Source: Girardia tigrina
Lineage: Eukaryota
Assembly: GCA_001938485.1 (NCBI GenBank)
Contig: MQRK01220918.1
Span: forward strand, 1 to 64,000
Length of the DNA: 64,000 bases
Direction of reading: 5' to 3'
Position numbers and translations under genes: made by a program. This document shows positions 1 to 64,000 of this stretch, in pieces (positions within the stretch are counted from its first letter, which is position 1; each line of letters begins with the position of its first letter). The notes below the pieces were generated by a model. It worked only from the letters and a program-made list of their open reading frames with translations, searched no databases and was not told where the DNA came from.

Positions 1-50
<50 letters not shown>
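1..50. repeat. (TA)n microsatellite, an expansion inside the X-box module
   Basis: Pure TA run. The homologous position in the reverse module copy (~12848-12858) has only a short tatatata. Confidence 0.9.
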
Positions 51-58
<8 letters not shown>

Positions 59-1164
59 AAATGTTATGTATTATGGTTGCTGTAACCCTGATATTTTTGA
101 TGGTTGATGTCTAGGTTTAGCTACTTTAACAGATCATGTACATGTTATGTATAATGTCTATGCATGTTTTAAATACTATAGGAGTTTTATACATGTAGAT
201 AAAATAGAAGGTTATATATCTTGGTTATGGTAACCATGGTACTTGTGATTGATGATGAGATTAATTGGGCGATTCATTAGGTATTGTATGATGGTAGACA
301 ATATACATATATCATATGGGTTTCAGATATATACGACAAAATTGATTTTTGAGCACTTTTTTGATAATTTCAGAAATGTTCGAAAAAATCGATTTATCAG
401 CACTTTTTCGAAAATGTTGACATGGAATCTGAATGCACGTATATGGATAACTATTCAAGTGCATGAGCACTTTTTTGATATTCTGCTTCCTTCTGTCTCT
501 AAAATCGATGTGTATTTTGTGTAAATTTGCACATTATGTTAATTATAGGGAAAAATAATCAATATATGAAATTTCTAATTGCACATTCAAATAAAGAATC
601 AAAATGTGCATTAAACACATAATATCTATTTTTGACACTGGTACTTTTAAAAAATGTAATGTATTGATTTTTACACTTTTGCACATGTGCAACTTAAAAA
701 GCACTGTGCTAGCACATTAGAAATGTGTGGCAAAATGTGCTCTATCGATTAGCACTTTAAAAATATCGATTAGCACATCTGGGCAGTGTGCAGTAATCGA
801 TTAGCACTTTTTTCTACGGTCCTTAGTGATAGGGTCACGGTTGCCATTGATACGGTAACTGTTACCATGGTTACAACCGCCTTGAACCATTGTATCCGTT
901 ACTAATGAAAAACATCCCTTGGTTACCGTTGCTATGGTAACGAAGACCATGGTTACCGTCACCAAGTGAACCAGAACCGTTGCTATGGTAACCGGAATAG
1001 TTGCTAAGGCGTCAGGAACCAATCAGAACCGTTGCTAATGAACCGCAAACCAATCAGAAGCGTTTCCAAGTGAACCGGAAACGTTGCTATGGTAATCGCG
1101 ACTGTTGATATGGCAACGGGCTACCACCCCAGGAGGGTGAGGGAGAACATACATTTTCCCCCTA
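51..1164 (+). mobile_element. Unclassified non-coding repeat module, copy A (X-box array, GC hairpin, ends ...cattttcccccta)
   Basis: Aligns by eye with 2690-2890 plus 3376-3524, with the reverse complement of 10937-12860, and with 13692-14420. Confidence 0.8.
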
Positions 1165-1810
1165 CTTGATATCAAAAAGCAGCCGCTCTTCCATCAGAGC
1201 TCGAATGTATACACACATCATCAACCCCGTCTGTCCTCCATTCCGCACCAGCTGATGTGGCTGCACAAATACATTTATTCTCATTTCTCTTTTTGTGAGA
1301 CACAACCATTTATATTGCGCCCATTCCTCCTTCTGGTGTGTGAGGAATATTTGGTGTGTTGATGTTTTTGTGTAGTTTTTGCATGTTTAAATGCTGTGTG
1401 TTGATTTGGGATTGTGCCTCTCCTAACCAGATGGATTATCGATATTTAATTTCTTATAATCTGAAACTAATTTATTTAAATTTAGATTTAATATTCAAAT
1501 TTTTATCTGGTCGGCCTTTGCGAACAACTCCTGGATAGTCTGTCCGCGTTCTGCTCTTTGTTGCTCTGTATTCATCTGCCAATGTAGAGGATCATTAATT
1601 CTTGCATTATTATCGAATTTCATTATTTATAATAATTAAAATAATCATTGAAACGCAGCAAAATATTTATTTTTCAGTTAAACGGAATCAAGTTAATTGT
1701 CTAGGTCCAGATATTGGAGCCACTCGCACTCGCCCCTCATTTGACCCTGCTGCTGCATCACAACGAAGTGCCTATAGCAAGCACAAAAGTCGTAGTTTTT
1801 TCGGTTGCAG

Positions 1811-2071
1811 TCACAATCGCAGTTCATCGAGCGCTCCTTTGATTTGATGGTTAAAAACTCCGACTTCGTACGCCATGACATTTCCCTCGCTGTGCGTCTC
1901 CCATCGCGATTTTAATTCCTCCACTTGTCTCTGCAAATCTCTTCTCTGGAAGACTATTCTTGTGGCAGCACGTATTTGTTCCTCTATTTCAACCGTTTCT
2001 TTATTCCGCTCCATCTGTTTCACGACAGTGATCGGCTTCTCCTTTTTTGCATTCATACTAAAAGGTTTCAT
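1811..2071 (-). CDS. Small coiled-coil-like ORF in cargo 1, possibly frameshifted into the Cys-rich ORF 1693-1881
   Basis: 86 aa with charged heptad-like sequence (EIEEQIRAATRIVFQRRDLQRQVEELK), higher GC than flanks. No recognised homolog. Confidence 0.3.
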   Translation of the reverse strand: MKPFSMNAKKEKPITVVKQMERNKETVEIEEQIRAATRIVFQRRDLQRQVEELKSRWETHSEGNVMAYEVGVFNHQIKGALDELRL

Positions 2072-2689
2072 TAAACGACATGAATCTATAGTGTTACAAT
2101 ATAAATCATATACTTTAATTTACTTATCATAATTAGATCTCATATATTTTTATTCACAAGATTTTTAATCGATTTGGGGCGGGACGGCCGCTTTCAGTGA
2201 TATCCCGACTGAGTCCCAAAAATGTCACGACCCTTCTGACACAACGACGTACGGGGACATTCGCTGATGCTGGGTATTCGGCGATATTACTATTATGTAT
2301 ATGTATTGTGATATTACTATTAAATATATGTATTAAAATGTCTATGCCTCCTTTTCTTCCTTTCTGTGAATTATGTTTTATATTATATTACTACATTAAT
2401 GTATGATAATGTATAAATGTGTTTCAACCGCAACAATGTGCAAATATAAATATGACAAACTAAAAGCGATACCAAAAAAACATTACTTGTATATATCGTG
2501 AACATCGTTCACATTGCGCTTATAAAAGGTGTTTAGCGTTGTGTCAAAATTATATTTCAATGAAATAAATGTTTATTAAATTTATTGTTTGTTTTAATGT
2601 ATAACTTTAAATAAATAAAAAAATTGAATAAAATAAACTCTGAAAAGGTATGTAGATGTTGACCCCCTGGGGGGTCTTGTGGTGTATAA

Positions 2690-3524
2690 AGCCTATGCAC
2701 GTGTTAAGTACAATAGGAGTTGTATAGATGTAAATTTTACATATAATATAAAAGGTTATGTATCTTGGTTACATTAACCATAGTACTTGTGATTGTTGAT
2801 GGGGTACTTTAGGCGATTTATTAGGTATTGTTTGATGGTAAACAACATACATTTATCACATGGGTTTCAGATATATACAAAAAATTATTTTCCAATGAAT
2901 CTATGAAGCCTAGTCGTTTGAAAAAACATATGCAGATTATACATGTTGATAAGAAGGATAAGTCAATTGAATATTTTAAGAATCTTAAGAGAAATTTCTA
3001 AAACAATTAGCAATTTCTTCAATGTTTAAAAGAGCAAGTGGGAAAGTTGATGATGGTTTGAGTGCCTCAAATAGTATTGCAGAAATTATTGCTAATGGTA
3101 TTGTTCAAAGGTGTATTGATGAGATGGTTGATGATGTTAAGCTACACCTTCTTGAAAAACTCCAACCAAAAAATTTTCTCTATAGATTGATGAGTCAACT
3201 TTATCAGACAACTCTGCTTTAGTACTTGGCTATGTAAGATATTTTGATGAAGATTTTAGCTTAAAAGAAGAGCTGTTGTTTGCTGAAACACTAACCTACG
3301 TTACTAAAGGAGATACTGTATCTATTCTGGTGAAAACATTTTTCATTAAAATGATATTCCTTTAATGAACATAATGAACCGTTGCTATGGTAACCGGAAC
3401 CTTTGCTAAGGTGATCGGAAAGGTTGCTATGGTAACTGGAACCGTTGCTAAGGTAACCGTGACCGTTGCTATGGCAACGAGGTACCCCCCGAGGGGTTAG
3501 TCCAGAACTCTCATTTTCTCCCTA
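2690..3524 (+). mobile_element. X-box module copy B, middle replaced by a hAT fragment
   Basis: 2690-2890 matches ~160-350. 3376-3524 matches the X-box array and end of copy A. Confidence 0.75.
2890..3365 (+). pseudogene. hAT (Buster/Charlie-type) transposase fragment
   Basis: Translates to SNESMKPSRLKKHM..H..KKDKSIEYF, NGIVQRCIDEM, IDEST, YVRY, EELLF; stops and frameshifts present. Confidence 0.8.
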
Positions 3525-3595
3525 ATCACTCTCAACTTATTTTTTAAGAGATTTCGATTAGACTTACGTAAGTAATTACATAATCATTCATTTAC

Positions 3596-3627
3596 TATAT
3601 AAAAGCAATAAAATGAACATAATCAGT
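3596..3627 (+). promoter_or_regulatory. TATA box plus TCAGT initiator-like core promoter
   Basis: TATATAAAAG at 3596 and TCAGT at 3623-3627, with its A 29 nt from the TATA start. Mirrored in the right arm. Confidence 0.5.
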
Positions 3628-3670
3628 GATCTGATGATGACGGTTAAACCGTCGAAATATAAAATATCAA
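3622..3670 (+). ncRNA. Hammerhead ribozyme-like core (type I, Penelope pLTR style)
   Basis: CTGATGA-t-GACGGT(taa)ACCGTC-GAAA-tataaaatatc: conserved core boxes and a perfect stem II. Stem I/III register is imperfect. Confidence 0.55.
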
Positions 3671-3792
3671 AAAATATTTTTAAATGGCGTTAATTTGTTT
3701 TTATTATTATATAACTATGACAAATTAATATAAAATAATAAAAATTAATATAAAACAAATATTCAAAGAATGTATTCACAAATTAAAATATT

Positions 3793-4716
3793 TTATTCGT
3801 CTCCAAATTGTTGATTATATAAATATTTCATTATTAATAATTGTTTCTCGACATTTTCTATCGTATTCTTCCACAATTCTCTATTTGATCCCGACTTTTT
3901 AATTGTTTCTTCGATTTCTATTTCGTATTCCTTTACTCTTTTATCTTTCTTTGAATTACAATCCGAAGATTTATTTTCGATAAATGTTTCCATATTTGTA
4001 CCATTCTCCTCCATTTCAACATCCATAAGATCTGTTTCGATCGGTTCATTGTTTGAACCAGTTAATAAATTTGTGGAATTAATATTGTTTGAAATATTTT
4101 CATTATTTAATTCTGGCAAATTATCGTAAGTATTGTTTGGATGAAATTCTTCGATTATTTCGAAATTCATTTCTTCATATTTACTTTCATTATTACCTTC
4201 ATTATTACCTTCATTATTACCTTCATTATTACCTTCATTATTATTATTTGAACACCATTCATTTATATTCTCTGAAAGGTCAATAATTTCGAAAACCTCA
4301 TTCAAATTTGTTTTCATTTCTTTTTCATCTATTTGATGAGAATCACTATCGGAATAATTTATATTTTTTTGACTCCTGGTCTTCTTCGAACCTTTTACCC
4401 AATAATGTACTCGTGGAATAGTTACATTAAACAACTTTGATATTTCCGTCAGTGATTTTCCTTCTTTATATAGTTTTATTGCTTCAATTCTTTCATTTTT
4501 AAGTTTTATACGGTTATGTTTAAATTGAGTAGGCTTATTTGTTTGTTTTAATTGAGATGTATATTGCTGGATATGTAAACCATGTTTATTTAATAAATAT
4601 AGAAGAGTATTTTTTCCCAATCCTAGAGATTTTTGAATCTCTTCAAAACTTTGACCTTTTTCAACTAATTCTTGGACTTTGGTCGTCACTGTTGACTGAT
4701 TTGCAGTATAAACCAT
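3793..4716 (-). CDS. Twin helix-turn-helix protein with acidic NNEG repeat and C-terminal coiled coil (307 aa), copy 1
   Basis: Intact intronless ORF in very AT-rich DNA. HTH-like motifs VQELVEKGQSFEEIQKSLGLGKNTL and AIKLYKEGKSLTEISKLFNVTIPRVHYWVK. No DDE domain. Confidence 0.75.
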   Translation of the reverse strand: MVYTANQSTVTTKVQELVEKGQSFEEIQKSLGLGKNTLLYLLNKHGLHIQQYTSQLKQTNKPTQFKHNRIKLKNERIEAIKLYKEGKSLTEISKLFNVTIPRVHYWVKGSKKTRSQKNINYSDSDSHQIDEKEMKTNLNEVFEIIDLSENINEWCSNNNNEGNNEGNNEGNNEGNNESKYEEMNFEIIEEFHPNNTYDNLPELNNENISNNINSTNLLTGSNNEPIETDLMDVEMEENGTNMETFIENKSSDCNSKKDKRVKEYEIEIEETIKKSGSNRELWKNTIENVEKQLLIMKYLYNQQFGDE

Positions 4717-5611
4717 TATAAAAATAAACCATTATAAAAATCGTAAATGCAACATGATTAAAGTTTAAATTATAATAATATTTTCTCCTTATTTTATTGG
4801 ATTAATAAAATAAATTATCAAAAAAATTGTATAAATAATTTTTAAAATAATTATAATTTTGCCTTTCTCAGAGACGGTAAGTACTCATAAACCGTTTTTA
4901 TTATTTTTTCGTCAAACGTCTCTTATATGACTTCGTCCATTTTACAATGACTAAATTATGATTTATATTAATTTTGATTTGATCTTTTTATTTCGACATT
5001 CGAAAATATACTATTCACTTTTATTTTAAATTTTTAGTTTCGAAAAAATCTTCATAGACGATTTTTATTTTTATCATAAAATTCGTTTTCTTATATTTTA
5101 AAGATTTTTAAAATTTATTGAGAAATATTACTTTTTATTTAGACATTCGAATAATAATTTTTATTAAATTAATATTTTTACTTATACTTAAAAATTAGAA
5201 AATGTATACTATACTTAAATTACAATTACGTTACATTATTTTTTCGTTAAAATATTTCTTTATTTTATTTCTATGAGGAATTATTTAATTTTCATTTCGT
5301 ATATAAATTCAGAATAAAATAATTTAAATTAAATTATATTTCTAAACCTCTAATTTAAATAACAATTCCATAATAAAATATTTTAAAATTATTTTGAAAA
5401 ATATTATTAACAAGATTATATTAATATTTTTAAATACATTATTTATAATTAAATAAATCTTTGCATTACAATACATTAAATCCCTTTCAAATAGATTTAA
5501 AATACTATTTTAAAATTACCGGTTTTCTCCGAAATTAAAACCACTCAAAATAATTAAAAAATTGAATTATTTTCAAAATTTAAAATCTAAAAATAAGACC
5601 GGTCTTAAAAT

Positions 5612-5655
5612 TTATTTTTGTAATTAATTTCGGTGGATTACTCGCAATCTTCAGA
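5612..5655 (-). ncRNA. Minimal hammerhead ribozyme in a Penelope pseudo-LTR
   Basis: Minus strand reads TTTTGT-CTGAAGA-ttgcgagtaatccacc-GAAA-TTAA-TT-ACAAAA: perfect stem I, palindromic TTAA stem III loop, degraded stem II. Lies downstream of a GIY-YIG 3' end. Confidence 0.65.
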
Positions 5656-5975
5656 CAAAATTTTCACTGGCTTTTTGCAGCTTATATATGAGAAAGGTGA
5701 TTTTGAAATCAATCATGTAATAAAGGCTCTATTTGAAAATGTTTAACAGAGAAGTTGAGTGTGAAGCTTGAATATTAATTTTTGGATCCATGGATCTTAT
5801 TAATAAGGCCTCACACATTACTCTCTCCCAGTAATTTTTAAATCGATTACACAGAATTTTAAAATCATTTTCTCCGATTTTCTTTTTACATTTTACAAAT
5901 TATAACCCACTTGAATCAAGGTATATTTTATCGATTTCTTATTCAGAGGGTTTTAAACATTTAAAATCATCAATT

Positions 5976-6365
5976 TTGAAAAGTTTGATCCCAAATAACA
6001 TGAATCTAAAAATTATTTCCCAATCATATAAAATTTGTGATATGTTCAGTAATAAATCTCCCACTCCTCTCGGTTTGTGCTCTGATCTTGTTTATAAATA
6101 TACATGTAATGGGTGTAATGCCACATACATTGGAGAGACATCTCGTCATCTCTGCAAACGGATCAAAGAGCATAGTCGGTTGGGTAATGGGAGCAATATT
6201 GCCGAACATAATTTAAAATGTAAAAAGAAAATCAAAGAAAATGATTTTAAAATACTGTGTATTCGATTTAAAAATTACTGGGAGAGAGTAACGTGTGAGG
6301 CCTTATTAATAAGATCCATGGATCCAAAATTAATATCCAAGCTTCACACTCAACTTCTCTGTTAA
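5976..6365 (+). pseudogene. Penelope-type GIY-YIG endonuclease fragment
   Basis: LVYKYTCNGCNATYIGETSRHLCKRIKEH...EALLIR. A 1-nt frameshift near the end relative to the inverted copy. Confidence 0.85.
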
Positions 6366-6703
6366 ACATTTTCAAATAGAGCCTTTATTACATGATTGAT
6401 TGCACAATCTTAATTGCACAATTTTAATTATAAGTCTTTATTTAATTTATTTATAATGACGTTTTAAGTTTTTGTTTTGAGAAATACTGAATTTTATTTT
6501 CAGTTATGCTACGTTTTTTTATTCAAAGTTATCCCCAGTTTTCTAGTGACAAAAAAATCTCGGGAAAAGGTTGTGAAAATTCCCGTTTCCTGGGATGCTG
6601 AATATGGCTGGGAAATGGAAGCTCTAGTAGAGATGTCTTTTACCAATATTTCTTTTTGTATTAGATATTGTTAGGGAATTAAATACAGTTGATTACAAAT
6701 TAA

Positions 6704-7098
6704 TAACGGATAACATGAAATAGTAGGACACCTACTATTTTAATAGTAGGTGGAAAAAAAATTGAAAAGGCGCCCAATATTGGTTTACACCTACTATTTG
6801 GTGCTTTTGTTTTNNNNNNNNNNNNNNNNNNNNNNNNNNNNNNNNNNNNNNNNNNNNNNNNNNNNNNNNNNNNNNNNNNNNNNNNNNNNNNNNNNNNNNN
6901 NNNNNNNNNNNNNNNNNNNNNNNNNNNNNNNNNNNNNNNNNNNNNNNNNNNNNNNNNNNNNNNNNNNNNNNNNNNNNNNNNNNNNNNTACACCTACTATT
7001 TGATTCCACCTACTATTTTAATAGTAGGTGGAAAATTTTTTGAAAACTTCATTACACCTACTATTTCATGTCCACCTACTATTTGATGTTATCCGTTA
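6704..7098. mobile_element. MITE-like element with TIRs and internal cacctactattt repeats (spans an N gap)
   Basis: TAACGGATAACAT...ATGTTATCCGTTA terminal inverted repeats. Confidence 0.7.
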
Positions 7099-9659
7099 AT
7101 TAAAAGAATAAACGTAATTTAGTAACACTAAAAATAGAGTAAATAATTGAATTATTTCAATAGAATTATCAAAGATCAAAATTTTTATGAATGCGAGGAG
7201 ATAAAATTTTGATTCTTCTGTTTTTTTAATTAACCACTTTTATCTTTTATTGAAGCGACCTTAAAGATAATTAATATTTTTCTTGTCCCAATCACTGTAC
7301 CAGTTCCTTTTTTGCGTTCTAAAATTTGATAAATTAATTTATGAGTAATCTCTTTTACGATTAAAATGTTTTTTAAGTTACTAAATTCTACAAGTAATTT
7401 TCTTGTTCTTAAAAATATTTTACAAATATGTTTATTTGATTTTTCTTTTATATTAATCAAGAATGAGATAATCAATGACGAAAATATAATAGTTGGAAAG
7501 AATGTATTGCCGGTATATATTTTTTAAGACTTTTATTATTATATTTCTTTTTTTAACCCAATTTTGAAATTTCTTTTCTGTCTTTTATTTAATATAATTT
7601 TATTTATTTTTTAAATATAAACAAAAGTTACAAAGAAATTTAAATCGCAACTTTAAGATAATTAAAATTTATTATGCTACTCAAAAATATTTCTTCGTTA
7701 TAATCATTTATTATTATTAATGAAAGAATAACAAAGTAATGTTTTTCATAAAACATTTATTTTATATTTACAATGTTTAACAATATTCAAATTTAGAATA
7801 AAATTAAAATTATCATAAAGTCATACTTTTACTCAAATTTTAAACATTAGATTTCCCAAAGATCTCATACAAATTTTGATAATTTAAAACTTAAAATATT
7901 TTAATTCATCATTTTTATTAAATGTTTTATACATTCAATATATGTTTTTTCCGAAATAACAAATATCACAAAATACAATTTTGATATTCTTCTCATTTTT
8001 AAAAAAAATTAATATTTTCTGACATTTATTTAAAATTTTTTAATTTGTTTCCTTGATCATAATTAAAAATTGTAATTATAAGAATAGTAAAAAGTATGTT
8101 CATTATGAGGAATATTTTTGAATGGATTATTCGCACTTTTGAAATGTAAATAACAACTTTAAAATTAAATTAATATTTTTAATACCGGTTTTCTCCGAAA
8201 TTAATATCACTCAATATATTTTAAAAAATTGATTTTTTTCCTCAAAATTTAAAATCTTAAATTAAGGCCGATTATTAATTTTAGTAATTAAGACCGGTCT
8301 TAATTTTAGATTTTAAATTTTGAAAATAATTCAATTTTTTAATTATTTTGAGTGGTTTTAATTTCCAAGAAAACCGGTAATTTTAAAATAGTATTTGAAA
8401 TCTATTTGAAAGTGATTTAGTGTATTGTAATGCAAAGAATTATTTAATTATAAATAATGTATTTAAAAATATTAATATAATCTTGATAATAATATTTTTC
8501 AAAATAATTTTAAAATATTTTACTATGGAATTGTTATTTAAATAAGAGGTTTAAAAGTATAATTTAAATTCATCAAGCAAGGAAGATGCATAACTACGAA
8601 TGTTTTGTGGAGAATTGTCCTGGAAACAATTCAATTTGTGATTTCAATAAAAATATTGGAAATAATTTTCATCTTCTTAATATTCATTAAACACAAAATT
8701 TAAACATTTATTTCCACTCCTTTCCTATTTTAATAATCAAAATCTTTTTTGTCTTTTAAAGATTAAAAAGCTATTAAATTTTTTAATATCTTTTATTTAA
8801 CTTAAAAATTCTCATTTTATTTACTTTTACTTTTATTTATCAATATTGTGTTTTTAATTGCTGTTTAACTTATTTAAAAATTTTATTTTTTTATTTTAAT
8901 CACTTTACAGATAAAGCTATTTATGTAAATGAATTTATTTATTTTAAAAATTTTAATTATGAAATTTTATTCTACTTAAATTAATAATTGGGTTCTTTTG
9001 TATTTAAAAAAATATTCATAGTAAGATACCGTACCCAGTATTTTAATTTAAATTATTTTATTCTGAATTTATATGCGAAATGAAAATTAAATAATTCCTC
9101 ATAGAAACAAAATAAAGAAATATTTTAACGAAAAAATTATGTAACGTAATTGTAATTTAAGTATAGTATACATTTTCTAATTTTTAAGTATAAGTAAAAA
9201 TATTAATTTCATAAAAATTATTATTCGAATGTCTAAATAAAAAGTAATATTTCTCAATAAATTTTAAAAATCTTTAAAATATAAGAAAACGAATTTTATG
9301 ATAAAAATGAAAATCATCTATGAAGATTTTTTCGAAACTAAAAATTTAAAATAAAGGTGAATAGTATATTTTCGAATGTCGAAATAAAAAGATCAAATCA
9401 AAATTAATATAAATCATAACTTAGTCATTGTAAAATGGACGAAGTCATATAAGAGACGTTTGACGAAAAAATAATAAAAACGGTTTATGAGTACTTACCG
9501 TCTGTGAGAAAGGCAAAATTATAATTATTTTAAAAATTATTTATACAAATTTTTTTGATAATTTATTTTATTAATCCAATAAAATAAGGAGAAAATATTA
9601 TTATAATTTAAACTTTAATCATGTTGCATTTACGATTTTTATAATGGTTTATTTTTATA

Positions 9660-10667
9660 ATGGTTTATACTGCAAATCAGTCAACAGTGACGACCAAAGT
9701 CCAAGAATTAGTTGAAAAAGGTCAAAGTTTTGAAGAGATTCAAAAATCTCTAGGATTGGGAAAAAATACTCTTCTATATTTATTAAATAAACATGGTTTA
9801 CATATCCAGCAATATACATCTCAATTAAAACAAACAAATAAGCCTACTCAATTTAAACATAACCGTATAAAACTTAAAAATGAAAGAATTGAAGCAATAA
9901 AACTATATAAAGAAGGAAAATCACTGACGGAAATATCAAAGTTGTTTAATGTAACTATTCCACGAGTACATTATTGGGTAAAAGGTTCGAAGAAGACCAG
10001 GAGTCAACAAAATATAAATTATTCCGATAATGATTCTCATCAAATAGATGAAAAAGAAATGAAAACAAATTTGAATGAAGTTTTCGAAATTATTGACCTT
10101 TCAGAGAATATAAATGAATGGTGTTCAAATAATAATAATGAAGGTAATAATGAAGGTAATAATGAAGGTAATAATGAAGGTAATAATGAAGGTAATAATG
10201 AAGGTAATAATGAAGGTAATAATGAAGGTAATAATGAAGGTAATAATGAAGGTAATGATGAAGGTAATAATGAAAGTAAATATGAAGAACTGAATTTCGA
10301 AATAATCGAAGAATTTCATCCAAACAATACTTACGATAATTTGCCAGAATTAAATAATGAAAATATTTCAAACAATATTAATTCCACAAGTTTATTAATT
10401 GGTTCAAACAATGAACCGATCGAAACAGATCTTATAGATGTTGAAATGGAGGAGAATGGTACAAATATGGAAACACTTATCGAAAATAAATCTTCGGATT
10501 GTAATGCAAAGAAAGATGAAAGAGTAAAAGAATATGAAATAGAAATCGAAGAAATAATCAAAAAATCGGGATCAAATAGAGAATTGTTGAAGAATGCGAT
10601 TGAAAATGTCGAGAAACAATTATTAATAATGAAATATTTATATAATCAACAATTTGGAGACGAATAA
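9660..10667 (+). CDS. Twin helix-turn-helix protein (335 aa), copy 2
   Basis: Inverted paralog of 3793-4716. The 28 extra aa equal 7 more 12-bp NNEG units. Confidence 0.75.
   Translation: MVYTANQSTVTTKVQELVEKGQSFEEIQKSLGLGKNTLLYLLNKHGLHIQQYTSQLKQTNKPTQFKHNRIKLKNERIEAIKLYKEGKSLTEISKLFNVTIPRVHYWVKGSKKTRSQQNINYSDNDSHQIDEKEMKTNLNEVFEIIDLSENINEWCSNNNNEGNNEGNNEGNNEGNNEGNNEGNNEGNNEGNNEGNNEGNDEGNNESKYEELNFEIIEEFHPNNTYDNLPELNNENISNNINSTSLLIGSNNEPIETDLIDVEMEENGTNMETLIENKSSDCNAKKDERVKEYEIEIEEIIKKSGSNRELLKNAIENVEKQLLIMKYLYNQQFGDE
10134..10274 (+). repeat. 12-bp coding minisatellite (aataatgaaggt)n encoding NNEG
   Basis: Direct tandem array; shorter in copy 1 (~4186-4242). Confidence 0.9.
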
Positions 10668-10936
10668 AATATTTTAATTTGTGAATACATTCTTTGAATA
10701 TTTTTTTTATATTAATTTTTAATTATTTTATATTAATTTGTCATACTTATTTATTAATAAAAACAAATTAACGCCATTTAAAAATATTTTTTGATATTTT
10801 ATATTTTGACAGTTTAACCGTCTTCATCAGATCACTGATTACGTTCATTTAATTGCTTTTATATAATAAATGAATGATTATGCAATTAATTACGTAAGTC
10901 TAATCGAAATCTCTTAAAAAATAAGTTGAGAGTGAG

Positions 10937-13430
10937 TAGGGAGAAAATGAGAGTTCGGACCAACCCCTCGATGGGGGGTTACCCCGTTGCCATAGCAACG
11001 GTCGCGGTTACGATAACAACGGTTCCAGTTACCATACCAACGGTTCCGATTGTTAGGGTTTCAAAAAATACATGTGAACACTTTTGATAAAATTTTATAA
11101 AGGAAAATTTTTAAATAATTCTTTCAGTAAAATTATTAATTTCAAACAAAATAATATTTAGTTTAACAAAACTTGGAATAAAAAATTATAAATGTTTGTT
11201 TTACTCCATCAAAAATTATAAATATTTTAATCTTTGTTTTATCTCATCAATTTTCAAGGCTCAGGAAAATTACTATATAAACAACATCAAATCTAGTTTT
11301 AGTTGACCCAAAAATATTTGCAAGAAAATCAACCAAGAAAAAGTCGTGTTAACAAGTAAAGTGCAAACTTATTTTATTTTTACTTTATTCTTTTTTAAAT
11401 ATTAAACCATAAGTACCACGTATGGGAGAAGAGGGTTTAATATAAAATCTTTGAGTTTTAATCAAATCATCGTCCGACTTTGGAGATTCGCAGTTTTTAC
11501 TGTAACCTGTTAACTCGCACAAAATATTGATTGTGTTTGTATTCTGTCATCCAAAATTGAATTATTATTATTATTATTTGTGACTTGTCGATATTTGTTA
11601 TTTGAAATAAAGTTTGATAAAGGAATTTATGTTCATTATTCATATATTTATGTTGGAAGACCTTTCTGAATAATTGGAGTCAGATCAAAAATTAAAGATT
11701 ATTGACTGAGAATTATTGATAAAAGATTATTGATCAAAGAATAAAGAATAGAGATTTACGATTAAAGATAAAGATTAAAGATTTGTATTTTAAAAAGTGA
11801 ATAATTGAATTAAAGATAAATTTTAAATAATACCCAACACGATTAGCTTAGACAGCAACGGTTCCGAACACCCTAACATAGACAGCAACGGTGGCGATCA
11901 CCCTAGTTACGGTTCCGGCTCACTTGGTAACGGTAACCAAGTTCTTAGTTACTATAGCAACGGTAACCAAGGGATGTTTTTCATTTGCAACGGATGCAGT
12001 GATTCAAGGCGGTTGTAAAAATGGTAACGGTTTCCATACCCATACCAACTGTGACCATTTCCTTAGTAACAGAAGAAAAAAGTGCTAATCAATCTCTGCA
12101 CAGTGCCCAAATGTGCTAATCGATACTTGCAAAAAGCTAATCAATAGTGAACATTTTGCCGCACATTTCTATTGTGCTAGCACAGTGCTTTTTAAGTTGC
12201 ACATGTGCAAAAGTTCAAAAATCAATACATAAAATTTTTAAAGTACTAGTAAAAATCGATATCATGTGTTTGATGCACATTTTGATTTTCCATCTGAATG
12301 TGCAATTAGAATTTTCATATATTGATTACTTTTACCTATAATGAACATAATGTGTAAATTTACTAAACATCCACATAGATTTTATCCCTAGGCAGAGGTA
12401 CAAGGAAGCAGAATATCAAAAAAGTGCTGATGCACTTGAGTAGTAATCCATATACGTACATTCAGATACCATAAAAACATTTTTGAAAAAGTGCTGATAA
12501 ATTGATTTTTTTCGAATATTTCTGAAATTCTTAAAGAAGTGCTCAAAAATCGATTTTTTCGTATATATATGAAACCCATATGTTATATGTATGTTACTTA
12601 CCATCAAACAATACCTCATGAATCACCTAATGTATTTCATCAACAATCACAAGTACCTTGGTTACCGTAACCAAGATATATAACCTTTTATATTACATGT
12701 AAAAACTACATGTATAAAACTCCTATAGTACTTCAAACATGGATCGACACTATACATAACATTTACATAATCAGCTAAGTACCTGAGTCTAGGCATCAAC
12801 CATCAAAAGTACCTTGGTTACCGTAACCACGATACATAACCTTTTAATATTATATATAAAAACAATCGAAAACACCTTAGAAACCGTCACCCTTACCTTA
12901 AAAAACCATGAAAAATACCTTAAAAAACATCGAAAACATGTAAAAACCACCAAAATTACACAAAAAAGTGCACAAATCAATACTGCACTCGTCTGCACAT
13001 GTACTGCCTAGGCTGCACTGTGCAAATCAATACTTCACATGTGCAAGTGTGCAAAACCAATAAGTTCACAATTGTGCAAAGTGCACTATATTTATGCTTT
13101 TTATATAATAGAGCTTGGCAGAGGTCGAAGGTAGTAAGATATCAAAAATCTGTCTGAACACATGAAACCCTAGAGAGAAACCCATAGATTAATAGCCGGA
13201 ATATGATCTTAGATTCTCGAAAAAACGCACACATATGGATTATTGAGATGCTGTGTTTTATAGTGTAACGTGAGGGAGAACTCTCATACGGTATAGCCTA
13301 GGCAGGCGAAACAAGCAAAATATCAAAAATCTGTCTGAACACATGGATAGTAACTCATATGAATAGTCAGATTCAATATCACCGTTTTTGAAAAAAATCG
13401 ATACCTAGTGCTTTTTCGAATATCTGCACA
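10937..13430 (-). mobile_element. X-box module copy C (longest copy, reverse), interrupted by a solo LTR
   Basis: Reverse complement of copy A out to ~12860. Continues with diverged internal repeats (12387-12520 similar to 13113-13170 and 13297-13425). Confidence 0.75.
11051..11839. mobile_element. Solo LTR (Gypsy-like)
   Basis: TGTTAGGGT...ACCCAACA termini and 4-bp TSD CGAT. Removing it restores the X-box array. Confidence 0.8.
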
Positions 13431-13691
13431 TTATGTGTGCAAATAATATATTATAGATATGTATTATATTATGATATTATACTATGTTATCAACCAATAT
13501 CGTATCAACCATTCAAAACATGACCGTATCCAAGGGGATATCATCATACATCCATCATGTCAACGTATTGCATTCATCATATAAATGCACAACTGAACAT
13601 GTAAAAAATACAGAAAATACTGAATGATAGATAAAGATATATATATAATATATAATTTTAATATATAATTCTTTTTAATATATAATTTTAA

Positions 13692-14420
13692 GAATTTCAG
13701 AATTATTCGAAAAAATCAATTTATCAGCATTTTTCAAAAATTTTGATATTGAATCTGAATTTACGTATATGGATTACTATTCAAGTGCATCAGCACTTTT
13801 TTGATATTCTGCTTCATTGTACCTCTGCCTAGGGCTAAAATCGATATGCATTTTGTGTAAATTTACACATTATGTTCATTATAGGGAAAAGTAATCAATA
13901 TATGTAAATTCTAATTTCACATTCAGATGGAAAATCAAAATGTGCATCAAACACATGATAACGATTTTTGACACTAGTACTTTTAAAAAGTTCATGTATT
14001 GATTTTTGAACTTTTGCACATGTGCAACTTAAAAAGCACTGTGCTAGCAAATTAGAAATGTGCGGCAAAATGTGCACTATCGATTAGATTTTTTAAAGTA
14101 TCGATTAGCACATCTGGGCACTGTGCACCGATCGATTAGCACTTTTTTTCGGTTGCTAAGGAAATGGTCACGGTTGGTATGGATATGGAAACCGTTACCA
14201 TGTTTACAACCGCCTTGAATCACTGTATCCGTTGCAAATGAAAAACATCCCTTGGTTACCGTTGCTATGGTAACTAAGACCTTGGTTACCGTTACGAAGT
14301 GAGCCGGAACCATTACTGGGATGTTCGGAACCGTTACTGAGGTGATCAGAACCGTTGCTGTCTAAGCTAAGGTAATCGGAACCGTTGGTATGGTAACTGG
14401 AACCGTTGCTATGGCAATTA
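13692..14420 (+). mobile_element. X-box module copy D (truncated at both ends)
   Basis: Matches ~365-1117 and the reverse complement of copy C. Confidence 0.8.
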
Positions 14421-14506
14421 AGTTGCTATGTACATTAGGATATAAAGTAAAGTGTAAGTGTGTTAAAAAATTTGTCAGTCAGTATATCACTTGAGCAGGG
14501 ATAGTA

Positions 14507-15987
14507 CAGTCCGTGTCATAATTATCCGTACGGCCTAAATTTTTTTAAACACTATTGTAACTTGTTAGATGTTGTATAAAAAATACAAAGCACATTTATA
14601 AGTAAAGTAATTAATAAAATGTAACAGTAATTTATATTTAAGAAAAATATAGGATATTTTTATTTTCAACGTTGCATAATTATCCGTACGATATTAGAAG
14701 TACATTTTAAAGCTACAGTTCAATACTTCAGACGTTGTCCACGTTTCTCAAGTATAAGGCAAAGCCTGTAGTCATTGAATCATATAAATTATGAACTTCC
14801 TGTGCCTTTGTTTCATTGAACATACAGACAGAACTTTTTATTCGAGATTCAAGTTCGCGGAGGTTTTTTATTGCTCCATGACTATATATATCACGCGAAA
14901 GTGCGGACCATATGTTCTCAATTATATTAAGGTCCGGACTATATGGCGGCCAATCCAAAACCTCAATTTTAGAATTTTTAAAGAATTCCTTGGAGAATCT
15001 TGAAACGTGAATTGGACAATTGTCCTGTTGAAAAATAAAATCTGGACGATGATTCACTTTAATGATCGGGAATGCTTTATTTTCTAACATATCAATATAA
15101 TTTTTTGATTTTTGCTTACCTTTCAATATTTCGTACGATAATAATCCATTGGGCATTATCATACCCAAACCATTAAACCAGGAGATCTAACGACTTGTCT
15201 TACACGCATTGGTGACTGGTTCTTATCAAGCCAAGAATAAAATGAATCACAACCATGAATTGTAAACAATTTTTCATCAGAAAAAATACTTTGTTCCATG
15301 GAATACCAGTCTTTAAAAAATTTCTTGCAGCATCAACTCTTTTTTGTCGCATGCGTGGTGTACGAGTGAATTTAAAAGGTAGTCTTTTGTAATTAAAATT
15401 AAGACATTTCAGAGATCTACAAACCGTTGACTTTGATACTTCCAAGTTCAATTCTTTTATAATGTCTTGACTGGAACATTTCNNNNNNNNNNNNNNNNNN
15501 NNNNNNNNNNNNNNNNNNNNNNNNNNNNNNNNNNNNNNNNNNNNNNNNNNNNNNNNNNNNNNNNNNNNNNNNNNNNNNNNNNNNNNNNNNNNNNNNNNNN
15601 NNNNNNNNNNNNNNNNNNNNNNNNNNNNTTTTTAGCAATATTTCCAAAAGACATTCCTTCTTTTCTTTCTTTAAGAATAGCTTCTTTATCAACTTTAAAA
15701 TTCATCTAAAATAAAGCAATTGAATTACTTAATATTAATTTAAAACATTATAAATGTTAAAGCATTAAAAAAAATAATATTTATATTCGTACGGATAATT
15801 ATGCAACGGTTTAAAATTAATCTAGCTTACTCTCATAGCATTTAAACAAATATTTAAAAATAAAACATAAATTAAAATACAAACTAATTGCTAAATTTCC
15901 TATCACAATTAGAATTTATACAGGATGTATTATGATTATTTTATGACCGTACGGATAATTATTTAATAATTAAACTAACACGGACTG
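14507..15987 (-). mobile_element. Tc1-family (DD34E) transposon, IR/DR type, frameshifted transposase 14728-15705
   Basis: TA-flanked TIRs CAGTCCGTG; inner repeats ataattatccgtacg; motifs [27 protein letters not shown]. Confidence 0.9.
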
Positions 15988-16220
15988 TAATAATATCACG
16001 TGAATTGCTACCAAACAGACAATAAGAGATTGCTTCGGAATATCAAAAAATCACGACTGAGAATTGCAAAAACGAAGAATTAATATTAGTCCAATGTATA
16101 ATAATCAATTTTTCTATTGATTTTTTAATTTCACATATAATTTTAATACAGATATATACATACATATAAATAAATATAAGTGACGATAAGGAATCAAGAA
16201 CTCAAAATTCATTGTAAAAT

Positions 16221-16226
16221 TTTATT
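16221..16226 (-). terminator. Candidate polyadenylation signal AATAAA of MCCC2
   Basis: AATAAA about 75 nt downstream of the stop codon. Confidence 0.4.
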
Positions 16227-16300
16227 GATAAAAGTGTTAAAAATTATTACATTAAAACAGTTTGAAACACGGATTTTTAACATAAAACATTTTTTTCCGT

Positions 16301-16510
16301 TCACATTCTGAAAACTCCAAACCGGGCCACGTCCTCTCCAAATTGACGATTGAAACATGCACTGAGACTTAATGCTAACACAGATCTCGTGTCTTTTGGA
16401 TCAATGATTCCATCATCCCACAATCTGGCACTAGAAAAATACGGGTGACCTTCTTCTTCATATTTAGACATGACAGGATTTTTAATTGCGGCTTCCTCTT
16501 CAATGGACAT
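16301..16510 (-). CDS. MCCC2: MCCC2 exon 12 (last)
   Basis: [10 protein letters not shown]...[10 protein letters not shown]...FGVFRM*; AG at 16512-16511. Confidence 0.93.
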
Positions 16511-18858
16511 CTAGACAGATAACGGTAGTCTAATTATACTCAATATTCTAACCAATAATTCATCTATATTTTATAATGATGTGATTAAGATTTAAAGAAA
16601 AACATTTTGAATTTGATAACTCAGGAGATAAAAACGCATTACCTCCTTTCCTTCTCTTAATCTTTGTTCTTTTTGTATTTGAACTAAAACATTAGCAGCT
16701 TGTTCTCCTCCCATAACACTTATCCTGGAATTAGGCCACATATACAGAAATCGTGGTCCGTAAGCTCGACCACACATTCCATAATTTCCGGCCCCATAAC
16801 TATTACCAATAATTACAGTAATTTTAGGGACATTCGCTGTAGCGACTGCAGTTACTAATTTTGCACCGTTTTTAGCAATACCCCCTGCTTCAGCATCCCG
16901 ACCCACCATGAATCCTATGATAAAATTATTTCAAAAACTGTTTCCGAAAAATTTAAATGTTTTTTTCGTTATCTAAGAAATATTTCCAATCTTTTAAATC
17001 CAAATCTCTAAATATCTACGGGATGTAAAATTTATAAAGTAGTTTAAATATTTGTTTAAAAATTTCCAATAAAAAAATGAAAGAACTTACAATCTTTATA
17101 ATTATTATTTACATATTTTTAATAAATTCGTTTAGAAAAGTATTTGTGAAATCAAGATTATTAAATTTCAGTATTCACTTTTTTTAAAGTTATTTGGAAC
17201 ACTTTATTTATTATTTAAAATATTGTGTTTTTTTCGTGCTGCTATTAACAGGTTTGGCTCAAAAGTTTCTGTCGATGAATAAAGCTTTCTAAAATTAGTT
17301 CTATGCATTCGCGGTTAATGACATTTTTACCAGGTACTCTTCAGTAGTTTTGTTAACAATATATGTTAAAACATTTAAAAAAACATTCAAAACATTCCTC
17401 ACACTTCTAATTCTGAAGTAAATTTAATATTAGGATGAAGGTCATTAAAGTTTTTTAATAATGGTTCTATAAGATATTGGTTTTTGAAAACAAGAATACA
17501 CATCTCTTGTAGAGTACTGAAAATTATCATTCAAAAATTGATTGGAAACCAATAAAACAATTCGGTGTTATAACAGAAGATTATTTTGGCTTGATGATTT
17601 GACGGAGTTAATGTTTTTTTCGGCGATATTTCGATTTGAAATAATTTGGCTTATTTTTGTACGATACTTTATTGATTTGAAATTTTTGTGAAACGATATA
17701 GCATATTGAATTTTAAAGATATTTTTTGAACATCAATTTGGCGATATCATTAATCGAAATTTTGTAAATCAGTTTGCCGATATTATTATACGAATTATTT
17801 GTCAAACGATTTAATAGAATTTTCTGAATAAATTAACATTTTTAAACGTTTTTTTACTTCCTTAATAAATTTTTTTAAGCGAATATTTTTGTACAAATTT
17901 TGTTTGTTCAAGTATTGTGATAATAATTAAAATATTTTGAACTTGATTATTTTGAATTTGATTTTTTAACAAATTTGAACAAAAAACTATCATGATAATC
18001 AGTCTAAATACTATAACATGGGTCCAGCACGAAATTCCTGAGAACCATGTCTCTGCTACCCCCATCTACCGTGTTACCTCGAATATTTTGCGCGCGCAAA
18101 CTAACCAAATTTTAAAAAATAATCAATTTTCTCAAAGCTTTATAAAATTATTCGAATAATTTGCCACCGTTTAGATTGCGCAGGCATATTATTTCGATTC
18201 AAACATAACAAAATGAAAAGGTTTGTAAAAACGTTTTAAGGGTAGAATCAACCGTAAAAAAGATATTATTAAAAATGATTTGATTATTTTTTTTTCAATT
18301 TTTTTCTTTTATATTTTCTATATGAGAAAATTAAAAATTTATGTAAAAAACCAAATAATTTGCACGCACAAACTATTTGGGGTAAACACAGTAGTCTTCA
18401 GGTAACCTGGAGATCGGATGAAAAACTCATTTTTAAATGAAAAAAATCTCAATTTAAAATGAAAACCTTAAATTGTCTTCTAGGAATCACCATAAAAATA
18501 AATCATATAGGGTGATGTCTCATGAAAGTAAAGAATATTTAACAAAACCCTCTCCATCCAATGCACTTGCTTGACAAAGTCTCACCAAGTAAGCATCTAA
18601 TATCACAATAGTAGTGTGAGAGTGCGCGATTTTGATGAAAATAACAATTTTCAAAGTGCTCCTTAATTTTTGGTATTAAAAACTGTTGAAGTCAGTAAAC
18701 AGGACCATTCAGTAGTATAAAAAGAACAGTTTAAAAAATCATCTTGAGTCAATAATGTAGACTATGTTGTTTGTAATTTTTTTTCATTTTGAAAATTAAA
18801 CAAATTATAATAAAGATCTAGTTTAGAATTATTTAAAGTGTGTATACATTTAGGAACA

Positions 18859-18919
<61 letters not shown>

Positions 18920-21900
18920 NNNNNNNNNNNNNNNNNNNNNNNNNNNNNNNNNNNNNNNNNNNNNNNNNNATATATATATATATATATATATTATAAGTAG
19001 AGATTTCAACTATTTGAACTTTTAAACTATTCGAATACCAAATTAAAAAATCGCAAAATATTCGAATAGTTTATCGAAAATAAAAAACGTATTAAACTTA
19101 ACAAAAAATAATAATTCTATTTCTTAAAATAAAAACAAATACATATTAATCACTTTTATTTTTAATTATATTTTCAAAAAAAATAAGTGAATTTAAGGTT
19201 TCAAAATTTAAATTGGTTCTTTTTCGGTTTTTATTGGATCCGCTGTTGAGAACAAACGTTCAATCGCTGTTGATGTAGGTCGAATTGATATCAGTGCATA
19301 ATACAGTAAGTCCAGTCTTGTCGTTCATTTCTTGAAAGAATTCAATTGTTGAAAATCGTTCTTCAGTTCAGAATAATGATCAAATACTATTTTTTGCAAA
19401 TAATCAGATTTGCCAATCTTTTATTGAACTAATCGCATAATCTATTTATTTTGCAATTCTTCATGCAGCGGTATTTCTGCTAAATCGGTATCAAAATTAG
19501 ATGAGCTCGAACTAGAACTATTGTTATGCTCCTCTTCTGTAAACGTTTTTCGATGTATCTGTTTCATAATTTCAACAGCTAAAGTATTAGCTGCATTTTT
19601 AAAGAATATGTAAAATTACAGTTCGAACGTGGTATATTGCCAGTCTCCAGATATATTAGAAGTGTCATTAAAATCGGATCTCTCCTGCCTTCTATCCTAT
19701 TTTTAAAAGTGTTTAGCAGTTTTTGGCTTACCTAAGTTTGTAGAGATTCAAATTTATCGAATAAAAAATTTATGAACTCGTTCAACTGTTAAAATATTTG
19801 CTTCATTTTTACTTAATTCAGCGACACCAGTTTCAACTGGCATGAGAACATTAACAAGACTTTGGAGTGCGATAATATTAGGTTGTCCTAAAAGTTCTCG
19901 ATCAAGAATGACAAATACAATTTTTTGTACAAGAATTTATTTTAAATAAATAACAAATAATCTTCAAAGTACAGTCCATCGTTTTCGACTACTTTCTGTA
20001 GAAACGGTCCAGCTGTTGACAATAGATCTCTACATTGATGGCCTGGCCGTTCTGAACAAACTCAAAGTTCCACCAGACGCACAACACGATTTTCAAGCTA
20101 AATTGTTTTGGAACTGAAGGTGTTGCTTGATCCGGTGGAACCCATCGCTTGTCTCGGTTGTGGTTGACCAAGTAGACCCACTTCTCGTCCGATGGCACAA
20201 TTCCTTTCCAAAACCAGTCATCTCGTGGATTCTGTAGCAATTGTCGGCAAATTTTGACTATTTTATCGACCTGTGCTTTGGTGAGTTCGTGTGGATCTTA
20301 ACATGTTTCTTGTGCACAAAGTCGAGCTGCTTCAAATGCCAATGTATGGTTGACTTGTAAACTCCAAATTGAAATGCCAAATCGCGATTGCTTGACGAAG
20401 ACTTCATGTCCAACTCTGCTTGCAAGTCATCGTTATCCAATTTTCTTGGTCGTCCAGAATGAGGACTGTCGTTCAAGTCAGAGTTGTCTTTATTGAAACG
20501 CTTGAACCAATCAATTGCCGTACTTTTTCCGATCATTTGTGTACCTTCAACTTTGCAAATTGCCTTGGTAGCATCTCGTGTTTTCAAGCCTTTCTTCCAA
20601 TAGTGACGCATCAGCACACGGATTTCAAGCTTTATAATCTTGTAGTCCATATAATGCTATAAATAAATCGATATACATCAATATCGAATAAATAATTCCA
20701 AAAAGAAATTTGAAAAAAAATTTATTTTCATTATTGACCGGGATTTTTTAGGACAACCTAATAAATCTATTAAGTATTCGAATATCAAATAGTTAAAAAA
20801 AAACAGGCAAATATATTCGAATAGTAAATAATCGAATACTTAGTTGGAATCTTTAATTATAAGTTTCATATAAATTTTAATCAATTCATTAATTTTATTT
20901 CTATACGAGTCAAATGACTTATTATCGACACCCAATATGTATAAAGTATATGTATCATATACAATAGTAGTAATTAAAAATACACTTTTTAGAATTTTGA
21001 AAAGAAAAATTAAAGTAAATAAACAGTTTTACCTGTAATATGTTGCAAAAATATTAAAGGAATTTTTCTTTGACAACATAACTGGATAAAATGAGTTCCT
21101 TTTAAAGCTGATTCAGAAAAGAGGACACCATTGTTGGCCAGAATTCCAACTGGATATCCCCAAATTCGACTAAAGCCTTATTTATAGATCATCAATTATC
21201 ATAATCGAAATCATCAAATTTATAATACTTTAAATATATTTTTGTGAAATAATTTCAAATACAAAAAATCAATATTATTAAGAACACCAACATGGGTTTT
21301 CGAACTTTTATTTACAATACAATTAGAATTGTCTTTTGGAAAAATCTCAGCAAAGCTTTCGTAAGTTGACATCGTTCTAACTTGACAAATTTTAGTTAAT
21401 GTTTTTAATAAACAATTATTCGAACAAATTTTTCATTATTTTCAGATTTTATTTTTTAAGTTCAAATTTTGTAATTTTAGTAATAATTTTATCTACATAT
21501 TAATTTTATTTAGAAAATGATTTTATGTAAAGAAAGAATATTTATTTAATTTAAAACTATTTAAAAGTTATTTAATTTATTTAAATTTTTAATATTAAAA
21601 TTTGAAATGATTTAATATTTTTAAAGTTTTTTAAAATATCTTATGCTGTACTTTAAAATGCAAATTATACTCGAATAATTATTCATCGTGAACATCCAAA
21701 ATATCAATTTTCCATGTGGGTGGGAGAAACACACATTTCCAAATATTAAACTCAACATACAAAATTCAACAAACCAATTTCAACATACCAAATTTAAAAT
21801 ATTCCTCACAAATATAAATACAAAAAAATGCTTTAAAATTAATAAATTGCAATTTCAACTGAACTACCAATTGTAGTGAAATGAAAGGTCTTTAAAGTCA

Positions 21901-24065
21901 TATTGAATCTGAATTACGACTGAATTTGTTAAAGATTAAGTCTTTCTTTTTGTTATGGTAATTAACTTTCATATGGCTACATTAACTTCTAAACAAATCT
22001 TATATGGCTGTATCAAAGCGTGTAACAAGCACCTAAACAATCGAATATTTTTTAACTATAAGGCATATATTTCTGTTCCATTCTCTATAGACGTTGTGAA
22101 ATATAAATTGACAATCCATTGAGCTCTGAATTTTTAATTAATTTTTTAAATTAAGGAAATTCTATTAATATTGTGTCAAACGAGATGTACTAACACAGTA
22201 TGAGACTCACGTTCAAACATCATAAACATAGTTAAAATTGGAATTAATTGAGAGTTAAGGTTCTAATTGGTGGAGTAGTGACAGTGGAAAAACGAAGTTT
22301 TTTGTCTTGGGGAAAAGCGAAGATGCATTTAATTTTAAACGGTTACAAAGAATCTAACAAAAAAATAATATTCATTTAACACAAAAGCATTCATTTGGAA
22401 AATCTAAGACTGTAACCACTTTATACATTCCTAATCGAAGAAATTTCAATTTTGATAAATCACAATCTTATCCGTTCAAAGCAACTCCTAATCGAGCACG
22501 GACCACTAATTACTATAAGTAATTAACATCCATTACGATAGTATTGATTTCTCCTAAAGACTAATTTTTTAATGTAAACAATTGAAATAACCTTTCTCTC
22601 TTACTGTTTATTGTTATATTGAATATAATTAATTAATTATAGCAGAATGTATATAAGCCTCCCACGACTGTTACGGATAACTGTGTACTCAGCAATAATA
22701 CTCAGCATTGGCGCACGGAGTAGTGAATCATAGACGCAGTATCAAATGGAAACTATTTGACAAATACAAAGTTTTTTGATCCTCTCACACGGCTTCAGAT
22801 GCAAGAGTGCGAGCTTTCAATGCACGGGCACGCTTCGGCTTCCCTCTTAGAAATGACCAGTCATGTTCCTTCGTTCCGTGATTCTGGAGACTTCTGGCTG
22901 TATAAAAGCACTTAGTGCAACGGGGAAAGTGGCAATGAAACATTCCCTTATCCGTTATATTATCAAGCCAAAAAATCAGCACCACACTAGGGATTACTCT
23001 TACACAGTTCTCATCACTTACACCGACAGACACTGGTATATCATGTTCCGCGTTCAAGTTCAAAGGTTCAGTACATCTTTCTGTTTCTTCTCTTTGTACT
23101 ACTTGGATGTTCGTAGTACCATTCATTACCTTGGATTCGATGATCAATTAATGTCATTGTAGCCATCCATTAGTTTTATAAGTTTTGTGGTAGATCTCCA
23201 TGGGACATATGAATGAACCACCACCTCTCTGTCCCGTAAGCGACGTGGCCAGATGCGCATTCTTAATGTGTCTTGTGAGTTCCTTCTGCTCAGAAAATTC
23301 TTTAATGCAAGAAGGGAATGTGCAAGGTAATATTTTGATACGCGGTTGAAGAATTTTCAGATATTCTTTCTCGTGCACGACTGCCACTCTCAATAGCTCA
23401 GATATGGTTCTTTTGATCAGGTGTTTAAATTACTCATCATTGTCGAGAAACCCTCTTTCGTTTAGACTTTCCCTGTTTAGACTCTGAACCTCAGTCACAC
23501 CCTTCCGTGAATTGTATTCATAGAATACTATGCGTCTTTTGGCCAGAATCACTCTTGTCCCAGTCAGTCTAATCGTCATGTCCTTAATCGGGATCCTGTC
23601 GAGTTTGATCTTCTTTAGAGCTATTCTCGTGCAGCAATTATGGAAGGCTCTTTGCCCAGCACTCACTATCATAATAGACCGCAGGGAAAATATTAGTCTC
23701 AATCAGTTTTTTCTTCAATACTATTGGGGCGCGGTTACTCTGAATTGCAGGTTGCAATTCTTTAAGCTTCCGCATTCCATTTCGTATTCTTTGATTAATA
23801 TCCCGGTTGCAGCTACCACTAGTGGTCAATATACTTCCGAGATAACAGAATTCTTTCACCCATTCTATGATCTCTCACCACATTTGACTTGCGATATTCC
23901 AGAGCCTTATATAATATACGGAACGTATATTATACCTTGTCATAATTTCTAATTTCACTGAGTTTATAAATTAATGTTCTGCTTAACAACTTGATCAATA
24001 AAATAAATTAATTACTGTTCTAAGTAACTAAATTTTCGTACGTATAAAAATAAATATAAATATAA

Positions 24066-24111
<46 letters not shown>

Positions 24112-24505
24112 NNNNNNNNNNNNNNNNNNNNNNNNNNNNNNNNNNNNNNNNNNNNNNNNNNATATATATATATAACACTCACAACATATCAATGTTTCTC
24201 CATATAATGGTTTGAATTCTTGAATTTTACTACCATCGACAATTCGGGCTATCACTTCATACATGTTAAACGTTCGCTTCAAGTTAGCTCCTACAATACC
24301 ATACAATTCATTTGCCGAATATTTCGGAGGCTCTGGTTTTTCAACAGAAATCTAAAGAAACCATAACAGAAATGTAAGGTACATCATAAATGTAATATTT
24401 TAGAAATATGTTTCTTTATCATTTTGTGATTACATTTAATCTTAGATATTGTAAATAAATTTCAGAATCAGTAGAATAATTTAGACATTTTCATTTAATG
24501 ATTTT

Positions 24506-24546
<41 letters not shown>

Positions 24547-24596
24547 NNNNNNNNNNNNNNNNNNNNNNNNNNNNNNNNNNNNNNNNNNNNNNNNNN

Positions 24597-24653
<57 letters not shown>

Positions 24654-27600
24654 GGTGGCCCATTATCCCTGAGCTTTTTGGAATAGTCTTTTTTATTGAG
24701 GAGGAGATAAAATTAACAATATATACATTTTAATAATTTTTATTAGTTGTAGTTTAAAAAAACTGGAGCACCCTCAGAAGCAAGCGTTAAACGAATTATC
24801 TTAAAGTTTTTGGAAACCGCAAATGCAAGGGCAAATGGTAGCAAAGGAAAGGAACGAGGGAAAACAGTTAGAACAAGTGAAAATATCGAAAAAGTTCGAG
24901 AACACTTCCTCCAGGAGCCATCAACATTAACAAGAAGAGCATCTCAAGAGCTCAGCATACCTCGTACCACCTTACAAAGAATTTTAAAAGAAGATTTAAG
25001 GATGAAACCGTATAAAATTCAGATCTGTCAACCACTCAAGGAGCAAGATTGTGTTCGACGATTAGAGTTTGCAAATGGCCCATTAGGGATGAGCTTTTTG
25101 AAAAATTTACAATAAGAGAACTACATTTTCTAAAAAGTTGATTTAAACTTTATTAAAAAGAGCGAATTTTGCTGTTTAAGATATGAGTTTTTTCGAAATT
25201 CCCTCCATCAGACAAAACCACGTCTCGTAGTCGATTCTCAAACCCTGCACAAACTGCCTCAAAAGTAGAAATCGGAATTTCTTTGAGGCATTTCGATATT
25301 GCTTCTTTCAGGTCCGAAAGGGTTCTTAGAGCATTTCTAAATACGTTATCCTTTAAGAAACCCCATAGGAAAAAGTCACAGGGGTTGAGATCCGGTGAAT
25401 AGGGAGGCCATTCTATTCCAACATCTCCTAATCTTTTCGCATCGATGGCAATAATACTTGTTCCAAAATGCTCCGATATAAAATCGAATACGTCATGTGT
25501 CCTATGTGGTCTCGCACCATCCTGCTGAAACCAAAACTTGTCAACTTTGCATAGCCCTATCGCAGTAGGAATGAAAAAAGTTTCCAAAACTTTTTTGCAT
25601 TAACTGTTTTATCGAAATAGTAGGGACCAATAATTCCACTTGCGCTTATTGCGCACCAAACAGTAACCCTGGCTGAATGCAGAGGCTTCGCAATGGAGAG
25701 ATGAGGGTTCTATGTGCCCAAGTGTCGCCAATTTTATTTATTCACACAACCGTCCAAATGGAAATGTGCTTCGTCTGTAAACCATATATCCTGGTTTGTA
25801 AATAAACCGTTATCGGTGTAGCCGAGAAGTTCATTTGCAAACTCTAATCGTCGAACACAATCTTGCTCCTTGAGTGGTTGACAGATCTGAATTTTATGTG
25901 TGTCCATGGTACCACCTCATATGGATAAGGAAACAAACTTCTTTTTACCAAGCATATTATTTGATATTGATCTCCGAAAAGGATCCACAAAGGACGCCAA
26001 TTCATAAGATACATATCGAGTTCTTATGATAATGTTCCCTATATATACATACCAGATTTTATATTTTTGTTAATGAATTTATAATTCGTAATTAACAAAT
26101 AATTATTAATAAATAACTTTATACTTGTGAATAACTCTGTAAAATAAATATTTTTATAACAATTATTTATAATCAAGAATATTGTTAATTGTAGATTTTA
26201 ACAAGAAAACTTATGTGACATACTTTTAAAAATTATTTTCTGAGTCGAATTGAAATTTTATAATGTTAAAATTTATTATTTAAAATTAAAAAATATTATT
26301 TTTGTGGTATTTGGTATTATGTTTAAGAAATCTGTTGTAATATATTTTATCTTTATAAAAATTGCAATGGAATTGGTTAATGTTTGAAGAGTGTACTTTT
26401 TTTCAAAGAACGAACAAGCTGAAAAATTCAACTAAAAAGAGATATGTTGTGTATTTTGATGAATTAATTTCTATAATAATAACTGAACATCTTACAGGCA
26501 TTCTCTTTTGTCGATTAAGGTTTCGAATCACAGATCTTGCAATATGAAGAGCATCATGATCATTTAATGCATAATGATCTGTTACTCCTGATCGACTAAA
26601 TAAATAAATATAATTAAATATGTATTTTAATACATTAAAGTATTATCAAATACAGCTTTGAATTTTAATTTTAGAGCGATCAGTAAAAACCTAGACTAGA
26701 CTAGAATGCAACAAAAACGAACATTAACTACATGTTTAATACATGCAGTTGTGGACTGTTAAAAACTACCATGTAATCCCCTCTCTCATCCTAACTTTCA
26801 AAAATCTCGTCTAGTAAATATCTCATTATGAGTTGAAGCAGTAAACACCATTTAGTGTGAGATTGAGTCCGTAGGGAAAATGAAAGAGAAAAAACTTACT
26901 TTCTTCGATTACTGTCGTTATTTGACCTGCAATATGCATAAAGAACATCCTCCTATTTTTAAGTGATTACATCCTTTTAGGTAAAATTCGTAGTGTGTCA
27001 GAAAATCAATAACTTTCCATATGGTGTACAAGACTACATCTTCCTAGGAATTTCTAATAGATGGTTTTTTGATTCTAGGATGAAGAGATAAAGGGGCTTT
27101 TAATTCACACTAATAATATTCACTAAAATAAAATTTTCTTCATTTTCTTCGAAAACTTCCATATTCGTCAGATAAAATAAAAGTAATTTTCATGTATTTC
27201 GGATGAAAGAAATTTTGGTACAAATTTGGAGGCTATTTTATGAATATCAACTTGATGTAGAAGGATATGGAGTGTATATTATACACTTCTAAAACTCATA
27301 AGCAATAATTCCAAATTTTAAATATCAATATTTTTGTAATTCTTTAATATTTGATTATTTAATTTTCTTTTAAATTATTTAATTTCTAACATCATTATTT
27401 ATTATATTTACATATATACAAAAGAAGCAAGCTAAGGTAAATAAATCAGTGATATGGTCATTCGATAAATGGTAAAAATATTAAAATTTTAATTAAAGAA
27501 TTACTAAGTAACATAAAATAGGAAGTATGTAAATTGAAATAAATCAAACACTCCTATCGGCTTGCGTTCATATTTAGTTTACCAGTTTGAATATAATAGA

Positions 27601-30600
27601 TGTGACGCCACATACATCCGAGATAAATGTCGTCAACTCTGTAAACGAATGCAGGAACATAATCGAAAAGAAAGTGAGAATTATATTGCTCAACATAGAA
27701 AAAAATGTTTAATTAGTATAGTACGTGGTGCGCTCAATAAGTCGTGAGACTAATAGAGAAATAATAATATTAAAAATGTTGATACAGACATATTTAAACT
27801 ATATATAAGAAAATGTATTTTGTTTTAATAAACCATTATTGTTTAAGTCAATTTTGGCGAATATTCGGAACATGCAACTAGAAACTAGTCAATACCGTAG
27901 CGTTATTCGCTTTCTCTATCTGAAAAGACAAAATAGAGAAGTTCTTTCTGATCTGAAAGCAATTTACCAACAAGAGTGTCCATGCACAGCAACAATTTAT
28001 CGTTTGTTCAATTACTTTCATAGTGGTAGAACCTCCGTGGTGAACGAAGAAAGATCTGGAGGACCCTCGGAAATTGATTAAAAAATAACGTAAAAGCTGC
28101 ATATAATCATGCAAAACAAGAGAGATCACAACCCGTTTAAATACCGAAAAAGGCACTCTATTCACTGTCTTCACTGAAAGTGGTTTTCGAAAACTATGTT
28201 CTCGTTTCGTGCCACGCTTCTTAACGGTGGAAATGCGACAAAGATTTTTAGAATGCTACTTAGAGAATTTGCATATCATGATCATTGTTTTAGAGCGTTT
28301 CATTTATAATATCATCACTGTGGACGAGACACCATTGTCTCTATATTTCCCCTAATCTAAAAGAGAGTCGCAAGAATGAAAACTGTCAAGAGAAAGCTCA
28401 CTGAAAATGCGATCGTCAACTTGCCACCAAAAGGCTCTCGTGCTGACGGCGTTTTGGGACGCCAATGGCATTATTATGACTGAATTTACTGAATCCAGCG
28501 TAAAGATCAATAGTTCTTACTACTCCAACTTTGTGCAGCAAGCAAGGAAGGCACGACGCGAGAGCAGTGTGTGATCTCTATTTTACACGAAAATGCTAGC
28601 ATCCACCCCAGCAGCGTTTCTATGGCCACAATTAAGAGTTGCGGGCATAATTTGCTTGCCCATCGACCGTACAGCCCGATTTGGCTCCCTTCGATTTTTT
28701 TCCTGTTTAACCTCTTAAAAAGCATTTGTGGGACCAGATATTTACAAACAAACATGATTCTACAGCCGCTGTGGAGAGTTTTCTGTGAGAAAAGCCTCCA
28801 GATTTCTTCAGAAACGTCTGCAAAAAACCTCGTTATTTGCTGTAAAAATTATGTCAGTACACAAGGAAATTATTTTGAGAATTGATGTCCATTTGACCCA
28901 GAGTGTGCAGAGGAAAGTACAGGAATTGGGAATGAAGGTGATTATGAAGTTGATGTTACTCTTCGTAATTCAGTTAGAAGTTTGTCTGCATTAGCTCTAG
29001 TTCCTCGAGAGGACGTTGAAGAAGTGTTTTTAGAATTGGCTGATTCTATGCCATCGCATGAAAAAATGACAGAATTGTTATCTTATTTAGAGCATACATA
29101 TATAAGAGGAAGAAGAACCGGCCTAGTTGAGACCTATGGACAATCTTTTTTTCAATAGAATCATGGAATCATTTTGAAACCGTTTCTGAAAGATTAGCCA
29201 GAACAACTAATAGTATTGAAGGATGGCGTTATGGTTTGCAAGCTTTGTTTTAATGCCACCATCCAACAATTAGGAAATTTTTACAAGGTTTAGAGAAAGA
29301 CTTGCAAATGCAAAAAACAAGTTATTATCACGCGATCTCTGGTCACCAACCGACCTTACCTAAAAGATATCGAAATTTAAAGAAAAAAAGTTATTGAAAC
29401 AGTTAACCGATATTCTTTAAGTGAAAGACTGCATTACTTGCGCGCAATTGCATATTTGTCAAGTCTTTAGTTGTTATTTAATATATTATTGTTGGTTATT
29501 TTTGTTTTTATTATTTAATAGATAAAATCTCAAATTTTATTTTTTTAATGTTTATTTTTAAATGTTACTGAAATGTAGAACATGAAAAGGTTTCGGAAAT
29601 TTTATTTATGTATAATATGAGTAATTTTAGTATTTGTTGATGTTTTTCTACGAGATTAAATGCTTTGGAATTAATATGGTATAATTTTCGCGGTTTAACA
29701 GGGATTAACTGTCGCGGTATTAAATTTCGTGGTATTAACTGTCGCAGATATTAAGTGTCGGTGATAGTGTTCGCGGTATTAAGTGTCCGTACACCAAATT
29801 ATTAATGATTGAAAAGAGTTCAAGTTAATTTTTGTCTTATGTTTATAAATATTTATTTAAGCGGAAAAGCAGAAAGAATCAACGATAAAAGATGAGTAAA
29901 TTTTCATTCATAATCATAAACAATAAAGCAATAAAGTTTCTGATAAAATTGACTTGTCCTTGAGCAGGAGGATATTTGAAATATGAGAATAATAATCATA
30001 ACGAATATACATATAATCTTTAATCTAAGATGAACTTGAAAAATATTCGAGGGAAAATCTACCAAAATGCTCCAGATTTGAAGCAGGATTTGGAACTTTT
30101 CGTGAAAGACCATAACCCAATTTTCTTCAAATTTTTTTGGAACTCTAGTGTGTTGACCAAAACGAGTCTGATATTGAAAAAATAAAACCTACAAAATCTT
30201 GTTGTTCTTTTGTTAAAATATGGCGTTCGTGATAGTTTGCTTTAGAATCTAGACGGAAATAGTTATTAAACTAACCACGTATTTCAGAAAAAAACATTAT
30301 TTTTCAAAAATAGTGTCAAACCTTTGTTATTGCGTATAAATAATCAATATATTGTCATATTACATTTGATAATAACAAAAAAATATTAGTTAAAAATAAT
30401 ATTAATTACAAATAAAAAACAAAAATATTCAACATAGACATTCTTTTGTAAAAATTGAAATTCCTTAAAACAATAAATCTAACCGACAATGTAGATCGGC
30501 TCCTCCAAGATCTTCAGCTGAAATACTTTCTCCAGTCGCTGCTTTAACCAATGGCGGGCCAGCTAGAAATATTGTACCTTGATTTTTTACAATGATCGAC

Positions 30601-33600
30601 TGATCCGCCATAGCTGGTACATAGGCACCACCAGCTGTACATGATCCGAGAACTACAGCTATCTGAAGAAATGTAATGGAGTGAATTATTGAAAAGATAA
30701 TTCAAGTTATGTTTGAAAAACTTGAGGTATTCTTTCTGAGGAAAGATTTGCTTGATTGTAAAATATTCTGCCGAAATGATCTCTATCGGGAAACACATTT
30801 GATTGTCTAGGTAAATTTGCACCTCCAGAATCAACTAGAACTCACCAATCAATTTATTTGTTTTCAAATATTTAAAGAATTAACCAAGATAAATACAAGG
30901 AAGATTATTTTCCTTGGCAACTTCTTGAGCTCTTAAATGTTTCTTTACAGTTATAGGATAATAAGAACCTCCTTTAACAGTAGGATCATTAGCAATAAGC
31001 ATACATTCGGTTCTGGAAAACAAAACTGCTTTTATTTTAAATTGCAATATATTGTTTAAAACAAAATTTAATATCCTTTCTTGGCATCGTTTCTTTCTGA
31101 TAAGCTTCTTACAATCAGAGCGTTATCATGTTAATTTACCGGCAATTGACAATCCCGTGTTTTTTATAACAGATAACTTCAATTTTAAACATTTTAATCC
31201 TGATAGTTTTTTAAATTTTATTGTAAATTTAATAACATCGAGTCAAATCACGTCAAATAATATCAAATAACATCAAATTATTAATTATTGTAAAACCAAA
31301 TTAACAAAATAACTTTACAGTACAATAGACTATTACTACCCTCATATCACCTTTCAAGTAAACCAAATATGAAAGAGTGTATTATAGACATTATTTCTTA
31401 GTACAGGGTCTTCCTTTTAACATTTATTCCAAATACATTTAATTTTGAACTTTTCCCACCGTTAGATGTTGTTTGCAAATCTTCCGAATTAATAGATTTA
31501 AAATCAGATATTTTTCCAAAGTTTAATTCCTCACACGTTTTTGAAAACTCAGTTTAAATAAAATTATTTCTTTTTATTATGCGGAACTTTCTTTTTCTAA
31601 AATATAAGCGGGAATAGATTAAAATTATTAATACTATAAATACGCATATTTATTTTAAAATTTTAATTTCCTAAAACTTTTCTTTTTTTTGAAATACTTT
31701 CACCCTTACATTTTTCATCAATTTTTTAAAGTCTTATCCTTTTTTATTATTCTTAATTTCTATTATTTCTTTCAAACTTATTTCTTTTGTTAATTTTACA
31801 CTTTCTGTGATTTTAAATTTAGATTTTCTAAAATTTCTATTTTTACTTTGCCTCTTTAAGTTCTGATTTCCTAACAGTCATAAAAATTTTGTTAAAGCTC
31901 TTTCTTCCAGTTCTATGTAATACCTTTCTAAACAACCTATCTCAGAATAGAGATCTCAATTAACACCTGATATAATTCGAGGTTAACTATACAAGATAAT
32001 AGAACTACATATATCATCAACTAATTTTTAGAAAACATGACACTCAGACAAATATCTGTTTGACAATAATAAAGAAGCATAAAATATTAACACCAAAAGC
32101 AATCCATACATCAAAGACCTTCAAAAAAAATAAATAATTACAAAATTGTTTCTTTAACTATTTTCCTTTACGAATTTCTTCATAAACTTTTATTTTTTTT
32201 AATAATTATTATCTGCTGCTATCTTTTGTCATTTACTTGTCGTATTGTTTTCATTAAAATATATGAAGTTGATAAATAATAAATCAGTGTTTTTAAACAT
32301 TTTTTGCTGATCTTTTAATTTGACGGCCACCCCAATTTCCGTATTGTTATTATAATTTTTTCATTGGATTAGAAACGAATAAACAAATATCTATACACAA
32401 ATGTTTTCAAATTTTCCCGTCGCCAAAAATTTCGATGAGATAAAGCAATGATTCCAAATCTGGGTGCCGCGGCACTTTTGGGTGCCACCAGCGTCTGAAA
32501 AGGTGCTGCGAGCTCATGAGATGTACGAAATTATAAAATAATAAAATATGTATTATACATACATATATAATATCTAAAAATATAAAATAAATGAAAAAAT
32601 GAAATTGAACAAAAAATTTTAAAAAGTATAGAATAAATATTTAAATTACTTTTACTTTCAATTCATTGCTAAATAATAACACTCAGTAAATCCCTGATAT
32701 GAGCATATCGTAAGAATGTTTAGTGCTTTGGAATGGTAGGAGTAGAGTGTGTATCACGATAGCGATTGTTAGTTATGCTTATATCGACATCCGCAATAAA
32801 TGTTTTTTAAACAATAATATAAATAATTATTGATGAAATTTCAAACAAATCTTCATCTATCATTTTCATTTCGCTGATATCAGAAATTTTACAATTTCAA
32901 TCAACTTCTATAACTAGGGGAACCGGGTTGCAAAAAGTTGCAATTTCTGCAAGGTTGTGCAACTTTCCGGTTTCCCTATTTATAACTAATAAATTTCAAT
33001 ACAATTATTTATGTAATTACTTTTAAAAAAATTATAAACTCAAAACGATTTTTTTATGTTAATACTTAAAAAAATATATCTCAATTAGATTTTAAAACGA
33101 ATTTTATACGTAAATAATTTTTTAAAAATTACAAAAGTAAGTAAAATTTTTTAAAAGTAATTAAAATGGTTACTTATATTAAAAGCAGGCCACTTAAATC
33201 GAGGATTTTTAAACAACTATGTGAAGAAATGGGAAGTCAACATAAAAGCTTAATTTTTCATACGGAAATGATGACTTTCTAAAAGTCGCGTTTTGAATCG
33301 CTTCTTCGAATTAAGGAAAGAAATTGAAAATTTTTTCACCAAGAAAACAGAAAAGAGTTCTGTGAATTATTACAAAATCAATTATGGTGTTTAAAAGTTT
33401 CATATTTGACAGACATATTTGGTCATTTAAATGCACAATATTTACGCATGCAGGTAAACATGAAAATATTTTGACTTTTACAGATAAAATTAAAACCTTT
33501 CAAGCTAAAATCAAATTATGGAATGAAAAAAATAAGAGAAGGCAACATAAATATGATCGTTAAAGTTGTGAAAAGTAAAACTGAAACTTTGCCTTTCCTA

Positions 33601-36600
33601 ATTTGCAATCACTTGACGTCCTTACGCGAAGATTATTCTCACTATTTTCCAGAAATTTTAATTGAATGCTATGATTGGATACCCAATTCTTTTGTGGAAT
33701 TTACTCATGATTTAAATCTTTCAGAAGAAGAGGAATTATTATGTATTCGTTATGATCGTTCACTGCGACTGAAATATTCCGAAATTTCTACTGATTCGTT
33801 TTGGGTAGAAATTCGAAAAAAATATTTAAATATAAAGGAATGAACTTACAAAATTCTATTACAATTTTCTACTTCGTATTTATGTGAAGCAGGATTTTCT
33901 GTTCTCATAAACATCGAACAAAAAAACGAGCAAGACTCAATTCTGTTGAAAATTAATTGAGAGTATGTCTCTCAAATATTCGACCTGACATTGCCACATT
34001 AGTTGCAAATCACCAAGGTCAAGTGTCTCATTAGTAATTTTTATAATAATAAAATAAAATTATCTTGTTAATGTTCATTAGAAATAAATATATGTATGGA
34101 CATCAAATAAGAAAACAAGCACTAGCAAAGGTTATGATTGAGAGAATAGTGGAAGGAGAAAGACCTAGAGGAAGACCAAAGAGGCAATGTATAGACGATT
34201 TAAAAGAATGCAGTGAATTGAGTATGAAATGTTTGAGAAAAGAAGCTACAAATAGAGAGATGTGGTGAAGGCTTGTTTATAATTAGGTGCACCCACGACC
34301 AAACGGCTAAGGTCAAAAAGAAGAAAGAAGATATGTACTTGTATGTGATTCTGATGTATATGTATGTATGCAATAAAAACATTGTTTGTGATTAATATGT
34401 TCGTTTCTAATAAAAACAATCGCCATTTTTTTGGGGGGTGAGTAGGTTGGTGCAGCGAAATTTTAAAATTGCACATTGGGGTCAGGTCACCTGAAAAAGG
34501 TTGGGAAACACAGAGCTAGAGCCTAATATAATTAACTGAAAGGTGATTTTTGACCTGTATTATTATTAAAAAAATAATAAAAATATATTTATGGAACAAA
34601 AAATAAAACTGCTAATTTTCTCAACCAAAAATTGTTTAAAAAAACCGGATAAATACGTACCAACATAACATATTATAATTGTTATACGATTAAAATATCA
34701 ATTTGAATATAATATCATATATTCACACAAACACACACAGTTATTAAATACCTTGCAAAAATAATTGACGAACTGAAATTTACATGAATGCAAATTTTAA
34801 AAATATTTAAGAATAAAATATTAAAATTTTAACCCCTTCATTTCCCCATGGAGTCACCAAATATATATTGACGCCAATTATACCATCTCCACCAAAAGTA
34901 TTAATAAAAATCCTTTTTTTGAGAAAAACACCAATACGACTCTGGATAGTCAATAAATATACAAAATACATTCTCATTGGTTTTGGAATACTTCTGCAAT
35001 TATTGAAGTATTAAACTTTGATTCACTGATGGACATGTATTTTTTGTTTACACTTCAGTATGGGAAAAGCGAAGAATTATAAGAAATTCTTGTAAAGGGT
35101 TTTGTGCTATGTTAAATTGCTGCTAACGTGTATCACCCTCACAACTTCATCAGTCGTCAAAAGTTGCAGACAGTCACTAGATTATATGAAATATATTTGT
35201 TAAAAAGATAATTTGGTAAATGTTCAATATCGGAGCCTCATTCGCTTCTTGTTTTTGTAAAGATAAAGCTACGAAGAGATATTCGGCGATATGAGTTCTA
35301 TTCGGGGTAAAGAAACTCCATCAAAGGCTACTATCAACCGAAGGTTTGAAAATTTTTGAGATAGACGAACATACTTTTTGATTAAGAAAAATTAGACAGG
35401 CTAATTGAAATGGGTAATAAAATATCAGAGGAATTCATACAAATTGTACAAAGTGAACGACGAATTACTCCCAAAGAAATAATTGTGTTGAAATGTTAGT
35501 GTAGTTACCAAAAATTAAATCATATTAATATTTAAAACTATATTTATACATCAAAATCGAATATTACTTATAAAAAAGAAACTAAAATGTAATAAAAACA
35601 ATTTGTTTTACTGGACCATTGTTAGAAAAATATAACACTCAAAATAGAATTTTCCTTGTTTTGATTGTTATTGTGCTGTGAATCAATGAGCCGTACAACA
35701 CGGAGAATTCGCGCAAGATGAGCGCCGCTCAGCGAGTCGTCGAGCACCATCAACCCCGATCGACAGAGGTATTGGTCACCTCAATAAAGACCGAGCCCAC
35801 GGAGGCATGTCACCGTTATATGTCCCATTTTTAAATACCATGCCTGCTTTCCGCCATTATTTACATACGCGGGTACACTTCAGTTAGCAAAAGTACTCTA
35901 CAGTCATTATTTGCTGCTACTGGAATTATAAATTGATTTTCCCGCTTTGTCCTGCGACTTACAACAGAACATAAGTGGTGACGTAAAATTTCCGTAGATT
36001 ACATACTAAATATCAAATAATGAAATCCAGAATGCATGTATTTCTGTCATCTATTTCTGACACATTTCATAGAGTTTATGGGAACAAGCTACTTTTCCAA
36101 GTATCCTCTATCATTCTCAACACATACATTCCACCGTCTGACTAGGTCGGAGAAGGCATTTGTATACTAATCGGCGGGCCTTTTGCTAATAAGGTAATCG
36201 CTTGCATAACTTCATCTCTGTCTGAAAATCATTTACCTTTTAGATGCTTTCTCAGGTGGTGGAACCGGAAGAAATCACTTTGAATAAGATTTTGGGTGTA
36301 CAACAGATAAGAAAGCTCCGCAAATTTACTTCGCTAAGCAGCAGCATGGGAATAGTGGTTCCATGACATCTCAACATATGCTATTTTATCATATGAAATG
36401 TCGGTATGATGACTTGGATCTGATGAAATGTCATATGATGAAATGTCATGTGTTGAGGTGTCTAGACACCCTTAAATATATAGAAAACTCAACTTAAATA
36501 TATATATTTATTCAATCTATCAAAAAAATATTGGACAAACATCTCAAGTATTCTAACATCGTACGGTTATATTATATCTGAACAATTCTCAAAATTCTTT

Positions 36601-39600
36601 CGTCGTTCATTTCACATAAAAAAAAATAATAAATTACTTTGGCGAAGTACAAATTTTAGCTAACTCCTCATATGAACATTGCGGAGATTGTAAAGCATCT
36701 AATTTATCTGTTAAAAGAATAAATTTAATAGTGTTCGATCCACCCTCAGGAGGGAGTTCTAGTCGATGAATTGATCTTGCGTTTGATTTATTAAGTAATA
36801 ATTCCAATCGCTAACAAAACATTAATTTTATTTTTTTTCTCGTTCAATTGAAATTTATTTCAAATTTCTAATCATTTTATGAATTAATGAAAGAATTCAA
36901 TTTAGCAACATTCGTTAGTTTGACAGTGATCAATAATAAGAAACTCAGCACAGATGATATTATTTTGCGTGAAAATTATGATGACTCTGGTTAATTCTCA
37001 TTTAACCATTGAAAATGAAATATGTCGAATTGTATATCACGGGACAAAATTAAATAGTGAAATAGTGAATTTCATTGCGAAAACATGAAAGCAAAACCAA
37101 TCATTTACTTCACCAGATATGCTTGGAATTTCGAAACGAGAATTTACAGATATGGCAAATTTTACTCAATATACAATAATAGCTCTTTGAAGAAGGTATT
37201 CTCTGCGACCTAAAGGAACACCAAAAACTAAATTTTGTGATGAAATGAATCTGAAAGAGGATCTGTTGCGCGAGATTTACGCTATGGATTCGAGAAACCG
37301 AGTGCGATTCAGCAACAAGCGGTGCTACCGCCCATCGTAGAATCCAGCAGTCATGGTGAGAATTTAAATTACTCCCCTCACAACCCAAGGATCCTCCACC
37401 CAAGTATTACGTCACAACCACGCTGCCCCCGCTCTCGCACCAATAAATAGATTTAGAAGTTTTACCTTATAAAAATATTTTATCTGATATTAATTTAGAT
37501 TTAACATTTCGAGGGAAATTTAAAACATTTAAAGTAATGGAGAGTTAATAGTGCGGCATTTAATGTTTTACTTTTCACTTTATTATTTAAAACAGAAAAT
37601 TAAAAAACCACGCCGTTTTTTGTTTTATAATATTCCAAATATATTGTGATTCAATAAACAAAATTTTCTTAATTAATAATAATAATAGAAAATAATTATT
37701 TTTGTCTTTATTGTTGTTATGTATTAAAAAAATATATTCGTATATGTCATTAAGTATTAAACAATATCATATAAATGCAATAATGTATAAATGCAGAAAA
37801 AAATGAAAGTTAAAAAAACTAATTTGTATTTGAAGGAATATATTATGTTTATTATGTGTACAAATTGAATAATTTAGCGTTTGTTTAAACGCTCCAATTG
37901 ATACAGTTTTTATTGATGAAATCGAATTTAAGTTGATGTTTATGTTAATTGTAAATTTTGAAGAATTAGAAATAAAAGTTTGAATTGAATATCGTTTTCG
38001 TTTTTAATTGAAGAGATAATTCTGTGGTGATTTCAAACATTACATTTGGCGACGAGGATAAAATCAATAATCAAAGAATTAATTGCGTATAACAATTGTG
38101 TAAGATTCAATTCTGTTTTTTTCTCGTCTCTCGTGTGACTTCTGTTGTGTGATTAGTGATATAATTGAAATATTGTAATTAAAAAATACTACAGTCAAAG
38201 TTTTATTTTACGAAATTTTAATTAACGAAAACTTCTATATTACGAAAAATATATTTTAAAGGTCCACGAAATTTTGTTTTAATATACAGTTTAATGAATT
38301 TTTTTTTAACGAAAGACTAAAACCCATGACTAGCCGAGTGAATAATCAAAAGCAAACAAGAAGACATGTAAGTATTGATGAAAAAATTAAAATTCTAGGT
38401 TACAAGTTACTGAATCCCGATGTTACACAANTTGGATTGACAAAAAAANTTAATATTTCGCTTGGAACAATCAATTCAATATTAAAAAAAGAGAAAGATC
38501 TACGGAAAATATGTGAAAACAAAAGAAATGCAAAAAATATTACACAAACAAAAGAAATTAACCAAAAATTATTCAATGTATTATTCAAATGGTTTAATCG
38601 TAAAAGATTAATGAATCACATTTTGACAGATGATTTATTGACCGAAAAAGCACTGTCAATCGCCAATGCTTATAATTTTCAATCATTTAAAGCATCAAAT
38701 ACATGGTTGAGAAAATTTAAACAGCACTTTCTAATAATCAATAAAACCGTTTGTGGAGAAGCAGGATTGGTCAAAGTGGATGACTTAAAGAACAGTTGGA
38801 GTGATTTTGAACATATGAAAGCAGAATTTGAATCAAGGAACATATACAATTGTGACGAGACATCTTTGTTTTTCAAATGCCCGTCCAAAAAACACTTGTT
38901 TTATCAAAAGACAACAGGGCATGCGGTAAATTTGCCAAAGACCGCATAACTTTGCTTTTTTGTGCAAATTTATCTGGTCAAAAAGAAATACCATTACTAA
39001 TTGGAAAGGCACAGAGACCACACGGGTTTAAACACTTGAATTTGAATGACCTTGGGTTGGATTATAAAAACAGCAAAAAGGCTTGGATGACAAGAACTAT
39101 TTTCTTTAACTGGATGAATCAATTTAATGACAGAATGCAAAAAGAAAATAGGAAAATTTTATTAATACTGGACAATGCACCAGTTCATAATATCAACAGT
39201 ACTTTCTCTAATGTTCAACTATACTTTTTGCCACCAACAACCACCTCACAGATTCAGCCGTTAGATCAAGGTATAATTCGCTCTTTGAAGGTCAACTATC
39301 GTAAGTTTTTCATGCGAAATTTAACATTGAATGATGAAAAAGATGGTACATGCTATGCAAATTTGCTTAAAAACACAAAACTTGAATTATCGTTTATTAT
39401 TGAAGCATGGAATTGTATGAGTGCCGAAACAATCACAAACTGTTTTAATAAAGCATTTAACGATTGGTCAAAAAATACAGTTGATATAATATTGAAGATA
39501 CTCAAGAAAATAAACTTGATGTTGACTTTCCAACTTGCAATGAATACATCGAACATGATGATTTAAACAGTGAAGAAATTTGCATAGTTGAAATACAACC

Positions 39601-42600
39601 AACCGAAGAAAAAGTCTCAGAGGAAGAGGAAGAGAAAGAAAAACTAGTTAGTTATAATGAGGTGATCTCATATATTAATTTAGTGGAAGCTTATATGCTG
39701 CAAAACAGTTGTACCGATTTTATTAATCTTGGAAAAGTTAAAGAAGATATTATGAAAACAAAAAAAAAGAAAAAGTATGAAAATCACGGATTATTTTAAT
39801 AAAAAAATTCAATAAATTTCTGAATTTTCGTTATTTTTTTTACGAAAGACCAAAATCCATGTAAATTGATTTTCGTTAAACCGAACTTTGACTGTATATA
39901 TTATTTACTTAAACACTTTTTATTAAACTTTTGCAAATTTAGTAAATTATTTATACTATAATGAATATTGAATCGTTACCCCAATTCGAAATAGGAAACC
40001 CAGCTGCATGGGATAATTATGCGCGCCAAATGAACTATTTTTTGATGGCGAATAAAATAACAGACCCAGAGCAGAAGGCGACCCTACTCACACTGGTCGG
40101 TACGGCGACCTTTTCACTGTTCTGCACGTTAATAGCTCCCAAGGAGCAGACCTGGATTATGATGAGCCCAAGGATGTGCTTAGGGCTCATCTCGCACCTA
40201 GAACTTCCAGGGTCTATCTGCGATTCCAGTTTGGAATGCGAAAGCAACAAAAGGGGGAAGGCATATTGGCATATATAGCCGAGCTTCGAAAAGCAGTTGA
40301 TAAATGTGAATTCGGTGCCACGTTAGACGAACGCCTAGTGGACCAATTCGTGATCGGGGTAAAGGACCCAAGTATTCAGCGGCGACTATTGACCGAAACA
40401 AGATTGAAACTCGAGGATGCTGTCAACTTGGCATTGGCAGTTGAAGCAGCAGACGAACAAGTACGGGCGATATATAGTTCCCCGGATGAAATGACGAAGT
40501 CTGGAGAATCTGAACATCAGATCTAGAATGATCATAAACCACAGCAAAATGAAACATGGCCAACAAAAGTAAGAGCAACAAAACCGTGTGCTGGTTGTGG
40601 GGGCAAGCATAGCCGTGACTTGTGCCGTTTTAAAGATGCTTTGCGCCATCTCTGCCAGAAAAAAGGATACATTCAAAAGGTGTGCAGACAGGTAAATCTA
40701 AATCTTAGCACTGGAAATCAACTAACCCAAGATCGAAAATGGAATAACCCCAAACAAGAAGTACAGCATATGCCCGATGAATACAGTGTTGAGCATGTAA
40801 ATGAAATTAAAAGCAAAGATACCAAGATTGTCATCACGCTCAAGCTTCAAGGAATGCCCTGCACTTTGGAGGTTGATTCCGGGTCGCACTATACATTGAT
40901 CTCTTGGCCAACTTACAAGAAGTTGTGGCCGATTGGTGGACCAAAGTTAGAAGCTTCTAGTCTCCATCTGACAGACTTTCAGCGGAATAGAATTAACGTG
41001 AAGGGCAGTTGCATTGTTTAAGTAAAATTCAAGAATTTTAGTCAAAAATTGCAACTACTTGTAACAGAAGGCGAGCGGACCAGTCTATTAGGACGACTTT
41101 GGTTCTCACCATTGGGCCTGTCCATCGCTGGTGTTGACTTAGTGGAACTCAAGTCAACAACAATCGACCAGCTACTTGATAAGTATAAAAAACTATTTTC
41201 CTGAAAGCTAGGAATATACAAGAGGAGATAGACGCATTCTTTGCCAAAAACAACAACTTTCAAGTCGACTTTGGTTACCATTACAATTCGAAATTAGTGA
41301 TAAAAATTCACACCGGATAAATTGAAAATCGAACAAGAAAACGAATTCGCGATTGAAAATGATTTATTTTTATCCAAGCGTCACAAACAATTTTTTGCGC
41401 CAATAAAGATTTGTTTATTTTATTTAAACAAATCACATTGAAAAAAGGAAAATTCAGATAATCATAATTACATTATTAATACTTTTTACATTTTCAAAAT
41501 ATAAAGAAGTTGAATGAGAAAATAATTAGTTCAGAAATTCGATAATAAAAAAGAACGCAATATAATAAGATGATTAAGTCAAAATTAAGACTGCAACAAT
41601 TGAAATGTTTCAAAAATGTCTTTCCAATAATTAGTTTGATTTCCAAATTAATAATCAAATCACCAATCATTTATTGTTAAATCATTATTTTCCTTCATTT
41701 TTTTGATATTTGATTTTCACGGAGGTCAGTGATTAATTTCAATTTGAATTTTCAACGCAATAGGGAGAATTCATCATGGCTAAATAGCTTAAATTTTCAA
41801 TGACTGTTTGTTTGACAATTGAATTCTGATCGTTATTTGTTTTTTAGAAGTAAAATCTTTAATTTATCGAAATATTTTCGAATTGGTTCGATTTGAAACG
41901 GTTTAATCTGACACAGAATTCTGATTAACGATTTATGTAATCTAGTCGATTTTAGTAGATATTTCTTCATCGATAATTCGTTAGAAATCAATTTATCAGT
42001 AATTAATTGAATCAGATCCTGTGCTAAAGTCTTTAACAATTGCTTGTATTTTAAGTAGCAAAAGTCACTAAAAAAACGTGACTGAATTTCAACAAACATT
42101 TTTTTTTGTTTTTTAATTAAAATTTATTAAAATTTCAAACAGGAGGAATTGTGCTCTAGATTGGAACTAGTTCTCCAACGTTTTCAAGAAGTAGGATTCA
42201 AGGCCAAGAAAGAGAAGTGTGTGTTCGGAAAGTCTTCTATTGAGTTCCTTGGGTACAGAATTGATGCATCCGGCATCCACCCAGCGGCCGGTAAGGTAGC
42301 GGCAATAAAAAAACGCACCAGCTCCCTAAGATAAAAAGGAGAAGCAAGCTTTTCTTGGTTTGTTGAACTTCTACAACAGTTTTTTTACCAAAAAAGGCAT
42401 TTGTGGCGGAACCTCTGCACAGACTGCTTGAAAATTCATCGACGTGGACCTGGACACGGCAACACCAAGAAAGTTTTGATGCAACAAAGTCGTTACTAAC
42501 ATCTGACAGTGTCTTGCGACCTATCGAGACAGATCTACCTATAGTGGTCACGTGCGACGCTTTGCCACATGGAGTAGGAGATATCCTGAGCCAAGTTCTA

Positions 42601-42841
42601 AAAGATGGCGGAACCGCACCAGTTGCATTCACATCTAGAACTTTATCTCCAGCGGAGCGGAATTACGCTCAGATAGATCGCAAAGCATTGGCACTGGTCT
42701 ATTTTTAAATTTTGTTTTCAAATTTTCGATTTCGAATTCGATGCAAAACCCAAAACTCAGTTCACATTTTAAAAAGTTTTATTATTATTTCCAATTACAA
42801 ATTATTACAATTGATGCAGTAAAACAATACTGCAATTTTTT

Positions 42842-42876
<35 letters not shown>

Positions 42877-45800
42877 NNNNNNNNNNNNNNNNNNNNNNNN
42901 NNNNNNNNNNNNNNNNNNNNNNNNNNATATATATATATATATATATTTAGAGAAAAATTTAGAATTTATTCAATAAGTTTTAACCTTTTTTTATGATTTA
43001 TCAAATTTCAAAACAAAATGTCAGATAATGATAAAAACTGAAATTTTTATACACACAAATGTTTATAATTAATTCATTCATTAATTTGAATCTTCCATTT
43101 CTCCCCCGCACGAAGCAATTAATTATCATAATTGTCCTGACTCTGTTGACCTGCTATCCTGGAAATCTCCTCATCTCGTTCGTTAAACTCTTTTTCATGA
43201 ACATTGTCGTTGTTTCGCGACGAGTTTTAATTTAAATAAAAAAAATACAAATAAATCGAATCCGAAATGAAGTCGACATTCGATGGAATTATATCGACCA
43301 ATTAAACCGAATCTATGAATCAATCAATAACTAAGTCCCAAGAAGATATTAGTTCTTTGGAAAAAATTAATTCTAATTTGGATCATGGGTTTTGAATAAA
43401 TAAATCAAATATTCCTCTTTTTGTCAGCACAATAAATGAAATTCTCTCAAATAATTCCGAAACGGAATTCATTTCAAAATTAAAAGATAAAATGAAAAAT
43501 TTTTCTCAATTAGTTTTATGTGATTGGGAAAAAAACTCTAATTTATTATTATTGTTAATTTTCGATATGATTTATGAAAGTCAAATTGTTTTAAATATTT
43601 TATTTGAATTTTGATCGAAATCAGAAATTTTTGTAATTTGTTTTTATTGATCATTGAAATTATTATAATTGGCGCAAAAAATAATTGTTTATGACGTTTG
43701 GATAAAAATAAATCATTTTCAATCGCAAATTCGTTTTCTTGTTCGATTTTCAATTTATCCGGTGTGATTTTTTTATCATTTATTTCGATTTGTGATGGAA
43801 ACCAAAGTCGATCGATTTTTGGACGAGAATTTCCAGGCGAATAACGCCTATCAACCAACGATCGGGGCGACTTATGGCGCGCGCCAGTTGAAGAACAGCG
43901 ATAATATTCCGATTATAATGGGCGTTTTGGACACGTCAGGGAGCGAGCGATATCAGTCAATGACTCGAATGTATTATCGCGGCGCTAAGGCGGCGATTTT
44001 GTGTTTCGACTTAACAGAATCGATCAGTTTTAATAAAATCAATTATTGGTATCGTGAGNNNNNNNNNNNNNNNNNNNNNNNNNNNNNNNACAAAGAAATC
44101 AAAAAGTCTCAGAACTCTAAACTAAAGAAATGTTGCGACAACGTATTGGCGCAATTGAAAGAGAAAATTACCGACACAAACGGCCAATCAGTCGTCGTCT
44201 TACCGTCGATCAAATCCGATGTCAACACTCTCATGAACGATCCGCGCTTCTTTCGGTCATTCGAAATGGCGTTCTCGTGTAAGTCTCAGATCATCAAAGC
44301 CATTCTCACGATCTTCATCAACCCGAGTCTCGAGGTTAAAATTTTAAATGTGACCCCCCGACCGGATGCTCGCTCCCCGTCGCCGGCGTGCCGCAGCCAC
44401 AAAATCGCTGCGCCCGCTCTTGCACCATCAGTCGTTCTGATGATCAATTTTACACATTTACTGAATTGCTCGTCTTTTCAGTATCCCAACAATTTCGATA
44501 AATACCTCTATACATCTGTTATCAGGTCCCAGAATCCTCCTCTTTACTACTGCCACAGGCCATCTTTTATTATTATCACCCGATTCTAAAAACCATACCA
44601 AATCTCCCTCTTTCAGATCACGGTTTTCTTTTAACCATTTACTTCTGTTCCTCCATTCGATGATTAATTCCCTTTTCTATCTGTTCCAAAATTGAATAGT
44701 TAGATTCAACACGTGCCTCCATCTGGAGTTTACATTTCCTTTTTCTGATCCTGTCATCATAGAATTACATCCTCCTTGATAACCAGCAATGATAAAATGA
44801 TTTGGCGTAAGTATCGGATTGTCTCTAGGATCTTCCATGGATCTCGTCAACGGTCTAGAATTAACGATCCCCTCTATTTCTTTTAAGATTGTTTCCAATT
44901 CCTCATCAGTAACTTCAGCCGTACCGCGTATGGTGTATAGCGCGTTTTTGATTGTTTTCACCATAGACTCAAAAATTCCTCCAAAATGAGGCGCCCTCGG
45001 AGGATTAAAGATCCATCTAATTTCCCCATCATTTACTACCTTTCAGGCCTTGTATCTTGTTTAATCTCTATAATTTCGCCATTTATCCCTCGATAGTTTC
45101 CTCTGTTATCCAAAATTATCATCGATGGTCTTCCTCTTCTGGCAATAAATCTTTTAACGCTCTTATAAGATCATCAGTATCCGGCTTTTTTGTTATCTCC
45201 AAATGTACCGCTCTACATTAAAGGTAAATAATTAAACAAATATATCTGTTCTTCGCTCTTCTCTGTCCATGTTTCGTAAGGATCGGATCAGCGACATCAA
45301 TTCCGATTTTATCGAACGCTTTTAACGGTTCTCGAAGACGGAACTCTGGCATTTCTCCCATTTGTTGGGAGATTCCTTTCGCATTTCTTCTTGAACAAAC
45401 TTCACAATTTCTTTGATAAAGTTTTATAGTTTTTCGCATTTTTGGGAACCAAAATCTTTCGGATAATTTACAATACTGTTGATTAACGCCAGCACTGAAG
45501 ATATTCTTGATGAACATGTCCCACTATCAATTTTGTTATTGGACTTTTATTAGATAGTATTATCGGATATCGTAAATTCCAAGGAAGGTACTCAGATTTC
45601 ACTATCCTGCTGTTGATTCTCAACAGTCCGTCTTCTACAATCATATGATTTGCTTTTAATATTGAGTCCTTTACTTTAAGTGTTTTTCCTGCCTTAATTA
45701 TTTGTATCTGCTATTTAAACCATTCCTGTTGATCTTCCTTTATTATTTCTTTTTCTGCTAATTCAAAGTTGAAAAAACTAATTTGTATTTGGAAGGAATT

Positions 45801-47659
45801 ATCTTATGTATACAAAGTGAATAATTTAGCGTTTGTTTAAACGCTCCAATTGATACAGTTTTTTATTGATGAAATCGAATTTAAGTTGATGTTTATGTAA
45901 AATGTAAATTTTGAAGAATTAGAAATAAAAGTTTGAATTGAATGTCGTTTTCGTTTTTAAGTGAAGAGATAATTCTGCGGTGATTTCAAACATTACAATT
46001 GTCTTTCTTCTTTTGAGGTAAAAAAAAGAATATAGTGGATAAATAGAGAATAATATATAAATATGTACATCTTACTGCATAAATACTGGTAATAAGATCA
46101 CAGTAGCTACTTCGATAATCTTGTTTTTGAATTAAAATATATTGTGTATATTATCAAACAAAACGTAGTATTGTATTTAAATATTTATATTTGAAAAAAA
46201 TGAACACATTTAATTCTCCCCTGTAAAGGAGACTTTATGCTGCAAGTGTCTGTTTTGTTATTTTCATTTTAAAATAAAAATTAATTAAGTACCCGTTAAT
46301 TCGACCGATTCCTGTAATAATACCACCTGCTGGTACAACTTCATCACCATACATTTGATATCCTGCAAACTGGGACAATTCAAGAAATGGAGATCTATTT
46401 TTTGTTAATAATTACACATAAAATTTTAATTTCTTTACCCAGCATCAAGCAATGTATTTATTCGATCTCTAGGGAGCATTTTTCCACGTGAAGTATGACG
46501 AAGACAGGCTTTTTCACCACCTCCTTCATAAAAAGAGTTATAAGAAAAACGATTGGAAAATGTAAAAAAAATCATTATAAATAATATTTGAAAGTTAAAA
46601 AATCACATAAAAAGAAATGAAAAATCATATTTAATAATATAAAAACGGTTTTATTGAAGTTATAGCTTAAGGTTCTAAATTTTATCTGAAATTTATTGAA
46701 TGATTGTTGCATGCTGCTTTTTCCAACACTATAAGGCACGAACACTTGGTTAATTTACCAAGTTGTCTCAGCCACAGATTAACACAATTTGAAGTTAAAA
46801 TAAATCTTATATTAATATTTGATTCTCTTTATTTTTAAAAATTTTGTCTTTCATAAATTTTATCAATTTTAAATTACGATAACATTATAATATATTTAAT
46901 CATTTCGTGAAATTTTATTTATTAAAAATCTCCATTTTCATTCTGTTATATACAATTATCTTCAATCAAATTTTATACTTTTAAATTATAACGGAATTTA
47001 CAGTTATGTAATCGTTTCGTTTAAATTTATTAATTTTTAAAAATCTTTACATATTTAAAAAAATTCTACATTTTAATTTGTATATCTTATTTTACACTAT
47101 CTCAAAAATTTCTTAATTCTTAACAGTTTAATTAAATCTTATTAATTTTTAAAATTTCTTTTTACAAACTTTATATATTTAAATATATCTAAATTTTAAT
47201 TTGCTTATATTTATTTTACCCTTATTTCAATTTTTTCCTGACATTTCTTAATTCTTATGACATCAAGTCCGTAATGATGACACATCGGACTCTCACGATA
47301 TAGTCGTTTTAGTAGAAGAAAATTACACAAATAGCGAATTATCATTAAACTTTAGTTGAATTGAGCATGCCTTAATTGTTTAGTAAATATTTTTGTATTT
47401 TTAAATTCTTAGATAAACTATTAAAAGAGTAGGGGGTGTAAAATTCCAAACTTTAAAAATAAGGACCACCCTAATAATACCTTTTACAAAAAATGTCAAA
47501 GATTATTGATCTATTTGCCTAAAATATCAGTTTGTTTGTTTCTTGCTTTGTCGGTCACCTATGATTAAAATGAGAAATGGTGGAGGACCCGGAAAAAACC
47601 ACTTAAGGACTTGGTCAATCTGAACAGCTCGTATCGAGGCTTCATTGAAAACCGCCGGG

Positions 47660-47709
<50 letters not shown>

Positions 47710-47759
47710 NNNNNNNNNNNNNNNNNNNNNNNNNNNNNNNNNNNNNNNNNNNNNNNNNN

Positions 47760-47810
<51 letters not shown>

Positions 47811-49227
47811 CGTAATCATTAATTCACAGAATTTTTTATGTACATTTTTAAATTTAACTTCTTTTTTGTCTCATCTTTTAAAGCAATTTTTTATTTTTTT
47901 CTTATTTTTTCACAGAAAAATTAACTGAAAAAAACAGACAAAAAACAATTCCAAAAACATTATTGAATTTTAAATATAAAAAAATTTAATTCTATGAAAT
48001 ATATTGAAAAATATGAAATAAATTTTTAAATATTTATTTCGATCTGAAATTGTGGTACGAATATTTTCTGAAATAAGTAAGAGATTAATTTCGCTTTAGA
48101 ATTAGTTCCGCGTTGGAATTTGCCAAAAAATATCCGCGTACATTGTGCAAATCAATAATGAAAATGAAATGAATCTATAATGAAAAATACTGATGAGCTG
48201 ATAATTGATTATGCCTAAAATAATCACTCCACCGAAGCTCACAATGAACCGATGAGAAATTTGAAAGTCCAACTTAAAAACGAGTCAGAGGCTTCTTCGT
48301 GCAGCTCAAGGGAAATTTTCGATAATATTTCAAGGAATTATCCAAATGAAGTTTCATCAAGGTTCTATTATCCAATGGTAGCCAGAAGTCTACTGTTGAG
48401 AAAGCATCACTGCTACTTAATTATTCATGAAACGGTATGTTGAAGACCTCGAGGAAAATGAGACCACCAGACAAAGTGACTTAAATCTTCTCTCAAACGT
48501 CAATCTTAAATCTTCTCTCAAATAAGTCCATGGCAGTTTTTTATGCAATCACATCAATATAACTGACCTATCAAATTCATTGGAGCCGTACGAATATGTT
48601 CATTCCGTAATGATATTGACTGGAATATATTTTTGTGTATATCTTTGGGGTTTTTTGTTTCAATTTTTCATTAAATAAAAGAATATTTAGTGAATATAGT
48701 TAAAATATATATTTGACCGAAACCGGACAATTGGGCACAGAAAATTTAAATTATAATAAAATAAATAAAAAAATAAAATAAATATTCCTAAAAATAAGAA
48801 GATATTTTAACTATTTGATCATTGATTTTTAGGATTCTTTTTAAATCATATATGAACTTCCATATTGTATGATGATCGATTCCAAGAACAAATGGGTGAA
48901 GAAAAATTAAATGATAATATTTAGGTGATAGATTAAAATCAGTCTTCAAAAAATAAGAACACATTATATTAAAAAAAATATTTACAGAATAAAATAGAAA
49001 AGAGTTTCTACAAATTTTCCATATAAATTCATACAATTGTTTTTATTTCTTGATAATTCAATATACATTATTTTCAAAACTATATATGGTTATTCTAAAT
49101 TAATAGACAGCCCTCTGAGATATTCGATTTTTCACGTTCATTGCAAGACAAGACGATTCTTATGATTCGCTCGTCTAAGTGCTGATATTTAATTCTTTTG
49201 GCAGGTGGTCTAACACGCTGAATCATT

Positions 49228-49270
<43 letters not shown>

Positions 49271-50220
49271 GATCATTGATGTTTTGGATACTTTTTAAAC
49301 AATCTATGAACTTCCATATTGTAGGATGATCAATTCCAAATTGTACTTGAAGACGTCTATGAGCAGCTCCTGCATAATTGTTTATCCTATCTTCTCTTTC
49401 CAACGTTCTGTGGTAAACAAACCAAGTTGTTGGACTAAACATTGGAGAAGCTATTGTCCAGTCAATAATTGACATAAAACATAAAAATCTTCGAACCAAT
49501 TTAAACGTTAAGGTATGGCTCAAGATAAGGTCGAAAAGATATCATCACTGAAGATAAATCCTGAATCGGAATACAACATCTTATTTTTTTAGGAATGTAT
49601 TATCATTTATTAATTTTATTATAATTTAAATTTTCTGTGCCAAATTGTCACGTACCCATATTTGACAGGTTTCCTTAAATTAAAATTAAACAAAATTAAT
49701 TCCACATCCCTATATTTTGGCTAAGAAATAGGTTATTTGAAAATTAATGTTAAAAACGTTTAAAATATTTTTCCTGGTATGCTTATAATTTTTTATACAT
49801 TGACATATTTTCATATTTGTTTGGGCCGATACGGAACTCTACCTGGATCAAAACTTAGTCCAAATTTATATCGAATCAATATAAAACACGGCAAATATCA
49901 AATAAAAACACAAATACAACATCCCACACTCAATCAAACGACTCATCGACACCGACCTTGGACAATATTGGCTACTTTTGCCTTCAAATCATCGACTAGC
50001 GCTTTCATCGATTGATAATTTTCCTTTCATTCAAACGAGAAACGGAAAATCGAAATTCATAATCAAAAACAATCAATACCTTATACGTGTGATCAGTCAC
50101 ATTAATCGATGACAAATAGAAGTCCTCGTTTTCGATTAGTTTTTGGCTGTGATTTGTGTTGAGAAAATACGTGTTGGAAAGTTTTCGTAGACATGTTTTC
50201 CATTTCAAAGATTTGAACAT
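16301..50220 (-). CDS. MCCC2: Methylcrotonoyl-CoA carboxylase beta subunit, 12 coding exons, 1710 nt, 569 aa
   Basis: All introns GT-AG, phases consistent, no internal stops. Motifs [52 protein letters not shown]. Basic presequence-like N-terminus. Confidence 0.95.
16643..16914 (-). CDS. MCCC2: MCCC2 exon 11
   Basis: [18 protein letters not shown]...[14 protein letters not shown]...VMGGEQAA. Confidence 0.93.
17240..17500 (-). pseudogene. Penelope-like reverse transcriptase C-terminal remnant
   Basis: CILVFKN...[17 protein letters not shown] motif. Confidence 0.55.
18069..18391. mobile_element. pogo/Tigger-type MITE
   Basis: TA|CCGTGTTACCTCGAATA ... TATTTGGGGTAAACACAG|TA imperfect TIRs. Confidence 0.7.
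18998..20855 (-). mobile_element. hAT element (deleted) with nested mariner
   Basis: TIRs TAGAGATTTCAACTA / TAGTTGGAATCTTTA; 8-bp TSD ATTATAAG; hATC remnant [16 protein letters not shown]. Confidence 0.85.
19878..20761 (-). mobile_element. mariner element, internally deleted
   Basis: TA|TTAGGTTGTCCTAAAA TIRs; [22 protein letters not shown] motifs. Confidence 0.9.
21033..21176 (-). CDS. MCCC2: MCCC2 exon 10
   Basis: [47 protein letters not shown]. Confidence 0.92.
22700..23945 (-). mobile_element. 5'-truncated RTE-like LINE with C-terminal C2H2 fingers
   Basis: EFCYLGS...DINQRI...YYDSECW RT C-terminus, then CTFPSC..H..H, CPME.., CHFPRC..H...H; stops and frameshifts. Confidence 0.75.
24183..24351 (-). 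CDS. MCCC2: MCCC2 exon 9
   Basis: [21 protein letters not shown]...[22 protein letters not shown]. Confidence 0.92.
24651..25897. mobile_element. Tc1/mariner DDxD element (rosa/DD41D-like, here D47D) with inverted 3' half
   Basis: TA|CAGGGTGGCCCATT TIR; N-terminal part on + (24810-25075); [34 protein letters not shown] on minus. Confidence 0.85.
26496..26595 (-). CDS. MCCC2: MCCC2 exon 8
   Basis: [27 protein letters not shown]. Confidence 0.92.
27545..27720 (+). pseudogene. Degenerate Penelope GIY-YIG fragment
   Basis: [23 protein letters not shown]...LCKRMQEH, related to 5976-6365. Confidence 0.7.
27724..28890 (+). mobile_element. Degenerate mariner element
   Basis: TA|CGTGGTGCGCTCAATAAGT end; [40 protein letters not shown] motifs. 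Confidence 0.8.
28890..29795 (+). mobile_element. MULE (Mutator-like) 3' fragment with 15-bp subterminal tandem repeats
   Basis: [37 protein letters not shown] motifs; (ggtattaactgtcgc)n ending gtccgtacacc. Confidence 0.8.
30484..30662 (-). CDS. MCCC2: MCCC2 exon 7
   Basis: [20 protein letters not shown]...[15 protein letters not shown]...[10 protein letters not shown]. Confidence 0.95.
30722..30834 (-). CDS. MCCC2: MCCC2 exon 6
   Basis: [37 protein letters not shown]. Confidence 0.95.
30885..31012 (-). CDS. MCCC2: MCCC2 exon 5
   Basis: [42 protein letters not shown]. Confidence 0.95.
32446..34513 (+). mobile_element. hAT Buster-type element, deleted; transposase C-terminal remnant ~33165-34035
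   Basis: [42 protein letters not shown]; ends CAATGATTCC / GGGAAACACAG; flanks agaTAaag / agcTAgag resemble a decayed 8-bp TSD. Confidence 0.75.
34090..34332 (+). mobile_element. RTE-type LINE 3' fragment
   Basis: GHQIRK...[20 protein letters not shown]...NREMW followed by an (aag)-rich tail. Confidence 0.7.
35225..36350. mobile_element. Fragmented mariner: 5' part on +, 3' part inverted
   Basis: Related to the 27724 family; [15 protein letters not shown] on minus. Confidence 0.6.
35500..35882. mobile_element. Solo LTR inserted in mariner
   Basis: TGTAGTTACC...GGGTACACTTCA with 5-bp TSD GTTAG. Removal restores mariner NVSKSTLQ. Confidence 0.75.
36638..36810 (-). other. Orphan coding-like exon with AG/GT flanks
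   Basis: 173 nt, open frame [24 protein letters not shown]...[13 protein letters not shown], flanked by tttgttAG and GTaat. Not MCCC2-like. Confidence 0.5.
37232..37330 (+). pseudogene. eIF4A-family DEAD-box helicase Q-motif fragment
   Basis: [17 protein letters not shown]-(frameshift)[15 protein letters not shown]. Confidence 0.85.
38192..39894 (+). mobile_element. pogo/Tigger transposon, frameshifted transposase from 38326
   Basis: TA|CAGTCAAAGTT...AACTTTGACTG|TA; CENP-B-like HTH ([12 protein letters not shown]), [26 protein letters not shown]. Confidence 0.92.
39961..41230 (+). pseudogene. Gypsy gag-protease remnant
   Basis: [24 protein letters not shown], Cys/His knuckles, protease [18 protein letters not shown]. 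Confidence 0.85.
41231..41405 (-). pseudogene. RAB24: Captured Rab24 5' flank and N-terminus
   Basis: 41281-41231 encodes [17 protein letters not shown] (Rab24 N-terminus into G1). Inverted paralog of ~43665-43810. Confidence 0.7.
41833..42099 (-). pseudogene. Unidentified host-gene-like 5' fragment inside the Gypsy pol
   Basis: ATG after an A-run, 88 aa open frame, not retroelement-like. Confidence 0.3.
42140..42700 (+). pseudogene. Gypsy RT C-terminus / RNase H remnant
   Basis: [58 protein letters not shown]. Confidence 0.9.
43795..44058 (+). pseudogene. RAB24: Rab24-like GTPase fragment lacking the P-loop
   Basis: [15 protein letters not shown] (Ser at the catalytic Gln position, a Rab24 hallmark), [16 protein letters not shown]; runs into an N gap. 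Confidence 0.8.
44091..44290 (+). pseudogene. ARFGEF1/2 (BIG) N-terminal DCB-region fragment
   Basis: [19 protein letters not shown]...LPSIKS...[13 protein letters not shown] resembles the BIG1 N-terminus as I recall it (KEVKKAHHSQLRKACE...LPPVKS...YFLPFELACQSK). Confidence 0.7.
44440..45760 (-). mobile_element. BEL/Pao pol (integrase) fragment
   Basis: RFW..MRKTIK...[45 protein letters not shown]. Confidence 0.88.
46293..46394 (-). CDS. MCCC2: MCCC2 exon 4
   Basis: [34 protein letters not shown]. Confidence 0.95.
46439..46523 (-). CDS. MCCC2: MCCC2 exon 3
   Basis: [28 protein letters not shown]. Confidence 0.92.
48718..49657 (-). mobile_element. Non-autonomous MULE
   Basis: TIRs gacaattgggcacagaaaatttaaattataa; 9-bp TSD ATATTTGAC; remnant [21 protein letters not shown]. 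Confidence 0.85.
49957..50023 (-). CDS. MCCC2: MCCC2 exon 2
   Basis: [23 protein letters not shown], 67 nt, AG/GT flanked. Confidence 0.9.
50080..50220 (-). CDS. MCCC2: MCCC2 exon 1 (mitochondrial presequence-like)
   Basis: [17 protein letters not shown]...TYK|GT, in phase with exon 2 across a 56-nt intron. Confidence 0.8.
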
Positions 50221-50529
50221 AGATTTTGAAAATTGTACACGAAATGAATTTTTTAAACAAAATGTGAAATGGTTTATTTAAACACACCGGTTATGAATTA
50301 TGTTTTGAGAATAACAGTATTAAACACAAAAATGGAATGTTTAATTTTAATACTTCAATAATTTTTTGAAAAAGTTTTTTGTTAAATAATGATTTAGGTA
50401 AGAAAAATGAGTACAACAATTATTCGGAATTGTTGAAGTTGAAAAGAAATTCATTTTTAAATTATAAATAAAATAAGTTTTTTTAACAAAATATAAATAA
50501 AATTATATACAAAAATGTATGATATAACA

Positions 50530-51202
50530 GAGTTGTTGTAGTTGCCGGCTTCATGATTATTCAATTATGAATTAATATTAGTATTTAATATGAAAAAATA
50601 TGTATTTAATATGAAAAAATGAATTTAATATAAAAAATTATCGATTTCATATGAAGAAATATCGACTCAATAATAAAAAATCAATTTAATTTGAAAAATG
50701 CTTTTAAAATACAAACGTTTGCAATTCAGCTTGCCACCAAAGAATAAGTTTAAATAACTATGAATAAAAATTTTATATTTGGAAAATATTTTCAATAATA
50801 TATTAAGATTTTTTTCATATTTAATTTATTTTTTTCACATTAAATTGATAATTTTTAATGATAAATATTTTTTTGTCATTACATTGATATGTTCTCATAT
50901 TAAATTGATAATTTTTAGTATAAATACATATTTTTCAAATAAAATTAAGAATTTTTCGTTAATTTGATTTTTTTCATATTAAATTGATATTTGTTCATAT
51001 TATATACATAAGCTTTTATTTTAAATTGAGAAATTTTCATGTTAAAATAAAAGTTTTTCATATATTTAGTGAATTTGGCAAAAATTGACTAGTTCATAAA
51101 CTCGACAATAACATTATTTCAGCAAACTGTTGTCGATTTCACGAATTCGGCAAAATATTTTGCCCAATTCGTGAATTCGGCAAGTCGGTTACTGACTACA
51201 CA
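50530..51202. repeat. Foldback/MITE-like element with short internal tandem repeats in opposite orientations
   Basis: atttaatatgaaaaa units on the left, tttttcatattaaat units on the right; imperfect ends tgtagttgccg / cggttactgactaca. Confidence 0.5.
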
Positions 51203-51258
51203 AATCGGCATAACATATGTATAAGAAACGTTATATCATTGATTCTCTCTAGATTCAA

Positions 51259-51756
51259 TTTCTGTATAGGTATATATAAATATATACATGGAATTTAGCA
51301 ACCTGTTTTTTAAAGCTTTTCATTCAATCGATTTTCGTCAAACTTTGCACACTTATTCATTCTCGATGACAATAAATGATTTGGTTAAAATTTAATTGAA
51401 AAAACTTTTTCAGATCTTGAAATGGGTAAAGCGGAAAATTTGGATATATTTATGTATATATTTTATATATACCTATATATGCCATTATCATTATTTATTC
51501 AACTAATTAAATTTTTAAAACACTAAACATTTCAATAGAAGCGTGATCGACAAATAATTGATAATGAGATATAATACATTGTTTTCTACAAACGAACTGC
51601 TAATAATATATATGTCAAACAAATCAGAAGAAGTAATTTTATTCTTTCTTTTGAATATTTATAACAAAAAATATTAATTACTTTTATAAAAAATTATTTT
51701 ATGGTTTTTAAAACGGATTTCAGAAATAGGATGTTATACCTATCCCAACTTTTTTG

Positions 51757-51794
<38 letters not shown>

Positions 51795-52101
51795 CTGAAG
51801 TTTTTATTACACATTATTTAGAAATTTATAATAATAATTATTATATTATTTATTATTCCTCGAAATTAATGTTACCAATTGATTTTTAACCACGTTTTTA
51901 TGTCTATTACATCATCATCAATAAATATGTTGGGATATCTAGGTGATTCTTTAACAGAAAATCAAAACAATAAGACTTGCTTATTATAAAAATATTTATT
52001 CACAAGATATACAAATGTTTAAATCAAAATTGTTTAATGTGTCTTAACCTATTAATGAATTTGTAGTTCAGATAGAAGAAGAAGCGATATTTCACTTGCT
52101 C

Positions 52102-52138
<37 letters not shown>

Positions 52139-52831
52139 CGAAAAATATATAACTATATTTAATTTGTACTTTTGATCTTTTTAGTTGATCCTTTATTGAT
52201 CAGGGTTTCTCTTCCTTTTCCTTTTTTCCAATTTAGTAATAACTTGACTTCTTTTTTATTCACGAGCATGAATTATTTTCTTTTACACAAGCGTACTTCA
52301 ATTCTCTTTCAATTTTAAAAATCAATAGCTTTTTTTTTAAAATCAATAAATCCCTTAAATTAACTTAATTAATATAAACTTTTGTTGTCGCTCTTTTGTA
52401 AAATTCCTCTTCTTTTATACTCTTTTTCCCATCTTAATTTTCTTTATTTATCTTTTAAATAATTTTAATTATCTTTTTTATAAGAACACATTTTAACTTA
52501 CTCTAAATTATTTATCCTTTTATTTATTTCTAATCTAATTGTTTATATATAAACTATATTTAATTTAATAATGAGATAAATAAATCTTATTTTATCTATT
52601 GGGTACAAAAATTAATATTGTTCGGGAACTCCAAATTTTCCGCTTTACCCATTTCAAGATCTGAAAAAGTTTTTTCAATTAAATTTTAACCAAATCATTT
52701 ATTGTCATCGAGAATGAATAAGTGTGCAAAGTTTGACGAAAATCGATTGAATGAAAAGCTTTAAAAAACAGGTTGCTAAATTCCATGTATATATTTATAT
52801 ATACCTATACAGAAAGTAAGCTAATAAAAAG
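51259..52831. mobile_element. Two inverted copies of a Helentron/DINE-1-like element core (51259-51444 +, 52630-52831 -)
   Basis: ~185 bp apparently identical inverted match; core gattttcgtcaaactttgcacac; end ctttttattagcttac. Confidence 0.6.
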
Positions 52832-53431
52832 AATTGAAAAATAGTTATTTCAAATATATATAGGGTCTTATAAAAAAGCTTTTTTCAAAACCCTGCATAT
52901 ATATTTTTAACTATAGAACTATTGATTAATCTTGTAATCTCCATGATGAATCTTATATTTATCATTTCCTAAGATATGTGTGTGAAAACCGAAAGTGTCT
53001 TCACTTTTTAATAAAAATGAGGTACATTTTCCTCATTATTAATTATTAAGAGTTCTCCTGATTTATCCGATATCTTTTTAATAAACTTAATCACTTTATG
53101 ATCTATTTCCGGTTCCTGGTCGTTCATACTTTGTGACTTATTTTTATCAATTTTATTAAAACGATTACTATTATTTAATTTACTACTAATATTATTTATA
53201 TTACTGATATTATTACTATTATATATATAATTTATATGGTATGGTTTGTGTAATGAAAGACTTACTGTAGTGCCAAGATCGCTTCCTCGTCGTCTTGGCA
53301 TTGCTCGTTTTTTCAGATTCTCTGCACTCTTCTTCTTCCATCATTGCTATCTGTCGTCCTCTTTGAAAACCTCTCAGGTATTCCTCCGACTTCCAGTTTC
53401 TCCCGTCTCTTTCCTGACTCCGTGGTGGCTG

Positions 53432-54337
53432 TCAATTGTCCCTCTGTGTTCTCCCATGATACTCTTTTCTCTCTTGATACTCGTTCCTTCTGTGATGACG
53501 TCGGTTCAGATTCGTGTAACACACATCCGCCTTATGTCCCGGATCGTTACACCAGTTACATATTATCGTCTTACATTCTCGGTGCACATGGCCCGTTTCT
53601 CCACATGCGTAGCACGTGATCTTCTTTTCTCGCTTACATTCACTGATTCTATGGCCTATTTCTTTGCAGTTCCAGCACGTATTGTTGTTACGTAAAGGAG
53701 GTCGTCCCTCCGATGTTTCCGTTTTCCTCATCGAATTCCCGGCTGTGTTTCCTCTTTTTACGGCTTCTCTGTACGTTGGTCTTACCGCATGAACAGGTTT
53801 TTCAGATCTCCGGATTTCATCTACTTTCCTCATCAAGTTCTTTATTTCCGGTATCTCCTTTATGTCTCTGAGTTTAATCTCCTTTTCACATCATTGTCCT
53901 TTGATCCGTGAATTAGATGACATTTTTTCTATTTCCTCTTTTGTCCATTGGATATTTACTAATTTCTCTGCTAATTTATTTACTTTAGCAAAGTACTTAT
54001 CGATCGATTCTCCGGACCTCTCGAAATGTACAGCCTCTTCTAAGTCTTCCATAAATGTGCTTTTCTTAAGGAAAGCTTCACGAAGTCGGGCTTCATATCC
54101 TTTTATATCCGCAGGAACACTTTCATATATTGGTATTAACTCGTGGGACAATAACCCTATCACTAATATTTCCTGAATATTTTCCTGGTCCTTTGCCACT
54201 TTGAAATATCGAGCACAAGCCGATATAAATGTTTCGACATTGTCCTGTCTCCGATATTTTTCCGGCATTAGTCTCCCAATCAACTGATCCGAGTTGCTAG
54301 CTATGGTCGCCATATTGGGTTCTTGCTCAAAAGACAT
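53432..54337 (-). pseudogene. LTR-retrotransposon gag with three CCHC zinc knuckles, frameshifted
   Basis: CWNCKEIGHRISEC, CYACGETGHVHREC, CNWCNDPGHKADVC; GESIDKYF motif; possible PBS TGGGGTATCGAG near 54992. Confidence 0.8.
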
Positions 54338-57017
54338 TATAATGAATTAAAATTTTGTCACAAAGATTTTGTTACGTCTTTTATTAATTTTTCGATTTTA
54401 TGGTACATTTAAATTTTCCTATTTCTCAATTACATTTTCTAAAAAAAATTAAAATCGCATTTTTTATTTAAGTCAATTTAATGGTTTTATAATTATTTTT
54501 TACTTCCAATTTTAATTTCCTAAAAATTATAATTACATTTTCCAAAAAAAATATAACCACATTTTTAATTTACTTTGATTTAAAAGTTACCAAAATGGTT
54601 TAGTTTACTTATTTCGCAAATAAAATATCAAACTTAAATTACTTTTTATTTTATTTCAAATAAATATTTTCATCACATTTGAAATTAACTTTTTTTTACT
54701 TTATAATAAATCTTTACATAAATCTTTTAATAACCCTACCGTAAAATTTATTCTATTTCTTACTTAAATTATTTTTTTACCTTAAATTTCTGAAAATTTT
54801 ATTTTAACATATTTATAACAATATTTTACGGAATGTAATTGTTTATTTAATAATTTGAAAGTTTCAAAAATTTTATATTTTATGAACGTTCCCAACAGTA
54901 ATCATTGTAATAAAGTGAATAAATATTTATAAAAGAATCTTTAATTTTTTTACATTTCGTTTTATATTTTACTAAGTCATCTCGATACCCCAACACATTT
55001 ATAAAATTTCCGCGAGAATGGATCACAGTATTATCTCTCCATGGAGCATAAGAAATTACCCGATTGTAGTTTATATCTCTTTAGGATCCGTTGAGATTGT
55101 TCAGTCGTTCTCGTCCGCGTGTGATTTTATTGTCAACCAGAGTGTAAGTAGATCTGGTTTGATTCACTGTTCTGTTTTTTCGCGGGTAAACCGATCCATT
55201 ATCGCCGGTCCAGATGTGTCTTGGTGACGCTGGGTCCCGGTCGATTCCGTTCTGTGTGCGCCTTGGTGGCGTTGGGCGCCGGTCAGATCCAGCCTGGAAG
55301 CGCCTCGGTGGCACTGAGAGACGGTTGATTGCGGTGCGGCACCGTTGGTACCGGTAATTATCGGTTTTCGACTGACCGTTGGGACTGATTACGGTGGTTA
55401 TTCATATTAAAGAGTTATTTCAAAGTTAAGCAATTTAATAAAACAAAGTAAATTATATGAAAAACTAATTTTCATTGGTGGAACATCAATCGAGCATTCT
55501 CTCTATCCGAATGCTGACGGCCCACTGGGGAAGACACTAGAAATTCACTAGATAAAATGATGATTATTGCTGCCACTATTGCAGTTAGGAAATTCAAGCG
55601 CTCATCTGCGAACAGGCATTTAAGCAAAAAATAATTATAAATATTTCATTAAATTTCTTTCTCTTCTTGATTTAAATCATTTTAAATTCAACAATTTATA
55701 ATTCAATTTTAAAGTACTTATTAAAAATCAATATTTTACTCTCAGATTGGAGAATTATGCAAATTAGAAGGAATATTTCTCAATTGTAATTGATTAATTA
55801 TTTCTAAAGGAAATGTTTTGAAAAATTATTATGACAGTTCAAATATGAATTCCTCAAATATACAATGAAAAATTAATAACATCCATTTACAAATTTTAAA
55901 GAAATCCAAATTATCCAATCTTGGTGAAAATAGAAGTATAAAGCAAATTCTATTTAAATATTTCTAGTGGATAATTTCCAATATCCAGTCACACAAATTT
56001 TAAAATAACTCACATACTTATTACTTTAATAAATTAATGTTACGTGATATGTATAAATTTTGCACAACATTATAGTTATTCCTAATTTAAAGTCACTTTT
56101 TTAAAATAATAAAAAAGTTAATATTAATTATCCACGTCTTCTAAGAGGTCAGATGGATACATCTCATTGGCTCATTTATTTCGACTAAATGGAAAGTTGT
56201 ATGTTTCCAGTTGGAATTAATTATCTGAAATAATGTTTAGTTGATATACAGGGTGTTCAAAAAGGCTGGGGAGTTTTCGAAGACAGCTAAACACCGGATT
56301 TGGCACGCGACTACAGTCACATTTTAGTGAAGAACATGATGACATTTCAAGTTACTTATTTGAAAAAAATCATTTCGTTATGAGTGACTCCATTAAGATA
56401 GAAGAATAAGTTTATTTTATGTTACATACAAAAACTGAAAAAAACAGTAGAATATTATTTCAAGAGAAGGATGAAAAGCATGATCCTCCAATATCGACAA
56501 TAAAATACTGGAAAACTAATTGTCTTGAAACCGAACAAATTATTCGCTGTTCGTCTGAGATAAAGAAGACTGAGAATGTGATTGTTTTGATTATCGGTAC
56601 TGTTGTGATTTTTATTATTATCTTTATTATGTATAATTTCTTTTTTTTCATTATTAACCCAACAAATTATTTTGATACGATAATCATTTACCATCCCTTT
56701 TCTAACACAGGCTAATGGTTCATATTGTACCCGATTACGTTCATCTGGCCAAATGATTTACCAGTGAACAAAATGAAATACCTTCCTGGTTCCTCGTAAA
56801 CTATTTTTTATAAATGTTCATCTATCTTTTGTCTAGAGAAACAGATCTCTATTGATACCATGTCGATTTATTTTCTGTTGATTTCTGAAATTTCCACTGA
56901 ATAATTTTTAAATATTTTGAAAGAATATAAATAAACTTAAAATCATAAAACATAAACATTTCTTCATCAATTATCCAACATTGATATTAAAGGTTTAACA
57001 ATGACAACAAAAAAGGG

Positions 57018-57306
57018 TTGAGGTTGATGGAGGTTTGATTATTAGACATTTAAGGTGTTCTATAGAGAGCAATTTCTTTCGACTACCAGATCTTCAATAC
57101 ATTCGGAAGGCATTATGAGCACCCGCCGGTAACTATCAACTGTTCGGCTGTCTCCAATTCTCTTTCAAGATATTTTTCACATTCACTGCCAGATCGTTAA
57201 CAATCAAGGCAGGCACTATGAGCACCTGTCGGTAATTATAAACTGATCGGCTGTCTTCAATATATTTTCGCATGTCTAATTTATATCTATACTCCATCAA
57301 CCTCAA
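57018..57306. repeat. TIR-bounded 289-bp element with an internal ~100-bp-period direct repeat
   Basis: TTGAGGTTGATGGAG / CTCCATCAACCTCAA; ggca.tatgagcacc...tcggctgtct occurs twice. Confidence 0.65.
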
Positions 57307-57399
57307 AAAAAATTAAAATTAAAAACTCACAAAAACTGAAGATTGAAAAATTTATTAATATAAAATCAACAATTAGACAAAACACTTTTTTAAGCAGGA

Positions 57400-60250
57400 A
57401 ATTCAAACGAATTTAGAGTTATTCGTTTTTCCACAATTTTCACATAAAGTTCAAGATCACTGGACTTTGTGTCAACAGTCTCGGCAGATACTATAAGCCT
57501 CTGCCGTTTCCTATCGCTAACAAAGTCCGAACAATCATGTAAGTTTTACAATCAAAATAAAAATGATTACCTTTTTTATTTCAGATCGATAAGGATCAAA
57601 GATCAAATTGATCAAGTAAGTTTTTTTTGATAAATAAATAAATAATCATTGTTTTTTTGTAATTTCAGATTCCAAAGGTCAGATCAATTAAGTAAGTTTT
57701 TTTCAATCAATTAATCTTAATAATTATTTTTATTTCAGATTAAAGTTCAAAATCAATTAAGGTTTTTTAATTAATTAATATAATAGCTATTTACAGAGTT
57801 ATTCCATAATATAAATAACTTTATTTCATAATATAAATAACTTTATTCCATAACATAAATAAATTTAGTCTACATTTTTTGTTTATCATTAAACCGTCTA
57901 AATAACTTTGTGCAACCTTATTAGCGTATAATAAATATTGATTAATATTATCAAAACCAATATTCCAATTATTGGTATGTTTTTTTGTCGCTGCTATTTT
58001 AAATAATCTAGAAACTTTATTTTAATCCAGAAATGCAAAATAAATGAAAGAAAAGAACTCTGATAACTGCAGAAATGATTTACAATGTAAAAAGGTGGTT
58101 AGAAGTAAACAAAACTGATAAAGAAATCCAGGAGTTGACGGGTCTTTCGTATTCTTCGCTTCATAATCTAATAAAAAAGATTACGTCGGGCATGGATAAA
58201 GCCGAGATTATTTATTCCGAAATGACCAAAGTTTAAAGAGAATGCCCCAATAAAATACCAAATATCTTCGATAGTTGATCGAGATAATAGTTTAGTACAA
58301 ATGGACATAGTGGACTCCTTGGAATCTTCTGGAATTTGACGTTCACAAAGTTTTGTTTCTAAAATGCTCAAAAAAATGAATATAAATAGAAAGAGGCTTA
58401 CGAGAATACCTTGTGAAAGGAATAGCCAGAGGGTTTTGGATTCTAGACAAGCCTATGCTAGAGAATTAATGAACTATTCTGACGAACAACTGGTTTTTCT
58501 TGATGAAACTAGATTTAATTTGCACACATCCAGTAATTTTGGTTATTCTCAGAAAAATACTAAAGCCTATGTGATATTTCCCGCTAACAAATGGAAAAAC
58601 ATAAGCTTAATGACAGACATTACTTGTGAAACAGTGTTATCATTAAATTTACCAGACGGAGCCTATAACGCTGAACATTTTATTGCTTTCATAACAACTT
58701 TCCTAAAACCTTATTTTAAAGATCATCCAAAATCAGTATTCATCATGCATAACTGCAGGTTCCATCATAGTCAGGAAGTTTTAAAGGTTCTTAATGAATT
58801 TAGAAATAGTATTAAATTTCTTCCACCTCATTCACCTCAATTAAATCCTATTGAGGAATATTTTGGTGAAATAAAAGCTAATTATAAGAAAATTAAACCA
58901 TTGGCAAAAACTAGAGAGGAGATTAAAGAACGAGTATTGCACTTGTTATCAAATGGAACCTGAAATTTCCTCGCGAGTTTTGGAAGAGCACGCAATTTCG
59001 TTGATCAAGAAATTTCAAGACATCATTTTATTTAATAAAAAAGGCATTTATTCTTTACGTTGTAAGTTTATATTATTTTGTAATTTTTTAATGTAAATAA
59101 AAGTATTTGTGATTTTATGGTAAACCAAAAATATGGAATTGTTAAGTATATATAAAAAAATAAAGATTAAAAAATTAAATATTTTGTTTTAATTAATTGG
59201 GTTAAATAAAAATTATTTACCCTTTTATGATAATAAATATAATTTATATATAAATAATTGAAATTAANNNNNNNNNNNNNNNNNNNNNNNNNNNNNNNNN
59301 NNNNNNNNNNNNNNNNNNNNNNNNNNNNNNNNNNNNNNNNNNNNNNNNNNNNNNNNNNNNNNNNNNNNNNNNNNNNNNNNNNNNNNNNNNNNNNNNNNNN
59401 NNNNNNNNNNNNNNNNNNNNNNNNNNNNNNNNNNNNNNNNNNNNNNNNNNNNNNNNNNNNNAACAAGAAAGTTAATTAAAAGGAGATTGAAAGTTCAAGT
59501 GCGTGACAACAAGACAGCTGATTAGAAATTAGAAGAAAAGATTGAAAGCTCAATTGCGTGAGAACAAGACAGCTGCTTAGGAATTATTTTAAGAGCTTGA
59601 GATTATATTTTAAAANNNNNNNNNNNNNNNNNNNNNNNNNNNNNNNNNNNNNNNNNNNNNNNNNNNNNNNNNNNNNNNNNNNNNNNNNNNNNNNNNNNNN
59701 NNNNNNNNNNNNNNNNNNNNNNNNNNNNNNNNNNNNNNNNNNNNNNNNNNNNNNNNNNNNNNNNNNNAATATAATTATTTATAATTTCGTAAATATATTT
59801 TTATATATCTAAATTGACTGGAGGTAAACGTTGCGTTTCCTCCCCTACCCAATATTTAAAATCTTGAATAAGTTTAAGTTCTTTTCAAATATAATTCTAA
59901 ATTGTAATTTTTGTATAAAGTGAAAATACATATTTTTATTTAAAAGTCTCGTTTTCGTTTCTCATTTGAATAAATCATTTTAATCACACCTATATACCAG
60001 CAGAATAATGTTATTTATATTGTGAAATAAAGTTATTTATATTATGGAATAATGTTATTTATATTGTGGAATAAAGTTATTTATTTTATGGAATAACTCT
60101 GCAATAATCATTTTATTTTATTTCAGATCCCGAGAAGTTTTTCATCAGTTTCAGTGCCCCATTAATGAATTGGCCTGATTTTGATTGGGAAATTTCTCGA
60201 TCCCAACAGTACTCATAAACTGAAATTATAAAGAAGACAAATTAAAGGAA
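57400..60250 (+). ncRNA. Putative spliced non-coding transcript with micro-exons
   Basis: GTAAGT...TTTCAG introns 57539-57584, 57616-57668, 57692-57738, plus a fourth (57762-60126) containing a Tc1; exons of 31, 23 and 23 nt. Confidence 0.45.
57794..60101 (+). mobile_element. Tc1/IS630-like element with tandem-repeat TIRs, defective transposase ~58033-59035
   Basis: TA|CAGAGTTATTCCATAA...TTATGGAATAACTCTG; VFLDET, IMHNCRFH (second Asp replaced by His), SPQLNPIEEYF. Confidence 0.88.
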
Positions 60251-61671
60251 CTCAAAATTTAATTTTTATTACAATCGGTTCATTTAAACAAGAAATAATT
60301 AATTTCTTTTAGTTTTTTTTCATGTATAATTTATTTTTTTGAAATTAAATGATATAATTACAGGGATATGTTGACAAGAAGAAAGAACATATGTATGATA
60401 CACGTGAAAATACTACAATATCAGTGAGAGATTATGCGGAAGAATTTATTAAATATCAATAAGTTCAGTGCACAACATTTTGAAAGAAAAACAGTTTCAT
60501 CCATATAAAGCAAAAGACTGCAAATTATTTGTTGATGGTGATACTGATCGGATAGAACATTTTAGATAGATAGTCATTGAAAATAAAATTAGCAGACAAA
60601 AGTGGCTTTTTGCTGAAAGGTAAATCTAATTATTTGAACGTACACCTAGTGGAGAAACTTTGAACCCACATTGGCGGATCGACATATCAGGCGAAACTCC
60701 AAAGCTCACTGGGTTGCCATGTATCGGATACGGTGATGTTGTTTTTTACGATGTTTTCCCGCTACAATGAACAATAAATGATACTGTGTAAACATACAAC
60801 GCTAATATGTTCAGCGTTTCTCTAGGGGCCATGGTAGGTAAAGGATATTCAAGCAGTATGGTTTCCTGAGTAATTTCAGAGTAAATTCAGGGGTCCAGCT
60901 TTTTGACCATTCTCTCCTGGGATGTAGCTCAGTAAAAGGAAGACACAGAAATTCTGATCTCACAGTGTGTAACTTCAGACTGTGATCTTATCTCCAGAAC
61001 AAAGTTAACGATCTACCAAAGTTGGTATTTTCAAATTTGGTTTCACTACCAAACAGGCACTACAAAATGAAAAAAACGCTTATTTCCTTGATCATGTTCC
61101 ATAGAGCAACGAATGACTTCCACAGAAATTCTGCAGAATAAAAAAATATAAATCTGCATTTTTATTAAATTTGAATTAAAAACACCTAAATTGTACATAC
61201 AATTGTCTTACCATATGACATTTATGTAAGGGTGTATTGGTTTTTAATAAGAATGTGTAAAATGATTTTTACAGGTACCTGTATTTTTATAAGTGAATTT
61301 TGATGTCTAAATAATAATGACTCTAAAAACTGTTTTTCAGAATGCGTAACAAAATTTGAAGTCAGAATTGAAAAACATGAAATATGCGATTGATTTCAAT
61401 TGTTCTACCAGACCAATATCGAGGAAGTCAGACATAAAGATATTATTTAAGCAAAGTTTTCAATTCAATCTAACTGTTGACGATAAAGGAGGACATGGAG
61501 GAAGTCTCGGAAAATGGCATTTGTTTTCTGCAAGGAAGGAGCCCCTATGAGCCGAGTTGCGCCCGAACCTTTCTCTCAAAAATTGAAAAGGACCATATTG
61601 TTTGTTTAATTTTGTGTGTCATAGTGGTACATCATTCAGATATTATTTAATTATTTTGAGTATAACGTATA

Positions 61672-61953
61672 CCGTATTACTTCGATTTAACGCCGCGGCG
61701 TTTATTTCAAATGCTGATTCGAAGGTGCGGCGTTAAATCGAAGTNNNNNNNNNNNNNNNNNNNNNNNNNNNNNNNNNNNNNNNNNNNNNNNNNNATATAT
61801 ATATATATATATATTTCCGTCACAAATATAATTTTCAAGATTTTTTAGTTTAGATATAAGTGAACGGTTTTTTAAAGAGAAAAAAATCATAAAAAGGCGG
61901 CGTTTATTATAAAATATCGCATAAGGATGCGGCGTTAAATCGAAGTAATACGG
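61672..61953. mobile_element. pogo-type MITE
   Basis: TA|CCGTATTACTTCGATTTAACGCCGC perfect TIRs. Confidence 0.88.
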
Positions 61954-62699
61954 TAGTTGTTCAATTTCGAATATTTTTATGATAAATTATTTTTATAAGC
62001 TTAATAAGTTGGAAGTTTGAATTATTTTAGGAATGAACTAATTAAGGAAACCTTGCAAATATATTATTATTAGCTTTAAGTTTTTTTAAAAGAGATCTTT
62101 TTATTATGAATGACTTCATATAATAATAATAAAGTGGTTTAAGTAATTGGGTTCATGTGTATGTACAAGATCATTCTCTATTTGAATTTTATCGATTTGA
62201 ACTTGAAAACCAGTAATATGAAAGAAATCCTTACATTTTCCCATTCACTTTGTCTAGTCATAATATTTGAACATTTAAAAATTAGAATCGCATACATCTG
62301 TCTTATGAATAAATATCTAAAATTTTTTAATTGGTGACTTAAACTGTATTTGTTTCAGATAATGTTGGTTAAAATAGTTAATTTAACAGAATTCAGGTCA
62401 ATAGCAAATCGACATAGTAATATACTATGACGTATTTGTACCGCAATACCATTCCTCACCTAAATGACTACCACGTATCAGATTTGTTTACGAATAACAC
62501 AATATTGTTAACATCAGTTAACTCGAAAACGACCTGGTTGAAATACATTTCACTATCACCGATTCTCAATAATATTTTGATTTCAATAAACAAAATCGAG
62601 TGAACCATATTTATCACTGACAAATATCCCTAAAATGAATCAAGTCAGAAAACAAAACGTATATATTACATTACAATCATAGTCATATTTCCTATTATC

Positions 62700-63253
62700 A
62701 TTTGATTTCTTAGAAAAGCTGGTATATAATACCGACCATAATAAAAATTTTCAAAACAAATAAATGTAAGATAATTAATACTTCTGGTAGCAACTTTTAC
62801 GAGTTGTGTTCAAATTGACGATACATGAACAATTGACCGGCTACGTGAACAAGCAAATTATAGATTTTGGACTTTCAAAAGTTAGGTAAGAAAACCGAAA
62901 TTTTTTAAGTGACTATGAGGAACACTTTCACCAACGTTATATTGGATTGAATGCGTTGGGTCACCATAATCTCTCGACCTTAATCCATGTGATTTTTTCG
63001 TCTACAGTTGTCTCGAGGATTGGATTTTTTGGGATGCTCCGAAAATCACAAGACCTTAAGGAAGCTGTGAGACTAATTTCATAAATTTCTGTTAAATTTT
63101 TGAAAAAAGATTTTTGAACAGACTTCTTCACTTGATCGCTACTAACGGCAAACTCTATTAATATTTTATTAGTTTCGAATTTTTATCACTTGCGGTTTTT
63201 AATAACATATCTTTTAATTTTCAAGTTTTAAATGTACTTTGAACAACACGAAA
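62700..63253 (+). mobile_element. Degenerate DDxD Tc1/mariner 3' fragment; its 5' part may be at 56249-56560
   Basis: DLNPCDFF motif; tttgaaca end versus CAGGGTGTTCAAA at 56249. Confidence 0.5.
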
Positions 63254-64000
63254 TTATGAAATAATGTTATCAGTAAGTGAAGTGACCCCTGTTAGAACCC
63301 CCAACTACAATATGGGAGGTTCGTAGTTTAACCAACATATCCGTTTGTTCCGGATTTTTATCTCTTTTCCATAGTCTTCTTGAATTCGTTAACAGAGGAG
63401 ATTGTGGGCAGCCTTGAAATTCTTCTCCAATACCTTATTCGAAAACACGATATTGCAATTATAATTCTAGAAAATCAAACAACATAAAACAATTAAAAAG
63501 AAGCCAGACTCTTGAAATAAACTATTTATTCTAATAACTATGGAAAATAATCAGATTTCAAGTCGAGATTCATTATTATTAAACCAGTACTCCATGATCA
63601 TTCAATTTCGACAGTTTTTATTTTGAAGATATGCACTTCAATACAAAAATATTCAACAAAAACTCATGAATACAAAATCAAAAAAACACCAGCAAGGCTG
63701 TTTGAGAAAGTTAATCATCGCAGGATAATCCTGGACGCGGATGAACTCACACCAAATACAGTTCCGTATATATATATTGATTAAAGAGTAGAAAGATACA
63801 AAGCAGCACCCATAAAACACATCTATACAAGCAATCAAACATACGAACGGATCCCAAAAACATAATTGGAAATCAATTAAAATAAATATCAGATTTATGA
63901 CTACCACGCGAATCAGTGGTGGATGGAATCAAAGAATCAATTCACAGATCAGCTGCTGTTAGATTGGCTCAGCAGTTTATTATTATTGTCAAATAAAATG

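What the first reader, a model, noticed from the sequence alone, without database searches (positions are those of the whole stretch)
51..14420. Modular element: conserved X-box module plus exchangeable cargo, arranged in tandem and as a large palindrome
Seen: one 1.1-2.4 kb non-coding module occurs four times (A 51-1164 +, B 2690-3524 +, C 10937-13430 -, D 13692-14420 +). A, B and C end at the same point (phased palindrome array, C/G hairpin, ...CATTTTC(T/C)CCCTA). A is followed by cargo 1 (structured segments plus an antisense coiled-coil ORF). B and C are followed by cargo 2 (TATA-Inr-hammerhead plus an antisense twin-HTH gene), which ends in a palindromic junction. In both cargos the ORF points back toward the module. 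No transposase, RT or Rep belongs to it. Inference: a multi-segment mobile or extrachromosomal system with a common region and variable payload. It is reminiscent of the common regions of multipartite rolling-circle replicons, or of Terminon-type Penelope arrays, but matches no family I can name.
Basis: partly seen in the sequence, partly recalled or inferred. Interest (0 to 1): 0.85.

Follow-up and report, generated by a model that had tools for sequence, protein, structure and literature searches.

The report
Penelope ends framing a duplicated gene
A cluster of nested jumping-gene pieces in an animal genome, in which the ribozyme-bearing ends of two Penelope retrotransposons frame an intact, unnamed DNA-binding gene that was copied once together with them; it is an unusual but explainable variant of known gene shuffling, not a new kind of replicon.

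Summary
The repeats are real, but the layout breaks down into known parts. The 'TATA-Inr-hammerhead' at the head of cargo 2 is the terminal repeat (pLTR) of a Penelope-like retroelement (PLE). It aligns with a second, previously unnoticed hammerhead pLTR at 5766-5575 (minus strand; z=12 against shuffles), which is contiguous with a GIY-YIG endonuclease remnant. The 'palindromic junction' is the tail of that second pLTR joined head-to-head to an inverted tail copy, a documented PLE signature. Cargo 2 is therefore an orphan twin-HTH gene between two inward-facing pLTRs of two PLE families (about 60% identical). It is present twice at 97.6% identity with both ORFs intact. The X-box module is a separate non-autonomous DNA-transposon-like repeat with a sharp end (Helitron-like or hAT-like, unresolved). 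C is long because of a solo LTR. B is a mosaic with a probable hAT fragment. D is truncated. Cargo 1 is single-copy and lacks a pLTR. The gap sits inside an unrelated MITE, so the big palindrome is plausible but unproven. Most likely mechanism: PLE-driven mobilisation of adjacent DNA in trans. No outside relatives were found.

The parts
51..1165 (+). Module copy A (5' end not visible; follows an AT microsatellite at the window edge); X-box-like 21-bp array at 839-1117, C/G hairpin, end CTAC then T
1166..2680 (-). Cargo 1: single-copy GC-richer DNA with an 86-aa ORF (1811-2071, minus strand), possibly exons of a spliced gene; C/G hairpin at 2661-2676; no pLTR
2683..2884 (+). B, 5' piece of the module (84-85% to A and C)
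2885..3375 (+). Broken, internally deleted fragment resembling a Buster/Charlie-type hAT transposase; identified from remembered motifs, not confirmed by Pfam or PDB
   Evidence: negative
3376..3525 (+). B, 3' end of the module (93% to C, 80% to A)
3526..3720 (+). pLTR of PLE family 1: last codons and stop (3559-3561) of the endonuclease ORF, 3' UTR, TATA 3596-3605, Inr 3623-3627, hammerhead core 3631-3657
3793..4716 (-). Twin-HTH ORF, 307 aa, with an Asn/Glu-rich linker; no close relatives
5497..5903 (-). pLTR of PLE family 2: GIY-YIG 3' end (5903-5732), TATA near 5688, hammerhead core from 5654 (helix I 6 bp, helix II decayed, predicted cut at 5622/5621), tail with an intrinsic 14-bp palindrome at 5594-5607
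5904..6409 (+). Inverted, 5'-truncated partner copy of PLE family 2 with the GIY-YIG domain (head-to-head with the pLTR above; 95% identical in the overlap)
6704..7098 (.). Unrelated MITE with 24-bp inverted ends; contains the assembly gap 6814-6987
8165..8291 (-). Inverted pLTR-2 tail variant (about 80%), starting within 6 nt of the homologous hammerhead cut site; left arm of the 'palindromic junction'
8289..9659 (+). Right-arm copy of the pLTR-2 tail and AT-rich spacer, starting about 14 nt after the predicted cut; carries a later insertion of about 470 bp (8570-9046)
9660..10667 (+). Second twin-HTH ORF, 335 aa (seven extra 12-bp repeats, in frame)
10741..10935 (-). Second copy of pLTR-1; hammerhead core has G12 changed to A
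10936..13481 (-). Module copy C, with older sub-repeats at its 5' side and an internal inverted copy of the terminus at 12373-12390
11051..11839 (.). Solo-LTR-like insertion (TG...CA, 4-bp target duplication) inside C's X-box array
13686..14418 (+). Module copy D, head-to-head with C (92.6%), cut before the terminal hairpin

Best explanation
This is a nested transposon cluster organised by Penelope-like retroelements. Shown: (1) a PLE-1 terminal repeat abuts the natural end of a non-autonomous DNA-transposon-like module and lies tail-to-tail with an HTH gene; (2) a PLE-2 terminal repeat lies about 780 bp upstream of that gene, co-oriented with it; (3) both arms begin, in the PLE-2 reading direction, with a head-to-head inverted pLTR copy. 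Inferred: the pLTR-2 promoter transcribed through the HTH gene, the inverted pLTR-1 and on into the module. That RNA, possibly trimmed at the hammerhead, was reverse-transcribed and inserted in trans by the RT/GIY-YIG protein of an intact PLE elsewhere in the genome, giving two opposite-facing copies. Later insertions (solo LTR, MITE, 470-bp piece, hAT fragment) and patchy homogenisation produced today's mosaic. The HTH protein is most likely a transposase-derived DNA-binding protein that hitch-hikes and is kept intact. The two converging promoters could also make double-stranded RNA over it.
For: Head of cargo 2 aligns to pLTR-2 at z=12 (B) and 9.5 (C), z=9 without the ribozyme core, 0 of 1000 shuffles, and is the best match outside PLE-2's own copies in the window. 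Stop codon, TATA and core are in register. Second hammerhead found 78 nt after the GIY-YIG stop; 0 comparable cores in 60 shuffles. The right arm starts 14 nt after, and the inverted copy within 6 nt of, the predicted cut site; tail homology ends 151 nt after core position A9. Published pLTRs are about 200 bp, hold TATA plus Inr and the first 12-22 codons, form head-to-head inversions with palindromes at the junction, and mobilise host genes in trans (PMC3846280). Ends fall about 110 nt into the ORF in a Poseidon element (PMC11167929). The core shows the extra base after A9 and the G10.1-C11.1 pair typical of PLE hammerheads (PMC4209133). HTH copies: no stop or frameshift among 18 substitutions, pN 0.016 against pS 0.035 (small counts).
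Against: No downstream direct pLTR and no target-site duplication for either arm is visible, so the defining product of trans-mobilisation is not shown. No RT was seen in the region. B and C differ at 16% in their 5' module parts but under 5% in cargo 2, so extra recombination is needed. The inverted tail copy is only about 80% identical to the arm it joins, older than a same-event inversion should be. Both hammerheads are damaged. A 503-bp identical run could be conversion or assembly collapse.
Confidence: 0.6

Rival explanations
1. The module is a non-autonomous Helitron that inserted into a PLE 3' end and then carried downstream DNA along by read-through of its terminator (rolling-circle end bypass). 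Cargo 1 and cargo 2 are transduced flanks and the hAT piece in B is filler capture.
For: C/G hairpin then CTA(C/A) then T at all three ends, two of them independent. CTRY ends, internal minisatellites, capture and tandem arrays are known for Helitrons (PMC6544945, PMC12001565), as are transcription-factor site arrays (PMC6927752). A second C/G hairpin closes cargo 1.
Against: The hairpin lies 22-25 nt from the end and is not significant against shuffles. No 5' TC end or RepHel was seen. The far end of cargo 2 coincides with PLE landmarks, not with a hairpin-CTRR-T end. Head-to-head inversions are not a Helitron product.
Confidence: 0.17
2. Passive pile-up: independent insertions in a transposon-rich patch, then one ordinary DNA-level inverted duplication; or two separate loci placed next to each other by the scaffolder across the gap.
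For: At least six unrelated insertions in 14 kb. No module 16-mer occurs in the other 50 kb. The gap lies inside a repeat. Identity between the arms is patchy (p=5e-6).
Against: It does not explain why the duplicate's boundary and its inverted neighbour both start within 14 nt of the ribozyme cut site. The arms are distinct sequences with different flanks on both sides, so they are not simple alleles.
Confidence: 0.17
3. One reading: integrated segments or replication intermediates of a multipartite, hairpin-ended or circular extrachromosomal element. The module is the shared origin, bound by the HTH protein, and the cargos are segments.
For: Shared module with phased palindromes, alternating head-to-head and tail-to-tail layout, an imperfect 235-bp hairpin at 8165-8400, and an intact DNA-binding ORF.
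Against: The hairpin and hammerhead are PLE pLTR sequence. No Rep, polymerase or capsid was seen. No hits in viral contigs, phages or prokaryotic genomes. Module copies are 7-16% diverged and riddled with insertions.
Confidence: 0.05

Closest known systems
Endonuclease-containing Penelope-like elements mobilising host genes (Pen3a_Av/NRPS and Pen1_Av of Adineta vaga, PMC3846280)
   Same: pLTR of about 200 bp with ORF end, TATA, Inr and ORF start; head-to-head inverted pLTR with a junction palindrome; unrelated gene next to pLTRs; AT-rich targets.
   Different: Here the gene lies between inward-facing pLTRs of two families about 60% identical. No second direct pLTR or target duplication was seen. 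The cargo is an orphan twin-HTH ORF followed by a DNA-transposon-like module.
Terminons (Athena clade PLEs; PMC6431247)
   Same: Hammerhead-bearing ends, chains of units, co-oriented accessory ORFs including coiled-coil ones.
   Different: No Athena RT, no telomeric repeat run after the hammerhead; the associated enzyme remnant is a C-terminal GIY-YIG; the locus lies beside an ordinary gene.
Non-autonomous Helitrons (HLE1; Lep1/Hel1 with CTRY ends)
   Same: Terminal hairpin, CTA(C/A) followed by T, internal minisatellite of factor-binding-like sites, captured fragments.
   Different: 5' end not seen, hairpin further from the end than usual, and the terminus also has an internal inverted copy as in TIR elements.
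hAT-family MITEs (Ac-type TAGGG ends; from my own knowledge)
   Same: Module end reads TAGGG on the other strand, has a 15/18 inverted match 660 bp inside, and subterminal repeat arrays.
   Different: No 8-bp target duplication; the same left flank travels with every copy; the transposase fragment in B looks Buster-type, whose ends differ.
Non-LTR retrozymes
   Same: Type I hammerhead of PLE origin without an RT.
   Different: Not a short tandem array; the hammerheads are single, opposite-facing and damaged; a protein gene is included.

Membership tests
Penelope-like element terminal repeat (pLTR) | Follows the 3' end of a GIY-YIG ORF | tested here: met
   Pfam GIY-YIG above cut-off; pLTR-1 aligns to the same last codons and stop
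Penelope-like element terminal repeat (pLTR) | TATA/Inr plus type I hammerhead core | tested here: met
   Both families have TATA about 35 nt before an intact core; Rfam does not detect these minimal motifs
Penelope-like element terminal repeat (pLTR) | Complete three-helix ribozyme | tested here: not met
   B lacks helix I, C lost G12, pLTR-2 has a decayed helix II
Penelope-like element terminal repeat (pLTR) | Head-to-head inverted 5'-truncated copy | tested here: met
   5699-5903 against 6409-6208, and 8165-8291 against the right arm
PLE-mobilised gene cassette | Cargo between two direct pLTRs of one family | tested here: inconclusive
   Only the upstream pLTR-2 is in the window; profile search finds no other full copy; left end may lie outside the window
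PLE-mobilised gene cassette | Target-site duplication and empty allele | not testable with these tools
   Far ends not visible; no other assembly of the locus used
Terminon | Athena RT and telomeric repeats next to the hammerhead | tested here: not met
   No RT seen in the six-frame listing of the region; no repeat run after either core
Helitron (HLE1), for the module | 3' hairpin then CTRR/CTRY then T | tested here: inconclusive
   CTAC, CTAA, CTAC each followed by T; hairpin present but not above shuffles and 22-25 nt away
Helitron (HLE1), for the module | 5' TC after host A; RepHel partner with the same ends | not testable with these tools
   No intact 5' end; none seen among the window's reading frames
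hAT non-autonomous element, for the module | Short terminal inverted repeats | tested here: inconclusive
   15/18 inverted match at 12390; 1 of 300 shuffles reached it; but it is internal to the repeated unit
hAT non-autonomous element, for the module | 8-bp target duplication | tested here: not met
   The 8-mers after A, B and C occur nowhere as left flanks
Multipartite rolling-circle replicon | Rep gene and a conserved origin stem-loop on each segment | tested here: not met
   No Rep seen in the region; cargos share no sequence; no viral relatives

The most novel reading that the evidence does not exclude
A genome-wide family of large non-autonomous cassettes driven by endonuclease-bearing PLEs, a Terminon-like chain away from telomeres. 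It would carry co-oriented ORFs (twin-HTH, coiled-coil) and an RFX X-box array, and the HTH protein would be a selected accessory factor of the cassette.
Probability: 0.2. Interest if true: 0.7.

Novelty: new variant of a known kind. Interest (0 to 1): 0.42.

Why it matters
PLE-driven copying of unrelated genes has few documented cases; one literature search for it returned a single review. A second case, with an intact orphan DNA-binding gene and boundaries that fall at the ribozyme cut site, would bear on the open question of whether PLE hammerheads shape the transposed RNA. An in vitro study found cleavage dispensable (PMC11167929). If the X-box arrays bind RFX, the module could also spread regulatory sites. 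As it stands this is one locus with two copies.

Tried and rejected
HTH homologue searches: none at full length. The domain gave only generic multi-HTH proteins at 23-46% identity; PDB and fold searches gave generic HTH matches. Two AT-rich multi-HTH hits lie on short contigs without DNA. Cargo 1 ORF: no relatives. Module DNA: no hits in viral contigs, prokaryotic genomes or phages. 7100-8165 as a third diverged cargo 2, or as a second HTH gene: not above shuffles. Rfam gave only chance histone stem-loop hits; no tRNA. A conserved ORF through the X-box array was rejected because frames differ among copies. Confirming the hAT fragment by tools failed; its pieces were searched apart and not joined. 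Host identification failed: the best MCCC2 exon hit is 99% identical in protein but 77% in DNA. Crypton was considered and dropped (no recombinase). The Terminon primary paper was not available. The gap was not filled or looked up.
Full report
Setting. The window is from an AT-rich animal genome that I could not identify. A spliced methylcrotonyl-CoA carboxylase beta gene runs on the minus strand from about 31.1 kb to 16.3 kb, and the rest is Tc1/mariner, pogo, LTR-element and other transposon debris. The finding lies downstream of that gene.

The gap. The gap at 6814-6987 lies inside a separate MITE at 6704-7098. Its 24-bp inverted ends lie on either side of the gap and an internal 40-bp repeat is in direct orientation on both sides. 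So the two sides look like the left and right ends of one element, not the same end twice. No ORF crosses the gap. This fits continuity but cannot prove it. The left block (51-6813) and the right block (6988-15482) are each contiguous, so only the large palindrome depends on the join.

The module. A, C and D share about 630 bp at 87-93%. The X-box-like palindromes are far above chance and phased at 21 bp, but they are a minisatellite. A, B and C end at the same base. C is long because a 789-bp TG...CA element with a 4-bp target duplication sits in the array. D stops before the hairpin. B is a mosaic: 200 bp of a diverged 5' part, about 490 bp that reads like a broken Buster-type hAT transposase (my recognition of motifs; not confirmed by tools), then 150 bp of end that is close to C. 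The end can be read as a Helitron end (hairpin, CTA(C/A), T) or as a hAT-like inverted terminus with a 15/18 internal partner. Neither passes all tests. The module has no copy in the other 50 kb.

What cargo 2 is. ORF 5976-6365 holds a GIY-YIG domain and has an inverted partner at 5903-5699, the usual form of a truncated Penelope-like insertion. A relaxed ribozyme scan found a second hammerhead on the minus strand at 5654, just after that inverted copy, with a TATA box before it and a 6-bp helix I. This is the element's pLTR. The first 190 bp of cargo 2 align with it over their whole length: last codons, stop, UTR, TATA and core are in register, 112 of 184 bases identical, z=12, and z=9 with the core left out. 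Homology starts at the first base after the module's end. So the 'TATA-Inr-hammerhead' is the pLTR of a second PLE family. The right arm starts 14 nt after the predicted cut site. Its inverted neighbour (8291-8165) is an 80% variant of the same tail, starting within 6 nt of the homologous site and ending 151 nt after core position A9. Published pLTRs have this size and content, and form head-to-head inversions with junction palindromes (PMC3846280; PMC8557442; PMC11167929).

The HTH gene. Both copies are intact. The predicted fold is two three-helix HTH units (mean pLDDT 71), with weak Pfam matches to HTH_23, CENP-B_N and the IS630 HTH. No catalytic domain was detected and there is no close relative in the protein collections. 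The HTH part is identical between copies; the rest shows 12 replacement and 6 silent changes and one in-frame repeat expansion. Lineage-specific, transposase-derived HTH genes without close homologues are common in invertebrates (PMC10027918), which is the simplest origin. The gene is co-oriented with pLTR-2, which explains why it 'points back' at the module.

Cargo 1. It is single-copy, unrelated to cargo 2 and has no pLTR. Its ORF is not longer than chance and has no relatives. Calling it an exchangeable cargo rests on one junction.

Mechanism. Shown: the identity of the two pLTRs, the inversions, the shared module end and the later insertions. Inferred (0.6): read-through from pLTR-2 was reverse-transcribed and inserted in trans by a PLE elsewhere, as shown for an NRPS gene in Adineta. 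Missing: a downstream direct pLTR, target duplications and further copies. Rivals are Helitron end bypass (0.17), passive pile-up with a DNA-level duplication or a scaffolding join (0.17), and a multipartite replicon (0.05).

Verdict. The feature is real and structured, but built from known parts. It works like PLE-mediated gene mobilisation; membership of the cassette class is unproven, while the two ends pass as decayed pLTRs. It is a new variant of a known kind, interest 0.42.

Noticed in passing
window 16300-31120 (-): Spliced methylcrotonyl-CoA carboxylase beta (MCCC2-like) gene, at least seven exons, with transposons in its introns.
   Followed up: partly
window 14507-15987: Tc1/mariner element with inverted ends and TA flanks, about 90 bp after the truncated module D; contains another gap.
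   Followed up: partly
window 27476-27708: Another decayed GIY-YIG PLE remnant, 53% identical in protein to the one at 6 kb; no hammerhead seen after it.
   Followed up: partly
window 33000-33840: Fragments resembling the C-terminal half of a Buster-type hAT transposase; no overlap with the fragment in B.
   Followed up: partly
window 38260-39800: Nearly complete pogo/Tc5-type transposase (HTH_Tnp_Tc5 and DDE_1) in two frames.
   Followed up: no
window 43792-44589 and 41265-41529: Ras-family reading frame spanning a small gap, with an adjacent stretch repeated in inverted orientation about 2.3 kb upstream inside Gypsy-like sequence.
   Followed up: no
window 51259-51444 and 52630-52815: 186-bp perfect inverted repeat pair about 1.2 kb apart, probably a young TIR element.
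   Followed up: no
window 8570-9046: Insertion of about 470 bp in the right arm only, flanked by an AT-rich duplication of up to 10 bp, with a short Cys-containing frame; origin unknown.
   Followed up: partly
window 4874-4882 (+): Consensus splice donor in the spacer on the strand read from the pLTR-1 promoter, antisense to the HTH gene; present in both arms.
   Followed up: no
proteins P0014 and P0037 (ENA sample ERZ27256860): AT-rich, stand-alone multi-HTH proteins with low-complexity linkers, similar in architecture to the window's HTH protein; DNA not available.
   Followed up: partly

Follow-up and report, generated by a model that had tools for sequence, protein, structure and literature searches.

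A large clustered family of short helix-turn-helix genes in Girardia tigrina: probable host regulators that bind DNA

Host genes related to transposase DNA-binding domains

KRAB zinc-finger clusters consist of birth-and-death genes with a variable number of reader units, in which a conserved scaffold is combined with variable contact residues. The family of helix-turn-helix (HTH) genes described here from Girardia tigrina shares with them the clustering, the birth-and-death, the variable units and the contrast between scaffold and contact positions, but it has no KRAB or C2H2 domain, a single exon and no family-wide effector. Capture of a transposase DNA-binding domain has been described for KRAB-transposase fusions (Cosby et al., 10.1101/2020.05.07.082677), which a FLYWCH chimera of the present family resembles in this respect. 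One study reports that pogo-derived HTH-Psq and CENPB transcription factors underwent lineage-specific expansions (Mukherjee and Moroz 2023, PMC10027918); its largest HTH-Psq counts are 43 for Hydra and 16 for Aplysia, and its main text contains no flatworm terms. As in those sets, HTH genes of transposon type have multiplied here within a single lineage, and clear orthologs are lacking elsewhere. Unlike the sets described in that paper, the present one has roughly 100 genes or more, each of a single exon; their units are all CENP-B_N-like and vary in number, and the genes have a CCAAT box in common.

The Drosophila genes CAG and CG4570, as described in PMC4231638 and PMC13548663, are alike in that the DNA-binding part of a transposase was kept, DDE was lost, terminal repeats are lacking and selection is purifying. 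However, CAG is presented there as one syntenic gene with a dN/dS of 0.08, whereas the family here has a high turnover, a dN/dS of 0.5-0.8 and no Tc5 HTH subdomain. From the six domestication criteria listed in PMC4231638, three features were found here, namely hallmark-free flanks, transposase similarity and an intact frame under mild constraint. Distal antenna (Dan), which according to PMC11178893 binds DNA and self-associates, and other pipsqueak-motif proteins treated there also have a CENP-B/transposase-like HTH at the N-terminus and a long disordered region after it, but the proteins of our window give no Pfam HTH_psq match and show tandem units, a terminal helix and a far larger family. 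The Caenorhabditis F-box A2 proteins form another multicopy host family that is subject to purifying selection and built around a captured transposase HTH (PMC12062965); in contrast to the units here, their HTH is reported as mariner-type, single and fused to F-box/FTH, and it showed no DNA binding there. No description of the present family was found in the literature, subscription journals aside, although the transcription-factor table of the S. mediterranea catalogue contains 15 occurrences of 'tigger', which might hide family members.

Genes A and B and their predicted products

The window, that is the whole stretch of 64,000 nucleotides analysed (contig MQRK01220918.1, assembly GCA_001938485.1), carries gene A (3793..4716, minus strand, 307 aa) and gene B (9660..10667, plus strand, 335 aa) head-to-head, both confirmed as real ORFs. 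Their frames, of 312 and 340 codons, exceed all other N-free stop-to-stop frames of the window, the third having 236 codons and the longest in 20 shuffles 95-152. Since each is one open frame from Met to stop in genomic DNA, both may be read from the genome as intronless. The genes sit in an inverted duplication of about 2.2 kb, with arms (no strand assigned) at 3414..5608, carrying A, and 8288..11050, carrying B and about 470 extra bases at 8571-9038. The copies are near-identical (98.5% over 4173-5336 and 94.6% over 3414-4243), so that their earlier description as divergent is true of orientation and not of sequence. An assembly artefact is unlikely because the arms differ by 2-8% once the core is left aside and the two halves of the spacer are unrelated; the 400 identical bases could reflect collapse rather than gene conversion.

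Both proteins consist of two HTH units, an Asn/Glu-rich linker and a C-terminal helix. HTH1 (4585..4707, minus strand, aa 4-44 in A; 9669..9791, plus strand, in B) has, in A, three predicted helices and, when considered by itself, weak support from Pfam. HTH2 (4372..4515, minus strand, aa 68-115 in A; 9861..10004, plus strand, in B) has a constrained scaffold and a variable recognition helix, and was matched in A over aa 74-112 by HTH_23 (E 7e-7) and CENP-B_N (E 6e-5, 23.1 bits with a cut-off of 21.2). In the linker, a 12-bp minisatellite codes for NNEG, with 4 units in A (4173..4243, minus strand) and 11 in B (10133..10287, plus strand), and these 7 NNEG-type units make up the length gap between A and B. 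The array is private to these two genes and missing from the other clade members compared. The C-terminal helix (3805..3951, minus strand, aa 256-304 in A; 10509..10655, plus strand, in B, with Leu in place of a near-invariant Trp) is specific to clade 1 of the family and belongs to no Pfam family.

In the predicted structure, a pair of three-helix units (pLDDT about 82 and 90) is followed by a linker that is disordered (pLDDT <50) and by a single long C-terminal helix (85-88 at its end). Fold searches returned generic HTH and helix matches only, with none in Foldseek at E<=0.001 and best Z of 6.6 and 9.4. No catalytic domain was found in A or B by Pfam at E<=1. The first-pass annotation, which had described long undisrupted twin-HTH ORFs without a catalytic domain, an in-frame difference of 7 NNEG units and a C-terminal helix, was thus borne out in these points. 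HTH_psq was not among the Pfam families for A and B at E<=1, and a DUX-type double homeodomain was rejected, no Homeodomain match being present and the DUX4 rows of the fold search having E>0.2.

A CCAAT box lies 84 bases 5' of the start codon in both genes (4796..4800, minus strand, in A; 9576..9580, plus strand, in B), and an AATAAA of A (3792..3797, minus strand) that overlaps the stop codon may be a polyadenylation signal. Contigs of run X1, guessed to be RNA, align to 3800-4201 and 4215-5138 (identity about 95-96%) and show no listed frameshift within the ORF. However, they may be DNA because they extend 420 bases upstream, beyond the CCAAT box. Their 28 listed ORF differences (48 further rows being unlisted) comprise 7 silent and 21 residue-changing ones and 0 stops, and were not counted as support. 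Neither was a single weak hint, namely that an X5 contig with a depth of 2.7 and 17 differences shows a run of T 12 bases beyond the AATAAA.

Size, intactness and selective constraint of the family

Searches of the own genome with three queries gave 56, 96 and 219 matches, among which, in a hand count of the listed matches with alleles included, about 140 distinct open frames of at least 200 codons fall into three clades. Probable alleles and redundant contigs enter these counts, and the size of the family is put at around a hundred genes or more, which are compact and unbroken, carry between 1 and 7 HTH units of CENP-B_N (pogo-like) type and often lie in mixed clusters with both orientations. 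The earlier picture of two copies was therefore right about the copies and missed the large clustered family around them. Most matches of at least 100 residues were free of stops (27 of 29 for one query, 46 of 49 for another), whereas the N-terminus of a MULE transposase, a control query of similar divergence, was stop-free in 4 of its 50 first-listed matches in the same genome. Among 26 genes inspected from clade 1, 15 are intact, 8 broken and 3 cut by gaps, and the ORFs close at a conserved stop after the C-terminal helix. Simulated neutral survival left a mean of 1.6-2.5 of 13 genes intact, but this value is biased because the 13 genes were picked for long frames, so the intactness argument is carried by the MULE control.

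The dN/dS values, calculated with our own MG94 code, indicated mild purifying selection: the ratio was 0.71-0.78 for the window clade (p 0.002-0.02) and lower for clade 2 (0.50-0.52, p<1e-10). In the window clade, HTH2 had 0.47-0.50, while HTH1 (0.76-0.82, p 0.4-0.5) and the C-terminal helix (0.50-0.58, p 0.06-0.16) were not significantly different from 1 and the linker (0.83-0.93) was indistinguishable from neutral. Within HTH2, the scaffold was at 0.27-0.31 versus 1.21 for the recognition positions in the window clade (p<1e-6), and at 0.22-0.24 versus 0.65-0.68 in clade 2 (p 0.007). This fit excluded one unit that a deletion had put out of alignment, and the partition was set after the alignments had been viewed. 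HTH1 did not show this contrast. The value of 1.21 was not significantly above 1 (p 0.3-0.5), and positive selection was not significant in M1a versus M2a (p 0.10 and 0.88).

No homology was detectable among the C-terminal portions of the three clades (probability 0.2% for clade 1 versus 2), so that the family has no single effector common to all. One chimera, an open gene of 303 codons, joins a MULE FLYWCH N-terminus in frame to the linker and helix of clade 1. A CCAAT box was found 80-141 bases 5' of the start in 28 of 31 genes, upstream of 10 of the 11 clade-2 starts with full upstream DNA and of 10/10 clade-3 starts, the background being 104 of 3063 windows of 50 bases. Paralogs have in common only the ORF and, in most of them, a short upstream stretch with this box, and between distant paralogs DNA homology ends at the ORF edges. 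A processed retrogene family was ruled out, as the 3' flanks have no A-tail and the upstream CCAAT is retained, and so was a bacterial or contaminant origin, the neighbours being host exons and eukaryotic transposons.

Origin of the HTH units and competing explanations

HTH profiles matched the pogo N-termini of the same genome (best E 2e-7), and clade-2 units matched CENP-B_N (E 5e-8 and 2e-7). The HTH2 profile also matched Sleeping Beauty PAI (E 0.002), and the source superfamily is weakly resolved: in a comparison of 46 columns, whose set was picked as CENP-B_N matches, only HTH1 of clade 2 grouped with pogo in the tree, at unstarred support of 93/88. Judged from these profiles, the source is likely pogo. 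A and B are not full pogo/Tigger transposases, since CENP-B_N is present while DDE_1, terminal inverted repeats and the second subdomain HTH_Tnp_Tc5 (none at E<=1, present in true pogo pieces) are absent. The clade-2 layout, including a C-terminal domain of 75 aa, recurs in unnamed proteins of other assemblies at 24-27% identity (iE 5e-9 and 4e-7; best reversed control 0.11). Word-index protein searches gave nothing relevant (none, one unrelated hit, and one input member only), the best atlas score of 0.78 came without a usable hit, and no relatives were found in JGI metagenome contigs.

The reading that we favour, with a probability of about 0.62, is that A and B belong to a large clustered family of host DNA-binding chromatin regulators with HTH units likely derived from pogo. 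Genes of active elements also show purifying selection and promoters, and the ORFs might instead be accessory or cargo genes of a mobile element that has escaped recognition, selection on which would keep them open. The transposase-like HTH, high copy number and single-exon layout would fit this, as would the chimera behind a MULE 5' part and four young copies with 1.6-2.6 kb of flank in common at 94-96%. However, no inverted-repeat pair is common to 20 genes inspected (9 had no spanning repeat, 6 direct matches only and 5 inverted ones), and the DNA upstream of A is essentially unique, B being the sole strong match to its 600 bases. Moreover, copies lie in mixed clusters, viral contigs contain no relative, and MULE, a true transposon of this genome, is mostly broken, which makes such a role within an element improbable. 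The accessory role proposed in the first-pass annotation is thus unsupported, neither element ends nor shared flanks having been found, and its wording of the ORFs as non-host is not supported either. Neutral decay of deleted transposases agrees with the 8 broken genes among 26 of clade 1 and the linker dN/dS near 1, but is largely refuted by the stop-free rates relative to MULE, dN/dS below 1, the conserved CCAAT, the lack of DDE and the deep conservation of the clade-2 layout. Continuation of homologs into a DDE domain, which had been named as a refutation of the original proposal, was looked for in 57 downstream frames of the 20 genes, and no DDE family was found.

The same family could also consist of host genes whose HTH units bind proteins rather than DNA, as proposed for the nematode F-box A2 proteins (PMC12062965), a precedent with which the quick change of surface positions is compatible, since partner diversification would produce it as well. 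But HTH2 together with its flanks is strongly basic (aa 51-115 have 16 K/R versus 4 D/E), the variation falls on the classical base-contacting positions, and arrays of up to 7 units and the FLYWCH swap fit DNA reading, so we consider protein binding rather unlikely. There is also a small chance that the genes are truncated-transposase repressors, or selfish amplified genes, which damp pogo transposition at element ends and have little wider regulatory role. In its favour are the thousands of CENP-B_N candidates that the genome contains (a first look gave 3617), rapid turnover and weak constraint; against it, the HTH units are distant from the sampled pogo N-termini (28.5 bits at best versus 43-53 for unnamed family-like proteins) and the Tc5 subdomain is absent. 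A transcription-factor-like protein and a domesticated transposase N-terminus, both named at the outset, are supported by a pogo-like HTH without DDE, dN/dS below 1 and mostly unbroken copies. The acidic activation suggested in the first-pass annotation is unsupported because the linker evolves almost neutrally and that of clade 2 carries basic KRK stretches.

Outlook for planarian gene regulation

These patterns suggest a birth-and-death, fast-diversifying family that likely serves as host regulators rather than as parts of jumping genes. In these genes, an HTH unit probably taken from pogo-type transposases stands beside a linker that is disordered and a helix at the C-terminus; the CCAAT box may drive transcription via NF-Y, HTH2 would read DNA, and the helix could bind itself or a co-regulator. 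Local duplication, gain and loss of HTH units and change of the recognition helix would then keep giving rise to new specificities of binding, and about a third of the copies may decay. A further reading, which we hold to be doubtful, is a flatworm counterpart of the KRAB zinc-finger system made from pogo HTH. In it, clustered genes of a single exon, driven by NF-Y, would track and silence transposons or repeats in stem cells or germ cells through 1-7 reader units, whose recognition helices diversify and can even be exchanged for the DNA-binding domain of a different transposon. Positive selection on DNA-contact residues, a KRAB-ZFP-like trait, was not significant here (1.21 against a scaffold of 0.3).

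Short transposase-like genes are easily dismissed as transposon debris. Even on the ordinary reading, the family exceeds the HTH-Psq expansions tabulated in PMC10027918. Absence of KRAB and SCAN domains is noted in planarian transcription-factor catalogues (PMC9522251). If true, 100 or more constrained DNA-reader genes would constitute an overlooked class of regulators, of considerable size, in animals amenable to RNAi, and would offer a direct test of how a KRAB-less animal evolves sequence-specific readers against a transposon-rich genome.

The gene pair and its inverted duplication

The longest N-free open reading frames in the window were gene A (3793-4716, minus strand, 307 aa) and gene B (9660-10667, plus strand, 335 aa), both far above the expectation from shuffling of the window, as the first-pass annotation had proposed when it singled out two intact ORFs. 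They lie head-to-head in the arms of an inverted duplication (3414-5608 and 8288-11050; 94.6-98.5% identity). The arms showed no mismatch over 4400-4799, which spans both helix-turn-helix (HTH) units and the start region, and 2-8% mismatches nearer their ends; the mismatch-free stretch is compatible with gene conversion or, alternatively, could reflect assembly collapse. A single short palindromic element, whose two ends match, spans the N gap between the genes (6700-7100), which favours true contiguity across it. Genes A and B differ by seven NNEG-type units and 12 residues, in line with the in-frame seven-unit difference noted earlier. The layout read from the sequence, two HTH motifs, an Asn/Glu-rich linker and a C-terminal helix, was likewise recovered: in the structure model, a disordered linker joins two predicted three-helix units to a terminal helix, and Pfam named the second unit (HTH2) HTH_23/CENP-B_N. 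The window proteins gave no match to Pfam HTH_psq or to homeodomain.

Pieces of a GIY-YIG (Penelope-like) retroelement flank gene A on both sides (5607-6409 and 3527-3714) and occur joined together at two other loci of the genome (L038 and L042). A high-copy repeat of 21-base units occupies 827-1166, 3376-3500, 10935-11050, 11843-12535 and 13687-14418, and at each outer end the inverted duplication terminates within such a repeat; its core is the near-palindromic GTTGCTATGGTAAC, which resembles an RFX X-box.

Extent and relatives of the family

Searches were made of the 1.43-Gb AT-rich animal assembly to which the contig belongs, with 150 candidates scored per search. Residues 1-119 of the window protein gave 56 matches and its final 53 residues 30, while two diverged family members gave 96 and 219. 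By hand count, the matches listed contain at least about 140 separate open frames of 200 or more codons; this number covers the best 150 of the 219 matches for one query and includes alleles and redundant contigs. The intact pair annotated at first stands, and its scope of two copies does not. Clade 1, that of the window, combines one to three HTH units with the terminal helix; in clade 2 there are two units and a helical end of another kind, 75 aa long; and clade 3 carries up to seven units, with a worn HTH at the end. Members are clustered, with at least six on contig C219237, clades 2 and 3 together in both orientations on C249139 and C179814, and head-to-head pairs of two other subfamilies (94-95% identity) on C169042 and C185163 (loci L039:4338-8536 and, on C185163, L036/L037). 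Near one member, two tandem papain-type-like cysteine protease pieces, 97% identical and with one long frame each, were observed (L050:541-1852).

In one chimera (L044:4742-5650, plus strand; locus on G000:C218133), open for 303 codons, a MULE transposase contributes its first 139 codons (FLYWCH, E 2e-13), which are joined in frame to a clade-1 linker and helix. This single case suggests that the clade-1 tail is able to work behind another DNA-binding module. The MULE relatives are broken, and some extend into the catalytic region. Inverted repeats of 130-190 bases flank the chimera at a distance (3623-4027 and 7517-7823) and were not common to the MULE relatives checked.

A search of 1.84 billion representatives returned mostly generic tandem-HTH proteins. 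Against the family HTH profile, several unnamed proteins, AT-rich and carried on short contigs, scored 43-53 bits, compared with at most 28.5 for pogo N-termini, and two to six HTH units of the same type were found in the unnamed proteins P0004, P0013, P0015, P0023, P0034, P0038, P0069, P0079, P0113 and P0136 of public assemblies. The clade-2 C-terminal domain occurs in three of them (P0015 and P0069 match its profile, P0079 aligns with it), so the clade-2 layout predates this genome. Of the transposase parts sampled, pogo CENP-B_N subdomains came nearest, and a 46-column tree gave weak support for the pogo link, for clade-2 HTH1 alone. Nuclear pseudogene copies of COX1 were also numerous (31 matches; L085-L087); in them AGR stands for Ser, AAA for Asn, ATA for Ile and TGA for Trp, as in the echinoderm/flatworm mitochondrial code, which makes a flatworm host likely.

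Selection and the transposase alternative

Among matches of 100 or more residues, 27/29 and 46/49 were stop-free in two query searches, compared with 4 of the first 50 matches for a MULE transposase control of similar divergence. Of 26 clade-1 genes, 15 were intact, 8 broken and 3 interrupted by gaps, which is a birth-and-death pattern. Codon models gave dN/dS of 0.71-0.78 for 13 clade-1 genes and 0.50-0.52 for 12 clade-2 genes; the dN/dS of about 1 with frequent stops, which the first-pass annotation had named as contrary to its reading, was not found. In clade 1, HTH2 had 0.47-0.50, and the linker (0.83-0.93), HTH1 (0.76-0.82) and helix (0.50-0.58) were not significantly below 1. With base-contact positions assigned by the classical numbering, dN/dS was 0.27-0.31 for the scaffold versus 1.21 for base contacts in 21 HTH2-type units, and 0.22-0.24 versus 0.65-0.68 in 13 clade-2 units. 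This contrast was significant under a partition chosen with the alignments already in view; the excess over 1 at base-contact positions was not significant, and the contrast was absent from HTH1.

A deleted transposase was expected to have homologs running into a DDE domain. However, intact clade-1 frames stop directly after the helix, and 57 frames on the same strand, lying up to 2.5 kb downstream of 20 genes, included none with a DDE family. About 300 bases past one clade-2 gene a broken pogo begins, a separate element that has an N-terminus of its own (L037:4418-5000). The family is not a pogo transposase. Nor was the proposal of an element's accessory protein supported, since no inverted-repeat pair was common to the flanks of the 20 genes tested and homology between the window genes and their paralogs was limited to the ORF; in the genome search, the 600 bases upstream of gene A strongly matched B alone. 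Three of the six domesticated-transposase criteria set out in PMC4231638 apply here: flanks lacking transposon hallmarks, transposase similarity and a constrained intact frame.

Promoter, duplication and proposed role

A CCAAT box was found 80-141 bases before the start in 28/31, 10/11 and 10/10 starts, against a background of 3.4% of comparable 50-base windows, the paralogs being non-independent samples. It is present in all three clades and common to most paralogs, and the 3' flanks of family genes showed no A-tail. The kept promoter and missing A-tail indicate duplication at the DNA level and argue against retroposition as the copying route. CCAAT is the site of NF-Y, and we infer that NF-Y acts at these boxes. 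Planarian stem cells express NF-Y subunits, according to PMC4494696.

We favour, with a probability of roughly 60%, single-exon host genes encoding DNA-gripping proteins. The CCAAT promoter would drive their transcription, and the basic CENP-B_N-type units, judged by fold and charge, would grip DNA. The acidic linker would act as a spacer, with the NNEG array a product of private slippage, and the clade-specific helical end is a putative binder of itself or a co-regulator. New specificities would arise by duplication, gain or loss of units and change of the recognition helix. The targets may be genes or transposons; a role in the silencing of transposons seems unlikely. CAG and CG4570 (PMC4231638, PMC13548663) and Dan (PMC11178893) similarly have a transposase reader with no DDE, and the lineage-specific expansions of PMC10027918 resemble the family in their working. 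No published account of this family was found in the literature searched, and planarian catalogues may conceal some of it under the labels 'TIGD' or 'POGK-like'.
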